Positions 1 through 64,000 of a DNA stretch of 64,000 bases are shown here, one piece after another. The notes under the pieces are model-generated. The model saw only the letters and a list, made by a program, of their open reading frames with translations, searched no databases and had not been told where the DNA came from. The position numbers and the translations under genes are program-made. The DNA comes from Flavobacteriales bacterium. GTDB lineage: Bacteria; Bacteroidota; Bacteroidia; Flavobacteriales; UBA7430. Location: positions 79,544 to 143,543 of the forward strand of contig CBFIGX010000005.1 of the NCBI GenBank assembly GCA_965662265.1, in the 5' to 3' direction. Numbering within the stretch: the first letter of the stretch is position 1; each line of letters starts with the position of its first letter.

Positions 1-522
1 CACAACCCAAATATTTAAATACATCGTAGGATCCCATTGTATCATTTGCTTGAGGGCAAGGTTACTTCCATTATAAGTTAGTTCAGATTGAATTCTGTTT
101 ATTCCTGTTGTAGGCTCGCCATTAGGGTCTAAATCTGCCAAACGAAATTCAAATCCTACATTAGATACTAAAGGCTCAAAGCTAGGATGAACATCCGTCA
201 ACTCTGGGTTGGAAGCAGAAAAATCCTCATTCAGCTGAACTATAGATTCATGAATCTGATCATCAGAAATATTTTCTATTCCATTATCGTGGACCACATG
301 AAATACTACTGGTATAAGTATATTTTGATTCGACCTATAATTGTTTTGTTGCCTAAATGATCGTGTAAAATTTTCTAAGTAATCGTGTCTATTATTTAGA
401 TGAGGTGCTAGCTCTGGATGTTCCTTGTAGAGCTGCTCTCTTTGCTTTTCATGAGAACACGAGTTTTGAGCATAGGACTGTAATGCAGAAAGAAAACTGA
501 GTATTACAACTAATTTTTTCAT
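1..522 (-). CDS. Secreted zinc metalloprotease, M43 (pappalysin/cytophagalysin-like) family; N-terminal 174 aa only, gene runs off the left edge
   Basis: Absent from the ORF track because it is truncated. My minus-strand translation from ATG at 522 reads MKKLVVILSFLSALQSYAQNSCSHEKQ...NILIPVVFHVVHDNGIENISDDQIHESIVQLNEDFSASN... This gives a signal peptide plus the N-terminal block I associate with M43 peptidases. The HExxH site would lie outside the window. Confidence 0.5.
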   Translation of the reverse strand, partial: MKKLVVILSFLSALQSYAQNSCSHEKQREQLYKEHPELAPHLNNRHDYLENFTRSFRQQNNYRSNQNILIPVVFHVVHDNGIENISDDQIHESIVQLNEDFSASNPELTDVHPSFEPLVSNVGFEFRLADLDPNGEPTTGINRIQSELTYNGSNLALKQMIQWDPTMYLNIWVV

Positions 523-640
523 GAAGGGAGGGCTTGTTAAAAGGTCACAGCTTGATAACCGTTATAAATTTAAAACAAATTTATGACCTTAAGCACTTTG
601 GGAAATAAAATATGTAAAATCAATACAATTCCGGCAATAA

Positions 641-1084
641 CTAGTAAGTGCTCATCCAGGTTTGAACACCTTTATTTTTGAGGGATTTCATGGTTTGAAT
701 GGCGTTTTCTTTTTCATAAAAACTTTCGAAAGCAACAAAATATAAGCCTCTGTCTTTTTCTTGATACATGGAGGAATTATAGCCTTTACTCTTTAGGCTT
801 TCCTTTAAATTGGTGGCATTATCTTCATTGGAAAAACACCCTGCTATTAAATGAAAAGTTTTCTTTTTAACTTTTTTAGAAGCAAGAATTTCTGCCACAG
901 AGCGAGTAGACTTTTTAACAGGTTCCTCTTTTACCACTTGAGAAGGATTAAATGTTAAGTGCATTAATTTTGCCTGAAATCCTAGCTCTTGGAGTGCCAT
1001 TGAACTCTGACCAGATGTAGATTGAGCAAGTAAAACTGAAGGAATAAACACAAACATCCAAAAAAGAGCGTTCATTATTTTCAT
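641..1084 (-). CDS. SPOR domain-containing (peptidoglycan-binding) secreted protein
   Basis: Has an N-terminal signal peptide (MKIMNALFWMFVFIPSVLLAQS). The C-terminal ~75 aa, FHLIAGCFSNEDNATNLKESLKSKGY...GLYFVAFESFYEKENAIQTMKSLKNKG, fits the SPOR beta-alpha-beta-beta repeat pattern. Confidence 0.55.
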   Translation of the reverse strand: MKIMNALFWMFVFIPSVLLAQSTSGQSSMALQELGFQAKLMHLTFNPSQVVKEEPVKKSTRSVAEILASKKVKKKTFHLIAGCFSNEDNATNLKESLKSKGYNSSMYQEKDRGLYFVAFESFYEKENAIQTMKSLKNKGVQTWMSTY

Positions 1085-1197
1085 CGCAATGGGGGGATTA
1101 AATTTTATACTAACTTATAAATTAAGTCTATAGAATATAGATTTACCCCTAAATACTTATTAACGAAATAGTGTTGAAATTTTCGATTTAAAATAGT

Positions 1198-1450
1198 TCA
1201 AGCCAAAGGGAGAAAGAAAATAAAGCATTTCCCTATTTCCCAAATGGTTCTATCCTACTCAATGCGCAGCATTGACACAGACGACCTTCAAGGGTTTTGA
1301 AGAAAATAAAAGCAGACACTTAGTGAAAATGGCGCTTTGAGAGCAGCAAAAGCCGACATTTGAAATTAGTGTATGTAAATAGTTGATGATAAAAGCCTTG
1401 TGAATCTTGACCTTTGCTTCCTTTGGGTCAAGCCAAAGGAAGAAAAAAGT
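1198..1450. repeat. Pair of ~22-bp direct repeats (TCAAGCCAAAGGnAGAAAnAA) about 230 bp apart; the second overlaps a 10-bp-stem hairpin
   Basis: Copy one is tcaagccaaagggagaaagaaaa at 1198. Copy two is tcaagccaaaggaagaaaaaag at 1428. The hairpin cttcctttgg-gtcaag-ccaaaggaag lies around 1418-1443. Confidence 0.5.
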
Positions 1451-1491
1451 ACCCTTTTTGAGTTCTGTTATTGGGCAAAAAAAAATGGAAA

Positions 1492-1716
1492 CTAGGGAAG
1501 TAAGTCCCTCAGCTCCACTAAATTTTTAGCCTTACCAACAATCAACATTTGGGCATCTAGCACATAAAAAGTAGGAGAGGCATACACGGCATAATCTTCT
1601 ACCATAGGGTTATCCCATTTTTCGGCAGCTCTAAGATGAATAAAATGGGAATATTTAGCGGCCTCAAGTTCCCAAGGGGCGAGAGATTCGTCTAAGCCAA
1701 CAAAACCTCCCTCTCT
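1492..1716 (-). pseudogene. Remnant of the C-terminal part of a thioredoxin-fold (TlpA/ResA-like) protein
   Basis: My minus-strand translation is REGGFVGLDESLAPWELEAAKYSHFIHLRAAEKWDNPMVEDYAVYASPTFYVLDAQMLIVGKAKNLVELRDLLP*. It is bounded upstream by an in-frame stop (1717-1719) and has no plausible start. The 'YxVxxxPTxYxLD' tail is typical of TlpA-like thiol-disulfide oxidoreductases. Confidence 0.35.
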
Positions 1717-2150
1717 TTAGTCGTCATAACAGTTTCAATTTAGAAATAACTTCCCCCCGGCAGTATTTCCGAAGCAAACCTGTTATATTGACGATTATGT
1801 ATAATCTATAATTCATCAATCGATGATGAATTGTATTTATTAATTCTGATAGTAAATTTAGTAGAGAAACAAATTCGAATTGCTATTGGCTTGTTATTTT
1901 AGATGTCGCATCACCTATTATATTTTTCTAGTAGTTTTATGCTACATAAACAGTAACATAAATTATGTGTAGGTACATATATATGCATAAATAATTAATA
2001 TTAAATACAAACATTCATAGGCATTTGACAGCAAAAATGGGTAAGTAAAAGGTGCTAAAAAGTCATTTTTATCGTGAAGACAACAAAAAATAATTGCGAA
2101 AGAGGATGATTGCTTTTGATCGTAAGAAGAAAAAATATTGAGTAATAGGC

Positions 2151-2612
2151 TTATAATCGTGAAGCCAAACGAATTTTGTCAAGTATATTATTCAAAAGCA
2201 CTTGTTCTTCGACGCTCAAGTTAATGACGTCTCTATTGAAGTCATCAACTAAAGCGTCGATATTCCGGAGCAATTCCTTCCCTTGTTTAGAAATACGAAT
2301 TAGCATTTGTCGTTTGTCTACAACATCTTGCTCCATAAGTACAAGCCCTCTTTTATTTAAGATAGCTAAGGTTCTGCTAGTATTAGGAGACTTGGATAAC
2401 ATTCGTGATTTGATATCATTTACCAGAATAGCCAAGCCATTTTGGCCTCTTAATATTCTAAGAATATTGTATTGTGGTTGTGTTAAATTATATGGTCGCA
2501 TCAGCTCAATAAACTTCGTGTTTAAAAAGGAGGAAGTAAATAAAATGTTTACAAACGACTTCTCACTTAAGGTTCTAAAACCGCGAGACTGGATTTCTTC
2601 TTCTATACTCAT
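2151..2612 (-). CDS. MarR-family transcriptional regulator (153 aa from the internal ATG)
   Basis: MSIEEEIQSRGF...MRPYNLTQPQYNILRILRGQNG..ILVNDIKSRMLSKSPNTSRTLAILNKRGLVLMEQDVVDKRQMLIRISKQGKELL matches the MarR winged-helix pattern. The 27 codons upstream in the track ORF are AT-rich promoter-like DNA. Confidence 0.8.
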   Translation of the reverse strand: MSIEEEIQSRGFRTLSEKSFVNILFTSSFLNTKFIELMRPYNLTQPQYNILRILRGQNGLAILVNDIKSRMLSKSPNTSRTLAILNKRGLVLMEQDVVDKRQMLIRISKQGKELLRNIDALVDDFNRDVINLSVEEQVLLNNILDKIRLASRL

Positions 2613-2681
2613 ACAACTAGGGATATAACAATTGACTATTACAATATTAATTATTATTTCTAAATATCTAGAAAAATTTAG

Positions 2682-2693
2682 TTGTATATACAA
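2682..2693. promoter_or_regulatory. Perfect 12-bp palindrome TTGTATATACAA in the MarR / pterin-operon divergent region
   Basis: Read directly at 2682-2693, 70 nt upstream of the MarR ATG. It is built from the same half-sites as the larger TTGTATA...TATACAA elements. Confidence 0.4.
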
Positions 2694-2863
2694 GTATATA
2701 TATAAATACTACCGTGAGGCTTGATATATCTACATTTAAAGATAGGTGCGTTATTTATAATTATTAAAACAAGTATTTTAAAACTACAGAAATCACTAAA
2801 AAAAGTCATAATAATCTATATGTTGAGATGTTCATTCAAGTCTATAATTTGGTATCAAGATAA

Positions 2864-2900
2864 TTTTGTATAACTTTGCTTTATTATAAATTATACAAAA
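2864..2900 (+). promoter_or_regulatory. Copy 3 of the inverted-repeat element TTTTGTATAA-N-TATACAAA (19-bp spacer between TTGTATA and TATACAA)
   Basis: Sequence is ttttgtataactttgctttattataaattatacaaaa. It ends 11 nt before the PTPS ATG at 2909. Confidence 0.45.
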
Positions 2901-2908
2901 ACAATCAC

Positions 2909-3325
2909 ATGAAAGAGGTCTATGTAATAAGACGCGAACGATTCAATTCTGCCCACCGATTATTTAATCCGGCTTGGGATGATGCTAAAAATGAAGCTGT
3001 TTTCGGCAAATGCGCCAACAAAAATTGGCACGGACACAACTACGAGTTGTTTGTTACCGTCAAAGGTCCTATTGACGAAGACACTGGTTATGTGATTGAT
3101 ATGAAAGTATTGAGTGACATAATCAAAACTAAGATTAGCAACAAGATGGATCACAAAAACTTAAATCTTGAAGTGGACTTTTTAAAAGATAAGATTCCAA
3201 CAGCAGAGCATATTGCCGTGGCTATTTACGAAGAGTTAGATGAAGCACTCAAGGCCATCAATAAAACCCTGCACGGTGTAAAATTATACGAAACAGAAAA
3301 CAATTATGTAGAATATTATGGATAA
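2909..3325 (+). CDS. 6-pyruvoyl-tetrahydropterin synthase (eukaryote-like PTPS type rather than QueD)
   Basis: MKEVYVIRRERFNSAHRL...FGKCANKNWHGHNYELFVTVKGPIDEDTGYVIDMKVL...DHKNLNLEV...KLYETENNYVEYYG. The Cys-x5-HGH spacing and overall similarity resemble animal PTPS. E. coli QueD has Cys-x3-HGH. The ATG at 2909 is preferred over the TTG at 2876. Confidence 0.85.
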   Translation: MKEVYVIRRERFNSAHRLFNPAWDDAKNEAVFGKCANKNWHGHNYELFVTVKGPIDEDTGYVIDMKVLSDIIKTKISNKMDHKNLNLEVDFLKDKIPTAEHIAVAIYEELDEALKAINKTLHGVKLYETENNYVEYYG

Positions 3326-4013
3326 AATATCACCTAAAAATGCACACGTTATAAGTCTTAACCCAGAACTTAAAAATTTAGGTTATGCAGACGGCCAGCA
3401 CATTAATGGGCCACTAAGCTCAGAAGATAAAACCAAAATGATAGAGCGAGCTGCATTGAAGTTTGGAGAATTCTTACATGAACTAGGCTGTGACTGGAAA
3501 AACGACCCTAACTCTAAAGATACACCAACAAGAGTAGCTAAGGCTTACGTTAATGATTTGTGGGCGGGGCGGTATGATAGTTTTCCTAAAATTACCACTT
3601 TTCCTAATGAAGAATACGACGGAATTATTTTTGAAGGCAACATCCCCATTGTTTCAATGTGTTCGCACCACCACCAAACAATTACTGGTAAAGCACACAT
3701 TGCTTACATTCCAAAAATAAATTCCAAAATTATTGGTTTGAGTAAACTCAATAGAATTGTAGAGCACTACGCCAGAAGAGGTGCAATACAAGAAAATTTA
3801 ACCGTTCGTATTCACGATTCAATCCATAGGATTATTGAAGATAATCGGGGTGTTGCAGTGATGATTGAAGCTGGCCATAATTGTGTTCAATGTAGAGGGG
3901 TGAAGCACTTTGGAACCAACATGAAGACCTCAAAGTTATCTGGAGAATTTATGGGAAAAGACAAAACTCGCCATGAGTTTTATGAGTTTATCAAGCAGTC
4001 TATTCAGCATTAA
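3318..4013 (+). CDS. folE: GTP cyclohydrolase I (FolE)
   Basis: Contains ...PIVSMCSHHHQTITGKAHIAYIP..KIIGLSKLNRIVEHYARRGAIQENLT... It overlaps the PTPS stop by 8 nt. Confidence 0.92.
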   Translation: MDKISPKNAHVISLNPELKNLGYADGQHINGPLSSEDKTKMIERAALKFGEFLHELGCDWKNDPNSKDTPTRVAKAYVNDLWAGRYDSFPKITTFPNEEYDGIIFEGNIPIVSMCSHHHQTITGKAHIAYIPKINSKIIGLSKLNRIVEHYARRGAIQENLTVRIHDSIHRIIEDNRGVAVMIEAGHNCVQCRGVKHFGTNMKTSKLSGEFMGKDKTRHEFYEFIKQSIQH

Positions 4014-4034
4014 TAAACATTTGACAAATTCGGT

Positions 4035-4457
4035 ATGCTCCTTAAAAAAAGTTTAGATAGAAAAGAAAAAGAAAAGGTCATTAGAGAAATCTGTGGCTCA
4101 TCTTTTTCAATCATCCACAAATTTAAACAGCAATTGTTTGGCTCTCCGCGATATCGGCTCATCCAGCTGCACCCAGACGAAAAAAATGTGATGGAGTCTA
4201 ACGATGTCATATACTGTAACTTTGAGCTCAAAGAAAAGGGTATTGCCTTATACTTTAGATTTATGCAAGATGAATATGCACTTGTTGCACGATATAATCA
4301 AACCACCTTTCAAACAAATCAAAATCAGCTTGATCTTCAACTAGGTAATTATATTGTACAACTAGATATACTATCCCCGAAATCTCATCAAACTTTTGTA
4401 CAAAAGCTCATTAGCTCCAAGTCTGTTTATCTGGAAAGCACCCAAATACCTCTATAA
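4035..4457 (+). CDS. Hypothetical protein (140 aa)
   Basis: Called only from the ORF and its same-strand, tightly spaced context. I recognise no family motif. Confidence 0.4.
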   Translation: MLLKKSLDRKEKEKVIREICGSSFSIIHKFKQQLFGSPRYRLIQLHPDEKNVMESNDVIYCNFELKEKGIALYFRFMQDEYALVARYNQTTFQTNQNQLDLQLGNYIVQLDILSPKSHQTFVQKLISSKSVYLESTQIPL

Positions 4458-4469
4458 GTCTAATCATTA

Positions 4470-5618
4470 ATGCCAATTATTGTGAAAATTCTTGTTATTT
4501 CATTGAGTGCATTAGCTGTCGCCTACTTTACATTTCAATTTAATGGTATAGAAACCCCAAGTTATAGGGTCCTAAAAATAATAGACGATATTGAAATTAG
4601 GTCATACGACAAAATGATCTATGCCTCTTACACACCTAAAGGACAAAACAACAATTCATCCTTTAGAACTGTAGCTGATTTTATTTTTGGTAGCAATAAT
4701 AAGAATGAAAAAATTGCCATGACTGCGCCAGTAGTTATAAAGCCACACAATTCTTATGAAATGGCATTTATCATGCCGAAAAGCTTTACCTTGTCTAACC
4801 TTCCTAAGCCTAATAATGAAGCTGTAAAAGTGTATGAAGTACCAGCTACTACTAAAGCTGTGATTGGCTACTCTGGCTACACCAATAATAACAAAGAAAA
4901 AAAATACATTAGCCAACTTAAAAACAGACTCGAAAAAAACAATATTAAGCATTTAAACGATTTTGAGGTACAAGTGTACGACCCACCCTATAAACCTATT
5001 GGACGTAAAAATGAAATCACTGTAAGCCTTGTGATGGATACAATTTCTAATTTAAATAACATGGCAAATAAAGAAAAAAATAAGGCTCCTAACACCAACA
5101 CCATTCACCTAGGAGGTGGTTGCTTTTGGTGTATAGAGGCCGTATATGAAAATATAAAAGGAGTAGTTCAAGTTGTCTCAGGCTACTCTGGTGGAGATAA
5201 AGAAACCGCAAATTATAAAGACGTTTGTACAGGTAAAACAAAGCATGCCGAAGTATGTAAAATTACATATAATGTTGATGAGGTTTCTCTGGAAACCCTA
5301 CTTAATTTATTTTTCACATTTCATGACCCTACAACCAAAAATAGACAGGGAAATGATATAGGCCCTCATTACAGGTCTGTAATTTTTTATAAAAACGATG
5401 CAGAACAAACTACTGCTCAAAAAGTAATTGATGCCATGAACTCTGAGGTTTACGACAACAAGATAGTGACAGAATTATCGCCATTACAACATTTCTATGA
5501 GGCTGAAAATTACCATCAAGATTATTTTGCTAATAATAAATCACAATCTTATTGCCAGATAGTTATTGCCCCTAAAGTTGCCAAACTTAGAGCAAAATAT
5601 AGTGTCTTCAGCAAATAA
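4470..5618 (+). CDS. msrA: Fusion protein: N-terminal membrane anchor/signal + SOUL heme-binding-like domain + peptide-methionine (S)-S-oxide reductase MsrA
   Basis: The N-terminal half is ...ETPSYRVLKIIDDIEIRSYDKMIYASYT...FRTVADFIFGSNNKNEKIAMTAPVV..., which is SOUL/HEBP-like. The C-terminal half is IHLGGGCFWCIEAVYENIKGVVQVVSGYSGG...HAEVCKITYN...FHDPTTKNRQGNDIGPHYRS, the MsrA GCFWC motif. No stop separates them. Confidence 0.8.
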   Translation: MPIIVKILVISLSALAVAYFTFQFNGIETPSYRVLKIIDDIEIRSYDKMIYASYTPKGQNNNSSFRTVADFIFGSNNKNEKIAMTAPVVIKPHNSYEMAFIMPKSFTLSNLPKPNNEAVKVYEVPATTKAVIGYSGYTNNNKEKKYISQLKNRLEKNNIKHLNDFEVQVYDPPYKPIGRKNEITVSLVMDTISNLNNMANKEKNKAPNTNTIHLGGGCFWCIEAVYENIKGVVQVVSGYSGGDKETANYKDVCTGKTKHAEVCKITYNVDEVSLETLLNLFFTFHDPTTKNRQGNDIGPHYRSVIFYKNDAEQTTAQKVIDAMNSEVYDNKIVTELSPLQHFYEAENYHQDYFANNKSQSYCQIVIAPKVAKLRAKYSVFSK

Positions 5619-5682
5619 TTTGACATATAAATTATGTACTATGAGGTCTTTTATATTTGGCTAAATTGATTAATTTAGACCA

Positions 5683-7428
5683 ATGACTAGTCCCAAGGAA
5701 ACTTATGAGAGCAACGCCTTAATACAGCGCTTGCCAAAACATCTAAAGCAGTTTATTAAACCGCAGCACTATGAGCAATATACTTGCATAGATCAGGCTG
5801 TTTGGCGATATGTGATGCGAAGAAATGTACACTACTTGCCACAGGTAGCGCACGAATCTTACCTAGAAGGTTTAAAAAAAACGGCAGTAGAAATAGATTC
5901 GATACCAAGCATGTACGGTATGAATCGTATACTAAAAGAAATAGGCTGGGCTGCTGTAGCTGTTGATGGATTTATCCCACCAAATGCTTTTATGGAATTT
6001 CAAGCCTACAAAGTACTCGTTATTGCATCAGACATAAGACAACTTAAACATATTGAATATACACCTGCTCCAGACATATTGCATGAAGCAGCTGGACATG
6101 CTCCAATAATAGCAAATCCAGACTATGCGGAATACCTACGTCGTTTGGGAGCTATAGGCGCCAAAGCCATACTATCCAAACATGATATAGAAGTATACGA
6201 AGCCGTTCGTAAGTTATCTTTTCTTAAAGAAGCAAAAAATAGTTCTGTTGAAGCGCTAGAAAAAGCAGCCGATAAGGTGGAAAAACTTCAAAATAAAAAG
6301 GTGGCCTTGTCTGAAATGGCCCAGGTGCAAAACTTACAGTGGTGGACTGTAGAATATGGCTTAATAGGAGAAATGGATTCTCCAAAGATTTATGGAGCTG
6401 GTCTGCTTTCTTCTATTGGCGAAAGCAAGTCTTGCTTAGAAAATCATGTTAACAAAATCCCCTACTCTGCCGATGCCTCACAACAGACTTTTGACATCAC
6501 AAAACCTCAGCCTCAGCTGTATGTGGCAAATGATTTTTCAAAACTCATGGAGGTATTGGAACAATTTGCCAATACTCTCAGCTTAAGAAAAGGAGGAACT
6601 TCAGGTCTTCATAGACTTATCGATTCCGCTTGTGTTGGAACTATCGAAATTAATACTGGACTTCAAATTTCTGGTATATTTTCAGAAATGATATGCAATG
6701 AAGATAACCAAGTAGTTTATTATATGACAAAAGGTCCCACCGCACTTTCTTACCGAGAAAAGGAACTTATTGGTCATGGTGTAACTTATCATAAACATGG
6801 CTTTAGCTCGCCACTGGGTAAACTGAAAAACATTAATTTGGCAATAGAAGATATGGGGCCATACGATTTAAAAGCATATAATTTTTACGATAACAAATGG
6901 CTTTCCTTTGAGTTTGAAAGTGGCGTTAAAGTTGAAGGACTTAATATTACTGGTATTAGAAATTTACAAGGTAAGCTGATGCTTATTCAATTAAAATCCT
7001 GTACGGTAACTTATAAAAATCGTGTATTATTTAAACCCGAATACGGCACTTACGACATGGCTATTGGGTGTGATATCGTTTCTGCTTTTGCTGGTAGTGC
7101 AGACCCAGATTCATTCCCTAATTTGTATCAAGCTTCTACTCTCTCTAGTAATAAAGAAATTTCAAACCGTTTGGATAAAGAGTTAGAAAATTTGTATCAA
7201 AAAATAAGAAACGCTAGAACAGGACAAGAAATCAACACAAATGAACTAACTATTCTTTGGACAACTATTCAAAATAAATATCCACACGAATGGCTACTTA
7301 TGCTGGAGCTCATTGAAGTTTCTGATAATGCCTTACTCAATAAAAGTATTGCATCTGAACTTAACAACATAGCTAATAATCAACCTCACTTAAAATCACT
7401 TATTAAAGACGGATTAGAATTACTCTAA
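5683..7428 (+). CDS. phhA: Aromatic amino acid (phenylalanine-4-) hydroxylase, long Bacteroidota form with ~280-aa C-terminal extension
   Basis: LHEAAGHAPIIANPDYAEYLRRLG and WWTVEYGLIGE...KIYGAGLLSSIGE match the HExxGH and E iron-ligand blocks of biopterin-dependent hydroxylases. Confidence 0.8.
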   Translation: MTSPKETYESNALIQRLPKHLKQFIKPQHYEQYTCIDQAVWRYVMRRNVHYLPQVAHESYLEGLKKTAVEIDSIPSMYGMNRILKEIGWAAVAVDGFIPPNAFMEFQAYKVLVIASDIRQLKHIEYTPAPDILHEAAGHAPIIANPDYAEYLRRLGAIGAKAILSKHDIEVYEAVRKLSFLKEAKNSSVEALEKAADKVEKLQNKKVALSEMAQVQNLQWWTVEYGLIGEMDSPKIYGAGLLSSIGESKSCLENHVNKIPYSADASQQTFDITKPQPQLYVANDFSKLMEVLEQFANTLSLRKGGTSGLHRLIDSACVGTIEINTGLQISGIFSEMICNEDNQVVYYMTKGPTALSYREKELIGHGVTYHKHGFSSPLGKLKNINLAIEDMGPYDLKAYNFYDNKWLSFEFESGVKVEGLNITGIRNLQGKLMLIQLKSCTVTYKNRVLFKPEYGTYDMAIGCDIVSAFAGSADPDSFPNLYQASTLSSNKEISNRLDKELENLYQKIRNARTGQEINTNELTILWTTIQNKYPHEWLLMLELIEVSDNALLNKSIASELNNIANNQPHLKSLIKDGLELL

Positions 7429-7511
7429 TTAAAAAAGTCTTAAAGCTTCTCTTTTTGAATATTAACATTCGTTAATTCCAGATTAACACCTGTATTTCAG
7501 ATCTTTATATA

Positions 7512-7547
7512 TTTTGTATAATATATTTTATAAATTTCTATACAAAA
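7512..7547 (+). promoter_or_regulatory. Copy 1 of the inverted-repeat element TTTTGTATAA-N-TATACAAA (18-bp spacer), upstream of the photolyase operon
   Basis: Sequence is ttttgtataatatattttataaatttctatacaaaa. It contains TTTG and TAAATTTC, close to the Bacteroidota -33 TTTG and -7 TAnnTTTG promoter boxes. It lies 86 nt upstream of the ATG at 7631. Confidence 0.5.
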
Positions 7548-7630
7548 ATTATTTTCTATGCTTAGAATCTCGTAATTTTAAGGGTGTTGAAAATGAAAAA
7601 GTGTGTTAAGAAACAGGTTACACCTCATTT

Positions 7631-7909
7631 ATGAAAACTTTAAGCTTAGAACAAATAGACCGAATCATTGAAATGGCTTGGGAAGATCGAACCCCATTCG
7701 AAGCCATAAACATTCAATTCAATATGTCTGAATCTGAAGTCATAAAACTAATGAGAAAGACTCTAAAAGAAAGCTCTTTCAAATTATGGCGAAAGCGAGT
7801 GCATACTGGCGTAAGTAAAAAACACAGTAAAAAAAGAAGTGAAGAAATAAAGAGATTTAAATGCAGCAGACAGAAGTCTATATCGAACAACAAGATATCG
7901 AAACGGTGA
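7631..7909 (+). CDS. TIGR03643 / DUF2805 family protein (cryptochrome-associated small protein)
   Basis: MKTLSLEQIDRIIEMAWEDRTPFEAINIQFNMSESEVIKLMRKTLKESSFKLWRKRV matches my recollection of the DUF2805 core (IIEMAWEDRTPFEAI...SFKLWRKRV). Confidence 0.7.
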   Translation: MKTLSLEQIDRIIEMAWEDRTPFEAINIQFNMSESEVIKLMRKTLKESSFKLWRKRVHTGVSKKHSKKRSEEIKRFKCSRQKSISNNKISKR

Positions 7910-8997
7910 GCTTTCCCACAAATATCGACATCATCTTAAAGCGTATTTCATCTATAGAACCGATTTCTTATGGATCGACAAGGAATTTTAAAGACGGAGC
8001 AGTTACCTATCTAGGTCCGTATATCTCTCGAGGAGTAATTTCTACCAAAAAGGTGTATGATCATATCAAAACATTAGATTTAAGATGGGATAAATGTGAA
8101 AAGCTAGTTCAAGAACTTGCATGGAGAGATTATTGGCAGCAAGTATGGTGTGTGAAAAAAAAATGGATTTTTAACGACTTCAAACATTCTCAACCCGACG
8201 TAATATCTCATCAAATGCCTAGTGCAATAATACATGCTAATACTGGTATCGAGGCAGTAGACACAGCAATTAATGATCTGTATACAACCGGATATATGCA
8301 TAATCACATGCGTATGTATGTGGCTTCAATTTGCTGCAATATAGCTCGGTGTCATTGGAGTGTTCCAGCAAAATGGATGTATGCACACCTAAAAGATGGT
8401 GATTTAGCTAGTAATCATTTAAGTTGGCAGTGGGTTGCTGGAAGTAATTCCTTCAAGAAATATTATGCAAATCAAAGTAATATCAACAAATATTTTGAGA
8501 GCAATCAAAGTGGCACTTTTTTAGACTACTCTTATGAAGATTTACCAAATATAAACATCCCAAAAATACTAAAAGAAACATCAGATTTTAAACTAAAAAC
8601 TGATGTAACAGGTATTGACAAACCAACACTATTAAACGGTAAAGAGACTCTTGTATACACTTATTATAACCTGGACCCCTTTTGGTATAGAAATACAGAA
8701 ATACAAAGAGTTTTACTATTAGAGCCTTCGATATTTGAAACATATCCAGTAACAAAAAAATGCCTGGATTTTACTCTTGAATTAGCAAAAAACATAAAAG
8801 ATATTAAGATTGTTGTAGGAGAATTTAAAGACTTACAAAACAGCATTCCTAACAGTAAACTTATCTATAAAGAACACCCGCTTTTCGAACACTATTCAGG
8901 GCAGCAAGAAAACAGAGAGTGGCTGAGCTCAACTCGTGGTTACTACAGATCTTTTTTCTCATTTTGGAAAAAATGCAAAAAAGAAATCAAATGGTAA
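7861..8997 (+). CDS. Atypical photolyase/cryptochrome-family protein: FAD-binding domain at the N-terminus, alpha/beta-like region at the C-terminus
   Basis: Residues ~35-215 read [25 protein letters not shown]...[12 protein letters not shown]...[29 protein letters not shown]...[17 protein letters not shown], which are FAD_binding_7 blocks. The start could be ATG 7861 (49-nt overlap) or GTG 7906 (GTGA overlap with the upstream stop). Confidence 0.7.
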
Positions 8998-10478
8998 AAG
9001 AGCCTCTAAATATTGTGTGGTTAAAACGAGATTTAAGACTTCAAGATCATGCTCCTTTTTTTTATGCTGAATCCTCTAATTTCCGCTACTTACCTATCTA
9101 TATTTATGAACCTTCATTACTGATCCACCCAGACAGTTCTATGAGGCACCATCAATTTGTTTACCACTCTTTGCTTGAAATGAACACACACCTAAAGGCG
9201 TTTCAACGAGAGATTATGATATTTCATAAAGAAGCATCTGAGGTGTTCGAGATGCTTTCCAAAAAATTCCATATCAATACTGTATATTCCTACCAAGAAT
9301 CTGGAATTCGTAAAAGCTGGGAGAGAGATAATAAAATAGGACACTTATTCAAAATTAAAAATATTGTTTGGCGTGAATTCCAAAGAGATGGCATCTTAAG
9401 AGGTATTAAAAACAGAAATAATTGGGATAAGCAATGGCATAAATATATAAGCGACTCCTGTTTTGAAAACAAATATTCTCAAAATGGATATAAAAGCTTC
9501 AAAAACCCTTACCCGCTAAATGCAACATTTAAGTCCAAACTTATAGAATACCCAAGCGCATTTCAAAAAGCAGGTCAAAATTTTGCCTATGCCTATTTAA
9601 AATCTTTTTGTGAAGATCGAGGAAAACACTATGCTAAAAACATATCTAAACCTTTAGAAAGTAGAAGGTCATGTGGTCGATTGTCTCCCTATATAGCTTG
9701 GGGTAATATAAGTATAAGACAAGTTTATCAGTATGTAAAACTACATCCAAACTTCCATCATTACAAGCAAAGTTTTAGAGGTTTATTAACCCGCCTAAAA
9801 TGGCATTGTCATTTTATACAAAAGTTTGAAGTAGAATGTGACTATGAAACGAGGTGTATAAATAGAGGTTATGAGAGCATGAGTTACTCTAACAATCCTG
9901 AACTAATAAAGGCATGGAAAAATGGTAATACTGGCTTCCCTCTTATAGATGCTTGTATGCGATGTGTAAAGGAAACGGGTTGGATAAACTTTAGAATGCG
10001 TGCTATGCTAGTCTCTTTATTTTGTCATCACTTCGACTGCAATTGGAAAAAAGGAGTTTACCACCTTAGTCGTTTATTTTTAGATTACGAACCGGGTATT
10101 CACTTCACTCAATTTCAGATGCAGGCAGGTACAACTGGAATAAATACAATAAGAATGTATAACCCTGTTAAACAATCTAAAGATCACGACCCTCAAGGTA
10201 TTTTCATAAAAAGATGGGTAGAGGAATTGAAAGAGGTACCCGTAAACTTTATTCATGAACCTTGGACTATGACCGCTATGGACAAAGCATTTTTGGGTAT
10301 TAATGTTGACTACCCTCTACCAGCAATTAACCTTGTAGAAAGTGGTAGTAAAGCACGAAAAAAAATATGGGGACATCGAAAAAATGAACTTGTAAAAATT
10401 GAGAATCAAAGAATTATAAAACTACATACCAGAGCAAATGCTTCTAAGAAAAACAGATATTCACAACCTAGAACGTAA
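8991..10478 (+). CDS. Photolyase/cryptochrome-family flavoprotein, divergent subfamily (full alpha/beta + FAD-binding architecture)
   Basis: [16 protein letters not shown] (N-terminal alpha/beta domain) ... [21 protein letters not shown] ... [12 protein letters not shown] ... [31 protein letters not shown]...[39 protein letters not shown] chose ATG 8991, which sits inside the upstream ...AAATGGTAA stop context. ATG 8973 and ATG 8919 are also possible. Confidence 0.75.
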
Positions 10479-11070
10479 ATACAGATTAAACTTAATCAAT
10501 TCGATAACTGGTATTAAACCAGCGAATTTAGTTGGCACAACTTCATTAGAAGGTCGAGATAATTTAGCTATATTTTCTTCCTTAGTTCACCTAGGGTCCA
10601 ACCCTGCACAACTTGGGCTTGTAATGCGACCACAAACACATGTTAAGAAAGATACCTATACAAATATTACAAATACTGGGTATTACACTATAAACCACAT
10701 CACAGAATCGTTTACTAAAAAAGCCCATTACACCTCTGCTAAACTCGAACATGAAAGTTCTGAATTTGACGTAATGCATATCAAAAGAGAACACATTAAT
10801 GGATTTAAAGCACCCTTTGTGGCATCTAGTCCAATTAAGATAGGTATGAGTCACTTAGAAACTCTAAAGCTGCCAAATGGTTGCTTATTTATTGTTGGAG
10901 AAATTGTATTGATACAATATCCAGATGAAGTAGTGAATCATTTAGGGCAAGTAAAATTAGACCTATACAAAGGAGTAGGAATTGGCGGGTTAAACAATTA
11001 TTATCAACTAAAAAAAATAGCCTCCTACCCTTATGTTCGTGTTGATGAAATTCCTGATTTTAATGACTAA
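10438..11070 (+). CDS. Flavin reductase-like (FMN-binding split-barrel) family protein
   Basis: [51 protein letters not shown] resembles Bacteroidota flavin reductase family proteins. It overlaps the upstream gene by 41 nt. Confidence 0.55.
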
Positions 11071-11200
11071 GAGGCAATTAGAAGTTAAGATATGTGTGGT
11101 ATGTAATCTACCCTATAGCTGGCGAAAAAAATGGGAACGAGACTGGGAAAAAGTAAAATATTGTAGCGAACGCTGTAGACGAAACAAAAATAAAAAATGA
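11063..11200 (+). CDS. DUF2256 zinc-ribbon protein (45 aa), not in the supplied ORF track
   Basis: My translation is [45 protein letters not shown]. It carries CxxC...WRKKW..W..VKYCSxxCR, the DUF2256 signature as I recall it. It has an 8-nt overlap upstream and an ATGA overlap with the next gene. Confidence 0.75.
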
Positions 11201-12714
11201 ATGCCGTAAACATTATTTTTCCACATCAACTATTTGAACGTAGTGTTCTATTAGAAAATGAATTCATTATTTATCTAATTGAAGAACATTTGTTTTTCAA
11301 AGAACTTTCATTTCACAAGAAAAAAATTGCTTTTCATAGGGCAAGTATGAAAAGCTATGAGCATTATCTAAAAAGTATAGGGAAGTCTGTTTATTACATT
11401 GAATCTAGCCATCAATTGGCTGATATTAGAAATTTCAAACATGAAATAGATAAGCAAGGTATCGAACAAGTCAATGTTATAGATCCTACTGATAATTGGC
11501 TACAGAAACGACTTAAAAATACTACCAAAAAATGTAGTTTAAAAGTATTCGATAGTCTTCATTTTTTGAATAGCACAGAGGATTTAAGTACTTTTTTTAG
11601 GTCCGAAAAAAAATCTTTTTTTCAAACCACTTTTTACAAAGCACAGAGAAAAAAACACAAACTACTCCTTGACTCTGATCAAAAACCTTTGGGAGGCAAA
11701 TGGACTTATGACGCAGAAAATCGAAAAAAATATCCGAAAAGTAAAACACCTCCCCAAGTAACTCGCCCAAAACCATCGAAATTTTGGGATGAAGCAGTTA
11801 CATACACCGAAACACATTTTACTTGCAACCTAGGTCAACTAGATGAAAAATGCTTTTATCCTATAGATTTTAAAGGAGCTCGAATGTGGCTAAGTGATTT
11901 TTTAAAAACAAGATTTTATGATTTTGGTGCCTATGAAGACGCAATGGTGAAAGAGAATTATATCTTACACCACAGTCTTCTGTCTCCACTTATGAATTCT
12001 GGGTTATTAACACCAAGGGAAGTCATAAACTCTAGTATTAAATATGCCGAGACAGAGAACATACCAATCAATTCTTTAGAAGGCTTTGTGCGACAGGTTA
12101 TTGGGTGGCGAGAATTTATACGAGGAATGTATATCTGTAAAGGCTCTTTTTCGAGGACTCATAATTTCTGGAAATTTAACCATCCTATACCACAATCATT
12201 GTACCGTGGCACCACAGGTATCGAGCCATTAGATCATAGTATAAAAACAGCACTAAAAACTGGTTACTGCCACCATATCGAACGTCTAATGATTTTAGGG
12301 AACTTCATGCTACTTTGCGAATTTAATCCTAATGGAGTTTACAAATGGTTTATGGAACTTTTTATAGATGCCTACGATTGGGTGATGGTTCCTAATGTAT
12401 ACGGAATGTGTTTATTTGCTGATGGAGGTACCTTTGCTACAAAACCATATATTGGAGGCTCTAATTATATTAAAAAAATGAGTAATTACAAACGTGGATC
12501 TTGGGAGAAATGTTGGGATGGCTTATTTTGGCGCTTTGTTATTAAACAAAAATCATTTTTTAAATCAAATCCTAGAACATCAATGCTAGCGTATAGCCTA
12601 GATAAAATGACACCTGAAAAGCAGGAAATACACTTGCAACATGCCAATAAGTTTATAAATAATAATTTTGTTTGGGACGACGCTATGGTTATTGAAGAAC
12701 ATGCAACGAACTAG
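11197..12714 (+). CDS. CryPro / FeS-BCP-type ((6-4) photolyase PhrB/CryB-like) photolyase-related protein
   Basis: NIIFPHQLF..., [67 protein letters not shown] and [16 protein letters not shown]...[16 protein letters not shown] all fit the COG3046 'photolyase-related protein' pattern. Confidence 0.8.
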
Positions 12715-12735
12715 TATAATATTAAATCAAAAAAA

Positions 12736-13614
12736 ATGAATCGAAACACATTTTTAAAAAATAGCTTATTCACTACTCTAGCAGCACTTTTTACAAGTAA
12801 AGTGAGTATCGGAAAATCAGTATTACCTGAAAACTCTACCTATTCTCTACTCTCAAAACAAGTAGGCTTTAACCATTTACCTAATAAGGAACAAAAAACA
12901 ATGAACACAGTATTACATAAATCCAACACACGTGGTCATGCCAACCATGGCTGGCTTAACACCCACCACAGTTTTAGCTTTGCCAATTACCATAACCCAG
13001 AACGAATGAGATTTGGTGTTCTTAGAGTTCTTAACGACGATCGTGTTGAGGCCGGTAGAGGATTTGGGACACATTCACATGACAATATGGAAATTATCTC
13101 TATACCACTAGAAGGCGATTTAGAACACAAAGACAGCATGGGAAATACAGCCATAATAAAACAAGGAGATATACAGGTAATGAGTGCGGGAACAGGAATA
13201 TCACATTCTGAATTCAATAAAAATACCGATAAAGCAGTCAAGTTTCTTCAAATATGGTTGTTCCCAAACAAAATAAATGTAGTTCCTCGCTACGATCAAA
13301 TTGCGTTAAACCGTTTAGAAAAAGAAAACGAATTGTATCAAATACTATCGCCAAATAAAAATGATGATGGCGTATGGATACATCAGGATGCCTGGTTTCA
13401 TATGGGTAAATATACTAAACAACATTCTGAAACTTACGCTCTAAACAAAGAAGGAAATGGGGCGTATATCTTTATACTTAAAGGTCAGGCTGTGGTAAAT
13501 GGACAGTCGTTAACCGACAGAGATGGGATGGGTGTATGGAATACCCAAATGCTAAAACTAGAGGCTTCAACAGGAACTGAGCTTCTTGTTATGGAAGTTC
13601 CTATGAATATTTAA
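12736..13614 (+). CDS. Pirin family protein (bicupin), with a 55-aa N-terminal extension resembling an export signal
   Basis: RGHANHGWLNTHHSFSFANYHNPERMRFGVLRVLNDDRVEAGRGFGTHSHDNMEIISIPLEGDLEHKDSMGN is the classic pirin N-terminal cupin. The N-terminus is MNRNTFLKNSLFTTLAALFTSKV. An alternative start is M56 at 12901. Confidence 0.85.
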   Translation: MNRNTFLKNSLFTTLAALFTSKVSIGKSVLPENSTYSLLSKQVGFNHLPNKEQKTMNTVLHKSNTRGHANHGWLNTHHSFSFANYHNPERMRFGVLRVLNDDRVEAGRGFGTHSHDNMEIISIPLEGDLEHKDSMGNTAIIKQGDIQVMSAGTGISHSEFNKNTDKAVKFLQIWLFPNKINVVPRYDQIALNRLEKENELYQILSPNKNDDGVWIHQDAWFHMGKYTKQHSETYALNKEGNGAYIFILKGQAVVNGQSLTDRDGMGVWNTQMLKLEASTGTELLVMEVPMNI

Positions 13615-13625
13615 ACAGATATTAT

Positions 13626-14912
13626 ATGTATAAAGAAGATATTTCTGTTATATGGTTCAGAAGAGACTTAAGACTATCAGACAATCACGCCTTGTCTGAA
13701 GCGTTAAAAGGTAATTTCCCAGTGCTTCCTTTATTTATTTTTGACGAAGATATTACGGATAACCTTCCAGTTAACGATCCTAGAATTAACTTTATCCATG
13801 GCCAACTCGAATTACTAGCAAGCCGTTTATTTGAATTTGATAGTGGTATATATTGCAAAAAGGGCAAAGTCAAAAACGTATGGCAAGAACTTATATCTAA
13901 ATACAACATCAAAACTGTATATGCCAATGAAGATTACGAACCTTATGCAAAAAAAAGAGATGAAGAGATTGATCAACTATTAGCTACTTATGGCTCAAAA
14001 CTTCAATTATTTAAAGATCAAGTCATATTTGCCAAAGACGAAGTATTAAAAGCAGATAATAAGCCCTATACGGTATACACTCCGTATAAAAACAAATGGC
14101 TTAGCAATTTTAATAATTCCATGCTTGAAGCATATAAGTGGCCAGAAAATCCTAAGTTCTTTAAATTATCTTATTCAATTCCTAGCCTAGAATCCATGGG
14201 CTTTAAATCCTCATCAATTCAGGTAAAAGATTACGATATTTCGAAGCTAGATGAGTACGAGGCACAACGCAACTTTCCGGGTACAGACAAGACGAGCTAT
14301 CTCTCACCACATTTAAGATTTGGAACCATAAGTGTTAGATATATTTTTGCTCAAACCAAGCAACATGAAACCTTTAGAAACGAATTGATATGGCGAGAAT
14401 TTTTCATGCAAATCTTGTATCACTTTCCCAAGGTGGTAAATTCAAATTTTAAATCTAAATACGACCGAATTCCATGGCGCAATAATGAGCTAGAGTTTGA
14501 AAAATGGAAGGTTGGACAAACTGGATATCCAATGGTAGATGCAGGTATGCGTCAGTTAAACGCAACGGGCTATATGCATAACAGGGTTCGTATGGTAGTT
14601 GCCGGATTTTTATGTAAGCATCTCTTAATAGACTGGCGTTGGGGCGAAGCATACTTTGCAGAAAAATTGCTCGACTACGAATTATCATCCAATAACGGTA
14701 ACTGGCAATGGGCTGCCGGAACAGGCTGTGATGCAGCTCCCTATTTTAGAGTGTTTAACCCTACAGAACAGGTTAAAAAATTTGACAAACAATTGGTATA
14801 TATCAAAAAATGGGTGCCAGAATATGAAAGCTTAGAGTATCTTTCTCCTCTGGTAGAACATAAGATGGCAAGACTAAGAGCTATTAACACATACAAAACT
14901 GCCCTTTTGTAA
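13626..14912 (+). CDS. phr: Deoxyribodipyrimidine (CPD) photolyase, class I-like
   Basis: VIWFRRDLRLSDNHAL..., LSPHLRFGTISVR, LIWREFF, and GQTGYPMVDAGMRQLNATGYMHNRVRMVVAGFL..DWRWGEAYFAEKLLDYELSSNNGNWQWAAGTGCDAAPYFRVFNPTEQ closely parallel the E. coli Phr blocks. Confidence 0.88.
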   Translation: MYKEDISVIWFRRDLRLSDNHALSEALKGNFPVLPLFIFDEDITDNLPVNDPRINFIHGQLELLASRLFEFDSGIYCKKGKVKNVWQELISKYNIKTVYANEDYEPYAKKRDEEIDQLLATYGSKLQLFKDQVIFAKDEVLKADNKPYTVYTPYKNKWLSNFNNSMLEAYKWPENPKFFKLSYSIPSLESMGFKSSSIQVKDYDISKLDEYEAQRNFPGTDKTSYLSPHLRFGTISVRYIFAQTKQHETFRNELIWREFFMQILYHFPKVVNSNFKSKYDRIPWRNNELEFEKWKVGQTGYPMVDAGMRQLNATGYMHNRVRMVVAGFLCKHLLIDWRWGEAYFAEKLLDYELSSNNGNWQWAAGTGCDAAPYFRVFNPTEQVKKFDKQLVYIKKWVPEYESLEYLSPLVEHKMARLRAINTYKTALL

Positions 14913-14965
14913 TTTAGGTAGTTAATATTGGATGAATAATAGCTACTTAAGATAATATTCATTAG

Positions 14966-15000
14966 TTTTGTATAATATTATTGTATAATTTCTATACAAA
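14966..15000 (+). promoter_or_regulatory. Copy 2 of the inverted-repeat element TTTTGTATAA-N-TATACAAA (18-bp spacer)
   Basis: Sequence is ttttgtataatattattgtataatttctatacaaa. By hand alignment, 29 of 35 positions are identical to the 7512 copy. It lies 33 nt upstream of the ATG at 15032. Confidence 0.5.
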
Positions 15001-15031
15001 TTAATTGAATCTAATTTAATAAGCTACGTCT

Positions 15032-15205
15032 ATGTTTTTTTTCGGCAAATCATCTAAAACAAAAAAATTAAGAGCACAATACAAAAAGAAAATGGAGGAA
15101 TCCTTTAAGATGTCTAAGATAGACCGTAAAGCCAGTGACAAATTAATGATGGAAGCGGAAGAGATTATGCAAAAGCTTAAAAAAGAAGAAGCTAAAGACA
15201 AGTAA
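15032..15205 (+). CDS. Small lysine/glutamate-rich protein (57 aa), Lacal_2735-like family; not in the ORF track
   Basis: My translation is MFFFGKSSKTKKLRAQYKKKMEESFKMSKIDRKASDKLMMEAEEIMQKLKKEEAKDK*. It resembles the small conserved Bacteroidota protein family with pattern MFG..KK....KL...Y..L..E......RK.SD....EA. The antisense track ORF 15016..15201 is probably spurious. Confidence 0.5.
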   Translation: MFFFGKSSKTKKLRAQYKKKMEESFKMSKIDRKASDKLMMEAEEIMQKLKKEEAKDK

Positions 15206-15238
15206 TCACACTATTTATCATCAATTTCCAATACTCGT

Positions 15239-15784
15239 ATGCAACAATTTCTGCTATTCATAGCGCTCATTTTTATGCCAATTCCCTCTTCTAACCCTAT
15301 TACGATATTCGATTTCAAAAACTCTTCTGAACCAGAAAAGTGGTATATTGTCAACGATGATGTTATGGGTGGTGTTTCTACTTCTAAAATAAAAATAAAC
15401 AAGGAAGGGCATGCTGTATTTTCAGGACGTGTATCTACTGCTAACAATGGTGGGTTTGCTTCTGTACGTTACAGATTTGACCCGATATCTACTATTGGTT
15501 GTGCCAAAATATTGTTAAGAGTTAAAGGGGATGAAAAACCTTATCAATTAAGAGTAAAATCAAGTGCATCTGATTACTATTCTTATGTCTGTTCATTTGA
15601 AACATCTAAGGACTGGGAGTTAATAGAAGTTAATTTGAAAGATATGTATCCCAGCTTCCGTGGAATGAAATTACCCATGGGAAATTTTGATGAGACGTCT
15701 ATTGAAGAGCTATCTATATTGATTGGTAACAAGAAAGATGAATCATTTGAGTTATTCATCGATCATATTAAATTAGGAAATTAA
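15239..15784 (+). CDS. CIA30 (complex I intermediate-associated protein 30-like) family protein
   Basis: WYIVNDDVMGGVSTSKIKINKEGHAVFSGRVSTANNGGFASVRYRF is the characteristic CIA30 N-terminal block. Confidence 0.75.
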   Translation: MQQFLLFIALIFMPIPSSNPITIFDFKNSSEPEKWYIVNDDVMGGVSTSKIKINKEGHAVFSGRVSTANNGGFASVRYRFDPISTIGCAKILLRVKGDEKPYQLRVKSSASDYYSYVCSFETSKDWELIEVNLKDMYPSFRGMKLPMGNFDETSIEELSILIGNKKDESFELFIDHIKLGN

Positions 15785-15795
15785 CGTAGAAGTAT

Positions 15796-15824
15796 AAAAA
15801 AGCCACCTTAAAGGTGGCTTTTTT
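15796..15824. terminator. Bidirectional intrinsic terminator hairpin between convergent genes
   Basis: Sequence is aaaaaAGCCACCttaaGGTGGCTttttt. It has a perfect stem flanked by an A-run and a T-run. Confidence 0.8.
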
Positions 15825-15848
15825 CTTATTGAGCTTATAGGTATATTC

Positions 15849-16760
15849 TTACTTTATATGTTTTTCTACACGACCGTTGCTATATAAGTAAAATAATAAC
15901 TGCCCTGACATATGCTGATGATGCTCTCTTCCCAATATATCAATCATCTTAATCGGACTTACATCCTCATGAACTAATTCTTCGTATAGACCCACATTAT
16001 TCCAGCTTATTGGGTAGCTACAAACTACATTAGCTGATCCTGCAAAGAGCCCTTCTACCACACAAAGTTCTCCAGTAAAAGGCATTTCTAAAGCTTCGGA
16101 TACAATTAATGCCCTTGTTTCACCCATCCCTGGCCCGGTTATAGCATAAACGTTTCCAGCAGATTCTAATGTTTCGGTTGCTATGGTTTCACCCATGGCA
16201 TCTCTTAACATGAGTCCAGCGTATGGAATAGAATAATTATTAAAAGAAGTTTCTATAGTTACAAACAGGGTATCAAAACTTATCTCAGATGATAGGGCTA
16301 TTGGGAGTTGGGCATTTAAACTTATGGAGTCGCAAAAATTAAAACATTCAGAGCAACACTGACCATCAAGCTCTTGCCAGATACCATTACAAGGAATTCC
16401 CATTTCTTCAGCACAATCAATGATTATTTCTACAAACGAACCATTGCTAAGGCATTCTCCTGTTTCACAAGGGTTATTAGGGTTTTCCCAAAAGCCTGCT
16501 TGATAAATTTCTATACCCGAGGTAGACGTGCAAAGTGGATCATTCGTTGAGGTACATTCTCCTGGTGAGTATTCATATATACTAGAGCATTCCGCAAAGC
16601 CATAATTGCTATATGTAACTCCATCGCAACCGCAAACAGGGTTATACTCCATAGTGGCCATGCAGCCTGGAATGAGAACAGCTATACAAGAATCTATAGA
16701 CTGCGCTATCACAGAATGAGTGAGCAAAGACAAAAGGATTGAAAAAAGAACAGATTTCAT
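15849..16760 (-). CDS. Secreted Cys-rich protein with Kazal-like and VWC-like modules and a T9SS C-terminal sorting domain
   Basis: It has a signal peptide and CMATMEYNPVCGCDGVTYSNYGFAEC (Kazal-like PVCGxDGxTYxN). PCETGECLSNGSFVEIIIDCAEEMGIPCNGIWQELDGQCCSEC ends in the G-x-CC-x-x-C pattern of VWC/chordin-type modules. The C-terminal IKMIDILGRE....GQLLFYLYSNGRVEKHIK is a T9SS type-A-like tail. Confidence 0.6.
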   Translation of the reverse strand: MKSVLFSILLSLLTHSVIAQSIDSCIAVLIPGCMATMEYNPVCGCDGVTYSNYGFAECSSIYEYSPGECTSTNDPLCTSTSGIEIYQAGFWENPNNPCETGECLSNGSFVEIIIDCAEEMGIPCNGIWQELDGQCCSECFNFCDSISLNAQLPIALSSEISFDTLFVTIETSFNNYSIPYAGLMLRDAMGETIATETLESAGNVYAITGPGMGETRALIVSEALEMPFTGELCVVEGLFAGSANVVCSYPISWNNVGLYEELVHEDVSPIKMIDILGREHHQHMSGQLLFYLYSNGRVEKHIK

Positions 16761-16941
16761 ACAAATTCAATAATATGTTTAGGTCTAAATCTAGTTAAAA
16801 ATATAGAAGAATGTATACGATTTTAAAAAGATTATACATTTTGAGCTATCATAGAGCTTAATAAGAGATATACTAACCTATTATGGCAAAAAAACAGCAA
16901 CTAAAGTCGCTGTTTATCATTACTTACACATGTTCAAAGTC

Positions 16942-17238
16942 CTAATGATCGTGCTCTTCTCCACAGTGAACTTCGTTAGCGCTTCCAGGCAAAACCATTG
17001 ATGGTAAAGAATCGCCATCAACATCTAAATAAAGAGTATCCTGAATGGTATATCCAGTCTCTTCGATATCGTGTAAAGCATCTTCACAATACTCACCTAA
17101 CTCCATAAGCTCATATTCTGTTCCGTTTATATCTACTACAACATGACATTCAGCACATTCGTCTTCACTACACCCTACAAATAGAAATAATGAGAGAGAG
17201 GCTAAACACACTTTTAAATTTAAAAAATTACGTTTCAT
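16942..17238 (-). CDS. Small lipoprotein with Cys-rich N-terminus and His-rich C-terminal tail (candidate metal-binding protein)
   Basis: The lipobox is LFLFVGC. The mature N-terminus is CSEDECAECHVV and the C-terminus is EVHCGEEHDH*. Confidence 0.55.
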   Translation of the reverse strand: MKRNFLNLKVCLASLSLFLFVGCSEDECAECHVVVDINGTEYELMELGEYCEDALHDIEETGYTIQDTLYLDVDGDSLPSMVLPGSANEVHCGEEHDH

Positions 17239-17289
17239 GATAATTGTTTTTTTTTATTTTTCTGGTGAAATATTTAATTAGGAAATAAA

Positions 17290-17340
17290 GCAACTTAGTT
17301 GCAAACATAAATATTATATTTGTTAACGCAACAATGTTGC
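17290..17340. promoter_or_regulatory. Two copies of the palindrome GCAAC-N3-GTTGC in the divergent promoter region
   Basis: gcaacttagttgc is at 17290-17302 and (c)gcaacaatgttgc(g) at 17328-17340. Their centres are 38 bp apart. They sit between the lipoprotein start (17238) and the Fur-family start (17355). Confidence 0.45.
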
Positions 17341-17354
17341 GCTAAAAGAATTAC

Positions 17355-17735
17355 ATGGGCATCAAAAGAAAAACAAAATCAGTAGACTTCATTCTAAACG
17401 AATTCCAAAAAGACAGAGAGGCCATCTCTGCCACAGATTTGGTACATAGACTAAGTAGTAATTTTAACAAAACAACTGTTTACCGTGTTTTGGAAAAACT
17501 AGAGCAAGACGGCACCTTACACTCCTTTACTGGGAAGAATTCTTCAAAATGGTACGCTAAATGTTATGGATGCAAAGCGGATAATCATATAGATGTGCAT
17601 CCTCATTTTGAATGTAGTGCTTGCGCTCAAGTAGAGTGTTTGGATGTTGAGATTAGCATCCCCACTGTTGCAGACAAGAAGATTAGCAAAGCAGCAGTGC
17701 TATTACAAGGTTTATGTAGCAATTGTCTGCATTAG
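17355..17735 (+). CDS. Fur-family metalloregulator (Zur/Fur-like)
   Basis: ISATDLVHRL....NKTTVYRVLEKLEQDGTLH is a Fur-type winged helix. HPHFECSACAQVECLD and GLCSNC supply the two CxxC pairs of the structural Zn site. Confidence 0.75.
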   Translation: MGIKRKTKSVDFILNEFQKDREAISATDLVHRLSSNFNKTTVYRVLEKLEQDGTLHSFTGKNSSKWYAKCYGCKADNHIDVHPHFECSACAQVECLDVEISIPTVADKKISKAAVLLQGLCSNCLH

Positions 17736-17748
17736 GGTTTTAATGACG

Positions 17749-19131
17749 TTACTTTCCAATACAGAAATCTCTAAATATAGAATCTAGCAGATCGTCTGTG
17801 GTAATATCACCGGTAATCTCACCTAAATGGCTTAGTGCCTGACGAATGTCCATAGCCAATAAATCACCAGACAAATTGCTCTCTAAGCCTTCCTGAACAC
17901 AAATGATGTTTTCTTGAGCTTTAGTAAGTGCTTCAAAATGTCTGGAATTAGAAACAACTATATCATTGTTATGAAGATTTCCTTGATTTACTTGTTTAAT
18001 TAGCAGACATTTTAGCTGCTTTATATTATATTTTTCTTTTGCTGATAGGTATAGTACATTTGGTAGGACTTCGAATTTGGTATGCAAGTTTTCTAGCTGA
18101 CCTCTATCTACCTTATTGGCTATGCAGATGAGTTGTTTCCCTACAAGGTGCTCTTTCATTTTTAGCAAGTCGGCCAAAAGTTGTTGTGGGTCGTCTTTGG
18201 TTGCATCAAATAAAAATAAAACCACCTTAGCTTGAGCTATTTTCTCAAATGTTTTTTCTATCCCGATACGTTCTACCTGATCTTGAGTTTCTCTAATGCC
18301 AGCAGTATCCACAAATCTGAAGCTTACACCTTCAATGAGTAGTTCATCTTCTATAGCATCTCGAGTAGTACCTGCAACATCCGATACTATAGCGCGATCT
18401 TCGTTTAATAAGGCATTTAAAAGAGTCGATTTTCCAACATTAGGTTCCCCAACTATGGCTACAGGTATTCCATTTTTTAACACGTTACCTAGAGCAAAAG
18501 AATCTATAAGTCTTCGCAAAACAGACTTCAATTTGTTAAGCAGTTTAGTAAGTTGTTGCCTATCTGCAAATTCTACATCTTCAGTGCTGAAGTCTAGCTC
18601 TAACTCAATAAGTGAAGCAAACTTGATGAGCTCTTTTCGCAAAGCACCAATTTCTAACGAAAACCCACCACGCATTTGAGACAGGGCCAAATGGTGCGAC
18701 TTCTCATTTGATGAACTAATAAGGTCTGCTACAGCCTCTGCTTGAGAAAGATCCATTTTACCATTCATAAAAGCTCTAAAGGTAAACTCTCCTGGTTCAG
18801 CTGTTCTACAACCTCTTTTAAGTAAGAGCTGTAAAATTTGTTGTTGAATATATGTAGATCCATGACAGGAAATTTCGACTACCTCTTCACCTGTGTATGA
18901 GTTTGGCGCCTTAAAAAGAGATACCAATACTTCATCAATCATCTTAGTACCATCCATAATATGACCTAAGTGGATGCTGTGTGATTTTTGATCAAGAAGA
19001 TGTTTGCCTGATTTTACTGATTGAAACAAAGCATCGCAGATGCTTATGGCGTTTGAACCAGACACACGTATGACGGCAATAGCAGCAAGACCTGCCGAGG
19101 TAGCTAATGCACATATAGTATCTTTTCTCAT
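17749..19131 (-). CDS. mnmE: tRNA modification GTPase MnmE (TrmE)
   Basis: MRKDTICALATSAGLAAIAVIRVSG..., the G-domain GEPNVGKSTLLNAL...DTAGIR, and the C-terminal FCIGK motif. The start is set at the internal ATG (19131) rather than the track ORF start. Confidence 0.93.
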   Translation of the reverse strand: MRKDTICALATSAGLAAIAVIRVSGSNAISICDALFQSVKSGKHLLDQKSHSIHLGHIMDGTKMIDEVLVSLFKAPNSYTGEEVVEISCHGSTYIQQQILQLLLKRGCRTAEPGEFTFRAFMNGKMDLSQAEAVADLISSSNEKSHHLALSQMRGGFSLEIGALRKELIKFASLIELELDFSTEDVEFADRQQLTKLLNKLKSVLRRLIDSFALGNVLKNGIPVAIVGEPNVGKSTLLNALLNEDRAIVSDVAGTTRDAIEDELLIEGVSFRFVDTAGIRETQDQVERIGIEKTFEKIAQAKVVLFLFDATKDDPQQLLADLLKMKEHLVGKQLICIANKVDRGQLENLHTKFEVLPNVLYLSAKEKYNIKQLKCLLIKQVNQGNLHNNDIVVSNSRHFEALTKAQENIICVQEGLESNLSGDLLAMDIRQALSHLGEITGDITTDDLLDSIFRDFCIGK

Positions 19132-19324
19132 CAACAATGAATTTTGACAAAAATAAGTAAAATGAAGTTTACTTAAACTAGAGCCATTATTTAAAATTAC
19201 ACACAAAATTTAACCCACATACAAAAGCCAAAAGCAAGTATGTAAGCAAAGAAGTTTAGCATCTAAATAGATACTTTTAAAAACTTTTTCACTAATTTTA
19301 TGCATTAATAAGACAATTATATTT

Positions 19325-20629
19325 ATGAGTAAAAACCAGACTTTGAGTCCCATTCAAAAGTTTATCAATGCCGAGAGTTTTAGTGGTATCCTTCTATTTT
19401 CTGCTACCATTATAGCCTTACTATTCTCTAACCTTCCCTTTTACGAATTGTACGAATCTATATGGAATTATAAACTTGGCTTTAAGATCGAGAGTTTCGA
19501 GCTCGTAAAACCTCTTATCTTATGGATTAATGACGGATTAATGGCCATTTTCTTTTTCTTGATTGGTTTAGAAATCAAACGTGAAATTTTAATAGGAGAA
19601 CTTAATTCTATCAAAAAAGCATCTTTGCCTTTTTTTGCTGCTATTGGAGGTATGATCGTTCCTTTAGTATTATATATCGTTGTCAATCAAAATCCTGAAA
19701 CCGAAGGTGGCTGGGGAATATCGATGGCTACAGACATTGCATTTACTTTAGCTATTTTAAAACTATTGGGTAATAAAGTACCTCTAGGCTTAAAAATTTT
19801 CCTAACTGCATTTGCCATCATAGACGACTTGGGAGCAGTACTTATTATTGCCTTGTTTTATACACAAGAAATTGGTTGGGACTTGCTTCTATACTCTGCA
19901 ATACTATTAACTATCCTTTATGTACTATCGTATTTAAAAATACATAGTAAATTTTTGTTACTAAGCTTTGGTTTTGTGGTGTGGCTTTTGTTCTTAAAAG
20001 CTGGTGTACACCCAACAATTGCTGGTATTTTATTGGCTTTAGCAATTCCGGTTAGGCAAAAAATTAACGAATACAAATACGTTGAAGAACTCAAGGCGAT
20101 TACAAGTAGAATTGTTGACGAATCTAACACAAGTAATTTACCTACCCTCACAGAAAAACAGATTGAAGACATTGATAATCTGGAAGACTTGACCAACAGT
20201 GTACAATCACCACTTCAACAATTAGAACACAGGCTTCACCACTGGGTAGCCTACTTGATTATGCCTGTATTTGCTTTAGCAAATGCGGGTGTACATTTTG
20301 GTTCTAACATACAACTAGACTGGAATTTAGTAAGCACTATAATTGTCTCTTTATTTATTGGTAAAACTCTGGGTGTATTTATTTTCTCTTATTTAAGTGT
20401 TCGATTTAAACTAGCAACCCTTCCCGAAAATATTAATTTCAAGCTCATCTTAGGAACAGCTGTTTTATCTGGCTTAGGCTTTACCATGTCCTTATTTATA
20501 GGCGGACTTGCTTTTCATGACAATTTCACTTATTTAAGTTCAGCTAAAGTGGGTATTATCATCGCCTCTCTCCTATCTGGAATTGTAGGGTATATTATTA
20601 TTAGAAAAGAAATAAAAGTGAAAGCCTAG
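19325..20629 (+). CDS. nhaA: Na+/H+ antiporter NhaA
   Basis: WINDGLMAIFFFLIGLEIKREIL.GEL and a polytopic membrane profile. Confidence 0.9.
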   Translation: MSKNQTLSPIQKFINAESFSGILLFSATIIALLFSNLPFYELYESIWNYKLGFKIESFELVKPLILWINDGLMAIFFFLIGLEIKREILIGELNSIKKASLPFFAAIGGMIVPLVLYIVVNQNPETEGGWGISMATDIAFTLAILKLLGNKVPLGLKIFLTAFAIIDDLGAVLIIALFYTQEIGWDLLLYSAILLTILYVLSYLKIHSKFLLLSFGFVVWLLFLKAGVHPTIAGILLALAIPVRQKINEYKYVEELKAITSRIVDESNTSNLPTLTEKQIEDIDNLEDLTNSVQSPLQQLEHRLHHWVAYLIMPVFALANAGVHFGSNIQLDWNLVSTIIVSLFIGKTLGVFIFSYLSVRFKLATLPENINFKLILGTAVLSGLGFTMSLFIGGLAFHDNFTYLSSAKVGIIIASLLSGIVGYIIIRKEIKVKA

Positions 20630-20732
20630 TTTCTAGCGAATCAAAAAACTAAAAATGTAGTTCATATTTCTTGCTGATTGCAAGAGATTAACTTAATTTC
20701 GCATCGAAAATTTTTCGAAAAAAAGACGATAA

Positions 20733-21602
20733 ATGAGCGTATTAGTAAATAAAGACTCCAAAGTTATTATTCAAGGTTTTACAGGTAAGGAAGGTACTTT
20801 TCATGCCTCTCAAATGATTGAATATGGAACTAATGTGGTTGGTGGTGTAACTCCTGGAAAGGGAGGTCAATCTCACCTAGATCGCCCTGTATTTAACACG
20901 GTAACTGAGGCAGTAAAAAAAGCACAAGCCGACACATCTATTATTTTTGTGCCGCCAGCTTTTGCTGCAGATGCTATTATGGAAGCTGCTGACGCAGGTA
21001 TCAAAGTAATCATTTGTATTACAGAAGGTGTTCCTACAAAAGATATGGTAACTGTTAAAAACTATATAAACGATAAAGACTGTCGTTTAATAGGTCCTAA
21101 CTGCCCTGGAGTAATTACACCTGATGGGGCTAAATGTGGAATTATGCCAGGCTTTGTTTTTAAAACTGGTAAAGTAGGTGTGGTTTCTAAATCGGGAACT
21201 TTAACTTATGAAGCTGCAGATCAAGTGGTGAAATCTGGAATGGGAATAACTACAGCAATTGGTATTGGTGGTGATCCTATCATTGGAACTACTACTAAAG
21301 ATGCTGTAGAATTACTAATGAAAGATCCCGAAACTGAAGGTATCATTATGATTGGTGAAATTGGAGGTACTATGGAGGCTGATGCTGCCAAATGGATTAA
21401 AGAACATGGGACAAAGCCAGTGGTAGGGTTTATTGCCGGACAAACTGCGCCTAAAGGAAGAACTATGGGGCATGCTGGAGCTATTGTAGGTGGAGCCGAC
21501 GATACTGCTGAAGCAAAAATGAAGATTATGTCTGAATGTGGAATTCACGTAGTGGTTTCTCCAGCAGATATGGGATCTAAAATGAAAGAAGTACTTTCCT
21601 AA
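20733..21602 (+). CDS. sucD: Succinate--CoA ligase (ADP-forming) subunit alpha
   Basis: [14 protein letters not shown]...GGVTPGKGG...NCPGVITP...GIGGDP...MGHAGAI. Confidence 0.95.
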
Positions 21603-21620
21603 AACATAAATCATATTCCT

Positions 21621-21652
21621 AAAAAAGTCCCGCTTGATGTGGGGCTTTTTTT
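21621..21652 (+). terminator. Probable intrinsic terminator after sucD
   Basis: Sequence is aaaaAGTCCCgcttgatgtGGGGCTttttttt. It forms a 6-bp stem with one G-U pair, followed by a T-run. Confidence 0.5.
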
Positions 21653-21720
21653 ATGTTATTATTTCTTATTCAATACACACAATTCCTTACATTAGCACTA
21701 TGAAAAATATTTACACCACT

Positions 21721-22191
21721 ATGAAAAAAATACTCTTTTTGTTTCTTGCTATACTTAGTATTTCATGTCAGAACAACACTCATGAAGTACCTAAGGTGAC
21801 TCAAAAAATTGAGCATGAAGTAAAATTATGGCAAACAGACATCAATAAAGCGTTAAAAATGTCTGCAAAAAGTGGCAAACCTATTTTTGCCTTTTTTACA
21901 GGAAAAGAATGGTGTGGTTGGTGCAAAAAACTAGATAAGCAAGTTTTAACACAAGATGCCTTTAAAAGCTATGCCAAAGAAAATTTAATTCTATTAGAGC
22001 TAGATTTTCCACGTGGTAAAAGAAATTTACCAGCAAAGCAAATAGAACTTGCCAATAAGTTTAATATCAAAGGCTACCCAACGGTGATACTTATGGATGC
22101 TCAAACAAACCATATCGCTACAACTGGATACGAAGCAATGAGCCCTGAGCAATATGTAAGTCATATCCAAAGTTTATTAAACAGTAAATAG
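21721..22191 (+). CDS. Thioredoxin-fold lipoprotein (thioredoxin family, CGWC motif)
   Basis: The lipoprotein signal is MKKILFLFLAILSISC. The motif is FFTGKEWCGWCKKLDKQVL. ATG 21700 is an alternative start. The track ORF start at 21634 lies inside the sucD terminator. Confidence 0.7.
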   Translation: MKKILFLFLAILSISCQNNTHEVPKVTQKIEHEVKLWQTDINKALKMSAKSGKPIFAFFTGKEWCGWCKKLDKQVLTQDAFKSYAKENLILLELDFPRGKRNLPAKQIELANKFNIKGYPTVILMDAQTNHIATTGYEAMSPEQYVSHIQSLLNSK

Positions 22192-22218
22192 GGTTGAGTT
22201 CACTAAATTAAAATTCAA

Positions 22219-22965
22219 ATGAAATTACTAGAAGGAAAAACGGCAATCGTAACTGGTGCTACCAGAGGTATTGGTAGAGGAGTTGCCCTAAAGCTAGCAG
22301 AACAAGGAGCCAACATTGCATTTACCTATGTGTCTTCAGAAGAAAAAGCATTGGCCATAGAAAAAGAATTGCAAGAACTAGGTGTAAAAGCTAAAGCCTA
22401 CAAATCTGATGCGTCGAAAATGGATGATGCTGAGCGTTTTGTGAAAGATGTGATCGATAATTTCGATAGTATTGACGTATTGGTAAACAATGCTGGTATT
22501 ACCAAAGACAGCCTATTAATGCGAATGAGCGAAGAAGACTTCGACAGAGTAATGGAGGTCAATTTAAAGTCTATTTTTAACATGACCAAAGCCGTTCAAA
22601 GAACCATGCTAAAACAAAGAGCAGGTTCTATTGTAAATATGACTTCTGTAGTAGGTGTAAAAGGAAATGCAGGTCAAGCTAACTATGCAGCCTCAAAAGC
22701 AGGTGTTATTGGTTTCACAAAATCTATAGCTCTAGAACTAGGCTCAAGGAATATACGATGTAATGCGATTGCACCAGGTTTTATAGAAACTGAAATGACT
22801 GAAAAACTAGGAGAACAAGTTATTGCAGATTGGAGAAATTCTATTCCTTTAAAGCGCGGTGGTAGTCCAGAAGATGTTGCCAATGCCACATTATTCTTAG
22901 CTTCCAACCTTTCGGCCTATGTTACTGGACAAACACTTCACGTTTGTGGAGGAATGTTAACTTAA
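22219..22965 (+). CDS. fabG: 3-oxoacyl-[acyl-carrier-protein] reductase FabG
   Basis: VTGATRGIGRGVA..., NNAGIT, YAASKAGVIGFTKS, and the C-terminal HVCGGM. Confidence 0.9.
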   Translation: MKLLEGKTAIVTGATRGIGRGVALKLAEQGANIAFTYVSSEEKALAIEKELQELGVKAKAYKSDASKMDDAERFVKDVIDNFDSIDVLVNNAGITKDSLLMRMSEEDFDRVMEVNLKSIFNMTKAVQRTMLKQRAGSIVNMTSVVGVKGNAGQANYAASKAGVIGFTKSIALELGSRNIRCNAIAPGFIETEMTEKLGEQVIADWRNSIPLKRGGSPEDVANATLFLASNLSAYVTGQTLHVCGGMLT

Positions 22966-22974
22966 TATTTTTTG

Positions 22975-25050
22975 ATGCTTCAATTTGAACATCACATAAT
23001 TTATATCGTAGCAGCAATGATTCTTTCATTGCTGCTTGCATTATATGTATACTACCAAGACTCTAGGTTTAGCAAGAGCCCTACGGCTATTAAAACATTA
23101 CTGATAGCACTCCGATTTATCTCCTTGAGTATCCTATGTATTTTATTATTAAAGCCTAAATGGATTAAAGAACATAAGGTAACAGAAAAACCTATTGTTG
23201 TGTTTCTTCAAGATGGTTCTGAATCACTAATAAATGGAAGTGACTCTGTATTTTATAGGACTAAATTAAGTGAAGTACTTAGCAATAATGTGCAAGAGTT
23301 AAACACTGATTTCATGGTGCACTCCTACACATTTAGCGATACGCTTTATAAGGGATTGACTAACGATTTTTCCGGTTCTAAAACAAATATTTCTAGAGCG
23401 TTAAAAAATATTGACGATAGGTATTACAATAGAAATCTAGCGGCCATCATTCTTTTATCTGATGGAAACTACAATACCGGATTAAACCCTTTATATATAG
23501 TTAAAGAGATGAATTCTCAAATATATACTGTGGGCTTGGGAAACGACTCGGTATTTACTGACCTTAAAATTGCAAATGTACAGCACAACGATATCGCGTA
23601 TCTAAACAATAAGTTCCCTCTTCAATTTGAAATTTACAGCAATAATGAAGTGCCTATTAAATCAATGCTTAAGGTGTACCACAATTCAAAATTATTACGT
23701 GAAGAATGGCTCACTATAAATGCTGGAACAGCTATCGAAAAAAAAATATTGTTAGAAACAACAGATGTAGGAATTCAATATTATACAATTGCCCTTGAAC
23801 CAATAGAAAATGAGAAGAATACAGCTAACAACACCCAAGAAATTGCCATAGAAGTTCTCGATAACAGACAAAAAGTTTTAATCTTATCTGGGTCTCCACA
23901 TCCAGACATTGCGGCAATTACCGGTGCCTTGTCTGAGGGTGATAATTTCGAAATAATACACTCTAACATTAAAGATTATACAGGAAATTTCGAAGCGTTT
24001 GACTTGGTCTTACTTCACCAAATTCCCAACATCAATCAAGCAAATAAGAATGTTATATCAAAAATAAAGGATTGTGATGTTCCCCTTTTTATTATTGGTG
24101 GAACACAAACCAATTGGGAGGAATTTAATCAAGTACAAGACCTCATTACTATAAATACTAAATACACCAATCAAGAAGTTTTTGGTGTATTACAAGATAA
24201 CTTTAGTCCTTTTTATCTGACTGATGCTTGCCAACAATTTATTAATACCTGCCCACCACTTATAACAACATTCGCAGACATCAAAAATAATGCTGTTAAA
24301 TACAGCCTACTAAGACAAGAAATTGAAGGCATTGAAACTGCTTATGAATTACTTTGTTTTGGTGATAACGAGGAAAAAAATACAGCAATATTATTGGCCG
24401 AAGGTATATGGCGATGGAGACTTTTTGATTACAAAAAAAATAATAATCACGCTAATTTCAATGAATTTATTCAGTCTATATGTCAATTTCTTACCCTAAA
24501 TAAAGACAAGAGAAAATTACGACTAAAATACCCTAAACTGATTAATCAAGATGACGACTTCACTCTTGATGTACAACTATATAATGACAATTATCAGCTG
24601 GTAAAACAGGCAGATATGACATTAAATATTCAAAGCGCAAATGGTATTGAATATAGCTATGCCTTAAAAAATTATGGAGATAGGTATAAGCTAAAACTCA
24701 ACAATCTTCCTGTTGGTAGTTATAATTTTGAACTTAACGCTACCTACAGCAATAACAATACAGCCCTAAAGGGTACATTTACTATTTTGCCATCAAATAT
24801 CGAACAGAAAGAACAAGTTTCTCAATGGGATGTACTTCGTATGTTAAGTGACCAATCAAATGGTATTTATATTCCTAAGGAGAATATCAACGCTACAGCT
24901 ACTATAGTGAAAGAAAATACAAAATCTAGTAGTTTAACATATTATAGCAAAAAGCTAAGCGATATCATCAATCAAAAACTAATCTTTTTAGTACTTTTGC
25001 TAAGTCTATTTACAGAATGGGCAGTAAGAAAAAGTTTAGGCACTCATTAA
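22975..25050 (+). CDS. Large membrane protein with vWA-like region (BatA/BatB-like architecture), function unknown
   Basis: It has N-terminal and C-terminal TM helices. KPIVVFLQDGSESL...AAIILLSDGNYNTG resembles a degenerate vWA/MIDAS segment. Confidence 0.4.
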   Translation: MLQFEHHIIYIVAAMILSLLLALYVYYQDSRFSKSPTAIKTLLIALRFISLSILCILLLKPKWIKEHKVTEKPIVVFLQDGSESLINGSDSVFYRTKLSEVLSNNVQELNTDFMVHSYTFSDTLYKGLTNDFSGSKTNISRALKNIDDRYYNRNLAAIILLSDGNYNTGLNPLYIVKEMNSQIYTVGLGNDSVFTDLKIANVQHNDIAYLNNKFPLQFEIYSNNEVPIKSMLKVYHNSKLLREEWLTINAGTAIEKKILLETTDVGIQYYTIALEPIENEKNTANNTQEIAIEVLDNRQKVLILSGSPHPDIAAITGALSEGDNFEIIHSNIKDYTGNFEAFDLVLLHQIPNINQANKNVISKIKDCDVPLFIIGGTQTNWEEFNQVQDLITINTKYTNQEVFGVLQDNFSPFYLTDACQQFINTCPPLITTFADIKNNAVKYSLLRQEIEGIETAYELLCFGDNEEKNTAILLAEGIWRWRLFDYKKNNNHANFNEFIQSICQFLTLNKDKRKLRLKYPKLINQDDDFTLDVQLYNDNYQLVKQADMTLNIQSANGIEYSYALKNYGDRYKLKLNNLPVGSYNFELNATYSNNNTALKGTFTILPSNIEQKEQVSQWDVLRMLSDQSNGIYIPKENINATATIVKENTKSSSLTYYSKKLSDIINQKLIFLVLLLSLFTEWAVRKSLGTH

Positions 25051-25059
25051 TTAATTACT

Positions 25060-25875
25060 ATGAATCAAAACATCAATCCTTTTGTTATTGTCGCTGGAGC
25101 GATATTCTTCTTTTTAATGCTAGTAGGGTCTAGTGCTACAGTAACTATTCAACCTGGAGAAAGAGCTATTATCTTTAGAAAGTTTACTAGCGGGCTCGAC
25201 AAAGACAATATAATGAAGCCTGGATTTCATATTATTGCGCCTTGGAATAAAGTATATACCTATGAGGTAAAAGAGCAAAAAGTAGAAGAAAGTATGGATA
25301 TTCTGGACAAAAACGGTTTATCTATGACTATTGAAATAACTGTTCGTTTCAATCCTACCTACAATCAAATTGGTTTCCTTCACGAAGAGTTTGGCAGCTC
25401 ATATGTTGACAGACTTGTTATACCTGAAGTTCGATCTTCGGCACGTAAGGTAATGGGACGATATGAAGCAGAGGAAATTTACTCTACTAAACGTAATGAG
25501 GTAGAATCTTCTATTATCGAAGAGACGAAACATATTTTAGCGAATAACAATGTTGAAATGAAAGCTCTGTTAATTCGCTCTATTAGACTGCCAGAAAAAA
25601 TACGACAAGCTATTGATGACAAGCTCAAGCAAGAACAAGAAGCTGCAGCCTACAGATACCGTTTAGAAAAAGAACAAAGTGAAGCGGAAAGAAAACGTAT
25701 TGCTGCTGAAGGAGAAGCAGCAGCAAATAAGATTGTGAACAGTTCACTAACTCCTAATCTATTAAAAATGAGAGGTATTGAAGCAACCATTGAACTTTCG
25801 AAGTCGCCTAACTCTAAAGTTGTTGTAATAGGTTCCGGAGACGATGGAATGCCATTGATATTAAACAATAATTAA
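25060..25875 (+). CDS. SPFH/band-7 (prohibitin-like) membrane protein
   Basis: It has an N-terminal TM helix, then TIQPGERAIIFRKF..., and a coiled-coil tail KLKQEQEAAAYRYRLEKEQSEAERKRIAAEGEAAA. Confidence 0.8.
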   Translation: MNQNINPFVIVAGAIFFFLMLVGSSATVTIQPGERAIIFRKFTSGLDKDNIMKPGFHIIAPWNKVYTYEVKEQKVEESMDILDKNGLSMTIEITVRFNPTYNQIGFLHEEFGSSYVDRLVIPEVRSSARKVMGRYEAEEIYSTKRNEVESSIIEETKHILANNNVEMKALLIRSIRLPEKIRQAIDDKLKQEQEAAAYRYRLEKEQSEAERKRIAAEGEAAANKIVNSSLTPNLLKMRGIEATIELSKSPNSKVVVIGSGDDGMPLILNNN

Positions 25876-25903
25876 AAAAAAGAGCTTCGGCTCTTTTTTT
25901 TTT
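25874..25903. terminator. Bidirectional intrinsic terminator
   Basis: Sequence is aaaaaaaAGAGCttcgGCTCTtttttttttt, with a GNRA-like/UUCG loop and flanking A- and T-runs. Confidence 0.8.
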
Positions 25904-25905
25904 GA

Positions 25906-27441
25906 TTATCCCGCCCAATTTTCACGATCTAAACTTCTATAGTGAATAGCTTCAGATAAGTGTTTAATATCTATTTCATCACTTTGATCTAAATCGGCAA
26001 TTGTCCTTGATACCTTAAGGATTCTATCATAAGCACGTGCACTTAAGTCTAATTTTTCCATGGCTAGTTTTAATAAATTAGAAGAGGCCTTATCTAAAAC
26101 ACAGTTTTTTTTTATAACATTAGATTCCATTTGGGCATTACAATATATGTTTTGATTGTGAAAACGTTCCCCTTGTTTAATTCGAGACTCAATGACTCGT
26201 ACTCTTATTTCTTCACTAGGTTCTTCATTTGTAACTTCCGTAAGTTGATCGAAACTTACAGGTGTTACCTCCACGTGTAAATCAATACGATCTAACAATG
26301 GACCTGAGACTCTATTTAGATATTTTTGAACCAGTCCGGGTGCGCAAACGCATTGTTTGGTTGGATGGTTATAATACCCACATGGACATGGATTCATAGA
26401 GGCTATTAAGGTAAAGCTAGCAGGAAAGTCAACATTAAATCGAGATCTCGATATCGTCACAACTCTATCTTCTAAGGGTTGTCTCATCACTTCTAATACG
26501 GTTCTCTTGAACTCAGGGAGCTCATCTAAAAAAAGAACCCCATTATGAGCTAAAGAGATTTCACCAGGTTGTGGAACTGTCCCTCCTCCAACTAAAGCCA
26601 CATCAGAAATAGTGTGATGAGGAGCTCTAAAAGGTCTGTGGGCAACCAAGGAAGAAATCTCATTAAGCTTTCCAGCAACAGAATGAATTTTTGTTGTCTC
26701 TAATGCCTCCGCTAAGCTTAGAGGCGGTAATATACTAGGAAAACGTTTTGCAAGCATGGTTTTACCTGAACCTGGAGGCCCAATTAGAATTACATTATGC
26801 CCACCTGCTGCAGCTATTTCCAAAGCTCTTTTTATATCCACTTGACCTTTAACATCTGAGAAATTGTGAGTTTCATTTTTTTGCTCATAATTAAATACTG
26901 CTCTAGTGTCTACAAATTCAGGTTCTATTGAGGCATCTCCAGAAAAAAAGCTACAAACCTCTTTAATATGACTCATACCGTACACATTTATACCAGATAC
27001 AATAGCGGCCTCCTTAGCATTTTTGCGTGGTAAGATAAGACCTTTAATACCTTCTTTTTTTGCTTGAATAGCTATTGGTAAAGCGCCTTTAATAGGCAAG
27101 ATGGTCCCGTCTAGTGACAACTCTCCCATAATGATATATGAAGAAATATTAGGTGCATCAATTTGTTTAGAGCCTACAAGAACACCAATAGCTATTGCTA
27201 GATCGTAGGCTGCTCCCTCCTTTCTTATATCTGCAGGCGCCATATTTACTACCACTTTAAAACCTGGCCACCTATAACCCTGATTGTAAAGTGCGACATG
27301 AATACGCTCCTTTGATTCTTTTACAGCATTGTCAGGCAATCCAACCAATATAAACTTTGCTCCACGAGATATATTAACCTCTATGGTTATCGTGGTAGCA
27401 TCTATTCCATGAACAGCACTACCAAATACTTTAACTAACAT
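25906..27441 (-). CDS. comM: YifB/ComM family Mg-chelatase-like ATPase
   Basis: It has an N-terminal Lon-protease-like domain and an AAA+ core: DVKGQVDIKRALEIAAAGGHNVILIGPPGSGKTMLAKR...GVLFLDELPEF. Confidence 0.9.
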   Translation of the reverse strand: MLVKVFGSAVHGIDATTITIEVNISRGAKFILVGLPDNAVKESKERIHVALYNQGYRWPGFKVVVNMAPADIRKEGAAYDLAIAIGVLVGSKQIDAPNISSYIIMGELSLDGTILPIKGALPIAIQAKKEGIKGLILPRKNAKEAAIVSGINVYGMSHIKEVCSFFSGDASIEPEFVDTRAVFNYEQKNETHNFSDVKGQVDIKRALEIAAAGGHNVILIGPPGSGKTMLAKRFPSILPPLSLAEALETTKIHSVAGKLNEISSLVAHRPFRAPHHTISDVALVGGGTVPQPGEISLAHNGVLFLDELPEFKRTVLEVMRQPLEDRVVTISRSRFNVDFPASFTLIASMNPCPCGYYNHPTKQCVCAPGLVQKYLNRVSGPLLDRIDLHVEVTPVSFDQLTEVTNEEPSEEIRVRVIESRIKQGERFHNQNIYCNAQMESNVIKKNCVLDKASSNLLKLAMEKLDLSARAYDRILKVSRTIADLDQSDEIDIKHLSEAIHYRSLDRENWAG

Positions 27442-27484
27442 ATGTATATTATTTTATTTATTGTTCAATATAGGAATATTAAAC

Positions 27485-27518
27485 AAAAAAAAAGGTGTCT
27501 AAAAAGACACCTTTTTTT
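27485..27518 (-). terminator. Intrinsic terminator downstream of the T9SS cargo gene
   Basis: Sequence is aaaaaaaaaGGTGTCTaaaaAGACACCttttttt. Confidence 0.75.
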
Positions 27519-27531
27519 CGTAAAGATATAT

Positions 27532-29556
27532 TTATTCGGATATCACAAACTTACGAGTTTGTTCATAACCGTTCTCAGCTCTTATTTTTGCATAATAAAC
27601 ACCAGGAGCATATCCAATAACGCTTAATTCTACCACATCTGAGGTAAATTCACTTATTGGCTTGAAATAAACCTCTGTGCCAAGATTATTATAAATCGTT
27701 ATAGCTACATCTTGTTTACGTGCGAAAGACATACTCAGCTGAATATTGTCAGAAGCTGGATTGGGGAAAATCTCAATATGGTGTTCGCTAAAATCAGTTG
27801 TTTCAAGAGGGTAATCTACTGTAAAATGATAATCTATTTGCTGACCAAAGTCGTCCGGAAATTTTTTGATTATGTTACCCTCCATATTTCTGATTTGAAC
27901 AATGCCGGCTGCACTTGATGATTCACCATTATACCAATATTCGTTAACGCCATCTTCAGCTGCATCTTTAAAAGTTAACACATAACAACCCCAGTTTAAT
28001 GAAATCGTATCTTTATGCCATGTAAAAGCAGCACCATTTGGTCCTTGCTCATAAAGTAATTCCCCTTCAGCGTCATTAATGGTGTATGAACTCTGTATAG
28101 CTCTATTGGTTGATCCATAGTTTACCTGAGTTCTATATTCAAAGACAAATTCTTGAGGCAATACATCAGGAATTTCAATAGATGAGCGTAGTGTATTATT
28201 AGAGGTATACTCGTCGCCGTCATATAACAAGTTAACGATAAATTTAGAATTTTCGGTAGTGCCTGTCCAATTTGGATTTGGAAGATCTATTTGGGCTGAT
28301 TCTGAGTAATTTATTGCGCCACTCCACTCATAAATTGATAAGTCTTGACCTTCTATACCATATTCAATTCGTACCGTATTAATTAATTCTGAACCTCTAT
28401 TTTTAATTATAATTTTCGGTGAAGCGCAAATAGGGTTTTTTCGAGACCATGCATCTTTTGTGGATGGAGCAATAATGTCAACAATTTCAATATCTTTCGA
28501 AAAGCTATGGGCGCCATAAGTAAATAAGGTATTTGAAACAATAAATGAGCCGTCTGATTCGCCATTATTAGAATAACCTTGAATGGTATAATCGATCAGA
28601 ACATCCTGATCAAACTCTATAAAATCAGTAATGTAGGTAGTTTCCATGTCAACTTTTGTACCAGGACACCAACCTGCCCTATCAAAAGGCCATGTTCCTC
28701 CTTGTGGGTAGATTGGTATCATTCCACAATCATTCCACACATCCCACTGAAAGTATTCTTCACCATCAATAGAGATACCGTGTTGCTTTGAAACCCACTC
28801 GCAACAATTTTGTGGCCCTTCATGTCCATGTCCTGAAATAATAGACTTTACAGCAATCTTTGTAACCTCTTGATCAAAATTTTTAGTAATTGGCACAAAA
28901 TGATCGTTATCGGCCAAACTCTGATATGAGTAGCTACCTACCGGATACATATTTTCTATAGACAATACTTCTAATGGAGGAGTACCTTTAATAAAATCAA
29001 AATTTATGGAAGCAGAAAAACCACGTCCTTCTTGAGGCCAACCACTAAAAAGCACACGAATCAGTGAAGAGTCGTTTAACAAAGGTGCATAATCAGTGAT
29101 ATCAAACTCATAATTATGGGTCCACGAGGCACCATACAGATCGTTAGGGTCGGATGTTGAACTGTTCCAATCCATATAGTTGCCATAAGGTGTAATTAGC
29201 CGACCTAATTCAAATTTTTCTAGCACAGGATAAATGTTCCATGTTGTATCTACTATTGTATAGTCCGTTACAAGAGTATCTATCGAAACAATCGATGAAT
29301 CTAATAGACCTGTAGGCTCCATAAGATAAATTGCAACCGTATAATCCCAATGAGAGCAGCCACCATCAGAGCAGCCTAATGTGAAATTCATCGTTATTTC
29401 TTCAAAATTTCCTTCGGTAGGAAAAAGTGCGTTTGCATCATAATTACCATACCAAGTTAATTGTGTATTGTCGTGAGCAGATACTTGTATCGTATCGTTT
29501 TGTGCTAGTACACTTATACCAAATAGTAATGACAAGCTTAAGAAAAATTGTTTCAT
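27532..29556 (-). CDS. T9SS-sorted secreted protein, peptide-N-glycosidase F-related (tentative)
   Basis: It has a signal peptide. SGHGHEGPQNCCEWVSKQHGISIDGEEYFQWDVWNDCGMIPIYPQGGTWPFDRAGWCPGTKV resembles the PNGase F C-terminal domain as I recall it. The C-terminal FPNPASDNIQLSM...GVYYAKI tail is a T9SS type-A CTD. Confidence 0.5.
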   Translation of the reverse strand: MKQFFLSLSLLFGISVLAQNDTIQVSAHDNTQLTWYGNYDANALFPTEGNFEEITMNFTLGCSDGGCSHWDYTVAIYLMEPTGLLDSSIVSIDTLVTDYTIVDTTWNIYPVLEKFELGRLITPYGNYMDWNSSTSDPNDLYGASWTHNYEFDITDYAPLLNDSSLIRVLFSGWPQEGRGFSASINFDFIKGTPPLEVLSIENMYPVGSYSYQSLADNDHFVPITKNFDQEVTKIAVKSIISGHGHEGPQNCCEWVSKQHGISIDGEEYFQWDVWNDCGMIPIYPQGGTWPFDRAGWCPGTKVDMETTYITDFIEFDQDVLIDYTIQGYSNNGESDGSFIVSNTLFTYGAHSFSKDIEIVDIIAPSTKDAWSRKNPICASPKIIIKNRGSELINTVRIEYGIEGQDLSIYEWSGAINYSESAQIDLPNPNWTGTTENSKFIVNLLYDGDEYTSNNTLRSSIEIPDVLPQEFVFEYRTQVNYGSTNRAIQSSYTINDAEGELLYEQGPNGAAFTWHKDTISLNWGCYVLTFKDAAEDGVNEYWYNGESSSAAGIVQIRNMEGNIIKKFPDDFGQQIDYHFTVDYPLETTDFSEHHIEIFPNPASDNIQLSMSFARKQDVAITIYNNLGTEVYFKPISEFTSDVVELSVIGYAPGVYYAKIRAENGYEQTRKFVISE

Positions 29557-29564
29557 GTTATGAT

Positions 29565-30314
29565 TTAATTTAGATAGAATGAGTTAGATAGGTTATCAGA
29601 TAATGTTTGAAAAATTTCGATATTAATCTCAGAATGGGCAGCGTCTTGTTCAACAAAATCTATAGTTCCAGCATCACCAAGAAGCAGTGAATCTAGTGCA
29701 AAATTAATTGCAATGGTTGCGCCCAGTTCATTCAAGTCAATAGCTCCAAGCCCTAGCTGGATTGTTCGATACATACTATCGAAGCCTGTATGATAAGAAA
29801 ACGTTGATTGTGGAATTCCTAATTGTGTGGTATCAACCCTTCCTTCGAGCATTAAAAACTTATATTTCGAGGCCCACGACCAATACGTATTTTGAGATAT
29901 ACTAAGTGGCGAATCAAAATCTACTGCAGAAGGGTCGCTTGCATTCATTAATGAGTCTAAGCCTACCCCAAAGTGTATCGTATTATATGTTCCTTTTGAA
30001 AGGACTGTTTCATAATAATAATTAGAACTAGAAAAATCTATTAAAGAAAGTGTGTCTAATTCAATTATATCTCCACTAGAATGTTCGATACTAAGGTGAG
30101 ATAAATAAAACTTAAACATCTCTACACGAAAAGAGCGCCCTAAATAATCAGTATAAAGTGAATCATTAAGTACTAGAACTTCTCCATTATATGTAGGTGA
30201 TATGGTAATGGTTAAAGGAACACTATGGCATACTTGAGTCAATTTATCTTTTTCGCAAGAAGACAATATTAGAATCAAAAGACTTATCGATATGGCACTT
30301 TTAAAAATTTTCAT
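29565..30314 (-). CDS. Lipoprotein, MbnP-like family (tentative)
   Basis: The lipobox is ILSSC. FKFYLSHLSIEHSSGD, YNTIHFGVGLD and YWSWASKYKFLMLEGRVD parallel flavobacterial MbnP-family proteins. Confidence 0.45.
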   Translation of the reverse strand: MKIFKSAISISLLILILSSCEKDKLTQVCHSVPLTITISPTYNGEVLVLNDSLYTDYLGRSFRVEMFKFYLSHLSIEHSSGDIIELDTLSLIDFSSSNYYYETVLSKGTYNTIHFGVGLDSLMNASDPSAVDFDSPLSISQNTYWSWASKYKFLMLEGRVDTTQLGIPQSTFSYHTGFDSMYRTIQLGLGAIDLNELGATIAINFALDSLLLGDAGTIDFVEQDAAHSEINIEIFQTLSDNLSNSFYLN

Positions 30315-30324
30315 AGAATGAATT

Positions 30325-31914
30325 TTATGTTTTAGGGTGCTTGACTATAAAAGTACTTAAAACTAGATGTAAAATATAAACAATCGACAACAAAGATGCT
30401 ATTCTGCCTATATAATCACCGTATTGAGTGTAAAAGGTTATTTTATTAAGTTTAGATACATTTACAAGCATAGCACCTTGTTGATTGTAAGGAATGTGCT
30501 CAACCTCTTCACCTAAATGATTAATAAAAGAACTAACACCTGTATTTGCAGATCGTGTTATATAACGTCTATTTTCTACTGCTCTTAGTCGGGCATAGGC
30601 ATTGTGTTGTTGATAGCCAAAAGTCTCCCCCCACCATCCATCGTTTGTGATGATACTTATCCAGTCGGCACCTGCTAAGACAAATGACCTAACATAATCT
30701 GGAAAAATTGACTCGTAACATATCATTGATGCCGTATTACCATGACTAGTAGCTAAATTAACAATAGAATCATTAACACCAAAATTACCTATTGTTCCAC
30801 CAATATTAATTGGGAAAGCCTCTAATAATGGTCTTAGAAATAATGCAAATGGAGTCATTTCTGCACCGGGAACCAATTTTGACTTATGAAAAATTTGAGT
30901 CTTTCGATCTGTGCTTAATAGCAAAGCAGTGTTATAAACTTCAAAGTATTGGCCATCGCTACTTTTTCTTATCGATGGGTTTTGAATATTAGGATTCTGA
31001 ATAATTTTTCCTGTAGAAGCTCCTGTTAAAATTTCAGCATCAGGAAAAAATCGCAACCATTCTTTCATACGCATTAGTGTGGGAGCTGTTTCTACTCTTG
31101 ATTCCCAAATCCAGTCTACTACAAAAGTTTCTGGTAGGAGAATTAGGTCAGCAACCTGCTGCTGATTGGAGTCAAAAATAATTGATTTTACACGATCGAG
31201 CTGTTGTGATTGAGGAACTTTAAACTTTTCATCATGCGGCTCATAATTAGGTTGGACAATTAAAACGTGAAGTTTGTCTCCAGTTAAATTTGCATTTTGA
31301 TGATATAATAACTGTGATATAGCAATAGGAAGTAAAGCTATAACTATAATTTTATATGGTTTAAGCCAAATACCTCTTTCATGGTATGTTTTGAGCATCA
31401 AAAAAACATATATATTAAGTAGCAACACCCAAATAGAGCCACCCAAAGTTCCTGTATACTCATACCACTGAATCCAGGATATGGCATCAGAAAAAACGTT
31501 CCCAAGAGTAAGCCAAGGCCATGTGAGTTCCCAATTTAAATGAAGGTATTCAAAAGCTAACCATAATGTAGGGAATGCAATAAAACCGTGCTTATTGCCT
31601 AATATTTTACGGATTTTAAATACCATAATCATGACACCAGACATAAGAAATGCGTTAAATATGGAAGCAAAGAGGCCACCTCCCCAATGGGCATTCATGA
31701 CCCATGATGTTAAACTAAAGTTTATTACAAAAAATAAGAGAAGAAGTTTTAGGAATAAACTGAAGGTGTTGGTTTGTGTAGAACTATTGAAAACAAGCCA
31801 CAAAAGAGGTACAAATGCAACAAATATGAAACAAGTATAACCATTAGGAGGCCATGCAACATAAAAGAACAACGAAGCTATTAAACCAACAAGTAGGTCT
31901 CTTACAAAATTCAT
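30325..31914 (-). CDS. lnt: Apolipoprotein N-acyltransferase
   Basis: It has a multi-TM N-terminal half and a CN-hydrolase domain (LILLPET..., MICYESIFPDYVR, ITNDGWWG). Confidence 0.85.
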   Translation of the reverse strand: MNFVRDLLVGLIASLFFYVAWPPNGYTCFIFVAFVPLLWLVFNSSTQTNTFSLFLKLLLLFFVINFSLTSWVMNAHWGGGLFASIFNAFLMSGVMIMVFKIRKILGNKHGFIAFPTLWLAFEYLHLNWELTWPWLTLGNVFSDAISWIQWYEYTGTLGGSIWVLLLNIYVFLMLKTYHERGIWLKPYKIIVIALLPIAISQLLYHQNANLTGDKLHVLIVQPNYEPHDEKFKVPQSQQLDRVKSIIFDSNQQQVADLILLPETFVVDWIWESRVETAPTLMRMKEWLRFFPDAEILTGASTGKIIQNPNIQNPSIRKSSDGQYFEVYNTALLLSTDRKTQIFHKSKLVPGAEMTPFALFLRPLLEAFPINIGGTIGNFGVNDSIVNLATSHGNTASMICYESIFPDYVRSFVLAGADWISIITNDGWWGETFGYQQHNAYARLRAVENRRYITRSANTGVSSFINHLGEEVEHIPYNQQGAMLVNVSKLNKITFYTQYGDYIGRIASLLSIVYILHLVLSTFIVKHPKT

Positions 31915-31970
31915 AGGATGGATTTATATCGCATAAATTTTCTTTAATTTGCTACAAATATAAGGTTCAA

Positions 31971-32663
31971 ATGCGAAAACACATCCCAAACTTACTTACA
32001 ATAACAAATCTTATTTGTGGCTGTATTGCTGTTCAACAAGTATTTGAAGGCAACTTAATTACTGCAGCCTATTTAATTGGGTTGTCCGCACTGTTTGATT
32101 TTATGGATGGTGCAGCTGCACGATTACTTAAAGTGTCAAATGACCTAGGAAAAGAATTAGACTCTTTAGCAGATCTAGTAAGTTTTGGAGTGGTTCCTGG
32201 TGCTGTTGTTTTTCAACTGGTAGAAAATAGCACCTTAAGTACATATTCGTTTGTTGCTCTTATTATACCTGCTTTGTCTGCATACAGATTGGCTAAATTT
32301 AATATTGACGAACGACAAACAGATATGTTTATTGGGCTACCTGTTCCAGCAAATGCCTTGGTATTTTTATCCTTTCCTTTAATAACTCAGCACCAACCAA
32401 ATCATATACTATCTAACTGGATTGCTACTCCTGAAGTCCTCATCATAGCAAGTTTTGTGTTTTCAATTTGCTTAGTTTCTGAGTTACCTTTGTTTGCCTT
32501 AAAATTTAAATCGCTTTCTTTTACTAATAATAAGTTGAGATATTTATTTATAGTTTTAGCCGCAACAATTGTGGTATTTATGCAATTTGCAGCTATACCT
32601 GTTATTATCGTATTGTATATCCTACTTTCTCTAATTTTCAGGAAAACTACTTACGCAAAGTAA
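31971..32663 (+). CDS. pssA: CDP-diacylglycerol--serine O-phosphatidyltransferase (CDP-alcohol phosphatidyltransferase family)
   Basis: It carries the [31 protein letters not shown] motif (DG..AR...G...D...D). Confidence 0.8.
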
Positions 32664-33372
32664 AATTTTGCCCTAAGTAAACCCGTCTTACCTGTTCGTC
32701 AGCAGCAAGTTCTTCTGCAGTACCTGCTTTTAAAATATTTCCTTCGAATAATAGATAAGCTCTATCCGTGATAGATAAAGTTTCCTGAACGTTATGATCT
32801 GTAATTAGAATACCAATGTTTTTCTCTTTCAGTTTATAAACGATAGACTGTATATCTTCAACTGCAATAGGATCTACACCTGCAAAAGGCTCATCTAGTA
32901 AAATAAATTTAGGACTCACAGCCAGTGCTCTAGCTATTTCAGTTCTACGTCGTTCTCCTCCAGACAATAAATCGCCTCTAGTATTACGTATGTGCGATAA
33001 ACTAAATTCGCTTATTAACTCATCTAATTTCTCAGATTGCTCTTGTTTACTGAGTTTAGTCATCTCTAATACGGCTTTAATATTTTCTTCTACTGTGAGC
33101 TTCCTGAATACAGAAGCCTCTTGCGCTAGATATCCAATACCTTTTTGTGCTCTTTGATACATAGCGTCAACTGTAATATCTTTATCATCCAGATACACAG
33201 AGCCTAGTGTAGGTTTTACAAGTCCTACAATCATATAAAAAGAGGTTGTTTTACCAGCGCCATTTGGGCCCAGTAAACCAACAATTTCGCCTTGATTAAC
33301 TTCCAAACTAACGCCTTTTACCACTGTGCGATCTTTATATGTTTTGATAATATTATCTGCGCGTAATTTCAT
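32647..33372 (-). CDS. lptB: LPS export ABC transporter ATP-binding protein LptB
   Basis: [56 protein letters not shown]. Confidence 0.88.
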
Positions 33373-34177
33373 TTTTTTGGGCTGATTTATTTACCACGTA
33401 TTTTGATATATAGATACTTATTTCATAAAGAACTAGTAATGGTAAAGTCACTAAAACTTGACTAGACAAATCTGGCGGCGTTATAATGGAGGCAATAATT
33501 AAAGAACCTACTATAGCATGAGAACGATATGTCCTCATAGTTTCAGGTAACAAGAGTCCCATGCTCGACAAAAAATAAACCAAAACTGGTAATTGAAATA
33601 TTAAACCACAAGCAAAAGTAATTGTTGTGACGGTACTAATAAATGAACTTAGATTTATTTGATTAGATACCATATCGCTAACTTGATAACTACCCAAAAA
33701 ATTGACTGACAAAGGAGAAATAACAAAATAACCAAAGCATATGCCGAGCATAAACAAGAATGAGACTACAACGACGACACCAGAAGTATACTTAGTTTCG
33801 TTATTGTTTAAAGCTGGCTTAATAAAACGCCACAACTCCCAAAATATATATGGAAATGCAATAATGATTCCTGCAATAAAAGCAACCCATAAATGCATGG
33901 TAAACTGACCAGACATATCAACATTCATTAAAATAAATGGCTGTTCAGTAATACATAACACATCACCCAAGTTAAATATTTCTGCAAGTTTACATAGACC
34001 TCTATAAGTTATAAAATCGGGCTCTTTAGATGCCAACAACACCTTGTCGAATAATAAATACTTATTTACAAATGCCAAAATGGTAAACACTAACACCCCT
34101 ATTACCGATCTAATAAGATGGCCTCGTAACACCCCTAGATGTTGTAAGAAAGACATGTCGTTTTGTTTAGCGCTCAT
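33353..34177 (-). CDS. tatC: Twin-arginine translocase subunit TatC
   Basis: [17 protein letters not shown]... with six predicted TM segments, typical of TatC. Confidence 0.88.
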
Positions 34178-34178
34178 T

Positions 34179-35192
34179 TTATAAAATACCTTCTTTTAGA
34201 ATATCGTTCAAGTGAATTAAGCCAATATATACTCCATTATCAACAACTATTAATTGCGTGATGTTTTTAGTCTCCATAGTTGATAATGCATTAGCGACTA
34301 GCGTACCTTTAGGAACAATATAAGGGTCTTTTGTCATTATAGTTTTTGCTTTGGCACCTGAAAAGTTCATATCATTTTCCAACATTCGTCTGAGATCACC
34401 ATCAGTTACCAATCCAACTACGCTTCCCTTATCGCATACAACTGTAGCTCCCAATCTTTTTGATGAAATTTCAACGATTACCTGACTTATAGTAGCATCT
34501 AAAGAAACTTCCGGTTTATTTTCGTGTATTAAATCTTCTACTCGTAAGTATAATTTCTTTCCAAGTGAACCTCCAGGATGATATTTAGCAAAATCTTCTG
34601 CTGTAAAATCTTTCATTTCTAAAAGTGCCACAGCCATGGCATCGCCTAATACTAGCTGGACAGTGGTACTTGTTGTAGGAGCAAGATTATTGGGGCAGGC
34701 CTCTTTTTCAGCAAAAGCGTGAAAAACATAATCGGATTGATCCGCTAAATATGAGGACTTATTTGAAGTCATTGCTATTAAAGGATTACCATTATTTTTT
34801 ATAAGTGGAACTAAGACTTTTATCTCGGGTGTATTACCACTTTTTGAAATACATAAAACGATATCATCTTGTAGTATCATTCCCAAATCGCCATGTATAG
34901 CATCAGCTGCATGCATAAATATTGCTGGCTGCCCAGTAGAATTTAGGGTGGCAACAATTTTATTAGCGATGTTTGCACTTTTCCCGATACCTGTAACTAT
35001 CAATCTTCCTTTTGATTCATGAATTAGTTGAATAGCAGATGTGAACTCCTTATCTATAAGGGTATTGAGATTTGAAATAGCTTCGGCTTGTAGACGAATA
35101 ACTTTGTTAACTATTTGTGATATTTCCTTAGAAGATTTCAAGTCTATTGTTTTGATATTAGATAACTTTATCTTTACTTTATTACCATGCAA
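34179..35192 (-). CDS. kdsD: KpsF/GutQ-family arabinose-5-phosphate isomerase (SIS + tandem CBS)
   Basis: The SIS block is GRLIVTGIGKSANIANKIVATLNSTGQPA...ISKSGNTPE. A C-terminal CBS pair follows. Confidence 0.85.
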   Translation of the reverse strand: MHGNKVKIKLSNIKTIDLKSSKEISQIVNKVIRLQAEAISNLNTLIDKEFTSAIQLIHESKGRLIVTGIGKSANIANKIVATLNSTGQPAIFMHAADAIHGDLGMILQDDIVLCISKSGNTPEIKVLVPLIKNNGNPLIAMTSNKSSYLADQSDYVFHAFAEKEACPNNLAPTTSTTVQLVLGDAMAVALLEMKDFTAEDFAKYHPGGSLGKKLYLRVEDLIHENKPEVSLDATISQVIVEISSKRLGATVVCDKGSVVGLVTDGDLRRMLENDMNFSGAKAKTIMTKDPYIVPKGTLVANALSTMETKNITQLIVVDNGVYIGLIHLNDILKEGIL

Positions 35193-35224
35193 AATAACTC
35201 AATTTTCGGGAATTTACAGCGTAT

Positions 35225-37411
35225 ATGATTGAAACAAATAAAACTCTCCATTTTGCTTTAAAAAAGCACTTTGGATTTTCAAGTTTTAAGGGCACACAAG
35301 AACAAATTATAATAAGCCTACTTAATGGAAATAATACCTTTGTAATAATGCCTACTGGTGGTGGTAAATCACTATGCTATCAACTACCAGCATTAATATC
35401 TGAAGGTACAGCAATTATAGTCTCGCCACTTATAGCTCTGATGAAAAATCAGGTAGATGCCATCCGGGGCTTTTCTTCTGATGATTCTGTTGCTCATGTA
35501 CTAAACTCATCTCTAACAAAACGCGAAGCATCACAGGTAAAAGAAGATGTTAAACAAGGAAAAACAAAACTTCTTTACGTAGCCCCTGAATCGCTTACTA
35601 AAGCTGAAAATATTCAGTTTCTAAAATCCGTGAAAATTTCTTTTTTTGCAATTGATGAGGCACACTGTATTTCGGAATGGGGACATGACTTTAGACCTGA
35701 GTATCGAAATTTAAAATCTATTTTTAATAAAATAGGCAAAACACCAATTATTGCGCTTACAGCAACCGCAACAGAGAAAGTGCAACAGGATATTCAAAAA
35801 AACTTAGGAATGGAGGGTTCACAATTGTTTAAATCCTCCTTTAACAGAGATAATTTATTTTATCAAGTTAGACCTAAAATAAATGTCAATAAAGAGATTA
35901 TAAAGTTTATAAAACAACACCCAAGTAAATCTGGTATTGTATACTGTTTAAGTCGAAAAAAGGTTGAAGAGATTGCCCAAACTCTTCAGGTTAATGGGAT
36001 TAATGCTTTACCATATCATGCGGGCTTAGATGCAAACTCAAGAGCTAAACATCAAGACGCCTTCTTAATGGAAGACTGTGATGTGATAGTAGCCACAATA
36101 GCCTTTGGAATGGGTATAGACAAACCCGATGTTCGATTTGTAATACACCATGACATTCCAAAGAGCTTGGAAAGCTATTACCAGGAAACAGGTAGAGCGG
36201 GTAGAGATGGCGGTGAAGGTATTTGTGTGGCTTTTTACAGCTATAAAGATATCGAAAAGCTAGAAAAGTTTATGCACGGTAAACCAGTTGCGGAACAGGA
36301 AATTGGTAAACAGTTGTTACTAGAAACCGTTTCTTATGCTGAAACTTCTATTTGCAGAAGAAAATATATTTTGCATTATTTTGGCGAAAAATTTAATACC
36401 GAAAAATGCCAAAAAAAATGTGATAATTGTAGCAATCCAAAAAAACAACTTGAAGGAAAAGATGACATTGTTCTGTTGTTAAATACAATTAGCGAAAGTA
36501 AAGAGAAATTTAAAGCGAAGGAAATAGTCAACATACTAACAGGAAATATGACGGCTATGCTTAACGACTATAATAGTAAAGAACTAGATGTGTTTGGCAA
36601 AGGCAAGCATCAAGATTCTAGCTATTGGCATGCAGTAATTAGGCAATTACAAGTGTCCGGATTACTGTCAAAGGATGTAGAAACATACGGACTGCTAAAA
36701 CTCAATAATTTATCAAGAGAATTTATTGAGAAGCCTAAATCTTTTATGATTACTGAAGACCATGACTATTCAGATATTGAAACAAAAGAAGCTCAATTGA
36801 ATCAAAAATCATCAGCTTTTGACACCAACCTTTTAGAGCTACTAAAAGATCTTAGAAGAAGTATAGCTAGAACAAAAAACTTACCACCTTTTGTTCTTTT
36901 TCAAGATCCTTCTCTAGAGGATATGGCCATGCAGTACCCAATAAGTACAGATGAACTAACACAAATCAATGGTGTTGGTTCTGGTAAAGCAAAAAAGTAC
37001 GGGAAAGAGTTTATATCATTAATTAAAGCTTATGTTGAAGAAAATGATATAGAAAGACCTCAAGACATGGTCGTCAAATCTATTGTTAACAAATCAGGCT
37101 TAAAAGTATTTATTATTCAAAGTACTGATCGAAAACTACCACTTGATGACATAGCATCAGCAAAAGGACTTAATATGACACAACTTATTAGTGAAATAGA
37201 AAATATTGTGTACTCAGGAACTAAAGTAGATATTACTTACTATTTAAATGAGATTTTAGATGAAGATCATCAAGAAGACATCTACAACTATTTTAAAGAT
37301 GATGCAGAAACAGATTCTATTGATGCAGCAATGGAAGAGTTTGAGGGTGATTATGAAGAAGAAGATCTTAGATTAATGCGAATCAAGTTCTTATCTGAGC
37401 TTGCAAATTAA
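35225..37411 (+). CDS. recQ: ATP-dependent DNA helicase RecQ
   Basis: MPTGGGKSLCYQLPA, DEAHCISEWGHDFRPEY, a Zn-binding CRRK...C..CDNC, and a C-terminal HRDC-like region. Confidence 0.95.
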   Translation: MIETNKTLHFALKKHFGFSSFKGTQEQIIISLLNGNNTFVIMPTGGGKSLCYQLPALISEGTAIIVSPLIALMKNQVDAIRGFSSDDSVAHVLNSSLTKREASQVKEDVKQGKTKLLYVAPESLTKAENIQFLKSVKISFFAIDEAHCISEWGHDFRPEYRNLKSIFNKIGKTPIIALTATATEKVQQDIQKNLGMEGSQLFKSSFNRDNLFYQVRPKINVNKEIIKFIKQHPSKSGIVYCLSRKKVEEIAQTLQVNGINALPYHAGLDANSRAKHQDAFLMEDCDVIVATIAFGMGIDKPDVRFVIHHDIPKSLESYYQETGRAGRDGGEGICVAFYSYKDIEKLEKFMHGKPVAEQEIGKQLLLETVSYAETSICRRKYILHYFGEKFNTEKCQKKCDNCSNPKKQLEGKDDIVLLLNTISESKEKFKAKEIVNILTGNMTAMLNDYNSKELDVFGKGKHQDSSYWHAVIRQLQVSGLLSKDVETYGLLKLNNLSREFIEKPKSFMITEDHDYSDIETKEAQLNQKSSAFDTNLLELLKDLRRSIARTKNLPPFVLFQDPSLEDMAMQYPISTDELTQINGVGSGKAKKYGKEFISLIKAYVEENDIERPQDMVVKSIVNKSGLKVFIIQSTDRKLPLDDIASAKGLNMTQLISEIENIVYSGTKVDITYYLNEILDEDHQEDIYNYFKDDAETDSIDAAMEEFEGDYEEEDLRLMRIKFLSELAN

Positions 37412-38595
37412 GTCATTTCCTTTAGCGAAAAATACGCTAAGGCTGCAGCTCCATTTACTATTGAATCCTTATCTACATCAAAATTTGGGTGATGGACTTC
37501 ATGAACAATCCCTTGTTCTTTATTTCGGACTCCTAATCTAAAAAAGCAAGCTGGAATTTCTTGACTATAATAAGCAAAATCTTCAGCAGTCATACGCTTA
37601 TTAATATCAACGACATTCTCCTTTCCAAAATACGCAATAGCAGAAGTCTTTACACTCTGTGTAAAGTCTACATCATTGAACAGATTAGGGTATCCTTTTT
37701 TAATGTTTAGCTTTCCACGTAATTTTTTTGTCTCCAAAAATTCATCTACAAACATAACCATTTTTTGATGCATCTTAGTACGCCATGTTTCATCCATTGT
37801 TCTAAAAGTACCATCTGCTTGTGCTTTATTAGGCACTATATTAGTTGCGCCATCAGCAATAAGTTTACCGAAAGAAAATACGTAAGGCTTCTTATCATCA
37901 GATTCGGTTTTCACATAATCGCTTAACTTTGGAAGAAGTTCTGCAAGTGCAAGAATAGGGTTGTTATATTCTTTAGTTAAGGCAGCATGACCACCAATTC
38001 CTTCAACAGAAAGATACAATTCATCACAGGCGGCCATGTACGCTCCTGATTTAAACCCTAACTTACCCACTTCTAATGAGGGAAATACATGAAGTGCCAT
38101 TATTTTTTCAACTTCTGGATTCCTAAGAACGCCTTCTTTAATCATTATTGATGCTCCACCAGGTAGCAACTCTTCAGCTGGTTGAAAAATGAGCTTCACT
38201 GTTCCATTAAACATATCTTTTAATTCGTTTAACACTTTAGCTGCGCCTAGCAAACATGTAGTATGAACATCATGCCCGCAAGCATGCATCACACCATCAT
38301 GAAGTGATTTATATGAAACATCATTCATTTCTTGTATGGGTAATGCATCCATATCGGCTCTCAAAGCGATGCACTTTGAGTGAGGATTATTTCCGCTAAT
38401 CGTACCAACAATCCCAGTACCTGCTATACCAGACTGGTATTTTACACCCATTTCATTCAGCTTAGAACAAATAAATGCAGATGTATTGAACTCTTTAAAT
38501 GAAAGTTCAGGATGACGATGTAAATGCTCTCGAATTTCAATTAATTCGGAAGATGAATTCAGGAGTATTTTATGTATATGATCTTTAGTAATCAT
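37408..38595 (-). CDS. M20D-family amidohydrolase (N-acyl-amino acid / hippurate hydrolase-like)
   Basis: HRHPELSFKE..., LRADMDALP, HACGHDVHTTCLLGAAKVL. The start is set at ATG 38595, which forms an ATGA overlap with the upstream SDR stop. Confidence 0.85.
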   Translation of the reverse strand: MITKDHIHKILLNSSSELIEIREHLHRHPELSFKEFNTSAFICSKLNEMGVKYQSGIAGTGIVGTISGNNPHSKCIALRADMDALPIQEMNDVSYKSLHDGVMHACGHDVHTTCLLGAAKVLNELKDMFNGTVKLIFQPAEELLPGGASIMIKEGVLRNPEVEKIMALHVFPSLEVGKLGFKSGAYMAACDELYLSVEGIGGHAALTKEYNNPILALAELLPKLSDYVKTESDDKKPYVFSFGKLIADGATNIVPNKAQADGTFRTMDETWRTKMHQKMVMFVDEFLETKKLRGKLNIKKGYPNLFNDVDFTQSVKTSAIAYFGKENVVDINKRMTAEDFAYYSQEIPACFFRLGVRNKEQGIVHEVHHPNFDVDKDSIVNGAAALAYFSLKEMT

Positions 38596-39428
38596 GATTT
38601 CTTCATGTTTTTGGCTAAGAACCATCGATTTACTATCTCTGGCATAATTCTTAACAAAATGAATAATATCTTAGCTCCAATTCCAGGAATGATAACCGTC
38701 TTTTTAGCTAACATCGAGCCAACAATGTATGATGAAACATCATCTACATGTAAACTTGTCCACCGTCCAATTTTACCACTCTGCTTAATGCGTTTAACAA
38801 CCTGTTTGTTAGTATAAACTCCTGCAGGACACGAAACAGATACATTAATATTATAATGTTTTAACTCCGTGTGGAGTGCCTTAGAAAAAGTATAAACAAA
38901 AGACTTAGAAGCCGTGTATAAAGCCTTATATGGTACAGGACTGTAAACACCTAAACTTGCCATATTTAAAACAAAGGAAGATTTAAATGATTTTAAATCA
39001 GGTAAAAATAGTTTAACCAATTGCAACATGGGAAAAACGTTTAAACGAACTAAGTTTAGATCGAAATCTATGGTACTATCTTGAAACTCGCCAACAGATC
39101 CAACACCTACATTATTAATTAAAATCTGAACTTTATATGAGTTTTTTTTGCAAAAAATAAAGATTTTTTCTGCAGAATACACATTAGTTAAATCGGTTGG
39201 GAAAATCACACACGGAACTGAAAAATTTTCTTCAACGTCTTTTTTTAAGACCAACAGCTCAACTTCTTTGTGCGCAACAGCTATAATAGCAACGCCTCTT
39301 GAGGCCCACTCAAAAACAAGACCTCTACCAATTCCGCTACTAGCGCCAGTAATCAAACAATAACCTCCTAAGTAATCTGGCTTTTTTCTTAGCATCAAAC
39401 TATTTATATTGTTATACGAAAATAGCAT
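38592..39428 (-). CDS. SDR-family oxidoreductase
   Basis: The Rossmann motif is ITGASSGIGRGL and the catalytic motif is YTASKSF (YxxxK). Confidence 0.8.
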   Translation of the reverse strand: MLFSYNNINSLMLRKKPDYLGGYCLITGASSGIGRGLVFEWASRGVAIIAVAHKEVELLVLKKDVEENFSVPCVIFPTDLTNVYSAEKIFIFCKKNSYKVQILINNVGVGSVGEFQDSTIDFDLNLVRLNVFPMLQLVKLFLPDLKSFKSSFVLNMASLGVYSPVPYKALYTASKSFVYTFSKALHTELKHYNINVSVSCPAGVYTNKQVVKRIKQSGKIGRWTSLHVDDVSSYIVGSMLAKKTVIIPGIGAKILFILLRIMPEIVNRWFLAKNMKKS

Positions 39429-39480
39429 TTTAATTGTATAAAAAAATTACTTTCGCTAATAAGAATACAACGCCATTACT

Positions 39481-40119
39481 ATGATTAATATCGAGAGTTT
39501 TACTTTCAACCCATTTCAAGAAAATACATACATTGCATATGATGAAAGCTTAGAGTGTGTAATTGTTGATCCGGGATGTTATGATGATCATGAAAAAGAT
39601 ATATTGGAATCGTTTATTACATCCAAAAACCTAAAACCAGTAGCACTGATCAACACACATTGTCACTTAGATCATATTTTTGGCAATCATTTCATAGCTG
39701 AAAAATACAAGCTTACTCCTATAATGCATAAATTAGACTTACCCATGTTAAATTATGCACCTGAGGCTGCAAGACACTATGGTGTTCAATTGGAAAAAGG
39801 TTCATATGAGCCTCAATTTATCGAAGAAGGTGAGCAAATTCATTTTGGAAACTCTGTATTTGATGTGCTATTTACGCCAGGGCATTCTCCAGGACATATT
39901 TGTCTTTTAAATGAAAATGAAAAGATACTATTGTCAGCTGATGTATTATTTCACCTAAGCATTGGCCGAACAGATTTACCAATGGGGGATCATGAAACAT
40001 TAATAAATTCTATTAAAACAAAACTATTGTGTTTAGATAAGGAGGTTAAAGTATTTCCTGGACACGGGCCAATCACCTATGTCGGTTTTGAGAAAACCAA
40101 TAACCCATTTCTCAAATAG
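39481..40119 (+). CDS. MBL-fold metallo-hydrolase (glyoxalase II-like)
   Basis: THCHLDHIFGN (HxHxDH), TPGHSPGH, and a final HGP. Confidence 0.85.
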   Translation: MINIESFTFNPFQENTYIAYDESLECVIVDPGCYDDHEKDILESFITSKNLKPVALINTHCHLDHIFGNHFIAEKYKLTPIMHKLDLPMLNYAPEAARHYGVQLEKGSYEPQFIEEGEQIHFGNSVFDVLFTPGHSPGHICLLNENEKILLSADVLFHLSIGRTDLPMGDHETLINSIKTKLLCLDKEVKVFPGHGPITYVGFEKTNNPFLK

Positions 40120-40197
40120 AGTCTGTACTTTTTTATCTTAGAAGAGTTCTAAATACATACGATTTATTATTTTTGAATACTTTTTAAATTTCTAATT

Positions 40198-40785
40198 ATG
40201 AGAAATATTATTATAATACTAGGATGTTTGTTAGCCCTTACTACATTGCACTCTTGTGAAGAGGAAATTTATGGTTGTACAAATATTTCTGCAATCAATT
40301 ATGATGAAGATGCCAATATTGACGACGGCTCATGCGAGTACAACAACATTTCTATACTAGGGACTTGGGAAATTTTAACTGTTGAACAAAGCTATGAAGT
40401 GAATGAAACAATGGTTGATGAGTATAAAGGATACCTAGAACTGATGGGCTATGAAGCCTTTCTAGAAATATACGGCAGCCTTCCAATAAGCTACTCAGAC
40501 TGGGTAAATCTAGTAGTCATTCAAACCACAAATATTGATACTTTATCAAGCTCTTACTATAATTTTACTGAAACTCAAATTACAATTCCAGGACTTGGAT
40601 CCAATGCCATGGATTATGAATTTATCGATCAAAGTGAAATTGAATTAACTAATAATGCCGACATTCTTGGATTTACTAAATTTGACCTTGCCTTACTAAC
40701 TGAATCCGATTTAATTCTTGCATCTAAAAAATATATTAGTGTATACAACACGAATCAAAAGCTGACTATTCACTTAAAAAGATAA
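40198..40785 (+). CDS. Hypothetical lipoprotein
   Basis: The lipobox is LHSC. It is followed by the short CTNISAINYDEDANIDDGSCEY motif common in flavobacterial surface proteins. Confidence 0.5.
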   Translation: MRNIIIILGCLLALTTLHSCEEEIYGCTNISAINYDEDANIDDGSCEYNNISILGTWEILTVEQSYEVNETMVDEYKGYLELMGYEAFLEIYGSLPISYSDWVNLVVIQTTNIDTLSSSYYNFTETQITIPGLGSNAMDYEFIDQSEIELTNNADILGFTKFDLALLTESDLILASKKYISVYNTNQKLTIHLKR

Positions 40786-40902
40786 TGCGAGCAGCGAAAA
40801 GTTAAGGCAATCATTTTAGAATATTTTAATACTGAGAAACACCTATTATTTAGTAAGAGAAATGTTCTAAATTCCCAAGAAAAAGGAATAGAATGACTCT
40901 AT

Positions 40903-42246
40903 TTAGTTCAATAGACTGAGCATAAATTCTTCAATTTCTTTAGAATCCCATTTTTGCTCTATGTTGTCTATAGCCATAACTTGCTTCATTAACTCCTCCT
41001 GCCTCAAACCTTCGTTCCATGCATCTATATATGCAAAATCTGAAAAGGTAACCATTGAATACAAAGGCAACCATTTGTTAGGATGACGTGTTGAAAAATG
41101 GTGTTCTATCTTTTTTTGCAACAAAAATTTAGGATCTGCAGTTTTATCTCTCATCACAATAAAGTTATGTAAGGATAGATCCTGAACAGCATCACCGTTA
41201 GGCTTTCTTTGATCCTGATATGTTTTTAAACAAGTTAACCAGTCATCTCCGTATTTATCCATAATTTTATTAAACTCATAACAGTCTTCAAAACCTGAAT
41301 TCATTCCTTGTCCATAAAAAGGAACAGTGGCATGAGACGAGTCACCAATTAACATAATCTTATCTTCATAAACCCATGGGAAGCAGCGAATTATACCCAA
41401 AGAAGATGTTTTGTTTTCATGATATTCTTTAAGTAAATCGGGCATCAAAGGCACAATGTCAGGAAACATCATATTAAAGAAATTAAGAATATCGGCATCA
41501 GTTTTCAGACTTTCAAATGAATACTCTCCTTCAAAAGGAAAAAATAGTGTGCAAGTGAAACTCCCATCTAAATTAGGAAGTGCTATAAGCATATAATTAC
41601 CGCGAGGCCATATGTGCAAAGCTTCAGTTTCTAGTTTATGAGATCCATCATCATTTGCAGGAATTTCTAATTCCTTGTAACCATGAGGAATATATCTTTG
41701 CTCGTAATTAAACCTATCTTGACGTTGCATTTGTGAACGAACAGATGAAAAGAAACCATCGGCGCCTACTATAAGATCTGATTTTACCTCTTTTACTTGA
41801 TTGGTATGGGTATTCTTGAATTTAGCAATAGCCTTATCTAGATCTACATGTGTACATTTTTCATTAAAATGAAATCTAACATTTGATTCTTCTTCAGCTA
41901 GATTCATTAGTAGTTCATTGAGACCCCCACGTGATACAGAATAAATAGCCTCTCCTTTTTTGCCGTAATTTTGTTCAGTTAAAGTACCATCTGTGGCATG
42001 CATAACTCTCTTGTACATAGGAATAGCTGTTTTACGAACTTCATCAGCAATACCAACAGTTTCTAATGCTTTCCACCCACGTGTTGATAAGGCTAAATTA
42101 ATAGACCTACCTCCTATAACATCTACTGAACGTCTATCTTCTCTTCTTTCATAAACATCTACTTTGTGTCCTTTTTTTGCTAAATATATAGATAACAAAG
42201 AACCCACTAAACCAGCACCAGCGATACATATATTTTTTTCTTTCAT
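40903..42246 (-). CDS. kmo: Kynurenine 3-monooxygenase (FAD-dependent)
   Basis: ICIAGAGLVGSLLSIYLAKKGHKVDVYERR, GGRSINLALSTRGWKAL, IGDSSHATVPFYGQGMNSGFED. Confidence 0.88.
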   Translation of the reverse strand: MKEKNICIAGAGLVGSLLSIYLAKKGHKVDVYERREDRRSVDVIGGRSINLALSTRGWKALETVGIADEVRKTAIPMYKRVMHATDGTLTEQNYGKKGEAIYSVSRGGLNELLMNLAEEESNVRFHFNEKCTHVDLDKAIAKFKNTHTNQVKEVKSDLIVGADGFFSSVRSQMQRQDRFNYEQRYIPHGYKELEIPANDDGSHKLETEALHIWPRGNYMLIALPNLDGSFTCTLFFPFEGEYSFESLKTDADILNFFNMMFPDIVPLMPDLLKEYHENKTSSLGIIRCFPWVYEDKIMLIGDSSHATVPFYGQGMNSGFEDCYEFNKIMDKYGDDWLTCLKTYQDQRKPNGDAVQDLSLHNFIVMRDKTADPKFLLQKKIEHHFSTRHPNKWLPLYSMVTFSDFAYIDAWNEGLRQEELMKQVMAIDNIEQKWDSKEIEEFMLSLLN

Positions 42247-43514
42247 AAACTAGCTTCTAATTTTAATCCAAATCTATATAAGTCTTCAAATGAATTATAA
42301 AACGGCACAGGCGCCATACGAATCACATTGGGTTCACGCCAATCTGCCACAACACCTAGAGCTGTAAGTTTATCAAATAATTGTCTGCCCTGCCCATGCA
42401 TTAATACAGACAATTGACAACCTCTTTGACTAGGATTTTTAGGAGTTATAATTTCAAAATCACAATTTTCGAATTTTCTAGAAACTTCTTCTAGGATGTA
42501 CTCTAGATAAGATACAAGCATTTCAGATTTATCTCGGAGTTTTACCATACCTACTTCTTCGAAAAGTTCTAAGGATGCTCTATGAGCAGCCATGCCAAGG
42601 ACAGGTGCATTACTAAGCTGCCAACCCTGAGCCCCCGACATAGGTATAAAGCCCTTTTCCATTAAAAATCTTCGAGATTCATCATGACCCCACCATCCAG
42701 CAAAACGAGGAATTTTAGGGTTTTCGCCATGTTTCTCGTGAACAAAAATACCGGATACATTACCAGGTCCAGAATTTAAATACTTATACGAACACCACGC
42801 AGCAAAATCTACCTGCCATTCATTTAAACTTAAAATTATATTTCCTGTACCATGAGCCAAATCGAAGCCAACAAAAGCACCAACTTCATGGGATACTTTG
42901 GTAATTTCTTTCATATCGAAGACTTGGCCAGAATAATAGTTAACACCACCAATAAATACTAAAGCTAAGCTATCACCTAGTTCACGAATCTTTTCAATAA
43001 TATCATGATGTCTAATAAGATGTTCGCCATCTCGTGGTGCTATTTCTACAATAGTATCATCAGGATTATAGCCATGAAATTTGGCTTGCGACTCCATAAC
43101 ATATTGATCTGAAGGAAATGCCTTGGCTTCACATAAAATCTTATGCCTTTCTTGAGTTGGTCTATAAAATGAAGCCCAAAGAAGGTGTAAATTAGTTGTT
43201 AGACCGTTCATTACCACAACCTCAGATTCTTTTGCTCCTACAATTTTTGCTGTTGAAGCACTGAGTGTCTTGTGATAATCAAACCATGGGGTTTTTCCAT
43301 GAAAATGACCTTCTACCCCTAAATTTGCCCAATCTTGTAGCTCTTGATCTATAAATCGTTTTACAGATCTAGGTTGAAGACCTAAAGAATTGCCTGTCAA
43401 ATAAACAGTCTCCTCTTCATTTACTTTAGGTATATAAAATTTAGATCTATAAGTTGACAAGGGATCATTACGATCCATTTTCTTAGCGAAGTCTTGTGAA
43501 TATTGAAATTTCAT
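42243..43514 (-). CDS. kynU: Kynureninase
   Basis: YLTGNSLGLQP..., FAAWCSYKYLNSGPG (PLP lysine region), WWGH. It has a 4-nt overlap with kmo. Confidence 0.9.
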   Translation of the reverse strand: MKFQYSQDFAKKMDRNDPLSTYRSKFYIPKVNEEETVYLTGNSLGLQPRSVKRFIDQELQDWANLGVEGHFHGKTPWFDYHKTLSASTAKIVGAKESEVVVMNGLTTNLHLLWASFYRPTQERHKILCEAKAFPSDQYVMESQAKFHGYNPDDTIVEIAPRDGEHLIRHHDIIEKIRELGDSLALVFIGGVNYYSGQVFDMKEITKVSHEVGAFVGFDLAHGTGNIILSLNEWQVDFAAWCSYKYLNSGPGNVSGIFVHEKHGENPKIPRFAGWWGHDESRRFLMEKGFIPMSGAQGWQLSNAPVLGMAAHRASLELFEEVGMVKLRDKSEMLVSYLEYILEEVSRKFENCDFEIITPKNPSQRGCQLSVLMHGQGRQLFDKLTALGVVADWREPNVIRMAPVPFYNSFEDLYRFGLKLEASL

Positions 43515-43554
43515 TGTGTCAATTTAATCCTAACAAAGCTACGAATATTAGCTC

Positions 43555-44454
43555 TTAGAACAAGAATGTCGATTTGATTTTAGTGATATAAATCATAACT
43601 AAAAGCAGTAAGGGCAAACCTTCGATAATTAATGTGAAAAAACGCTCATTATTTCCTTGTTGTGTTCTGTAAATCATAAATATTGAGGTTTCGTAAACTA
43701 TGTATATGGCTAAAAAAGTATAAAAAGTATGCTGTTGTAAAAACCAATACTGATAAAAACAAAGCAACTCGGCTAGTAAAACAAATACTATAGCTATCCA
43801 CTTAGCTTTGTTTTCACCATATACTATGGGAAGAGTTTGTATTTTTTTTGAATCATAACTTAGATCTCTAATATCAAAAGGTATGGTAATAGCTGCTATA
43901 AAAAATAAGCGTTCAAAAAACATTATGATATTAAAATGATCGTCTACAATTAAAGAAACCAGACCTTCAGTAACAAAAGCCCAAACAAAAGATATTAGAA
44001 ATAACTTTAAAAATGGTATTTCTCTCAACATAAATAAATTGCCATCAAGACGAATTACAGGAATAGCATAAAAGAGAGATATACAGCTTAAGATCAAAAC
44101 CCAAGCAAAAATATGGTGGTAAATAAAATAGAAACCAAATGCTGCGAGTAACAAAGAACCAATAGATAAAACCCAAAGTAGCCACTTATTTTCAAAAATT
44201 TGTTTGTGACGTTCACTGCTAAGAATTAAAAACTGCTTATCAATTCTTATTAATCTGATAAAATTATATACAAAAATTGTTGCTGAAAACACAAAGAGTA
44301 TCAAGGGCCAATTTTGAGTTTTACGAAACATCAAACTGATCTGTGTTAAAGCAGCTACTGAAGTAGCCACATACAAATTGCTAAACACCAAAAAATCAAT
44401 ACCTTTTAAAAGAAGTTTCATCATTTCAAAATTAAATATTTTTTCATGACACAA
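43555..44454 (-). CDS. Polytopic membrane protein, possibly UbiA-type prenyltransferase family
   Basis: It has about 8 predicted TM helices. FDIRDLSYDSKK...TLPIVYGENKAKW resembles the second Asp-rich motif of UbiA-like enzymes. The real start may be M11/M12 (about 44424). Confidence 0.35.
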   Translation of the reverse strand: MCHEKIFNFEMMKLLLKGIDFLVFSNLYVATSVAALTQISLMFRKTQNWPLILFVFSATIFVYNFIRLIRIDKQFLILSSERHKQIFENKWLLWVLSIGSLLLAAFGFYFIYHHIFAWVLILSCISLFYAIPVIRLDGNLFMLREIPFLKLFLISFVWAFVTEGLVSLIVDDHFNIIMFFERLFFIAAITIPFDIRDLSYDSKKIQTLPIVYGENKAKWIAIVFVLLAELLCFYQYWFLQQHTFYTFLAIYIVYETSIFMIYRTQQGNNERFFTLIIEGLPLLLLVMIYITKIKSTFLF

Positions 44455-44519
44455 TAGAACCCAACCAATGAATATTTATTAATTTTGCACTGTTTAAAAA
44501 ACTACTTATTTTAACACAT

Positions 44520-47384
44520 ATGGATACAAACTCATTCTTACTTCGACACCTAGGACCAAGAGCTGAAGATGTAAGCAATATGCTAAGTGAAATTGGACTT
44601 AATAGCCTTGATGAATTAATCAATCAAACTATCCCAAACAACATACAAATCAAAGAAGAGTTACAATTAAACAAAGCACTTTCTGAGCAAGAATATTTGA
44701 CACATATTAAAGAACTCGCACAAAAGAACAAGCAATTCAAAACATATATCGGATTGGGTTATCACAATACGGTACTTCCAAGTGTAATTCAAAGAAATAT
44801 ATTAGAAAACCCTGGTTGGTATACAGCCTATACTCCTTATCAAGCAGAAATCGCTCAAGGCAGATTAGAGGCGTTGTTAAATTTCCAAACAATGGTCTGC
44901 GATTTAACAGGAATGGAATTAGCAAATGCGTCTTTACTAGATGAGTCAACGGCAGCTGCAGAAGCTATGATTATGCTCTTCAATAGCAGATCCAGAAACA
45001 AAAAGAAAGAAGGCGCAAACCAATTTTTTGTATCTGAAAGCTGTTTACCTCAGACCATTAGTTTACTAGAAACTAGATCTCAGCCTTTAAATATAGAGCT
45101 AATTATTGGAGATCATAGCGAATTTTCATTTACCAGTAAAACTTTTGGGGCCATACTCCAATATCCAAGCGCAACAGGTGCCGTATCCAACTATAAAGAG
45201 TTTACAAGTCAAGCTCATGAAAATGATGTTTTTGTTGCCGTAGCTGCCGACTTACTATCTTTAGCTCTTCTAGAATGTCCTGGTTCTTGGGGGGCAGATG
45301 TCGTTGTAGGAACATCTCAAAGATTTGGAATTCCATTGGGTTATGGAGGTCCACATGCAGCATATTTTGCCACTAAAGAATCATTCAAAAGATCTATTCC
45401 TGGTAGAATTATTGGCGTATCTAAAGATTTAGATGGCAAAACAGCTCTCAGAATGGCGCTACAAACAAGAGAGCAACACATTAAAAGAGAAAAAGCCACC
45501 TCTAATATTTGCACTGCTCAGGTGCTTCTTGCTGTTATGGCTGGTATGTATGCGGTATATCACGGGCCAAAAGGTATAACTCATATCGCCAAGCGTATTC
45601 ATAACAAAGCCAATGCTCTTGTCTCAAAAGTTAAAGATTTAGGTTACAAGCAAATTAATCCTCATTACTTTGATACACTACTTATTGATTTGGGTGATGT
45701 GTCTGCCAAAGAAGTCAATAGAATGGCTTTAGAAGCAAAAATTAATTTCTTGTATATTGATGAATCTACACTTGCCATTAGTTTAAATGAAACAACCAAC
45801 ATAGATGATCTAAATGACATTCTATCTATACTAGCATGTGCTAAAAAGAGAGATTTCACAAGAATCATAGAAGTATACGATTCATCATCTATTCCGGACT
45901 CTTTGAGTAGAAAGACTGAGTTCATGTCGCACGAAGTTTTCAATAGCTATCATTCTGAAACCGACATGATGCGTTACATAAAAAAGTTAGAACGTAAAGA
46001 TTTAGCTTTAAACCATTCCATGATCGCATTAGGCTCTTGCACTATGAAGTTGAATGCTGCCTCAGAGATGATTCCTTTGAATGAGAGTAATTTTAACTCG
46101 ATACATCCATTTGTACCACTTAATCAAGCAGAAGGATATCTTGAAATATTTAAAAGTCTTGAAGAAGACCTTTGTAAAATTACCGGTTTTGCCGGAATGT
46201 CTTTACAACCAAACTCTGGTGCTCAAGGTGAATATGCAGGGTTAATGGTTATTCGTGAGTATCATAAGTCAAGAGGGGATCACCAAAGAAATATTGCATT
46301 AATTCCATCATCAGCACATGGTACTAATCCTGCATCAGCAATTATGGCAGGTATGAAAGTTGTTGTGGTAAAATGCGATGATAGAGGAAATATTGATGTA
46401 GATGACTTAAAAGAAAAGGTAGATACTCATTCTAATGAATTAGCTGCATTAATGATAACTTATCCATCGACACATGGCGTTTTTGAAGTATCTATTAAAG
46501 AAATTACATCTCTGATTCATGAAAACGGAGGTCAGGTATACATGGACGGTGCGAATATGAACGCCCAAGTTGGTCTAACTTCACCAGCTAAAATAGGCGC
46601 TGATGTTTGCCACCTTAACCTTCACAAAACGTTTGCAATACCTCATGGAGGAGGTGGGCCTGGTGTAGGGCCTATAGGTGTTGCAAAACAATTGGTCGAA
46701 TTTCTTCCTGGTCATCCTATAATTGACTGTGGTGGTAAAAACAGCATTTCTCCCATTTCAGGAGCACCATGGGGATCATCTCTTGTTCTTTTGATATCTT
46801 ATGCTTACATAAAAATGCTTGGTCCTAAAGGACTTACAGATGCCACAAAATATGCTATTTTGAATGCTAATTACATGAAATCAAAACTAGAAAAGCATTA
46901 TAAAATACTATATACAGGAGAGAATAATAGAGTTGCTCACGAGATGATTATTGAATGTAGAGACTTTAAAGAAAATAGCGGTGTAGATATTACAGACATT
47001 GCTAAACGCCTTATTGACTTTGGGTATCACGCGCCTACAGTTTCTTTCCCAGTTGCAGGCACACTGATGATTGAGCCTACTGAAAGTGAGAGTAAAGCTG
47101 AACTAGACCGGTTTTGTGAAGCTATGATTCATATTAGAAAAGAAATAGATCATATCATTACAGGAGAATACCACAAAGAGGATAACACTCTAAAAAACGC
47201 TCCTCATACACTTGAACAATGTACTAGTGATGAATGGATGTTTAACTACTCCAGACACCAAGCGGCATATCCTTTAGAATGGGTAAGAGACAATAAATTT
47301 TGGCCTGCTGTAAGGCGAATAGACCAAGCATTTGGAGACAGAAACTTAATATGTTCGTGCCCAAACACAGAAAGCTATAGTTAA
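44520..47384 (+). CDS. gcvP: Glycine dehydrogenase (decarboxylating), glycine cleavage system P protein
   Basis: At 954 aa it has the expected length. Blocks are [29 protein letters not shown] and [19 protein letters not shown] (PLP-Lys). Confidence 0.95.
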
Positions 47385-47445
47385 TATACTTGTTATTTTT
47401 AATAAGAAAACATACATTTGAACCACTTTTTAACACAAATTTATT

Positions 47446-49317
47446 ATGAAAAAACTTCAACTATTATCTGGTGCTCTTTTGATAGCATCACTAAGTTTTG
47501 CTCAGTCTTCAGTTAAAAGAACTGTAAGCACAGACAAAACATTTACTAAAACATCACCAAATAATGTGGTAAACACAAAGTCTCAAGCATCATTGTGGTC
47601 TGATGATTTTTCTGACCCAAGTACTTGGGTTATCGATCATGATGCAACCGCATGTGATTTAGATTGGCAAATCGGAATGGACTTAGAGGCTACAGGTAGT
47701 TATGCGATCTCTACAATAATGTCTACTTCTTATGACAATGGATGTGCTATGATTGATTCAGATCTATATGGTGGTGCAGAAGGTGGATCTGATGTAGAAG
47801 ACTCTTGGTTTACTACAGCAAATCCTATTGATTTATCAGCACACGCTAATGTTGTACTTAAATTTGAAACGTGGTACAGATCATACAACTCTGAGCGATG
47901 TTTCATTGTAACAAGTACAAATAATACAGACTGGCCAGACCTTACTCCTGACTTTGATGCAAGTACAAATCCAAATGTATACGAAGCATTCCCAGGAATA
48001 TCAGGAAATTCAGGATCCGAAGTTGCTTCAAATCCTTACGAAGCTAAAGTTAACATCAGTCCTTCTGCAGGTGGTGAATCTCAAGTTTGGGTTCGTTTCC
48101 ACTGGACTGGAACATGGGGGTATGCATGGTTTGTAGATGATGCTTCTATTGTTGAACAACCAGCAAATGAACTAGAATTACTTTCAGGTTGGGCTTACAC
48201 TTATGATGGTACTGAATACGGAAGAACACCACAGTCTCAACTTAGTGACACTCTTGGTTTAGGTGGACAAGTGTTCAACTTTGGTTCAGCAGATCAATCT
48301 AATGTAACTCTATCGACATCTATTTTAGATGCTAACCAAAATGAAGTAGCTTCAATAGACGAAACAGTAACACTACTTGAGTCAGACTCAACATACACAT
48401 TTGATAATTTAGTAGGTGGTTTAAGTTTAACTCAAGGGCTATATTCTGTTAATGCTGAAATATCTTATGATGGTACAGATTCTGACGAGTCTAACAATAC
48501 TTACACAAGAAACTTTGAAGTAACTGATGATTTATACTCTTTAGATGGTATTGGGGTATATGAATCAACTAGCTTAGGAACTATCGGTTCATCAAGTACA
48601 GCTAATGGAAATATTATCATGGCAAAATACCACATCATTGAAGAAACAACTGTTAATGGATTTGAAGTACTTATTAGCTCTACAGGATCAGATGCTGGTG
48701 CGGTATTGTACCCATTCTTAAAAGAAGAACAAGATTTCATTAATGCCGACGGAACCTTTAATCAAGAAACAGATATGTTTGCTGGCCGGATTGCTGAAAA
48801 CCAAAGTGGTGTAGATGTTGAACAATGGAACGTAGACAATGGTACTGTTTATGCACCATTAGATGATGTTGTAACACTTCAGCCTGGAACTTACTATGCT
48901 TGTGTTGAATTGAGTGCCCCTGACAATGGTGGGATTTATATCATTGATGATGAAACAGTTGTTCAACCATGGAATGCAAGTATTTACTACGCAGCTGACG
49001 ACAACATGGTTTACTCGAACGGTGAAGCAGTAGCAATTCGTTTAGCACTTAGAGAGTATGTTTCTATAGAAGAAACATCTAACAAGATGTTTACCGTATC
49101 TCCTAATCTTACAAGTGGAGTATTTACTGTAAATTCTCCATTAAGCGCAAACTACTCTATTAACGTAGTTAATGTATTAGGTGAGGTGGTTTCATCAAGA
49201 ACAATAACTGGCGACCTTAATGAAACATTTGATTTATCAAATCTTAATGCAGGTTTATACTTTGTCAAAGTATCTAATGGTACTAACGAAAATGTACAAA
49301 GAGTAATTATCAAATAA
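47446..49317 (+). CDS. T9SS-sorted secreted protein of unknown function
   Basis: It has a signal peptide. The C-terminal FTVSPNLTSGVFTVNS...LNAGLYFVKVSNGTNENVQRVIIK tail is a T9SS type-A CTD. Confidence 0.7.
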   Translation: MKKLQLLSGALLIASLSFAQSSVKRTVSTDKTFTKTSPNNVVNTKSQASLWSDDFSDPSTWVIDHDATACDLDWQIGMDLEATGSYAISTIMSTSYDNGCAMIDSDLYGGAEGGSDVEDSWFTTANPIDLSAHANVVLKFETWYRSYNSERCFIVTSTNNTDWPDLTPDFDASTNPNVYEAFPGISGNSGSEVASNPYEAKVNISPSAGGESQVWVRFHWTGTWGYAWFVDDASIVEQPANELELLSGWAYTYDGTEYGRTPQSQLSDTLGLGGQVFNFGSADQSNVTLSTSILDANQNEVASIDETVTLLESDSTYTFDNLVGGLSLTQGLYSVNAEISYDGTDSDESNNTYTRNFEVTDDLYSLDGIGVYESTSLGTIGSSSTANGNIIMAKYHIIEETTVNGFEVLISSTGSDAGAVLYPFLKEEQDFINADGTFNQETDMFAGRIAENQSGVDVEQWNVDNGTVYAPLDDVVTLQPGTYYACVELSAPDNGGIYIIDDETVVQPWNASIYYAADDNMVYSNGEAVAIRLALREYVSIEETSNKMFTVSPNLTSGVFTVNSPLSANYSINVVNVLGEVVSSRTITGDLNETFDLSNLNAGLYFVKVSNGTNENVQRVIIK

Positions 49318-49340
49318 TGATATTTATTAGAACTAGAACA

Positions 49341-49372
49341 AAAAAAAGACTCCAAAATGGAGTCTTTTTTTT
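49341..49372. terminator. Bidirectional intrinsic terminator
   Basis: Sequence is aaaaaaAGACTCCAaaaTGGAGTCTtttttttt. Confidence 0.8.
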
Positions 49373-49387
49373 GCTTTTTAATTACGT

Positions 49388-50134
49388 TTATTTCTGGATG
49401 CGCTTAAATAATTCTGAAGAAAACATAAAGTGTTGTAATTCTTTGTTCTTAGATTCATCAATATCATGCTTAGTGCCTTCCCAACAATTAAAACCATCTT
49501 TGATAAATAATATTTTTTCGCCAATCTCAATAACTGAATTCATGTCATGTGTGTTTATAACAGTAGTCATCTGGTACTCTTGAGTGAGTTCGAGCAGTAA
49601 GTTATCAATTAACGTAGCCGTATAAGGATCTAAACCAGAATTTGGCTCATCACAAAACAGATATTTCGGATTTAAGACAATAGCTCTTGCAATGGCTACT
49701 CTTTTATTCATACCCCCACTAATCTCAGATGGAAATAATTTGTTGACATTCTCTAAATTAACACGTTTCAAACAAAAGTTAACACGATCTAACTGGTCTG
49801 ATTTATTCATGTTAGAAAACATTTGTAATGGAAACATAACGTTTTCTTCAACAGTCATAGAGTCAAAAAGTGCACCCCCTTGAAATACCATTCCAATTTC
49901 TTTACGTATCTGTTTTAATTTACTAGTTGACATGGTAACAATATTAGTCCCATCAAAATATATAGATCCATTATCTGGCTTGTAAATCCCAAGTAAGCAT
50001 TTTAAAAGAACTGTTTTTCCAGAGCCACTTTGACCAATTACAAGATTTGTTACCCCTTTATCATACTCAAATGAAATATCTTTTAATATGTGCTTGCCCC
50101 CAAAACTTTTATTAATTCTATCAACAACAATCAT
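49388..50134 (-). CDS. ABC transporter ATP-binding protein (MlaF-like)
   Basis: GQSGSGKTVLLKCL, SGGMNKRVAIARA, LFCDEPNSGLDP. It is adjacent to a MlaE-like permease. Confidence 0.8.
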   Translation of the reverse strand: MIVVDRINKSFGGKHILKDISFEYDKGVTNLVIGQSGSGKTVLLKCLLGIYKPDNGSIYFDGTNIVTMSTSKLKQIRKEIGMVFQGGALFDSMTVEENVMFPLQMFSNMNKSDQLDRVNFCLKRVNLENVNKLFPSEISGGMNKRVAIARAIVLNPKYLFCDEPNSGLDPYTATLIDNLLLELTQEYQMTTVINTHDMNSVIEIGEKILFIKDGFNCWEGTKHDIDESKNKELQHFMFSSELFKRIQK

Positions 50135-50889
50135 TAATTTAACAAAATTTGAGTTAATATATAGTTCAGAACTATAATAACTACAGAACTAAACACAACA
50201 GCTTTTGTACTTGATTTACCAACTTCTAATGCACCTCCTTTGGTATAATAACCAAAATATGATGAAATACTCGCAATAAAAAAGGCAAACAAAACTGTTT
50301 TAATAATGGCATATAAGGCCTTAAAAGGAACAAATGAATATTGTAATCCCATTATAAAATCTGATGATGAACATTCTCCAGAGACCAAGCCTGCAGCCCA
50401 TCCTCCAACAATTCCTACAATCATACTTACAACAATAAGTAATGGGTTAAAAAACATAAGTGCAAATATTTTAGGACGCACTAAAAATGCAGCTGGATTA
50501 ACCCCCATTACTTCCAAAGCATCAATTTGCTCGGTAACTCTCATTGTACCTATGCTAGAGGCTATATTTGAACCCACCTTACCTGCAAGCAGTAAGCTTA
50601 TAATGGTTGGTGAAAATTCTAAGATAATTGCATCTCTGGTAGCGTAGCCTAACAGATAATTAGGAAGCCAACTTCCTTCCATATTCGCTGCTGTCTGTAA
50701 GGTAACTACAGCGCCTACGAATAAAGATACAAATATGACAAACAACAATGACTTTAGTCCCAAATCATAAATTTCTTGAATGAGTAGCTTTGATAATACC
50801 GATCGTCGCTCAGGTTTTCTAAAAACATCGATGTTAAACAAAATAAATTTCCCTAAAGCCCTAATGAAGCTCATAAATTCAATATTCAA
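50134..50889 (-). CDS. ABC transporter permease (MlaE family)
   Basis: GTMRVTEQIDALEVMGVNP is the MlaE signature. The protein is polytopic. Confidence 0.8.
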   Translation of the reverse strand: MNIEFMSFIRALGKFILFNIDVFRKPERRSVLSKLLIQEIYDLGLKSLLFVIFVSLFVGAVVTLQTAANMEGSWLPNYLLGYATRDAIILEFSPTIISLLLAGKVGSNIASSIGTMRVTEQIDALEVMGVNPAAFLVRPKIFALMFFNPLLIVVSMIVGIVGGWAAGLVSGECSSSDFIMGLQYSFVPFKALYAIIKTVLFAFFIASISSYFGYYTKGGALEVGKSSTKAVVFSSVVIIVLNYILTQILLN

Positions 50890-50952
50890 ATTTTAAGTGT
50901 AAATTTACCGAATACTTAATTAACAACCATCATTATAAATCATATATACGAT

Positions 50953-51087
50953 ATGAAGGTGCAATACAAATTGTTTTTTATTCTTTTTATATCAAGTTTA
51001 ACTCTTAACTCATGTGCTTCGCTTAAAGGTTGTGACTGTCCTGGATTAGGTCAAAAAGTGAACACCAGTACTGATATTAAAGCTTAA
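50953..51087 (+). CDS. Possible 44-aa lipoprotein (not in ORF track)
   Basis: My translation is MKVQYKLFFILFISSLTLNSCASLKGCDCPGLGQKVNTSTDIKA*. It has a good lipobox (LNSC) and fills an otherwise empty 200-bp gap. Confidence 0.35.
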   Translation: MKVQYKLFFILFISSLTLNSCASLKGCDCPGLGQKVNTSTDIKA

Positions 51088-51092
51088 ATTAT

Positions 51093-52178
51093 ATGAATTC
51101 AAATAACTACGCTGTAATAATGGCCGGCGGAATTGGTAGTAGATTCTGGCCTATGAGTAGAACCAAACTTCCAAAACAATTTATTGATATTTTAGGAACA
51201 GGTAGCACTCTCATTCAACAAACATTTAACAGATTATCTAAAATATGTCCTAAAGAAAATATATTAATTGTAACAAACGAAAAGTACAAAAATTTAGTTC
51301 TTGACCAACTTGAAGTCACGCAAAATCAAGTTTTATGTGAGCCTATGATGAGAAATACTGCTCCATGCGTTGCTTATGCGGCATTTAAAATTCATAAACT
51401 AAATCCAAATGCAACGATGATTGTTGCCCCATCAGATCATCTTATTCTTGACGAAGATGAATTTATTAGATGTGTAGAACATTCATTTATTGTCACCAAT
51501 AAAAATGATATTCTAATAACTTTAGGCATGCAACCCAATAGGCCTGATACTGGTTATGGCTATATACAATATAGAGAAGATACTTTAAGCACCGACTCTA
51601 GATTTAAAAAAGTTAAAACATTTACAGAAAAACCAAATTTAGAATTAGCCCAGGAATTCATTAAAAGTGGTGACTTTTTATGGAATTCGGGAATATTTAT
51701 TTGGTCTGTAAAAAGTATCCTTAATAGATTTCATAAAGACTTAAAAGATCTATACGACACCTTTACCCAAGGGGCTCATTTTTTGAATACAAATCAAGAA
51801 AATCATTTCATCAACACATCTTATCCTAACATGAAAAATATTTCAATAGATGTTGGTATTATGGAAAAAGCAGATAATGTATACGTTATGCCTGCTAATT
51901 TTGGTTGGAGTGACTTAGGAACTTTTGGCTCACTATATACGCTCATACAAAAAGATAATAATGACAATGCCCTAGTAAGCAAAAATGTAATGACTTATAA
52001 CTCTAGTAAAAATATAGTTCATTCTAGTAAAAATAAATTGGTCGTACTCGACGGGCTTGACAATTATATTATTGTAGATCAAAAAGATGTTCTCCTTATA
52101 TGCAAAAAAGAAAATGAACAATTGATAAAGCAATATATGAATGATACAAAATCTCAAAAAGGAGATACTTACACATAA
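51093..52178 (+). CDS. Mannose-1-phosphate guanylyltransferase
   Basis: AVIMAGGIGSRFWPMSRTKLPKQF..., GYGYIQ, FTEKP. Confidence 0.85.
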   Translation: MNSNNYAVIMAGGIGSRFWPMSRTKLPKQFIDILGTGSTLIQQTFNRLSKICPKENILIVTNEKYKNLVLDQLEVTQNQVLCEPMMRNTAPCVAYAAFKIHKLNPNATMIVAPSDHLILDEDEFIRCVEHSFIVTNKNDILITLGMQPNRPDTGYGYIQYREDTLSTDSRFKKVKTFTEKPNLELAQEFIKSGDFLWNSGIFIWSVKSILNRFHKDLKDLYDTFTQGAHFLNTNQENHFINTSYPNMKNISIDVGIMEKADNVYVMPANFGWSDLGTFGSLYTLIQKDNNDNALVSKNVMTYNSSKNIVHSSKNKLVVLDGLDNYIIVDQKDVLLICKKENEQLIKQYMNDTKSQKGDTYT

Positions 52179-52184
52179 AAAGTT

Positions 52185-53615
52185 ATGATAGATAACAAAT
52201 CGAAAAGTCAATCAGATTCTGAGTCGGATGAACCAACAAATAAAGTAGGTTTACTAACTCAATTGAGAAAAACAATCTCTGAATTATTAAGAACTTTTAA
52301 AGAAACATTAAAGTTTAATGATGAATTTATTGACCATAAGGAAGTACGATCCAACATTATAAAAGATATAAGCTTCAAAGGATATAATGTTTGGATACTC
52401 ATCTGTTCTATTCTCATTTGCTCGATTGGATTAAATATTAATTCTACACCTGTAGTAATCGGAGCCATGTTAATTTCTCCATTAATGGGTCCAATTTTGG
52501 GCTTAGGTCTATCTATTGGTACTAACGACCTAGAAAACTTAAAATCATCTTTAAAAAATATATTTATCGCTTTAGGTGTTAGTTTACTGACTTCGACAAT
52601 CTTTTTCATTCTTAGTCCATTAAATGATGCGCAATCTGAATTACTTGCACGTACGCAACCAACATTTTTAGATGCCTTAATTGCTGTAAGTGGAGGTCTT
52701 GCGGGTATAATAGCTATGAGTCGAAAAGATGCAAGTAATGTTATCCCTGGAGTTGCAATTGCAACTGCTTTAATGCCGCCTATATGTACTGCCGGATATG
52801 GACTTGCAAATGGCAATATGACTTTTTTCCTCGGTGCACTTTATCTTTTTTTACTGAATTCTGTTTTTATTAGTATCGCTACGCTTGTAATTGTTAGATA
52901 CCTTCACTTTCCTTATATATCATTTGTTAATGTAACTACAGAAAAAAGGGTAAAACGTTATATTTTAATTGTAAGTGCTGTCATAATAATCCCAAGTGCT
53001 TATTTATTCTTTGAAGTAACTCAAGAATCGATATTCCAATCTAGGGCTGACAAATATCGACAAGAAACAATAATCTACAAGGGCTCCGAAGTCATTAATC
53101 AAAAATATAATTATAATAAAAATGGTTCGACCATAGAAATATTTTTAATAGGCACACAAATCCCCGAGGATGTTATTTGGGCTTGGGAACAAGAATTAAG
53201 CAACTATGATCTTACTAAAACAGAGTTAAAAATAATCCAAAATAAAGACAACAGTGAAGAACTAGCAGGTAGTATTAGCCAGCAAGTGAAAGCAGGAATT
53301 ATCGAAGACTTATATAAAAAGAATTACCAAAAACTAAATCTTAAAAACCAAACTATTGACAGTTTAGCAAAACAAGTTATAAAACTTAAGGGTGATAGCA
53401 TCAATTGGACCCAACTTCAAAAAGAAATCTTCATACAATATGACCAATTGGAAGAGCTAACTTTAGGACAGTCAATTCGAATTGATAGTAGTAGAATAGA
53501 CACCATATTTATTTTAGCTCCAATTTGGGAAGGCAACCAACGAAATGAACAACTTAAACAATGGCTCCAAATAAGGCTAAATAAAAATAACTTAGAATTA
53601 ATTGATTCAAATTAA
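52185..53615 (+). CDS. DUF389 domain-containing membrane protein
   Basis: GAMLISPLMGPILGLGL and AIATALMPP are typical DUF389 blocks. Confidence 0.7.
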   Translation: MIDNKSKSQSDSESDEPTNKVGLLTQLRKTISELLRTFKETLKFNDEFIDHKEVRSNIIKDISFKGYNVWILICSILICSIGLNINSTPVVIGAMLISPLMGPILGLGLSIGTNDLENLKSSLKNIFIALGVSLLTSTIFFILSPLNDAQSELLARTQPTFLDALIAVSGGLAGIIAMSRKDASNVIPGVAIATALMPPICTAGYGLANGNMTFFLGALYLFLLNSVFISIATLVIVRYLHFPYISFVNVTTEKRVKRYILIVSAVIIIPSAYLFFEVTQESIFQSRADKYRQETIIYKGSEVINQKYNYNKNGSTIEIFLIGTQIPEDVIWAWEQELSNYDLTKTELKIIQNKDNSEELAGSISQQVKAGIIEDLYKKNYQKLNLKNQTIDSLAKQVIKLKGDSINWTQLQKEIFIQYDQLEELTLGQSIRIDSSRIDTIFILAPIWEGNQRNEQLKQWLQIRLNKNNLELIDSN

Positions 53616-53681
53616 TTTTAAGAAAATAGATTTCTTACGAATCTTTATATTTATTTTTGCATTAAGAAATCAAACACTATC

Positions 53682-54563
53682 TTGAAAAGCAAGATTAAAG
53701 ATTACAGCCAGTTAGCTAAAATTAGATTGTCGAGTACAGTTGTTTTCTCTTCAGTTGCAGGCTATCTTTTAGCAGTTGACCATATTGATTGGCAAATACT
53801 CATCATGTTAGTTGTGGGTGGATTTATGGTTGTTGCCTCATCTAATGGCTTCAATCAAGTTTACGAAAGAGATACAGACAAGTTAATGGATAGAACTAAG
53901 GAAAGGCCTTTACCTACTGGGAGAATTAACAGTACCGAGGGGTTACTTTTTTCAACTATTTTTGGTGTAATTGGCATGATTATCTTGTATCAAATTAACG
54001 CTAAGTCGGCTATCTTCGGAGCTGCAGCTTTAATTTTGTATGCTGCTGTTTACACACCACTAAAAACGCAAAGTCCAATAGCCGTATTCGTAGGTGCTTT
54101 CCCAGGTGCCATTCCATTTATGCTGGGTTGGGTTGCAGCTACAAATAATTTTGGCATAGAACCTGGCACACTCTTCGCCATACAGTTTCTATGGCAATTT
54201 CCACATTTTTGGGCTATTGCATGGTTACTAGATGACGACTACAAAAAAGCAGGTATTAGAATGCTCCCTTCTGGAAGTAAAGACAAAAGAACAGCATTTC
54301 AATCCATGCTTTATACCATTTGGCTAATCCCCGTATCTATTTTACCTTTAATATTTCCATATATTGGTATTGAAAGTAAGTTATTATTAAGCCCTATTAG
54401 TGCTATTATTATTATTATTATGGGTGTTTACTTATATAAGAAAAGTGCTGATTTATTAAAGTTTTGCGATCAAGTATCCGCAAAAAAATTAATGCTTGGA
54501 AGTCTAATATATCTCCCAGTAGTCCAAATTATTTACATCATCGACAAATACGTATTTCAATAA
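53682..54563 (+). CDS. cyoE: Protoheme IX farnesyltransferase (heme O synthase)
   Basis: DYSQLAKIRLSSTVVFSSVAGY..., NQVYERDTDKLMDRTKERPLPTGR (UbiA motif). It appears to use a TTG start. Confidence 0.88.
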   Translation: MKSKIKDYSQLAKIRLSSTVVFSSVAGYLLAVDHIDWQILIMLVVGGFMVVASSNGFNQVYERDTDKLMDRTKERPLPTGRINSTEGLLFSTIFGVIGMIILYQINAKSAIFGAAALILYAAVYTPLKTQSPIAVFVGAFPGAIPFMLGWVAATNNFGIEPGTLFAIQFLWQFPHFWAIAWLLDDDYKKAGIRMLPSGSKDKRTAFQSMLYTIWLIPVSILPLIFPYIGIESKLLLSPISAIIIIIMGVYLYKKSADLLKFCDQVSAKKLMLGSLIYLPVVQIIYIIDKYVFQ

Positions 54564-54565
54564 CT

Positions 54566-55135
54566 ATGAAAAAAGAGATTCAAATCGACAAAAGAAAAAC
54601 GAGAAAACCCCTTTTAGTCATTTCGTTAATTAGCATTGTAATGCTTTTTATCGGTTTTACATCGGGTTATATTGTAAGAAAAGCGGAAGGAAACTGGCTT
54701 GATTTCAGTATGCCAGATGCCTTTTTTATGAGTACGGTCGTGATCATCCTAAGTAGTTTAACTATTCACAAAAGTTTGTCTGCAGCTAAAATCAACAACT
54801 TTGCTTTGGTAAAACGTTATTTAGGAATAACATTAACTCTTGGCCTACTATTTACATTTTTACAAATATTAGGTTGGTCTCAACTTAATGAAATTGGTGT
54901 TTATTTTACCGGAGAAAATAGTAATCCTGCAGGATCTTTTGTTTACGTCATAACGCTTGTCCATTTACTTCACCTTATAGCTGGCATTATTTCAATAATT
55001 GTAATGTATTATAATGCAAAAAGAGAGTTGTACAGTCAAGAAGATACTTTAGGCTTAGAATTAGGTGTTATATTTTGGCATTTTTTAGATGGACTTTGGA
55101 TTTATCTCTTCTTATTTTTTATCGTAACTCGATAA
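54566..55135 (+). CDS. Cytochrome c oxidase subunit III family protein (short form)
   Basis: The start is taken at MKKEIQIDKRK.... It has HLLHLIAGII and FWHFLDGLWIYLFLFF (WHFVD-type motif). Confidence 0.75.
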   Translation: MKKEIQIDKRKTRKPLLVISLISIVMLFIGFTSGYIVRKAEGNWLDFSMPDAFFMSTVVIILSSLTIHKSLSAAKINNFALVKRYLGITLTLGLLFTFLQILGWSQLNEIGVYFTGENSNPAGSFVYVITLVHLLHLIAGIISIIVMYYNAKRELYSQEDTLGLELGVIFWHFLDGLWIYLFLFFIVTR

Positions 55136-55291
55136 ATATTTAGAAATAATATAAAAAAGTAATTAACCCTGTAGTAATACAATTTAAGACTTTTGTCTTT
55201 TAATGGAAAGACTTATCTTTGCATTGTGTAAAAGGCTTTTTCGATACAAAGCGATAAAAAAAGAACAATATAATACAATCTAAAACTTAGC

Positions 55292-56116
55292 ATGGGAGCA
55301 AAATCAACTACTCAAAGCGTTTGGAGAGGTGGCGTAAAACCATTTGACGCTAGTTATGGTAAAATGATGATGTGGTTTTTCTTATTAACAGATGCACTTA
55401 CATTCTCAGGGTTTCTAGGAGCTTACGGATTTGCTCGTTTTAAGTATGGTGATATTTGGCCTGTTGCAGAAGAAGTATTTACTCACTTCCCCGGAATAGA
55501 GGGCGATCAACCACTACTCTATGTAGCTCTGATGACTTTTATTCTTATCATGAGTTCTGTTACTATGGTATTAGCAGTTCATCACGGTAAGAGAATGGAA
55601 ACTAACAAAGTTGCTTGGTGGATGGGCTTAACTATTATTGGTGGTATTGTTTTCTTGGGGTCTCAGGCATGGGAATGGATGCACTTTATCCATGGTACTG
55701 CTGAAGGAGCTCTCAAATTAGCCGATGGAAGTATTGCTCATGTAATTGCAGCAGGCACCGACATTCTTGGTCAAACTTATAATTACGATGTATTTAAAAT
55801 AGGAGCTAAAAATTATATTACTGACCCAGCATTAATAAAAACGCTGTCTGAAACTGCAGAACAAGTATATGGTGCAAATATGACAGTTAATGAATATGGT
55901 CTACCTCAATTTGCTAACTATTTCTTCTTTATCACTGGATTCCATGGATTCCACGTATTTACGGGAGTAATACTAAATATTATTGTTTTTATAAATGTTC
56001 TATTTGGCACATATGAAAAGAGAGGGCATTATGAAATGGTTGAAAAAGTTGGATTGTATTGGCACTTTGTAGACTTAGTTTGGGTATTCGTATTTACTTT
56101 CTTCTACTTAGTATAA
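55292..56116 (+). CDS. Cytochrome c oxidase subunit III
   Basis: FFFITGFHGFHVFTGV and YWHFVDLVWVFVFTFFYL. Confidence 0.85.
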   Translation: MGAKSTTQSVWRGGVKPFDASYGKMMMWFFLLTDALTFSGFLGAYGFARFKYGDIWPVAEEVFTHFPGIEGDQPLLYVALMTFILIMSSVTMVLAVHHGKRMETNKVAWWMGLTIIGGIVFLGSQAWEWMHFIHGTAEGALKLADGSIAHVIAAGTDILGQTYNYDVFKIGAKNYITDPALIKTLSETAEQVYGANMTVNEYGLPQFANYFFFITGFHGFHVFTGVILNIIVFINVLFGTYEKRGHYEMVEKVGLYWHFVDLVWVFVFTFFYLV

Positions 56117-56164
56117 TTCTTGGCTATTAAAACAAATTAAGAAAAACTTCACACATTCAAAGAT

Positions 56165-56458
56165 ATGTCACACGATAACCACGGAGGAACAAAACAAATT
56201 TGGTTGGTATTTTGGATTCTATTAATACTTACCGCTGTAGAAGTAGCATTAGGGATATATAAGCCTGTTAGTTACGAAATACTAAAATGGACTTTTATTA
56301 TACTTACACTTATTAAAGCATACTATATCATAGCTTATTTTATGCACGTAAATCACGAGCGTAAAAACTTTGTGTGGACATTAGCACTACCTACCTTCAT
56401 ACTCATTCCATTTTTGCTATTTATATTACTCACAGAAGCTAGTGATCTAATTTTATAA
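56165..56458 (+). CDS. Cytochrome c oxidase subunit IV (prokaryotic small subunit family)
   Basis: It is 97 aa with three TM segments and sits directly after subunit III. The ...LIKAYYIIAYFMH pattern fits. Confidence 0.6.
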   Translation: MSHDNHGGTKQIWLVFWILLILTAVEVALGIYKPVSYEILKWTFIILTLIKAYYIIAYFMHVNHERKNFVWTLALPTFILIPFLLFILLTEASDLIL

Positions 56459-57174
56459 TGAAACAAACACCTAACTATATCAAGTGGGTAGTACTATTTT
56501 CAATATTAGTACTACCCTCTGTTTTGTACTTATACCTTACCGCTGGAAAACACAATTTTGTTTACGTTCCTATACTTGCAGATAAAAGTCAAGATTTTAT
56601 AGCATTAGTTGATGAAAATAGACTGGAACAACCAAAACACCATTATATCAATGATTTCCCTTTAAACGACAGTCTATTCTTCTCAGATCTTGACAATAAA
56701 ATCAAGCTTATATTTTACACAAAATCTTCAGAAGTAACAACCTCTAAACTAATAGCTTACATGCTAGAAAGCGAAGTTTGGTCTGACCTTGGTGACTATG
56801 AGGATATCTATTTTTTAAACTTCATAGTTGAAGATTCTACTCATAAATTCAAAGAAAAAACTTTTGACGAATGTCAAATACCAAAAAATCAATGGATTAA
56901 CGTTAACCTCAACAAGGAAGAACTCTTAAGTTATATGGAAGGCAATGTGTGGGTCGGAAAAATAACTAATAAAATGCTCAAAAATAATACTATTAACTAT
57001 GGGCAAATTATTATTTCTGATAGAGAAGGTAGGATTAGAACTGGCTTTGATAATAATGACATTCTTTTAAACACATACAACGCACTAAGCAAGTATGAGA
57101 TTAAACATCTTAGAGATGATTTAAAGGTTTTACTAGCAGAATATCAAAGAGAACTAAAAAACAAAAATGAATAG
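56458..57174 (+). CDS. Membrane-anchored SCO/thioredoxin-fold paralog lacking the CxxxC copper site
   Basis: KIKLIFYTKSSEVTTSKLIAYM aligns by eye to the SCO segment KIYVADFFFTTCPSICPVMTNNM. IISDREGRIRTGFD aligns to SCO LVDKEGRIRSSYD. It overlaps the SCO gene by 8 nt. Confidence 0.5.
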   Translation: MKQTPNYIKWVVLFSILVLPSVLYLYLTAGKHNFVYVPILADKSQDFIALVDENRLEQPKHHYINDFPLNDSLFFSDLDNKIKLIFYTKSSEVTTSKLIAYMLESEVWSDLGDYEDIYFLNFIVEDSTHKFKEKTFDECQIPKNQWINVNLNKEELLSYMEGNVWVGKITNKMLKNNTINYGQIIISDREGRIRTGFDNNDILLNTYNALSKYEIKHLRDDLKVLLAEYQRELKNKNE

Positions 57175-57808
57175 ATTACTTACAGTAATACTAATATCCG
57201 TCTCACTAGTTTCTTGCCATAGAAATAGTGTAAACAATAAACTTGCTATTATAGGGCCAATTGAAATTAGCAACCAAGATACTTTATACCACAAGATTCC
57301 ACCTTTTGAACTTGTTAATCAAGACAGCATACTAATTTCTAATACATCTTTAGCTGGGAAAATATATGTGGCAGACTTTTTTTTCACAACCTGCCCATCA
57401 ATATGTCCAGTTATGACTAATAATATGGTTAAAATACAACGTGCTTTTAGTGATACAGAAAACTTTGCTCTAGTATCTCATACCGTAAACCCTTTATATG
57501 ATGAGCCAAATGTTCTGAAAGAATATGCATCAAAAATGCACGCAAATACCGATAACTGGCACTTCTTGACAGGCGCAAAAGAAGATATATACCAAACTGC
57601 TTTTCATGGATATTTTGCCAATGCGGAAGAAGATAAACTTGCTCCTGGCGGTTTTTTACATTCTGAGTACTTTGTTTTAGTAGATAAAGAAGGACGTATC
57701 AGATCTAGTTATGACAAAACTGGCAATCCTAAGGGTGTTTATGATGGTACCAACAATCAAGACATACTTCAACTAATAAAAGATATTAAACAACTATTAA
57801 AAGAATAG
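57167..57808 (+). CDS. SCO family copper chaperone / thiol-disulfide oxidoreductase
   Basis: FFFTTCPSICP (CxxxC), a downstream His (GFLHSEYF), and a lipoprotein-like N-terminus. Confidence 0.85.
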   Translation: MNRLLTVILISVSLVSCHRNSVNNKLAIIGPIEISNQDTLYHKIPPFELVNQDSILISNTSLAGKIYVADFFFTTCPSICPVMTNNMVKIQRAFSDTENFALVSHTVNPLYDEPNVLKEYASKMHANTDNWHFLTGAKEDIYQTAFHGYFANAEEDKLAPGGFLHSEYFVLVDKEGRIRSSYDKTGNPKGVYDGTNNQDILQLIKDIKQLLKE

Positions 57809-57810
57809 AA

Positions 57811-58335
57811 ATGAAATATAAACATGCATCCAAAATAATCTATTCTATTTCGATAGCTGTTCTTGCTCTTGTAGTACTTTTGTACAATTTACCACAAGCA
57901 AAGCAAATTCCCACATTTATCAAATACTTACCCACCCTTAATGCATGCATAAATGGCACATGTTTTATCTTATTAATATCATCTTTAATCGCTATAAAAC
58001 AAAAGAAAATAAACCTACATAAAAAGCTAAACATAACATCTTTTGTCCTTTCTGCAATATTCATATTATCATATGTTACATTTCACTCATACGGAATTGA
58101 AACATTTTACCCTAAAACTGAGCCATTAAGACCTTTATATCTACTAATACTAATAACACATATTATAACAGCTGCTATTGTATTGCCTTTAGTACTTTTT
58201 TCTTTCTATAAAGCGTTAGCAGGTGATATAGAAAGTCATAGAAAAATTTCTAAATGGACAATGCCTGTATGGCTTTATGTAACATTAACTGGTGTTATTG
58301 TTTATATTATGATTTCACCTTATTACAACTTCTAG
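57811..58335 (+). CDS. DUF420 domain-containing membrane protein
   Basis: It has four TM helices. ...HRKISKWTMPVWLYVTLTGVIVYIM is the DUF420 C-terminal block. Confidence 0.7.
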   Translation: MKYKHASKIIYSISIAVLALVVLLYNLPQAKQIPTFIKYLPTLNACINGTCFILLISSLIAIKQKKINLHKKLNITSFVLSAIFILSYVTFHSYGIETFYPKTEPLRPLYLLILITHIITAAIVLPLVLFSFYKALAGDIESHRKISKWTMPVWLYVTLTGVIVYIMISPYYNF

Positions 58336-58338
58336 CAT

Positions 58339-58581
58339 ATGAACAAAATTATTCTGCTATTACTCGCTTGTTTTTTAAATGTAAAATTATTTGCCCAGGG
58401 ATGTTCTATGTGTAAAGCTGTTGCAGAAACTAGTGTTGCAGGCGGTAACCCTCAAGGAGCAGGATTAAATGCTGGCATATTATATATTATGGTATTTCCA
58501 TATATTCTTATTGGAATTGGATTTTACTTATGGTATAAGCATAAAAAAAAGTTGCAGGCCGAAGACAATCAAACTCTATAG
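58339..58581 (+). CDS. Small signal-peptide protein with CxxC motif and C-terminal TM anchor
   Basis: MNKIILLLLACFLNVKLFAQGCSMCKAVAETS...ILYIMVFPYILIGIGFYLWYKHKKK. It starts 4 nt after the DUF420 gene. Confidence 0.5.
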   Translation: MNKIILLLLACFLNVKLFAQGCSMCKAVAETSVAGGNPQGAGLNAGILYIMVFPYILIGIGFYLWYKHKKKLQAEDNQTL

Positions 58582-58650
58582 TATTAACAAGTATTAACAA
58601 GGGGTGTTAGTGCATATTGTTATATTTGTTAAGACCTAAATAGTAAATTC

Positions 58651-59961
58651 ATGAAATTGACAGCTTTTTTTGCTTTGTCTATGATCATAAGCAATGCTTT
58701 TGCTCAACAAATATGGACTCTAGAAGATTGCATTAATCACGCACTTAAACACAATATAACCTTAAAACAAACTGAACTAAATATAGAACTGAATGACATT
58801 CAGGTTCTTCAATCATATGCAAATTTAGCTCCGTCATGGAATCTTAATTCTTCAATTAGTGAGAATAGAGGCCGCTCAATAAATATTGTAAGCAATGAAT
58901 ACGTAGATGATATAAACAAAAGTTTTAATCTATCAACATCAATCGATATGACTCTTTTTAGTGGATTCAAAAATTGGTTTCAAATAAAAAAGTCTGCTAC
59001 AGAATTACAAAAAAGCATCTACGATTTAGAATCATCAAAAAACGATTTAATTAGCTCTATTGCCTTAAACTATTTGCAAATTTTATTCAACAAAGAGCTA
59101 TTGAGTGCATCTCAAAAACAGTTCGAGCTAAGTATGGCCCAAAAAGAAAGGATAAAACTTATGGTAGATTTAGGGTCGTTAGCCAAAGGTGAACTACTAA
59201 ACACACAATCTCAACTTGCACTAGAGGAACAGCAACTTATTCAAGCAGAAAATCAACTAAATCTCTCTAAGCTGCAACTTGCACAATTACTAGAGTTGGA
59301 CAAATTTCAAGAGTTAGACATTAAGTATTTGGATCTTGAAATTCCACAAATCCAATTAAAAGAGTCAATACAAGAAGATTACGAACTTGCATTAACTAAA
59401 CAATACAATATAAAATCAGCGAATCTGGCTGTTCAAAGTGCCAAACAAGATTATCAAATTAGCATGTCTAATTTCTACCCAACCCTTAGCTTAGGCTATT
59501 CTACAGGTACTAACTACAACAATTATAACAATCTATATAGCTTTAACGAACAATTTGAAAACAACGCAAGTTCAACAATTTCATTAAGATTAAACATACC
59601 GTTATTCAATAAATTGTATAATCATACAAGCTTAAGTCAAAGTAAAGTACAAATTGAAAATGCAAATTTAAACGCAGAATTAAGTAAGAATCAACTTCGA
59701 AAAAATATGGAACAAGCCTACTCAGACCAAATTGCTGCTTATAAAAAATATGAGGCTTCCATAAAATCTGTGCTTGCCTATAAGGAGTCTTACAATTACA
59801 TTTCTGAACGCTTTGAGCTTGGGATGGTTAACAGTTATGAGTTTAACGAATCCAAAAACAACTTGATTAAAGCTGAGTCAGAGCAATTACAAGCAAAATA
59901 CGACCTGATTTTTAAGGCTAAATTATATGAATTTTACACCAGTTTAACTTTTGAATTATGA
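58651..59961 (+). CDS. TolC-family outer membrane efflux protein
   Basis: It has a signal peptide, WTLEDCINHALKHNITLKQ, and two repeated coiled-coil/beta halves. Confidence 0.85.
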   Translation: MKLTAFFALSMIISNAFAQQIWTLEDCINHALKHNITLKQTELNIELNDIQVLQSYANLAPSWNLNSSISENRGRSINIVSNEYVDDINKSFNLSTSIDMTLFSGFKNWFQIKKSATELQKSIYDLESSKNDLISSIALNYLQILFNKELLSASQKQFELSMAQKERIKLMVDLGSLAKGELLNTQSQLALEEQQLIQAENQLNLSKLQLAQLLELDKFQELDIKYLDLEIPQIQLKESIQEDYELALTKQYNIKSANLAVQSAKQDYQISMSNFYPTLSLGYSTGTNYNNYNNLYSFNEQFENNASSTISLRLNIPLFNKLYNHTSLSQSKVQIENANLNAELSKNQLRKNMEQAYSDQIAAYKKYEASIKSVLAYKESYNYISERFELGMVNSYEFNESKNNLIKAESEQLQAKYDLIFKAKLYEFYTSLTFEL

Positions 59962-61208
59962 AAAAAAAGAATATAATAATATTAGGTGTCATACTTATTT
60001 TTACTGCTTTAATTATTGCAAAAAAAACAGGTTATCTGGGTATGGAGAAACGTATTTCTGTAGAAACAGAAATAGTATTTTTAGGTGATATCATTGAAAC
60101 AGTCCCTGCAAATGGAAAAATACAGCCTGAAATGGAAGTTAAAATCTCCCCTGATGTTTCTGGAGAGATAACTGAATTAATTGTTAAAGAAGGAGATTGG
60201 GTAAATCAAGGTGATTTATTACTCCGAATTAATCCTGAAATTTATGCTGCTAACTTAGATAGAATGGAAGCTGCATTGAACAACACAAAATCTAACTTAG
60301 CACAACAAAAATCTCAATTAAAAGATGCTGAATTAAAACATAACAGAAATATTAATTTATATGAAAAAGGTGCCATTTCATCATTAGAATTTGAAACAAG
60401 TGAAAATAATCTGGAGTTGGCTAAACTCGCTGTAGAAGCTACAATGTACAGTGTTAAAAGCTCAGAAGCCTCTCTTAAAGAAGCTGAAAATAGCCTTAAT
60501 AGAACGTCAATATATGCACCTATATCGGGTACTATCTCAAAATTAAACGTAGAACAAGGTGAGCGAGTTGTTGGTACCGCACAAATGACTGGTACAGAGT
60601 TGTTACGAATCGCAGACCTTAGTTTTATGGAAGTTGTAGTTGATGTTAGTGAAAATGATATCCTTAGAGTGAACGTTGGAGACATGGCAGATATTAATGT
60701 TGATGCGTACATGAAAGATAAATTTAAAGGGCAGGTAACAGAAATTGCTAATTCTGCCAATCTCATAGGAACATCTGCAGATCAAGTGACTAATTTTGAA
60801 GTCAAAATTAGAATCTTAGAATCCTCTTACAAAAATTTAACAAATAATAACAAACATCCTTTTAGACCTGGTATGACAGCTTCAGTAAATATAAATACTG
60901 AAATGAAAACAGGAATTAATTTACTTTCTATTCAGTCTGTAACTACAAGAAAAGATAGTAGTACAGTAAAATTGTCTGCTAAAGAAAGGCTATCTACAGA
61001 GTTGAAAAAAAGAGAAGCATTCGAGTGCGTATTTGTATACAGCAACGGAGAAGTCTTACTTAAAGAAGTGGAAACAGGTATTCAAGATGATCAAAATATT
61101 GAAATTTTATCTGGCTTAAAATTAGGTGATGAAGTTGTAAGATCTCCTTACAGCGCTGTTTCAAAGCTTCTTAAACATAAAATGAAAGTAGAGATACTTG
61201 AAGATTAA
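59958..61208 (+). CDS. Efflux transporter periplasmic adaptor subunit (HlyD/MacA-like)
   Basis: It has an N-terminal TM helix, the lipoyl-like segment ISPDVSGEITELIVKEGDWVNQGDLLLRI, a coiled-coil hairpin, and IYAPISGTISKLNVEQGE. Confidence 0.85.
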   Translation: MKKKNIIILGVILIFTALIIAKKTGYLGMEKRISVETEIVFLGDIIETVPANGKIQPEMEVKISPDVSGEITELIVKEGDWVNQGDLLLRINPEIYAANLDRMEAALNNTKSNLAQQKSQLKDAELKHNRNINLYEKGAISSLEFETSENNLELAKLAVEATMYSVKSSEASLKEAENSLNRTSIYAPISGTISKLNVEQGERVVGTAQMTGTELLRIADLSFMEVVVDVSENDILRVNVGDMADINVDAYMKDKFKGQVTEIANSANLIGTSADQVTNFEVKIRILESSYKNLTNNNKHPFRPGMTASVNINTEMKTGINLLSIQSVTTRKDSSTVKLSAKERLSTELKKREAFECVFVYSNGEVLLKEVETGIQDDQNIEILSGLKLGDEVVRSPYSAVSKLLKHKMKVEILED

Positions 61209-61252
61209 TATTCTCCTTGAAATCGTCTTACTAAGGCTTTAAACATTCATTA

Positions 61253-61942
61253 ATGGCTCTTATTTTAATTTTAGAAACTGCTACTAAAAATTGCTCAGTC
61301 GCTCTCTCTGAAATGGGTAGACTAATTGAATATCGAGATTTGAATAATGGACAATTCTCACATTCTGAGAAACTACATCTCTTTATAGAAGATGTTTTGA
61401 GTAATGCTAATAAAAAAATTGAAGATTTAGAAGCAATAGTTATTAGTAAAGGGCCAGGATCATATACTGGTTTGCGCATTGGTGTATCTGCCGCAAAAGG
61501 GTTGTGCTATGGGCTCAACATACCTTTAATTAGCATTAATACTTTAGACGTACTATGTTTAAGTTATCTCGCTTTAAATACAGTTCAATCTGATGATATA
61601 CTTATCCCAATGATTGATGCTAGACGTATGGAAGTTTACACAGGAGTTTACACCTCACAGCTATTGCCTATAGAAGCGACTCAGGCACTCATCTTAGACA
61701 ACAACTCCTTTAACTCATATAATACGATAAAAAAATATCATTTTTTTGGAGATGGTGCTTCAAAAGCTTCTGGATTATTTACAGATAGGAATGCTGTTTT
61801 TAATTCAAGTATTTATCCTAGTGCCAAAAACATCGCGAAAAAATCTTATGAATTATTTCTAAATCAAGAATTTGAAAACACAGCTTATTTCGAGCCTTTT
61901 TATCTTAAAGATTTTGTTGATGGCAATAAACATAAGCAGTGA
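61253..61942 (+). CDS. tsaB: tRNA threonylcarbamoyladenosine biosynthesis protein TsaB
   Basis: ILILETATKNCSVAL..., ISKGPGSYTGLRIGVSAAKGL. Confidence 0.85.
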   Translation: MALILILETATKNCSVALSEMGRLIEYRDLNNGQFSHSEKLHLFIEDVLSNANKKIEDLEAIVISKGPGSYTGLRIGVSAAKGLCYGLNIPLISINTLDVLCLSYLALNTVQSDDILIPMIDARRMEVYTGVYTSQLLPIEATQALILDNNSFNSYNTIKKYHFFGDGASKASGLFTDRNAVFNSSIYPSAKNIAKKSYELFLNQEFENTAYFEPFYLKDFVDGNKHKQ

Positions 61943-62016
61943 TCGCAGATTAATAAATTCTAATATTTATTTCTATACCAATTAATGAGGTAAATTTACC
62001 AGGTAAATTATCACGC

Positions 62017-63531
62017 ATGAAAAAAGTAGCCTTAATAATTTTAGACGGTTGGGGTAATGGTGATCATTCACCCTCAAATGCAATAAAAAATGCAAATACA
62101 CCATTTATCGATTCTCTTTATGAAAACTATCCTAACTCAGAGCTGAGGACAGATGGTATTTATGTAGGCCTTCCAGAAGGACAGATGGGTAACTCAGAAG
62201 TTGGACACTTAAATATTGGAGCAGGGCGAATTGTAAATCAAGATTTGGTGAAGATAGATAAAGCCATTGAAGAAGATACGTTTAAAACAAACAAAGCACT
62301 GACAAGTGCCTTTGAATATGCAAAAAAAGAGAACAAAGCTGTTCATTATATTGGTCTTCTATCTGATGGCGGAATTCACTCGCATCAAGAACACCTCTAT
62401 CATTTATGTGAACTAGCCGAAAAAAGCAATTTAAAGAAAGTATATATTCATGCATTTACAGATGGTAGAGATACAGACCCAAAAAGTGGTGAGCTATTCG
62501 TTGACCAATTAGAAAAAAAAATAAAACCACTTTCAGCACAACTTGTATCCGTAGTAGGAAGATATTTTGCCATGGATAGAGATCATCGATGGGAAAGAAT
62601 TAAGTTGGCCTATGACCTACTGGTAAATGGAATTGGGAGAAAGACTAGATCTATCAAAGATGCTATAGGTGAGTCATATAATGATAACATTACAGATGAA
62701 TTTATTAAGCCAATAGTGAAAACTGATTTAAATGGCTCTCCTATTGCTAAAATCTCAAATAAAGATGTGGTTATCTGCTTTAATTATAGGAAAGATCGTT
62801 GCAGAGAAATTACAAGAGTCCTGAGTCAAGAAAACATGGATGACTATCAGATGTGCAAGTTAGATTTAAACTACAATACTATGACTAATTACGACTCATC
62901 TTTTAAGAATGTGTCCGTATTATTTACCAAATCTAATTTAAAAAACACATTAGGAGAAGTCATTGCAAATAATCATAAAAGTCAAGTCCGAATTGCTGAA
63001 ACTGAAAAGTACCCACATGTGTCATTCTTCTTTTCTGGAGGTAGAGAATCTAATTTTAACCTTGAAACTCGAATACTTATCCCATCACCTAAAGTCTCTA
63101 CTTACGATTTAAAACCTAGTATGAGTGCTCAAAAAGTGGCAGATGCAATTATTAAAGACATGCAAAATAAACCTAAAGATTTTATTTGCTTAAACTTTGC
63201 CAATCCAGATATGGTGGGACACACTGGTGTATACGAGGCAGTAATTAAAGCAGTAGAAAAAGTTGATAATTGTGTTCATCAAGTCGTTGAAGAAGGTTTA
63301 AAAAACGACTATGCTTTTTTAATAATTGCAGATCATGGCAATGCAGACTTTATGATAAATAGTGATGGTAGTCCTAATACAGCGCATACAACCAACCATG
63401 TTCCTTGTTTTTTAATTAACACCAATTATAATCAAATTAAGGATGGTAAACTCGCAGATATTGCTCCTACGATATTAAAAATAATGGGGCTTAATATTCC
63501 ACCTGAGATGAGTGGGGATTTATTAGTCTAA
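62017..63531 (+). CDS. gpmI: 2,3-bisphosphoglycerate-independent phosphoglycerate mutase
   Basis: ALIILDGWG..., GNSEVGHLNIGAGR, LLSDGGIHSH, ADHGNA. Confidence 0.95.
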   Translation: MKKVALIILDGWGNGDHSPSNAIKNANTPFIDSLYENYPNSELRTDGIYVGLPEGQMGNSEVGHLNIGAGRIVNQDLVKIDKAIEEDTFKTNKALTSAFEYAKKENKAVHYIGLLSDGGIHSHQEHLYHLCELAEKSNLKKVYIHAFTDGRDTDPKSGELFVDQLEKKIKPLSAQLVSVVGRYFAMDRDHRWERIKLAYDLLVNGIGRKTRSIKDAIGESYNDNITDEFIKPIVKTDLNGSPIAKISNKDVVICFNYRKDRCREITRVLSQENMDDYQMCKLDLNYNTMTNYDSSFKNVSVLFTKSNLKNTLGEVIANNHKSQVRIAETEKYPHVSFFFSGGRESNFNLETRILIPSPKVSTYDLKPSMSAQKVADAIIKDMQNKPKDFICLNFANPDMVGHTGVYEAVIKAVEKVDNCVHQVVEEGLKNDYAFLIIADHGNADFMINSDGSPNTAHTTNHVPCFLINTNYNQIKDGKLADIAPTILKIMGLNIPPEMSGDLLV

Positions 63532-63575
63532 ATTTAAAGCATTTAACTTCAAAAAACATTCCCTATTTTTGAGAT

Positions 63576-63878
63576 ATGATATCTGATAAAAAACGTCTTC
63601 ATTTATTACTAGAAAAGCTCAAAAATCCTTTTGTATTTTTAGGTATGATATTTGTTTTTTGGATGCTTTTTTTTGACAGTAATTCCTATCTAAATCACAG
63701 GAGTTTATCAAAGACAATTGATCAATTAGAAAAGGATCAACAGCACTATAAAAGAGAAATACAAAAAGACTCTATTGCCTTACAAGAACTGTCTTACCCA
63801 GAAGGTCTTGAAAAGTATGCTAGGGAAAAATACTTCATGAAAAAAGAAAACGAAGAGATTTTCATCATTGTTGAATAA
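63576..63878 (+). CDS. Septum formation initiator family protein (FtsB/DivIC-like)
   Basis: It has a single TM helix followed by a coiled coil, and the tail LEKYAREKYFMKKENEEIFII is typical of this family. Confidence 0.55.
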   Translation: MISDKKRLHLLLEKLKNPFVFLGMIFVFWMLFFDSNSYLNHRSLSKTIDQLEKDQQHYKREIQKDSIALQELSYPEGLEKYAREKYFMKKENEEIFIIVE

Positions 63879-63895
63879 AGTGTCAATTGTAAATT

Positions 63896-64000
63896 ATGGA
63901 AAAGTTGTTTAAAAAATTTCATCCACTAAATCTTAAAGATTGGAATAAAAAAATTGAAAATGACTTAAAGGGGATGTCTATCGAGAATCTAAAATGGCAT
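63896..64000 (+). CDS. Start of a methylmalonyl-CoA mutase small-subunit-like protein (35 codons, truncated by the window edge)
   Basis: My translation is MEKLFKKFHPLNLKDWNKKIENDLKGMSIENLKWH.... The pattern F....W..KI..DLKG......L.W is typical of the N-terminus of the MCM beta subunit in Bacteroidota. Confidence 0.4.
   Translation, partial: MEKLFKKFHPLNLKDWNKKIENDLKGMSIENLKWH

Follow-up and report, generated by a model that had tools for sequence, protein, structure and literature searches.

Gene content of the locus and its three palindromes

The window, by which we mean the whole 64-kb stretch of DNA analysed, contains three units on the forward strand that bring together PTPS-folE and four photolyase/cryptochrome paralogues, a set of photoprotection-type targets (Table 1). 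The gene identities proposed in an earlier note on this DNA agreed with Pfam and NCBIfam annotation. The note's photolyase operon was also recovered, with seven clear genes instead of the eight counted there. The cryptochrome-like protein adjacent to DUF2805 lacks the N-terminal photolyase domain.

Each unit is preceded by a palindrome. Site a lies just 5' of PTPS-folE, site b of the DUF2805/photolyase operon, and site c of Lacal_2735-CIA30, at distances of 8-10, approximately 85, and 31-33 nt from the start codon, respectively; the values of 11 nt (site a) and 33 nt (site c) given previously are hereby corrected. All three sites were present where the earlier note had placed them (from 2864, 7512, and 14966). 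The paired pattern TTGTATA-N(14-24)-TATACAA matched at 2866-2898, 7514-7545, and 14968-14999; the remainder of the 64 kb has no match, as had been claimed, and all three copies are intergenic and promoter-proximal. A relaxed scan (≤3 mismatches) of the window gave no further convincing paired site. According to shuffled sequences, 0.02 paired matches were expected for N14-24 and 0.04 for N8-38, and none of 100 shuffles reached the observed three. The half-site alone was not enriched in the window (26 observed, 22 expected), the isolated copies reported earlier at 8651, 32613, 59614, and 61033 being real. Heptamer-to-heptamer spacing is 19, 18, and 18 for sites a, b, and c; the same values had been reported, in the order 18, 18, 19.

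Table 1 Features at the three palindromes of the window
Feature	Position	Strand	Details
MarR-family regulator	2151-2612	-	Divergent from site a; Pfam
Predicted sigma-A promoter, PTPS operon	2848-2878	+	-33 TTTG (2848-2851), N19, -7 TAACTTTG (2871-2878)
Site a, candidate operator palindrome	2864-2900	.	Core TGTATAA-N17-TTATACA, 2867-2897
Target operon 1	2909-7428	+	
PTPS	2909-3325	+	Operon 1; Pfam, NCBIfam
GTP cyclohydrolase I (FolE)	3318-4013	+	Operon 1; Pfam, NCBIfam
140-aa protein, unknown	4035-4457	+	Operon 1
SOUL+MsrA fusion	4470-5618	+	Operon 1; Pfam, NCBIfam
Aromatic amino acid hydroxylase	5683-7428	+	Operon 1; 581 aa; Pfam, NCBIfam
Site b, candidate operator palindrome	7512-7547	.	Core TGTATAA-N16-CTATACA, 7515-7544
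Target operon 2 (photolyase operon)	7631-14912	+	Pfam, NCBIfam
Operon 2, first genes			DUF2805/TIGR03643; FAD_binding_7-only cryptochrome-like protein (378 aa); photolyase/cryptochrome (519 aa)
Operon 2, later genes			Flavin reductase; DPRP-type photolyase-related protein (505 aa); pirin; class I CPD photolyase (428 aa)
Site c, candidate operator palindrome	14966-15000	.	Core TGTATAA-N16-CTATACA, 14969-14998
Target unit 3	15032-15784	+	
Lacal_2735-family small protein	15032-15205	+	Unit 3; 57 aa
CIA30-domain protein	15239-15784	+	Unit 3

Promoters were searched for with a custom scan for the Bacteroidetes consensus TTTG-N17-23-TAnnTTTG. At site a, the predicted -7 box TAACTTTG of the PTPS operon overlaps the left arm of the palindrome, and both predicted boxes (-33 and -7) are kept in the relative L005. 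No good -33/-7 pair could be placed at sites b and c with this consensus. The overlap with promoter boxes suggested earlier is thus predicted, in canonical Bacteroidetes form, for site a. Lacal_2735 operons have a TTG within the spacer and a TATCTTTA box after the right arm.

Conservation in close relatives and a sister motif across Bacteroidota

In relatives of 92-95% identity, the arms of the palindromes are invariant and the spacers have diverged. The arms of site a are identical in L005 (95%), where the spacer and upstream sequence differ, and those of site b are identical in the sister lineage L330 (92%). For site c, the sister lineages L329 and L330 keep both arms unchanged; of the 17 positions that separate the 10-nt left arm from the right arm, 6-7 differ.

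Further afield, a sister motif, TGTTTAA-N16-TTAAACA, with the same 30-bp architecture and one base different per arm, was found 5' of orthologous genes. Spacings of TGTTTAA-Nx-TTAAACA from x=6 to x=28 were counted across 1.4 Mb of Bacteroidota genome loci anchored on DUF2805. There were 16 sites at x=16, two at x=21, a single one at x=15, and none at the remaining values, with 0.05 expected per spacing, and only N16 was enriched; N17 variants occur elsewhere. The sister motif precedes the orthologous DUF2805/photolyase cluster in approximately 20 Bacteroidota genome loci and accompanies all 19 clusters headed by Lacal_2735 (directly upstream in 18, one gene further up in one), and it was not seen near the DUF2805 cluster of several Bacteroidota (e.g., Chryseobacterium, L032). 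The earlier note had named conservation before orthologous operons as a test, and the 7-N16-7 architecture does precede orthologues across Bacteroidota. In a metagenome scan, 126 sister-motif sites were detected in 120 loci, 16 of them inside long open frames, compared with 71/120 in viral control loci of equal coding density. Families of the window located directly 3' of the motif in the metagenome loci included PTPS (5 loci), FolE, photolyase, CIA30 (L321), SOUL/MsrA, flavin reductase, DUF2805, and the 140-aa family. Further genes in this position were crtI (5), proteorhodopsin (3, plus L061), and ECF sigma factor genes (11, several with tandem sites). Together with photolyases and a gene for a CarH/LitR photoreceptor, crtI and proteorhodopsin belong to the wider regulon.

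Position 4 of the half-site is A/T in the present lineage and one related MAG (TGTATAA...TTATACA) and T/A in other Bacteroidota (TGTTTAA...TTAAACA), both arms having changed together in the present lineage (T to A and A to T). This difference suggests that the specificity of the cognate repressor has shifted or become more relaxed.

Linkage of the sister motif to CarH/LitR genes

Homologues of CarH/LitR, with MerR_1 and B12-binding domains, adjoin the sister motif in 17 of the 120 metagenome loci, and no such protein was found in the comparison sets of 120 viral and 80 genome loci. For approximately 11 of these 17 litR genes, a site (counted at 0-2 mismatches and N15-17) lies no more than ~40 bp from the gene's own start codon, and in most cases no more than ~10 bp; most of the 17 have a site before the next gene. 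Typically, litR comes with two or three sites, one of them at its own start codon. The motif-linked homologues carry MerR_1, B12-binding_2, and B12-binding domains, and the homologue of L304 matches CarH of T. thermophilus (5c8d) with E=3e-16. GxxW, Wx9EH, ExHxxG, and GxxxP were present in 4/4 motif-linked homologues from other genomes (L240, L283, L295, and L304), and strict GxxH only in that of L283; the signature of light-responsive cobalamin binding comprises GxxW, EH, GxxH, and GxxxP (PMC11796333). Also recurring beside the motif are genes for a regulator of the TetR_C_23 family (6-7 loci) and for an ECF sigma factor (11 loci). No CarH/LitR gene was found in the 64-kb window or in the ~10 kb to its left; as the regulator would lie outside the window, we infer its identity in the present genome.

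A candidate operator of a light regulon

We propose, with a probability of roughly 0.6, that the three palindromes are operators of one light-regulon factor, most likely a CarH/LitR-family repressor encoded elsewhere in the genome. Conservation, regulon content, and the predicted promoter overlap at site a all support the earlier suggestion of a promoter-proximal repressor operator belonging to a light or photo-oxidative regulon. The proposed factor would combine an N-terminal MerR-type DNA-binding domain with a C-terminal adenosyl-B12-binding photosensor. By analogy with characterised CarH/LitR proteins, a B12-bound oligomer would occupy the operator in the dark. The operator would overlap or abut the sigma-A promoter, at site a covering the predicted -7 box and start site, and transcription would be blocked. 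Light would photolyse the cofactor, the oligomer would dissociate, and the PTPS-folE, photolyase, and Lacal_2735-CIA30 units might then be transcribed. The T-to-A switch of the half-site in the present lineage would have gone along with a shift or relaxation in the specificity of the cognate repressor.

Linkage is not proof of binding, and litR might belong to the regulon as a target and not be its regulator. Another regulator among the regulon members might then bind the palindrome, either the TetR_C_23 protein as a pair of dimers or the DUF2805/cryptochrome-like pair. In six metagenome loci and in L078, the motif is immediately followed by a TetR_C_23 gene or has one divergent from it, and TetR-family proteins are usually autoregulated through palindromes. 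DUF2805 resembles, by eye, a helix-turn-helix of the sigma-region-4 type and always adjoins the truncated cryptochrome; no solved relative of it was found. We consider such a regulator unlikely, given that the litR linkage (17 loci) is more than twice that of TetR_C_23, that no regulator but LitR accounts for the light-related genes in the regulon, and that DUF2805 is ~70-85% identical across lineages, whether they have the motif or lack it and whichever half-site variant they carry. The specific version in which TIGR03643/DUF2805 is the DNA-binding subunit, the adjacent cryptochrome-like protein its flavin light sensor, and litR merely a target appears very improbable. The MarR-family regulator of Table 1, the sole classical regulator beside the regulon, might instead repress all three units in the present lineage, sensing photo-oxidative or electrophile stress and not light. 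Approximately 70 bp 5' of its start is a 12-bp palindrome of the same heptamers, TTGTATATACAA (2682-2693), which is kept in L005; one homologue at 40% is the first gene of an operon with YceI, pirin, and FMN reductase; and light-inducible carotenogenesis in Corynebacterium is under a MarR-type regulator (PMC6739363). Nevertheless, the 7-N16-7 architecture and the regulon are common to approximately 140 loci without a MarR nearby, none was found near the motif in 200 other loci (L006-L085 and L209-L328), and L007 has the TGTATAA variant with no MarR within 15 kb. The only close relatives of this MarR are 100% and 95% identical, the remainder being ≤46%, and the three distant homologues checked occur in unrelated contexts. 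Moreover, a centre-to-centre distance of 23 bp is unusual for a single MarR dimer. The 30-bp palindromes are thus probably bound by a protein other than the neighbouring MarR, whose role as their repressor seems quite doubtful.

The fixed 16-bp spacer could also be read as that of a -35/-10 promoter recognised by a LitS-like ECF sigma factor of the regulon, in which case the palindrome would be no operator. The spacers of ECF promoters are rigid and ~16 bp long, an ECF sigma gene follows the motif in 11 loci in what looks like autoregulation, and LitR of Streptomyces works through the ECF sigma factor LitS (PMC11519972). The known sigma-LitS promoter, however, is asymmetric (GCATCCR-N15-CVGAAD; PMC11519972), whereas the arms here are exact reverse complements that changed in concert, and an oriented frequency matrix showed spacer composition to be symmetric about the centre whatever the direction of the downstream gene. 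Sites often abut the start codon, which leaves no room for a start site past the "-10", tandem sites lie 41-62 bp apart, and site a holds a canonical sigma-A -7 box. We therefore give the promoter reading little credence. Less credible still is a hairpin in the 5' leader RNA, acting as an attenuator or stability element, or a chance AT-rich repeat. The arms are able to pair, and the RNA of site a folds at -6.6 kcal/mol (z = -3.2), but the folds of sites b and c are weak (-4.5 and -5.1 kcal/mol, z ~ -1.3) and no Rfam match was found at the three sites (E≤1, window positions 1-20000). One-arm deviations in relatives (e.g., TGTCTAA, TGTTGAA, and TTAAACG) are uncompensated, and the predicted start site of the PTPS unit falls inside the element. 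Chance was excluded by the shuffles, the comparison with viral controls, and the enrichment of N16 spacing only.

Comparison with known light-responsive systems

The proposed CarH/LitR-type operator has its closest parallels in the class I CarH/LitR systems, AdoB12-dependent MerR-type photoreceptor repressors of Myxococcus, Thermus, Bacillus megaterium, and Streptomyces. In related Bacteroidota, the sister motif is occupied by genes for homologues with the MerR_1 and B12-binding domains and the light-sensing signature, and autoregulation of the regulator gene is predicted from its sites. The operator is predicted to lie on the promoter at site a, and the putative targets include carotenoid genes and an adjacent ECF sigma factor, as in Streptomyces litR-litS. 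The operator itself differs, as it consists of two inverted 7-mers 16 (or 17) bp apart, whereas the Thermus CarH operator consists of tandem 11-bp direct repeats. In addition, the present regulon is mostly made up of photolyase/cryptochrome paralogues, pterin synthesis, and uncharacterised small proteins, and the regulator itself is not in the window.

The class II LitR proteins PplR1 and PmlR2 of P. putida and P. mendocina control light-induced regulons of similar content (phrB, cryB, folE, folM, folX, and a short-chain dehydrogenase) through a dyad with outer TGT...ACA, which overlaps the -35 so that the bound repressor blocks transcription (PMC9758184). Their consensus is TGTACA-N12-TGTACA (24 bp), compared with TGT(A/T)TAA-N16-TTA(T/A)ACA (30 bp) here; the geometries do not match, and only the outer TGT...ACA is common to both. 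Furthermore, class II LitR proteins do not bind B12, need a LOV partner, and belong to a different phylum (PMC9758184). A MarR-type regulator, CrtR, controls light-inducible carotenogenesis in Corynebacterium glutamicum, and the present locus resembles that system in that a MarR gene is divergent from a photoprotection operon (PMC6739363, PMC5401885). In contrast to CrtR, the MarR of the window has no conserved tie to the motif or to photolyase genes in other genomes, and the motif architecture is common to genomes without a MarR nearby.

The earlier note knew of no described regulator or motif of this form in Flavobacteriia. LitR/CarH regulons with folE and photolyase genes are already on record for other phyla (PMC9758184), which makes the likely regulator known in kind; it is the operator geometry that we did not find described. 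The palindromes thus appear to represent a known kind of system, most likely of the CarH/LitR type, with an operator that is conserved across Bacteroidota and takes a lineage-specific form here.

Paired palindromes before three transcription units

The three palindromes (sites a, b and c) lie before the PTPS-folE, DUF2805/photolyase and Lacal_2735-CIA30 units, and the positions that an earlier note had read from the sequence alone were exact: TTGTATA-N14-24-TATACAA was matched there and nowhere else in the 64 kb. According to dinucleotide-preserving shuffles of the window sequence, 0.02 paired matches were expected for N14-24 and 0.04 for gaps of 8-38, and three were reached in 0 of 100 shuffles. 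Given that the lone heptamer was not enriched (26 copies vs 22 expected), the signal resides in the pairing and spacing of the heptamers. When up to 3 mismatches were allowed, the window yielded no additional paired site that was credible. Site c also holds a third, inner repeat (TTGTATAA, at 14981); as it is not kept in the sister lineage, it was left out of the element.

Pfam and NCBIfam annotation agreed with the gene calls of that note, and the photolyase operon behind site b proved to have seven genes instead of eight. The final gene of the PTPS-folE unit encodes an aromatic amino acid hydroxylase (NCBIfam PRK14056 type, E=3e-237), which suggests that the pterin of this unit also serves as the hydroxylase cofactor and not as photolyase antenna alone. 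If the light-regulon reading given below is right, it links pterin synthesis to photolyases, a pairing that may have its reason in pterin antenna cofactors or in the BH4-dependent hydroxylase.

Coordinates of features in the window and of related sites in other loci (window positions unless a locus is named)
Feature	Locus	Position	Strand	Description
Site a	window	2864-2900		TTGTATA...TATACAA match 2866-2898; arms TGTATAA-N17-TTATACA
Site b	window	7512-7547		match 7514-7545; arms TGTATAA-N16-CTATACA
Site c	window	14966-15000		match 14968-14999; arms TGTATAA-N16-CTATACA
Unit behind site a	window			PTPS, GTP cyclohydrolase I, 140-aa unknown, SOUL+MsrA fusion, aromatic amino acid hydroxylase (Pfam/NCBIfam)
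Hydroxylase gene	window	5683-7428		581 aa
Unit behind site b	window			TIGR03643/DUF2805, cryptochrome-like protein with FAD-binding domain only, 519-aa photolyase/cryptochrome, flavin reductase, DPRP-type photolyase-related protein, pirin, class I CPD photolyase (Pfam/NCBIfam)
Upstream ORF	window	7594-7635		13 codons, MKKCVKKQVTPHL
Cryptochrome-like gene	window	7861-8997		378 aa
Unit behind site c	window	15032-15205 (first gene)		57-aa Lacal_2735-family protein, then CIA30-domain protein (Pfam/NCBIfam)
MarR-family gene	window	2151-2612	minus	divergent from site a
12-bp palindrome	window	2682-2693		TTGTATATACAA, perfect
Predicted promoter, site a	window	2848-2851; 2871-2878		TTTG, 19-nt gap, TAACTTTG
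Cys-rich and Fur-family genes	window	15849-17735		303, 98 and 126 aa
SPOR and M43 peptidase genes	window	1-2150		replaced in L003 and L004
Replacing region	L003, L004	5300-8454		other ORFs and second MarR gene
Sister site	L061	19367-19395		before proteorhodopsin gene
N21 variant	L028	17195-17231		TTGTTTAATGTTAAACG...TTAAACAA
N21 variant	L029	15736-15772		TTGTTTAATGTTAAACG...TTAAACAA
Tandem full sister sites	L217	559-650
Tandem full sister sites	L232	2638-2708
Tandem full sister sites	L261	8378-8462
Tandem full sister sites	L289	11934-12006
Tandem full sister sites	L297	1899-1969

Several further features of these genes were observed. The FAD-binding domain of the cryptochrome-like protein is N-terminal and is followed by a C-terminal extension of ~170 aa with no fold assigned; this truncated protein is kept directly after DUF2805 in many Bacteroidota (47-60% identity). 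DUF2805 itself had no match among PDB sequences, even at E<=10, and was therefore dropped as a DNA-binding fold of solved structure. The short ORF upstream ends in ATGA overlapping the DUF2805 start, and a 2-nt deletion in the sister-lineage contig L330 joins it in frame with DUF2805 (called as 104 aa), so a separate leader peptide seems unlikely. Beyond site c, two Cys-rich predicted secreted proteins stand beside a Fur-family protein with a C-terminal CxxC...CxxC, and this trio is kept in the sister lineage (L329/L330).

Conservation in close relatives and in other Bacteroidota

The organism is known from metagenome contigs alone. L005, a 95% relative, keeps both arms of site a intact, with a spacer and an upstream region that have diverged. 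A 92% sister lineage, reached via the photolyase gene, has the same arms as the window at sites b and c; of the 17 bases that separate the 10-nt left arm of site c from its right arm, 6-7 have changed there. It is thus the arms and the distance between them that are under constraint; the intervening sequence is not. Elsewhere, the exact window motif was found only in same-lineage and sister-lineage contigs (L001-L005, L329-L330) and in L007, a Flavobacteriales MAG.

L007 was also the only carrier among 80 Bacteroidota genome loci (1.4 Mb in total) anchored on the DUF2805 gene; in it, the leading gene of a DUF2805-photolyase operon is a homologue of the 140-aa protein gene, and the motif abuts its start. 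Many other genera, including Aequorivita, Lutibacter, Polaribacter, Spongiivirga, Croceivirga, Robertkochia, Pelagihabitans, Ulvibacter and Arcticibacterium, have a sister motif, TGTTTAA-N16-TTAAACA, with the same 30-bp layout and T/A for A/T at position 4 of each arm. Cultured carriers of the sister motif include Aequorivita antarctica, Lutibacter litoralis and Spongiivirga citrea. In the 1.4 Mb, pairs of these heptamers numbered 16 at N16, one at N15, two at N21 and none at the remaining gaps between 6 and 28, against 0.05 expected per gap. Wherever Lacal_2735 was the leading gene of the DUF2805/photolyase cluster (19 loci), the site was present, at 7-90 bp before Lacal_2735 in 18 of these loci and one gene further up in the remaining one. 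As site c likewise precedes a Lacal_2735 gene, it corresponds in position to the site met most often in other genomes. Proteorhodopsin genes lie directly downstream of the sister motif in one genome locus (L061) and three metagenome loci (L238, L288 and L316), which would put the proton pump in the photolyase regulon.

The N21 variant, which has an extra inner TGTTAAAC, occurs in two Spongiivirga genomes at a minus-strand gene start a few kb downstream of the photolyase cluster. No recognisable motif was seen upstream of the operon in L032 (Crocinitomicaceae) or of Chryseobacterium-type operons. In Chryseobacterium/Weeksellaceae loci (L006-L031 and others, ~6900-10276), DUF2805 ends a different operon, ordered as a ~440-aa ORF, a small Cys-rich ORF, a cryptochrome-like gene, DPRP and DUF2805. 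Since no TGTTTAA-type site was seen near these DUF2805 clusters, Chryseobacterium and its relatives may regulate the cluster differently.

A wider set of genes behind the sister motif in metagenomes

A metagenome scan with TTTTGTTTAA-N16-TTAAACA matched at least 120 loci. Viral-contig loci (n=120) matched with nearly the same pattern look like chance and were used only as a control: 71 of 120 (59%) lay inside open frames of at least 150 codons, vs 16 of 126 among the metagenome matches listed, at a coding density of 74% in both sets. Families of the window recur directly behind the listed sister sites, with PTPS in at least 5 loci, together with FolE, class I photolyase, CIA30, SOUL/MsrA, flavin reductase, DUF2805 and the 140-aa protein. 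The listed matches also precede genes for crtI-like phytoene desaturase (at least 5 loci), proteorhodopsin (at least 3), SRPBCC-like (at least 10), DUF2911 (at least 6) and fasciclin-domain (at least 14) proteins and short-chain dehydrogenases. In marine and freshwater Bacteroidota, proteorhodopsin, carotenoid and photolyase genes are known to respond to light.

Regulator genes are found behind the listed sites as well, namely those for ECF sigma factors (at least 11 loci), TetR_C_23-family proteins (at least 6) and proteins combining MerR_1, B12-binding_2 and B12-binding domains. Several ECF sigma loci have two tandem sister sites. The tandem sites are 41-62 bp apart, start to start, most of them before ECF sigma genes and one before PTPS, an arrangement suggestive of cooperative binding where promoter control is tightest.

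Nature of the element and its candidate regulator

Each arm is the exact reverse complement of the other, and in the window's lineage the two changed in concert. With sites oriented by the downstream gene, spacer composition is symmetric (T-rich at 10-13, A-rich at 19-21, C at 8, G at 23), and single-arm deviations in relatives are uncompensated. Taken together, these features fit binding by a symmetric protein complex. They are at odds with an ECF sigma promoter; the Streptomyces sigma-LitS promoter, GCATCCR-N15-CVGAAD, is asymmetric (PMC11519972). They are also at odds with an RNA stem: the hairpins are weak (-4.5 to -6.6 kcal/mol) and the sites have no Rfam match. A canonical Bacteroidetes promoter is predicted at site a, where the -7 box overlaps the left arm; both boxes are kept in L005, and many sister-motif sites show the TAACTTTG arrangement too. 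In other genera, the sites of Lacal_2735 operons have TTG within the spacer, at positions 12-15, and after the right arm comes a conserved TATCTTTA box. No convincing promoter could be placed at sites b and c.

The MarR-family gene divergent from site a is the regulator nearest to hand, and the palindrome TTGTATATACAA, which is built from the arm heptamers, stands ~70 bp before the MarR start and falls in a block conserved in L005, may be its own operator or unrelated. As the conserved regulator of the motif, MarR was rejected on a homologue search and on the gene context of three homologues, neither of which tied it to photolyases or to the motif. Among 5.8 billion proteins searched, its relatives were one at 100%, one at 95% and the rest at no more than 46% identity; three homologues (~40% identity) adjoin an esterase, a YceI-pirin-FMN reductase operon and unrelated genes, with no photolyases. 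MarR was not found near the motif in the other 200 loci, and L007 has the TGTATAA variant without MarR in 15 kb. The L003 and L004 strains, identical in the MarR-PTPS region, diverge immediately past the MarR gene, which places it at a strain-level synteny break.

Clustering of all ORFs from 24 motif-bearing genome loci gave no conserved regulator adjoining the DUF2805 clusters. In tblastn searches, homologues of CarH/LitR, the MerR-type, B12-binding photoreceptor repressors, adjoined the motif in 17 of the 120 listed metagenome loci, in 0 of 120 viral loci and in 0 of 80 genome loci. For approximately 11 of these 17 genes, a site lies within ~40 bp of the gene's own start codon, mostly within ~10 bp, and at most of the 17 loci a site precedes the next gene, which encodes an ECF sigma factor or is crtI. 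These loci include natural N17 variants, as in site a. Alignment of the motif-linked homologues with Thermus CarH (5c8d, E=3e-16) extends over both domains, and these homologues carry GxxW, Wx9EH, ExHxxG and GxxxP, elements of the published light-sensing cobalamin signature (PMC11796333). Within the 64-kb window, LitR, ECF sigma and TetR-like queries had no tblastn match, and ten mid-size ORFs at 20-64 kb were rejected as regulators, being enzymes or transporters; the regulator of the window sites is therefore one we infer rather than observe there.

Our analyses support the reading of the palindromes as operators of a conserved light regulon, which the earlier note had proposed and to which we assign a probability of roughly 0.9; the finding is real. 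That a CarH/LitR-type B12 photoreceptor binds them is also probable, with appreciably less assurance. A repressor of this type, encoded outside the window, would bind the three palindromes in the dark and block the sigma-A promoters of the three units; light would inactivate it through its B12 cofactor, and the units would then be transcribed. The repression and photolysis steps are modelled here on CarH/LitR of other phyla. The T-to-A switch at position 4, found in both arms at all three window sites and in L007, suggests that the regulator of this lineage has changed to match it or tolerates it.

Significance and comparison with known systems

If this reading is true, it gives the light response of marine and freshwater Bacteroidota an operator that is defined at the sequence level and can be tested. 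It would also place TIGR03643/DUF2805, Lacal_2735, DUF2452, CIA30-domain proteins, the 140-aa family, the SOUL-MsrA fusion and the truncated cryptochrome in a light-induced regulon, a starting point for the functions of these uncharacterised, widespread families. Furthermore, the switch in both half-sites would be a case of operator-repressor co-evolution in one lineage, and could supply orthogonal B12-photoreceptor/operator pairs for optogenetics.

The mechanism of light-induced carotenogenesis in Chryseobacterium was called unknown in 2020 (PMC7064467). We found no description of a Bacteroidota LitR operator, of the 7-N16-7 geometry or of this regulon content in the literature searched, whose coverage was limited, so that an earlier description is possible. 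Pseudomonas LitR/CarH regulons include photolyase, cryB, folE, folM and folX under the operator TGTACA-N12-TGTACA, in contrast to the 7-N16-7 layout here, and class II LitR represses at a dyad overlapping the -35 element (PMC9758184). Pairs of litR and litS, the latter encoding an ECF sigma factor, have been described in Streptomyces (PMC11519972). The system is thus of a known kind, and differs in its operator geometry and in the lineage-specific half-site variant.

Follow-up and report, generated by a model that had tools for sequence, protein, structure and literature searches.

A photolyase-rich operon in a Flavobacteriales bacterium and its conserved partner genes

Eight genes on the + strand of a Flavobacteriales bacterium, four of them coding for proteins of the photolyase/cryptochrome family (CPF), follow each other with minimal or negative spacing within an analysed stretch of 64,000 nucleotides (hereafter called the window). 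This raises the question whether the array is a set of repair enzymes or, as the original prediction had proposed, a multi-component module for photoreception and repair. That the array amounts to more than its repair enzymes is treated here as a hypothesis, and nothing that we found shows either photoreception or a signal output.

Gene content and the four CPF proteins

On sequence grounds, the eight-gene operon (7631-14912) is confirmed as real. The open reading frames and all previously described junctions were reproduced exactly, and every family call was upheld by Pfam and NCBIfam. The operon carries genes for three different predicted DNA photolyases, for one photolyase-like protein devoid of repair residues, and for small helper proteins. 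It starts with a gene for a DUF2805/TIGR03643 protein of 92 aa (7631-7909), which is followed by CPF-1 (7861-8997, alternative start GTG 7906). The two genes share a GTGA overlap if CPF-1 starts at GTG 7906 and overlap by 49 nt if it starts at ATG 7861. This start is ambiguous: most homologues have about 363 aa, yet the conserved K-C codons of DUF2805 create an upstream ATG that could serve as well. CPF-2 (8991-10478) overlaps CPF-1 by 7 nt, with its ATG at 8991 inside AAATGGTAA. A 41-nt overlap connects CPF-2 to a split-barrel flavin reductase (Flavin_Reduct, 10438-11070), whose start at 10438 is backed by an N-terminus conserved from residue 1 in another locus (L059). The overlap with the DUF2256 gene (11033-11200) is 38 nt with ATG 11033 and 8 nt with the alternative start ATG 11063. 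An ATGA overlap (11197-11200) leads to the CryPro-type gene (11197-12714). Gaps of 21 nt and 11 nt precede the genes for a pirin (12736-13614) and a class I-type CPD photolyase (13626-14912), respectively.

The four CPF paralogs had been expected to differ in architecture or subfamily, and they do represent four distinct known subfamilies: NewPHL/SPL, NewCRY-like, CryPro (6-4)-type, and class I-type CPD photolyase.

CPF-1, originally described as putatively permuted, is confirmed by domain and residue mapping as the domain-inverted NewPHL/SPL form, with the catalytic FAD domain first and the Z-domain last. This form was described in 2020-21 (PMC7736829; PMC8476157); NewPHL (Emmerich et al., 2020, PMC7736829) and SPL subgroup Ba (Xu et al., 2021, PMC8476157) are one class, and CPF-1 is Ba-like. 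Residues 37-200 of CPF-1 align to photolyase residues ~227-400, the N-terminal alpha/beta antenna domain being absent; Pfam FAD_binding_7 covers only residues 83-206, and the Foldseek matches are photolyase catalytic domains. The C-terminal alpha/beta Z-domain (residues ~263-378) appears as a beta-alpha-beta fold in the predicted structure (residues ~263-375). Within it, W354, G360, Y361, S364, and F365 are invariant among 16 sequences, and F366 is found in at least 90% of them. The equivalents of the CPD-site residues E274, W277, N341, M345, and W384 are kept, as are W359 and W382 of the Trp triad, while W306 is replaced by His. CPF-1 thus shares with the published proteins the N-terminal catalytic domain and missing N-terminal antenna domain, a C-terminal Z-domain of ~120-150 aa with a conserved Trp and an xFF motif, and the conserved CPD-site residues and last two triad Trp. 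Fe-S cysteines are not evident in either, and both co-occur with class I and (6-4) photolyases. The motif itself differs, being SFF in CPF-1 and GFF in the published proteins. We propose that CPF-1 is a photolyase for CPDs in single-stranded DNA.

CPF-2 had been singled out as a divergent member without the repair residues, and this was borne out. Pfam recognizes both the DNA_photolyase and the FAD_binding_7 domain. Relative to E. coli photolyase, residue mapping yields E274R, N341F, M345A, N378H, W382F, W384M, and W306Y, and 19 homologues invariably carry these substitutions, among them E274R and N341F. As judged from these residues, CPF-2 is a NewCRY-like protein in which the CPD-binding and electron-transfer (Trp-triad) positions are replaced, so that it would have to do something other than repair. 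The NewCRY subfamily, which includes VcCry2 according to PMC7736829, likewise consists of bacterial two-domain CPF proteins without the equivalents of E274 and N341. The changes N378H, W382F, and W384M go beyond the NewCRY definition, and CPF-2 is likened to NewCRY by description. PMC7736829 makes the case that signalling is the only role that appears feasible for NewCRY.

The next CPF gene had been called CryPro/FeS-BCP-like, of which the CryPro part stood and the FeS part did not. PF04244, the DPRP-type N-terminal domain, is found at 5.7e-55, and matches to solved members have E-values from 1e-59 to 1e-80 (7YKN, 4e-80; 4DJA, 1.7e-70). The catalytic motif is kept as HHIERLM, in a segment aligned to GYAHHIQRLM. 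The DPRP domain and HHIxRLM are shared by the FeS-BCP/CryPro (6-4) photolyases (Agrobacterium PhrB, 4DJA; Rhodobacter CryB, 3ZXS; Vibrio cholerae, 7YKN). Compared with PhrB, in which C350, C438, C441, and C454 bind the [4Fe-4S] cluster, the protein lacks three of the four ligands: Pro stands in place of C350, a deletion removes the CxxC segment, and an aligned Cys is left only at the last position. The sampled Bacteroidota CryPro clade shares this loss, the ligands being absent from all 57 scored Bacteroidota homologues with a readable site. Its alignment indicates that the protein is a member of the CryPro clade but not an "FeS" one, and we propose repair of (6-4) photoproducts as the predicted function of this Fe-S-less enzyme. 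A role of DUF2256 as a stand-in for the missing cluster was ruled out, as the cysteines are gone from the Bacteroidota homologues with or without an adjacent DUF2256 gene.

The product of the last gene has both domains (Pfam, NCBIfam) and keeps the 14 mapped catalytic, FAD-binding, and Trp-triad positions of E. coli Phr except for a conservative D374E. It appears to be a canonical class I-type CPD photolyase. Its scores are below the NCBIfam equivalog cut-offs (322.9 vs. 506 bits for PRK10674, 342.6 vs. 884.6 bits for the 8-HDF type), and they neither separate class I from class III nor fix the antenna type.

Accessory genes in other Bacteroidota

A comparison of the gene neighbourhood with that of 80 other Bacteroidota loci showed a recurring core order, DUF2805-NewPHL-[NewCRY]-[flavin reductase]-DUF2256-CryPro, in which adjoining genes usually overlap. 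DUF2805 is present in 46 loci, DUF2256 in 55, and the flavin reductase in 27. The distance from DUF2805 to NewPHL (median, -4 nt) does not exceed 30 nt in 45 of 46 cases, nor does that from the flavin reductase to DUF2256 in 23 of 24. The overlaps of a few nt between DUF2805 and NewPHL and between DUF2256 and CryPro are fixed across families and orders. Because order and overlaps recur in this way, gene context indicates that these three accessory genes are truly linked to CPF genes beyond this genome, as had been claimed. In Chryseobacterium and Aequorivita, too, DUF2805 is associated with CPF genes or else with DUF6435 and the flavin reductase. The almost obligatory placement of DUF2805 5' of NewPHL (46 of 80 loci) is absent from PMC7736829 and PMC8476157, neither of which treats the gene neighbourhood.

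The claimed linkage failed for pirin. Neither pirin nor the class I photolyase is part of the cluster in any of the 80 loci; both are present only in a relative with 97% identity, so that the class I gene does not belong to a conserved module either. By this distribution, the two genes are lineage-specific additions to the operon. Pirin is a YhhW-like/quercetinase-type bicupin (Pirin and Pirin_C_2), of which residues 60-289 align to residues 4-229 of E. coli YhhW (6e-61). The pirin domain begins only at about residue 60, after an atypical, Tat/Sec-like N-terminal extension of 55 residues, and the 21-nt gap to the CryPro-type gene is valid only if this extension is translated. Translation is favoured by the pattern of changes in the 97%-identical relative (four synonymous and three conservative changes, zero indels). 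Pirin thus probably carries an export signal, and as a seemingly exported protein it could not directly partner cytoplasmic CPF proteins.

The DUF2805 assignment is clear (110.6 bits vs. a cut-off of 66.55 for TIGR03643; 115.6 vs. 22.5 for Pfam). The protein consists of a helical domain (residues 6-59), with four helices in the AlphaFold model, and a disordered basic tail. In a Foldseek search against PDB, helix-turn-helix (HTH) domains came out on top, but none of the matches fell below E=3; a profile search against PDB sequences gave no match, and the sole HTH hint from Pfam is NirdL-like_HTH (E=0.056). Fusions to CPF proteins were encountered neither among the top 120 homologues nor among the best 150 of 1745 cluster representatives, which all have 59-178 aa. 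DUF2256 (68.9 bits vs. a Pfam cut-off of 25) is a basic, zinc-ribbon-like peptide with four cysteines (CxxC...WRKKW...CxxxC; consensus C.vC...WRKKW...YCSerC across 57 sequences). A literature search found no paper linking it with photolyase. The nearest solved relative of the flavin reductase is 3FGE. Most plausibly, DUF2805 and DUF2256 would be nucleic-acid-binding helpers, and the flavin reductase would supply or maintain reduced flavin.

It might be argued that the genes are functionally independent and only co-regulated, with photolyases that act alone and with small ORFs, flavin reductase, and pirin as general photo-oxidative-stress genes which share a promoter. This would agree with the lineage-specific presence of pirin and the class I photolyase, with the widely varying composition (22 different architectures among the 80 loci), with the MsrA and other stress genes in the neighbouring operons, and with Aequorivita, where DUF2805, DUF6435, and the flavin reductase are found together although no CPF gene is adjacent. 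However, besides the fixed overlaps, DUF2805 shows 75-85% identity across Bacteroidota compared to ~60% for its CPF neighbour. Such overlaps and such conservation suggest stoichiometric co-production and not loose co-regulation, and we consider functional independence rather unlikely.

A palindrome shared by three adjacent operons

Three adjacent + strand operons (2910-15784) contain 15 genes in all, with the photolyase operon in the middle, and each is preceded by TTGTATA-N18/19-TATACAA. The copy at 7514-7545 (N18), 86 nt upstream of the DUF2805 ATG, overlaps an AT-rich TAAATTTC box resembling the Bacteroidetes -7 promoter box. A second copy (14968-14999), with a third TTGTATA inside it, lies 33 nt upstream of DUF6435. 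A third copy (N19; 2866-2898) precedes the PTPS ATG (position 2910) by 12 nt. The downstream operon (15032-15784) codes for DUF6435 (15032-15205) and a CIA30-domain protein (15239-15784; PMC5932025, Table S4); homologues of both adjoin CPF genes, DUF2805, or flavin reductase in other genomes. The upstream operon (2910-7428) codes for PTPS, GTP cyclohydrolase I, orf140, a SOUL-MsrA fusion, and a 581-aa aromatic amino acid hydroxylase.

Four matches to the palindrome occur in the window where 0.17 are expected, and a generalised form with an 18-nt spacer has 10 matches across all loci where 0.35 are expected. It is located 0-90 nt upstream of CPF operons (L005, L083, L039, L040), of DUF6435 (L059, L087), and of proteorhodopsin-blh (L058). 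The exact form is confined to the closest Flavobacteriales relatives and a looser TTGTnTA form to a handful of other loci; in most of the 80 loci, neither is found within 300 nt of the cluster start. From position and recurrence we infer that the palindromes are candidate operators over likely promoters. They suggest one repressor-controlled light regulon, in which the 15 genes would probably be co-induced.

A MarR-family regulator (2151-2612, - strand), divergent from the PTPS operon, may by its position be the nearest candidate repressor, on weak evidence. A compact palindrome, TTGTATATACAA (2682-2693), lies in the intergenic region common to both. MarR homologues elsewhere (~40% identity) are not adjacent to CPF genes, and the other motif-bearing loci have none. 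A TetR_C_23 protein that heads some clusters was rejected as regulator: only a C-terminal COQ9-like domain is detected in it, its gene invariably accompanies that of an ABC1 kinase and occurs in few loci, and the two are more likely a lipid- or quinone-binding pair. By eye, no relation between a 7-1-7 box of the Fur-like gene product (17355-17735) and the palindrome is apparent. Rfam detected no riboswitch or other RNA family in the window.

We consider it reasonably likely that the locus is a light/UV-damage response operon with three complementary photolyases, a NewCRY-like protein, coupled accessory genes, and co-regulation across three operons. The photolyases would be co-expressed with complementary substrates: duplex CPDs for the class I enzyme, single-stranded CPDs for NewPHL/SPL, and (6-4) photoproducts for CryPro. 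The NewCRY-like flavoprotein, as fourth CPF product, would have a non-repair task. DUF2805, DUF2256, and flavin reductase would be evolutionarily fixed, translationally coupled CPF partners, and pirin and the class I gene would be additions confined to this lineage. In the light, the 15 genes would probably be switched on together by release of a dimeric or tetrameric repressor from the DNA.

Could the operon regulate as well as repair? The NewCRY-like or another CPF protein might sense blue light and pass the signal on to DNA, and perhaps to the palindrome itself, through DUF2805 (as an HTH-like protein) and/or DUF2256. The loss of the CPD-binding residues and the proximal Trp from CPF-2, the signalling argument for NewCRY cited above, the tight translational coupling, and a nearly invariant DUF2805 with its basic tail and weak HTH neighbours would fit such a module. 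Against this, CPF-2 occurs in merely 18 of the 80 loci, DUF2805 and DUF2256 persist without it, and the HTH similarity of DUF2805 is not significant. Two of the loci that bear the motif, L040 and L059, lack DUF2805 within 10 kb, and in Vibrio cholerae the blue-light transcriptome was unchanged after deletion of all three CPF genes (PMC5241685). We thus regard signalling as quite improbable. Very doubtful, in our opinion, are two further proposals: that DUF2805 and DUF2256 are dedicated stoichiometric DNA-binding subunits of NewPHL/CryPro-type enzymes, or that DUF2805 and the NewCRY-like protein form a flavin-based light switch acting on a TTGTnTA-N18-TAnACAA operator.

Relation to published light-associated clusters

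Earlier papers have described the four CPF subfamilies as well as light-associated clusters of photolyase genes in marine Flavobacteriia, so the locus does not represent a new type of system. A proximity cluster made up of photolyase-related genes is enriched in Flavobacteriia with proteorhodopsin, and the families that show a bias towards such genomes include DUF2805, flavin reductase, and CIA30 (Kumagai et al., 2018, PMC5932025). Such clusters have been reported as light-associated and light-induced (PMC5932025; bioRxiv 10.1101/2023.12.25.573297); in Dokdonia sp. MED134 the CPF operon, MsrA, proteorhodopsin, and a class I photolyase are light-induced. The Kumagai cluster and the Dokdonia three-gene operon (MED134_10201-10211) resemble the present locus in their clustered CPF genes with a CryPro (DPRP) member, and Dokdonia also in a nearby MsrA gene, which is light-induced along with its CPF operon. 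They differ in that Dokdonia has three CPF genes including a DASH-type gene, compared to four including NewPHL here, and in that only the present operon contains pirin and class I photolyase. The palindrome preceding three operons is new in this analysis; no description of it or of the three-operon layout was found in the searched literature.

The locus is thus an unusually complete example of a known cluster type. It makes testable what DUF2805, DUF2256, and flavin reductase contribute to the NewPHL and CryPro enzymes, whose defining papers left gene context unconsidered, what purpose a NewCRY-type protein without repair residues serves, and which repressor reads the shared palindrome. This palindrome appears to place photolyases in one regulon with pterin/MsrA stress genes and, as seen in another genome, with proteorhodopsin. 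If the DUF2805/NewCRY-like light switch were true, it would constitute a previously unrecognised CPF-dependent light-signalling pathway in Bacteroidota, controlling photolyases, proteorhodopsin, and stress genes.

Operon structure and its conservation in other genomes

All eight plus-strand open reading frames of the photolyase/cryptochrome family (CPF) operon (7631-14912), and each of the junctions quoted in the original prediction, were found in the sequence. DUF2805 (7631-7909) and CPF-1 (7861-8997) share a GTGA overlap at 7906-7909, which extends to 49 nt when CPF-1 is started from ATG 7861. CPF-2 (8991-10478) starts with ATG 8991, within AAATGGTAA, and overlaps the flavin reductase gene (10438-11070) by 41 nt (10438-10478). 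The overlap between the flavin reductase gene and DUF2256 (11033-11200) is 8 nt (ATG 11063) or 38 nt (ATG 11033), and an ATGA overlap at 11197-11200 connects DUF2256 to the CryPro gene (11197-12714). Gaps of 21 nt and 11 nt precede the pirin gene (12736-13614) and the last photolyase gene (13626-14912), respectively. Pfam and NCBIfam assign the first three genes to DUF2805/TIGR03643, FAD_binding_7 alone (CPF-1), and DNA_photolyase plus FAD_binding_7 (CPF-2). The remaining genes match, in order, Flavin_Reduct, DUF2256, DPRP, Pirin plus Pirin_C_2, and DNA_photolyase plus FAD_binding_7. The window has a uniform base composition, and Rfam detected no RNA families in it.

The TGA stop codon of an upstream open reading frame of 13 codons (MKKCVKKQVTPHL, 7593-7634) overlaps the DUF2805 ATG. 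In L081, a locus 97% identical to the window, the DUF2805 product is called with 104 aa, 12 residues longer, and would start at approximately the position of this short frame, which indicates that the frame may not be a conserved unit of its own. At the other end of the gene (7840-7909), the invariant Lys-Cys codons of the DUF2805 tail create, in the +2 frame, ATG 7861, a possible start of CPF-1. Such dual coding may partly explain the extreme conservation of this tail.

Species-representative genomes were scanned with an alignment of NewPHL, the family of CPF-1 (see below), and the proteins from the window were mapped onto the resulting 80 loci, which are mostly from Bacteroidota. DUF2805 is directly upstream of NewPHL in 46 of the 80 loci; DUF2256 is found in 55, CryPro in 53, the flavin reductase in 27, and CPF-2 in 18, while neither pirin nor the class I photolyase occurs in any of them. 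The gene order in these loci is invariably DUF2805-NewPHL-[CPF-2]-[flavin reductase]-DUF2256-CryPro, and three loci (L005, L026, L074) carry the complete six-gene core. Spacing is tight: the median gap from DUF2805 to NewPHL is -4 nt, and gaps of at most 30 nt were found for DUF2805 to NewPHL (45/46), NewPHL to CPF-2 (18/18), flavin reductase to DUF2256 (23/24), and DUF2256 to CryPro (31/38). The arrangement with pirin and the class I gene is repeated only in metagenome contigs which are 97% identical to the window. The original prediction had considered DUF2805, DUF2256, flavin reductase, and pirin to be hard-wired into one multi-component module. Across the 80 loci, this is supported for the first three, which are linked to CPF genes beyond this genome, and contradicted for pirin, which is not.

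Other layouts exist. In Chryseobacterium, a TetR_C_23-ABC1-DUF2256-CPF-CryPro cluster ends with DUF2805. In the Chryseobacterium locus L086 (4950-5102), the gene whose start is overlapped by DUF2256 is a two-domain CPF gene and not CryPro, and DUF2805 is at the operon end; this indicates that neither small protein is restricted to one CPF subfamily. In Aequorivita, DUF2805 lies between DUF6435 and flavin reductase, and there are no CPF genes in the vicinity. Several genera share a TetR_C_23 (COQ9-like) gene and an ABC1/UbiB-type kinase gene as the leading genes of CPF/DUF2805 operons (L039, 7834-9773; L063, 7809-9647; L085/L086, 2126-4651).

CPF and accessory proteins

Residues 37-200 of CPF-1 align to positions ~227-400 of solved photolyase chains, that is, only to the C-terminal catalytic domain, and are accompanied by an additional conserved C-terminal region of ~120 residues. 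This architecture has been described as NewPHL (PMC7736829) and independently as SPL (PMC8476157). Most members of SPL subgroup "Ba" are from Bacteroidetes, and a Cyclobacterium protein is among them; CPF-1 shows 57-59% sequence identity to two Cyclobacterium loci (L025, L079). The AlphaFold model of CPF-1 (pLDDT 79, pTM 0.82) has an all-helical N-terminal domain, for which Foldseek matches are photolyase catalytic domains, and a beta-alpha-beta C-terminal domain with only weak Rossmann-like matches, including phosphopantetheine adenylyltransferase and universal stress protein. When CPF residues are numbered by alignment to E. coli photolyase, CPF-1 retains E274, W277, N341, M345, W359, N378, W382, and W384 and has lost W306, exactly the pattern reported for SPLs (PMC8476157).

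The last photolyase gene retains every mapped E. coli residue, apart from the conservative change D374E, and, judged from its sequence, encodes a canonical class I-type enzyme. Its scores are under the NCBI equivalog cut-offs. CPF-2 carries the substitutions E274R, N341F, M345A, N378H, W382F, W384M, W306Y, and R226I, which are invariant in 19 homologues. In this it agrees with NewCRY as described in the literature, where E274 and N341 are lacking. The DPRP (CryPro) gene, in which the HH motif is intact, is closely related to bacterial (6-4) photolyases of known structure (4e-80 to 7YKN). Of the four Fe-S ligands, three are absent: Pro takes the place of C350, and the two cysteines of the CxxC pair are deleted. 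The same Pro and the same deleted segment are common to the whole sampled Bacteroidota CryPro clade (L001-L083).

DUF2805 shows 75-85% sequence identity across Bacteroidota and is thus far more conserved than the adjoining NewPHL (~60%). In the model of DUF2805, four helices (residues 6-59) are followed by a disordered basic tail, and its likeness to HTH domains is only suggestive. The best 150 of the 1745 representatives of this family are all small stand-alone proteins. The DUF2256 consensus is C.vC...WRKKW...YCSerC. The nearest solved relative of the flavin reductase is 3FGE, an uncharacterised split-barrel protein. Pirin is YhhW-like from residue 60 on, and its N-terminal 55 residues (MNRNTFLKNSLFTTLAALFTS..., 12736-12900) resemble a Tat/Sec signal and include the Tat-like motif RNTFLK as well as a hydrophobic segment. 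The fact that this N-terminal region differs from the 97% identical relative by four synonymous and three conservative changes, with no indels, indicates that the extension is probably translated and the protein probably exported. A TatC gene is present in the window (33353-34177).

A palindrome shared by three consecutive operons

A palindrome with perfect 7+7 arms, TTGTATA-N18-TATACAA, is found upstream of DUF2805 (7514-7545) and upstream of DUF6435-CIA30 (15032-15784) at 14968-14999. A version with N19 (2866-2898) is located 12 nt before the 6-pyruvoyl-tetrahydropterin synthase gene (PTPS). The palindrome thus heads three consecutive plus-strand operons. The window contains 4 matches versus 0.17 expected, a number reached by none of 100 shuffles. 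A shorter-spaced copy (15-nt spacer, 16812-16838) is upstream of a minus-strand gene for a Cys-rich secreted protein (15849-16760).

The tight upstream operon (2910-7428) codes for PTPS, GTP cyclohydrolase I, orf140, a SOUL haem-binding/MsrA fusion, and a 581-aa aromatic amino acid hydroxylase. It looks like pterin supply, hydroxylase, and protein repair beside the photolyase operon. The product of orf140 (140 aa, 4035-4457) has no Pfam family; a 39% identical homologue is the first gene of a CPF operon, directly after the palindrome, in another Flavobacteriales lineage (L083, 4593-5012; L009, 4599-5009).

In other genomes, the CPF operon (L005, L083/L009, L039, L040) or DUF6435 (L059, L087) is preceded, at a distance of 0-90 nt, by the same palindrome or by a variant with TTGTTTA/TAAACAA arms. 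With the 18-nt spacer there are 10 matches versus 0.35 expected, several of them from closely related contigs. In L058 (19139-20952), a gene pair for proteorhodopsin and beta-carotene dioxygenase (blh) has TTGTTTA-N17-TAAACAA 53 nt upstream, and the CPF cluster of that genome is 8 kb away. The spacer usually contains a TAAATTT-like box, which we take to resemble the Bacteroidetes -7 element. The palindrome may be a repressor operator that overlaps the promoter. The nearest candidate regulator is a MarR-family gene (2151-2612, minus strand), divergent from the PTPS operon; its candidacy has positional support only. A 12-nt palindrome, TTGTATATACAA (2682-2693), in which the same half-sites directly adjoin, is 70 nt upstream of the MarR ATG. 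A weak Fur-family regulator (17355-17735) has a small Cys/His-rich lipoprotein-like frame (16942-17238, minus strand) as its divergent neighbour, and this pair is probably a separate metal-response unit.

Relation to published work

Kumagai et al. (PMC5932025) describe a proximity cluster of photolyase-related genes, which is enriched in Flavobacteriia with proteorhodopsin. In their Table S4, the families with a bias towards genomes that carry rhodopsin include photolyase, DPRP, DUF2805, flavin reductase, and CIA30. In a transcriptome study of Dokdonia MED134, the genes reported as up-regulated in light include a CPF operon of three genes, an MsrA gene close to it, the class I photolyase, and proteorhodopsin (bioRxiv 10.1101/2023.12.25.573297). 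Because the gene set matches these light-induced genes, we infer that the palindrome-headed operons may form a light regulon. Gene neighbourhood is not mentioned in the NewPHL paper (PMC7736829), nor in the available text of the SPL paper (PMC8476157), and our literature search found no paper linking DUF2256 to photolyases.

The cluster is genuine and makes biological sense. All of its components belong to known families, and comparative genomics and transcriptomics have already revealed clusters of this kind; the palindrome shared across the three operons is a new observation. A photoreceptor role for the operon remains hypothetical. What the small proteins and the NewCRY-like protein do, and which regulator acts on the operons, can now be tested sharply at this locus.

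What the first reader, a model, noticed from the sequence alone, without database searches (positions are those of the whole stretch)
15849..17735. Fur-family regulator with twin GCAAC-N3-GTTGC palindromes, divergent from a His-tailed lipoprotein and a Kazal/VWC-like Cys-rich T9SS protein
The 116-bp divergent region carries two near-identical palindromes: gcaacTTAgttgc at 17290-17302 and cgcaacAATgttgcg at 17327-17341. They are not the classical AT-rich Fur box, which suggests a distinct operator for this 126-aa Fur-family protein. The divergent unit encodes a 98-aa lipoprotein with a CSEDECAECH start and an EVHCGEEHDH end, which is metal-chelating in appearance. About 180 nt downstream is a 303-aa T9SS cargo protein with about 15 Cys in residues 25-143. 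These are arranged as a Kazal-like module (YNPVCGCDGVTYSNYGFAEC) and a segment ending GQCCSEC, like VWC/chordin modules. Both domain types are mostly eukaryotic. A metal-regulated, secreted protease-inhibitor-like protein would be an unusual output for a Fur/Zur regulon.
Basis: partly seen in the sequence, partly recalled or inferred. Interest (0 to 1): 0.55.

Follow-up and report, generated by a model that had tools for sequence, protein, structure and literature searches.

The report
Zinc-type Fur-family repressor with twin operators
The twin palindromes are the conserved operators of a Zur-like (zinc-sensing) Fur-family repressor of marine Bacteroidota, here controlling its own gene and a small Cys/His-rich lipoprotein, while the neighbouring Cys-rich "Kazal-like" protein looks like an unrelated neighbour.

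Summary
GCAACTTAGTTGC (17290-17302) and GCAACAATGTTGC (17328-17340) are the only matches in 64 kb (0.02 expected).

The same pair, usually 38 bp apart, lies upstream of the orthologous 126-aa Fur-family gene in most of 80 genomes (Flavobacteriaceae, Crocinitomicaceae, Saprospiraceae, Balneolaceae). The consensus is TTAATGCAACTnAGTTGCATTAA. Elsewhere the motif precedes zinc-starvation genes: a ZigA/COG0523 chaperone, a ZnuD-like TonB receptor, MerC-like/FolE operons, a metal-free iota-carbonic anhydrase and DUF4625 lipoproteins. The regulator is therefore best read as a Zur-type zinc repressor with its own box sequence.

In the window, operator 1 is fused to the -7 box of the lipoprotein promoter, and operator 2 supplies its -33 TTG (TTG-N19-TATGTTTG). 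That geometry explains the 38-bp spacing.

The 98-aa lipoprotein belongs to a small unannotated family with invariant Cys/His and His/Asp tails. Elsewhere it follows the ZnuD-like receptor in operator-controlled operons. No such receptor lies in this window.

The 303-aa Cys-rich protein is separated from the lipoprotein gene by an intrinsic terminator and has no operator. Its homologues sit in unrelated loci. Its Kazal hit is borderline, VWC is supported only through a homologue, and no T9SS sorting domain is detected. Metal-regulated inhibitor output is not supported.

The parts
17355..17735 (+). 126-aa Fur-family regulator, Zur-like clade of Bacteroidota. Invariant residues are C70, C73, H78, D80, H82, H84, C87, C90, C95, C121 and C124.
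   Evidence: Pfam FUR 33.2 bits. About 280 homologues at 50-60% identity. Alignment A1. The best solved relatives are S. coelicolor Zur (3mwm, 7vo0) and M. tuberculosis Zur/FurB (2o03).
17323..17345 (.). Operator 2, proximal to the regulator gene. Core GCAACAATGTTGC at 17328-17340; perfect 15-bp palindrome at 17327-17341.
   Evidence: PWM score 21.5 bits. Its position, 27 nt before the ATG, is the modal position in orthologous loci. It is invariant in the close relative L081.
17285..17307 (.). Operator 1, distal to the regulator gene and proximal to the lipoprotein promoter. Core GCAACTTAGTTGC at 17290-17302.
   Evidence: PWM score 20.0 bits. Its position, 65 nt before the regulator ATG and 38 bp from operator 2, matches 41 of 60 neighbouring-site spacings in orthologous loci.
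17302..17309 (-). Bacteroidota sigma-A -7 box TATGTTTG of the lipoprotein promoter. Its last G is the first base of operator 1. The inferred TSS is near 17297, inside operator 1.
   Evidence: The fusion TAnnTTTGCAAC is seen at 58 sites in orthologous loci. The -7 box spans -12 to -5 from the TSS in flavobacteria (PMC9723704).
17329..17331 (-). Candidate -33 TTG of the lipoprotein promoter, embedded in operator 2 (TTG-N19-TATGTTTG).
   Evidence: Geometry computed. The TTG-N19-TAnnTTTG spacing rule is my own knowledge of Flavobacterium promoters, so this assignment is an inference.
17315..17322 (+). TATATTTG, 5 nt upstream of operator 2. It is either a full -7 box (TSS then at about 17327, the edge of operator 2) or only the -33 TTG of the ancestral regulator promoter.
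   Evidence: Orthologues have only (T)TTG at this position.
17343..17350 (+). TAAAAGAA, a degenerate remnant at the place where 68 of 79 orthologous loci carry a perfect TAnnTTTG -7 box.
16942..17238 (-). 98-aa lipoprotein. Lipobox ...FVGC23, then SEDE (resembles a Bacteroidota surface-export signal). Conserved residues are C28, C31, H32, C51, H91, C92 and H96.
   Evidence: The AF2 core is confident and has no PDB fold match. No Pfam or NCBIfam family. Export-signal consensus from PMC5080379.
16888..16915 (-). Intrinsic terminator after the lipoprotein gene: AAACAGCGAC-UUUA-GUUGCUGUUU followed by a U-run.
   Evidence: Fold; coordinates. Conserved in relative L081.
15849..16760 (-). 303-aa secreted Cys-rich modular protein, a neighbour that is probably not part of the regulon. 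Layout: signal peptide 1-19, Kazal-like module ~22-69, VWC-like module ~76-140, conserved core 143-253 with no known family, portable C-terminal tail 266-303.
15796..15824 (.). Bidirectional terminator hairpin (A6-GCCACC-TTAAA-GGTGGC-T6) shared by the 303-aa gene and the convergent CIA30-domain gene.

Best explanation
The 126-aa protein is the Bacteroidota version of a Zur-type (zinc-sensing) Fur-family repressor. The two palindromes are its operators.

Each operator is an inverted repeat with the family consensus TTAATGCAACTnAGTTGCATTAA, sized for one dimer. The pair is interlocked with two back-to-back sigma-A promoters.

- Operator 1 begins at the last base of the -7 box (TATGTTTG, minus strand) of the lipoprotein promoter and covers its predicted start site.
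- Operator 2 lies 38 bp away. It supplies the -33 TTG of that same promoter, and it sits in or just after the core of the regulator's own promoter.

With zinc bound, the repressor would occupy both sites and shut off the lipoprotein gene and its own gene. Under zinc limitation both would be derepressed.

The 98-aa product is a small, probably surface-exposed lipoprotein with conserved Cys/His and an acidic/His tail. In other lineages it is co-transcribed right after a ZnuD-like TonB-dependent receptor, so it most likely binds zinc at the cell surface for such a receptor. In this lineage the receptor gene is no longer adjacent.

The 303-aa Cys-rich protein is a separate transcription unit.

Shown: the motif, its conservation and positions, the gene contents of the loci, and the terminator. 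Inferred: binding by this protein, zinc as the effector, repression, and the lipoprotein's function.
For: Motif is non-random and conserved:
- Two exact sites in the window against 0.02 expected.
- In 80 genome loci with orthologues at 50-62% identity, the motif sits at about -27 and -65 from the regulator ATG. Neighbouring sites are 38 bp apart in 41 of 60 cases and 37-39 bp apart in 52 of 60.
- PWM hits of at least 14 bits: 128 within 300 bp upstream of the regulator, against 20 in the remaining ~620 kb.
- The 20 outliers either lie at the regulator's own promoter in loci where its gene is not at the usual coordinate, or precede an ABC ATPase, a DUF4625-like lipoprotein divergent from a TonB receptor, a His-rich lipoprotein, ZigA, the receptor-lipoprotein operon, or MerC.

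Regulon content points to zinc:
- Conserved divergent operon in the orthologous loci: MerC-like (56 loci), GTP cyclohydrolase I (36), CobW/COG0523 (16), TonB receptors (12), DUF4625 (3).
- ZigA scores 559 bits.
- A 158-aa operon member is an iota-carbonic anhydrase, a metal-free enzyme (PDB 7c5x, E 5e-84).
- The receptor that precedes the lipoprotein is closest to ZnuD among solved structures (4rdr, E 2e-24).
- The regulator profile's best solved relatives are Zur proteins.

The lipoprotein belongs to the regulon:
- In every other lineage examined it lies 9-80 nt after the receptor gene (9-27 nt in all but one lineage), next to a Fur-family gene. The motif is upstream of that operon, and once the operon continues into merC-folE.

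Promoter geometry. The -7 box position relative to the TSS comes from PMC9723704.

Close relative: the operator region is nearly invariant in L081, while the lipoprotein 5'UTR has diverged.
Against: - No binding or expression data exist.
- The regulator fails every NCBIfam equivalog cutoff (Zur PRK11639 25.7 bits against 167; a PerR model scores slightly higher at 30.2 bits).
- Its similarity to solved Zur proteins is weak (E ~1e-7). Some canonical Zur ligands are replaced, while extra invariant Cys appear (C70, C73, C95).
- The ZnuD-like receptor scores about equally against heme-receptor models.
- None of the zinc genes lies in this 64-kb window and no receptor is adjacent. The zinc assignment for this genome therefore rests on orthology.
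- The regulator's own promoter in the window is atypical: it lacks the -7 box that 68 of 79 loci carry at -12/-13.
- I could not consult curated regulon databases such as RegPrecise.
Confidence: 0.72

Rival explanations
1. The regulator also controls the 303-aa Kazal/VWC-like secreted protein, either by read-through from the lipoprotein promoter or through an unrecognised site. The regulon's output would then include a metal-regulated protease-inhibitor-like protein.
For: - The gene is on the same strand, 181 nt downstream of the lipoprotein gene, and this order is kept in the close relative.
- Terminators can be leaky.
- A different lineage (L087, L102) has a protein with the same C-terminal tail and a VWC protein beside the lipoprotein gene, though convergent to it.
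- The family carries inhibitor-type modules (Kazal, Kunitz, thyroglobulin-1).
Against: - A 10-bp stem plus U-run terminator lies directly after the lipoprotein gene and is conserved in the relative.
- No PWM hit of at least 10 bits lies anywhere else in the window.
- Three homologues on long contigs sit in unrelated neighbourhoods with no Fur-family gene and no motif.
- None of the 80 orthologous regulator loci encodes a homologue.
Confidence: 0.1
2. The palindromes are this regulator's operators, but the signal sensed is not zinc. It could be iron, manganese, heme or peroxide, making the protein a Fur/Mur/PerR-like regulator.
For: - The best NCBIfam score is to a PerR model (30.2 bits).
- The receptor matches heme/hemoglobin receptor models as well as it matches ZnuD.
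- Extra Cys residues could suit redox sensing.
Against: - The operator-linked genes are hallmark zinc-starvation functions: ZigA/COG0523, a ZnuD-like receptor, FolE together with COG0523, a metal-free iota-carbonic anhydrase, and His-rich lipoproteins.
- No siderophore, ferritin, catalase or peroxidase genes were found next to the sites.
- The top solved relatives are Zur proteins.
Confidence: 0.15
3. The palindromes are chance hairpins or terminator-like elements with no regulatory role.
For: The consensus scan flagged 17290-17302 as terminator-like on the minus strand (5-bp stem, 3-nt loop, T-rich tail).
Against: - The stem is too short for a terminator, and it lies upstream of both genes.
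- 0 of 100 shuffles gave two sites.
- The sequence and its position are conserved across families and orders, while the flanks diverge.
Confidence: 0.02

Closest known systems
Zur (zinc uptake regulator) of the Fur family, e.g. S. coelicolor Zur (PDB 3mwm), M. tuberculosis Zur/FurB (2o03), E. coli Zur (4mtd)
   Same: - Winged-helix plus dimerisation domain, with a structural Cys4 site (C87/C90/C121/C124) and an H-x-H cluster before the first CxxC.
- Palindromic operator overlapping the promoters of its own gene and of zinc-acquisition genes.
- Regulon content: COG0523/ZigA, a ZnuD-like receptor, and zinc-sparing enzymes.
   Different: - Only weak sequence similarity (E ~1e-7), and it fails the NCBIfam Zur cutoff.
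- It is short (126 aa).
- It has an extra invariant CxxC (C70, C73) and C95.
- The operator core is GCAACTnAGTTGC, not the TGTTATA/TCGTAAT-type AT-rich boxes.
- In most orthologues the -7 box sits 12-13 nt before the ATG, which predicts a leaderless mRNA.
Classical Fur box (7-1-7 inverted repeat TGATAAT-n-ATTATCA)
   Same: An inverted repeat with a single central base and AT-rich flanks. It is sized for one dimer and overlaps core promoter elements.
   Different: The core hexamer is GC-containing (GCAACT) and shares no sequence with the Fur, PerR or Zur boxes of Bacillus or Enterobacteria.
Surface lipoprotein partners of Bacteroidota TonB-dependent transporters (SusD, BtuG, HmuY-type)
   Same: - The gene lies immediately after a TonB-dependent receptor gene in the same regulated operon.
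- It has a lipobox followed by an acidic surface-export-like signal (C-S-E-D-E).
   Different: - It is far smaller (about 75 mature residues) and has no sequence or fold match.
- The presumed ligand is a metal ion.
- In the window lineage the receptor gene is not adjacent.
- No experimental data exist.
Kazal / VWC / Kunitz / thyroglobulin-1 Cys-rich modules
   Same: - The 303-aa protein has a PVCGCDGVTYSN core typical of Kazal domains.
- It has a segment 48% identical to a homologue whose aligned region passes the Pfam VWC cutoff.
- Longer family members carry confident Kunitz and thyroglobulin-1 domains.
   Different: - The window protein's Kazal hit covers only 17 of 49 profile positions at the cutoff.
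- Its Cys pattern is non-canonical.
- There is no direct VWC hit.
- The conserved core (143-253) and the C-terminal tail have no known family.

Membership tests
Fur family (PF01475) | Profile match above the curated cutoff, covering the winged-helix and dimerisation domains | tested here: met
   33.2 bits against a cutoff of 23.1, residues 6-96. Precomputed PF01475 on nearly all homologues.
Fur family (PF01475) | Structural Zn site made of two CxxC pairs in the C-terminal domain | tested here: met
   C87-x2-C90 and C121-x2-C124 are invariant in 24 sequences. They align to C90/C93 and C130/C133 of S. coelicolor Zur.
Zur subfamily | Sequence-level equivalog assignment | tested here: not met
   NCBIfam Zur PRK11639 scores 25.7 bits against a cutoff of 167. 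A PerR model scores 30.2 against 200. Among solved structures the top three are Zur proteins, but only at E 2e-7 to 2e-6.
Zur subfamily | The operator precedes zinc-acquisition and zinc-sparing genes | tested here: met
   Tested in orthologous loci, not in this window. Sites precede ZigA, a ZnuD-like receptor, MerC-FolE-COG0523 operons, an iota-carbonic anhydrase and DUF4625 lipoproteins.
Zur subfamily | Zn(II)-dependent DNA binding and repression | not testable with these tools
   Needs EMSA or footprinting with Zn and with TPEN, and expression analysis.
Classical Fur/Zur box | AT-rich consensus sequence (e.g. TGATAAT-n-ATTATCA, TCGTAAT-n-ATTACGA, TGTTATA-n-TATAACA) | tested here: not met
   The consensus from 118 sites is TTAATGCAACTnAGTTGCATTAA. 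Only the inverted-repeat geometry is shared. The comparison consensus sequences come from my own knowledge.
Kazal domain (PF00050/PF07648) | Profile match above cutoff over the six-Cys domain | tested here: inconclusive
   Kazal_1 scores 21.9 bits against a cutoff of 21, but only residues 36-52 match profile positions 10-26 of 49. Kazal_2 scores 16.2, below its cutoff of 22.8. More distant relatives have confident multi-Kazal hits.
VWC domain (PF00093) | Profile match above cutoff | tested here: not met
   Residues 74-145 give no hit at E<=10. Homologue P0172 (48% identical over query residues 87-253) scores 31.9 bits against a cutoff of 27.6 on the aligned segment. The support is therefore only transitive.
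T9SS C-terminal sorting domain (PF18962 / TIGR04183) | Profile match at the C-terminus | tested here: not met
   No hit for the full protein, for residues 145-303 or for the last 50 residues, even at E<=10. A conserved, portable ~45-aa tail does exist, but it is shorter than a canonical sorting domain.
Bacterial lipoprotein (98-aa protein) | Signal peptide ending in a lipobox Cys | tested here: met
   ...LFLFVGC23. Homologues have LAAC, LVSC, LSSC or MTSC at the aligned position. The following S-E-D-E resembles the SDDDD/SDDFE surface-export signals (PMC5080379). Surface exposure itself is not testable here.
TonB-receptor partner lipoprotein | Encoded directly beside its receptor gene | tested here: not met
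   In this window there is no ZnuD-like receptor within 64 kb. The feature is met in all other lineages examined.

The most novel reading that the evidence does not exclude
The 98-aa protein may found an undescribed family of small, surface-exposed, zinc-capturing lipoproteins that serve ZnuD-like TonB-dependent receptors in marine Bacteroidota. This would be a metal-ion counterpart of BtuG or HmuY.

It would be controlled by a Bacteroidota-specific Zur, which has a Cys-rich sensing site. That Zur's twin operators are built into the -33 and -7/+1 elements of the target promoter.
Probability: 0.35. Interest if true: 0.6.

Novelty: new member of a known kind. Interest (0 to 1): 0.4.

Why it matters
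Zinc homeostasis in Bacteroidota, and especially in abundant marine Flavobacteriales, is poorly described. I found no paper in the searchable library that gives a Zur box for this phylum.

- A defined operator (TTAATGCAACTnAGTTGCATTAA) allows zinc regulons to be read directly from genomes and metagenomes.
- It already points to a zinc-sparing set that includes a metal-free iota-carbonic anhydrase.
- It also points to an unannotated Cys/His lipoprotein family linked to ZnuD-like receptors.

The mechanism itself, a Fur-family repressor on palindromes that overlap divergent promoters, is conventional. The more eye-catching idea of a metal-regulated protease inhibitor does not hold up.

Tried and rejected
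- **Link between the 303-aa protein and the regulon.** BLAST and tblastn against 80 orthologous loci found nothing. Three homologue contexts and PWM scans were negative.
- **T9SS sorting domain and VWC in the window protein.** Permissive Pfam and NCBIfam scans found neither.
- **AF2 model of the 303-aa protein.** Mean pLDDT was 55.8, too poor to use, so I ran no fold search on it.
- **Fold search of the lipoprotein model.** The core is confident, but the best PDB match has E 1.6. Pfam on 21 members and on distant members found no family.
- **Terminator resemblance to the operator.** The terminator stem contains GCAAC...GTCGC in the window. This is a single substitution, because the relative has GCGAC, so it is coincidental.
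- **Literature.** Five full-text searches for a Bacteroidota or Flavobacterium Zur or Zur box found nothing relevant. The P. gingivalis 'PgFur' papers concern a different 171-aa protein.
- **Other window scans.** Rfam and tRNA scans were empty. No ZnuD-like receptor is in the window.
- **Organism name.** The exact-sequence cluster look-up did not give one.
Full report
**1. The observation**

The region contains three ORFs, as described:
- a 126-aa ORF at 17355-17735 (+);
- a divergent 98-aa ORF at 16942-17238 (-);
- a 303-aa ORF at 15849-16760 (-), 181 nt further on.

The 116-bp divergent region carries GCAACTTAGTTGC (17290-17302) and CGCAACAATGTTGCG (17327-17341). GCAAC-N3-GTTGC occurs only at these two places in 64 kb. 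Dinucleotide-preserving shuffles expect 0.02, and none of 100 gave two. Allowing one mismatch adds nothing.

**2. The regulator and its operator**

The 126-aa protein passes the Pfam FUR threshold (33.2 bits against 23.1). It reaches no NCBIfam equivalog cutoff: PerR 30.2 against 200, Zur 25.7 against 167.

It belongs to a large clade, with about 280 clusters at 50-60% identity. Named members come from Winogradskyella, Formosa, Zobellia, Tenacibaculum, Polaribacter and Dokdonia. Invariant residues are C70, C73, H78, D80, H82, H84, C87, C90, C95, C121 and C124.

A profile of the clade finds S. coelicolor Zur (3mwm, 7vo0) and M. tuberculosis Zur/FurB (2o03) as the best solved relatives (E 2e-7 to 2e-6). 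These rank ahead of Fur proteins and E. coli Zur.

I fetched 80 genome loci encoding orthologues. They include Crocinitomicaceae, Saprospiraceae, Cytophagales and Balneolaceae.

- In most loci the same palindrome lies upstream of the regulator gene, typically at -27 and -65.
- Neighbouring sites are 38 bp apart in 41 of 60 cases, and 37-39 bp apart in 52 of 60.
- 118 sites give the consensus TTAATGCAACTnAGTTGCATTAA.

The operator therefore has the usual Fur-family geometry, an inverted repeat around one central base with AT-rich flanks. Its core sequence is unlike the Fur, PerR or Zur boxes I know from other phyla. That comparison rests on my own knowledge.

A PWM scan gives 128 hits of at least 14 bits within 300 bp upstream of the regulator, and 20 in the remaining ~620 kb.

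**3. What the regulon is**

The conserved divergent neighbours in the 80 loci are:
- a MerC-like membrane protein (56 loci);
- GTP cyclohydrolase I (36 loci);
- CobW/COG0523 (16 loci);
- an ABC ATPase, and ABC-2/DUF3526 permeases;
- TonB-dependent receptors (12 loci);
- DUF4625 lipoproteins (3 loci).

A 158-aa operon member with an HHSS motif is an iota-carbonic anhydrase (7c5x, E 5e-84). This is the metal-free class of carbonic anhydrase.

The 20 'outlier' PWM hits are of two kinds. Some lie at the regulator's own promoter in loci where its gene is not at the usual coordinate. The others precede an ABC ATPase, a DUF4625-like lipoprotein divergent from a receptor, a His-rich lipoprotein, ZigA, the receptor-lipoprotein operon, or MerC. 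ZigA scores 559 bits against NCBIfam, just under the cutoff of 600.

This is the gene content expected of a zinc-starvation (Zur) regulon. From my own knowledge, B. subtilis ZagA (a COG0523 protein) sustains the Zn-dependent FolE under zinc limitation. That fits the FolE-COG0523 linkage seen here. I conclude that the regulator is a Zur-type sensor. Zinc as the effector is inferred, not shown.

**4. Promoter anatomy in the window**

On the minus strand the sequence reads TTG(17331-17329)-N19-TATGTTTG(17309-17302), followed directly by CAACTAAGTTGC.

- The -7 box of the lipoprotein promoter is fused to operator 1. The same fusion, TAnnTTTGCAAC, occurs at 58 sites in orthologous loci.
- The candidate -33 TTG is the half-site of operator 2.
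- In flavobacteria the -7 box spans -12 to -5 from the start site (PMC9723704). The start site would then be near 17297, inside operator 1.

Two bound dimers would cover both the -33 element and the -7/+1 region. This geometry also explains why the spacing is held at 38 bp.

The regulator's own promoter differs from the family norm.
- 68 of 79 orthologous loci have a perfect TAnnTTTG 12-13 nt before the ATG, which implies a leaderless mRNA. In 48 cases the proximal operator ends 2 nt before that box and sits in the -33/-7 spacer.
- The window keeps the geometry (TTG-N20-TAAAAGAA-TTAC-ATG), but the -7 box is degenerate.
- The window also has a full TATATTTG at 17315-17322, just upstream of operator 2.

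Which promoter is used remains unresolved. Operator 2 overlaps either one.

Against the 91%-identical relative L081, the stretch from operator 1 to the ATG is almost invariant. The lipoprotein 5'UTR has diverged and carries an 11-bp indel.

**5. The 98-aa lipoprotein**

It has a lipobox (FVGC23) followed by S-E-D-E. This resembles the SDDDD/SDDFE surface-export signals of Bacteroidota (PMC5080379).

The family is small. There are 28 clusters at 90% identity. A profile search finds 50 representatives among 1.84 billion.

All members keep C-x-E/D-C-H, (I/L)GE(F/Y)C and (V/I)HC(G/E)(E/D)H. Many add His/Asp-rich stretches, for example HDHDDDHDDDHND.

No Pfam or NCBIfam family matches. The AF2 core is confident (pLDDT above 90 for about residues 30-90) but has no PDB fold match.

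In every other lineage examined, the gene lies 9-80 nt after a 723-754-aa TonB-dependent receptor gene; the gap is 9-27 nt in all but one lineage. These loci are L055, L087-L096 and L102-L107. The closest solved relative of that receptor is ZnuD (4rdr, E 2e-24).
- The receptor-lipoprotein pair sits next to a Fur-family gene.
- The operator lies upstream of the operon.
- In L106 the operon continues into merC and folE.

The lipoprotein is therefore a conserved regulon member and a likely partner of a ZnuD-like receptor. In the window lineage the receptor is absent from the locus and from the whole 64 kb.

**6. The 303-aa protein**

It has a signal peptide and 15 Cys between residues 25 and 143.

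- **Kazal:** Kazal_1 scores 21.9 bits against a cutoff of 21, but only 17 residues match. Kazal_2 is below its cutoff.
- **VWC:** there is no direct hit even at E<=10. Residues 87-140 align with the region of homologue P0172 that scores 31.9 bits against a cutoff of 27.6; the full alignment, query residues 87-253, is 48% identical.
- **Family:** about 74 clusters from marine metagenomes. Longer members add thyroglobulin-1 plus Kunitz, PKD or more Kazal modules in front of a conserved core (143-253, no family) and a conserved ~45-aa tail.
- **Tail:** it recurs on proteins of different architecture, which suggests a sorting tag. It gives no Por_Secre_tail or TIGR04183 hit, so 'T9SS cargo' is unproven.

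Link to the regulon:
- A 10-bp stem plus U-run terminator follows the lipoprotein gene (16915-16888, minus strand). It is conserved in the relative.
- No operator-like site precedes the 303-aa gene.
- Three homologues on long contigs sit in unrelated contexts, without the regulator or the motif.

The proposal that this protein is a metal-regulated output is not supported. Read-through cannot be excluded.

**7. Comparison with what is known, and novelty**

The system works like Zur. It is a Fur-family member by test. Membership of the Zur subfamily is supported by regulon content and by the nearest solved structures, but not by sequence cutoffs.

Five full-text searches found no description of a Bacteroidota Zur box. 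I could not check curated regulon databases.

I file it as a new member of a known kind: a phylum-specific Zur and its box, with a conventional mechanism. The novel elements are modest:
- the box sequence;
- the operator-promoter interlock;
- the extra invariant Cys in the sensor;
- the unannotated lipoprotein family.

**8. Verdict**

The feature is real and conserved, and it is functionally interpretable. Interest is moderate (0.4).

Noticed in passing
L053:2695-3171 (-), and 9 other orthologous loci (cluster 6): A 158-aa protein with an HHSS motif sits in the operator-controlled merC-folE operon. It is an iota-carbonic anhydrase, the metal-free class (PDB 7c5x, E 5e-84). This suggests zinc-sparing replacement of a Zn-dependent carbonic anhydrase in Bacteroidota.
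   Followed up: partly
Upstream of the regulator gene (around 3989-4000) in most of L001-L080: 68 of 79 orthologous regulator genes have a perfect TAnnTTTG -7 box starting 12-13 nt before the ATG. This predicts leaderless mRNAs, which are a minority class (about 5.5%) in F. psychrophilum (PMC9723704). The window lineage has lost this box.
   Followed up: partly
window 15849-15962 (residues 266-303 of the 303-aa protein); also L087:4353-4451: A ~45-aa C-terminal tail (..MIDILGRE..H..G..LFYIY.NG.V.K.IK) is shared by many marine Bacteroidota Cys-rich proteins of different architecture. No T9SS sorting-domain profile recognises it. It may be a short variant sorting tag.
   Followed up: partly
P0161, P0168, P0170-P0172 (homologues): A second, different conserved C-terminal module (..GNAYLPDWDFNGIGDLERGYGYLIKV..NYNIC.) ends other Kazal/VWC-type proteins of the same family.
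   Followed up: no
L081:6358-7402, compared with window 17736-17748: The 91%-identical relative has three extra small genes between the regulator gene and mnmE: 73 aa, 199 aa with Por_Secre_tail, and 53 aa. In the window, mnmE is directly convergent on the regulator gene.
   Followed up: no
L087:4347-6686 and L102:3847-6150: In another lineage the lipoprotein gene is followed by two convergent genes. One encodes a ~320-aa protein with the same C-terminal tail. The other encodes a 430-439-aa Dioxygenase_C+VWC protein. This is a second, loose co-occurrence of Cys-rich secreted proteins with this locus.
   Followed up: no
window 15796-15824: A perfect bidirectional terminator (A6-GCCACC-TTAAA-GGTGGC-T6) lies between the CIA30-domain gene (15239-15784, +) and the 303-aa gene.
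   Followed up: yes
P0039 and P0071: Formosa sediminum encodes two paralogues of this regulator on the same 3.93-Mb chromosome.
   Followed up: no
L048:7875-8285 (-) and L048:4448-5377 (-): In a Saprospiraceae MAG, operator sites also precede two genes. One encodes a 136-aa His-rich lipoprotein with no Pfam family. The other encodes a DUF4625-like lipoprotein (not scanned against Pfam) and is divergent from a TonB receptor gene. These are further candidate zinc-binding surface proteins.
   Followed up: partly
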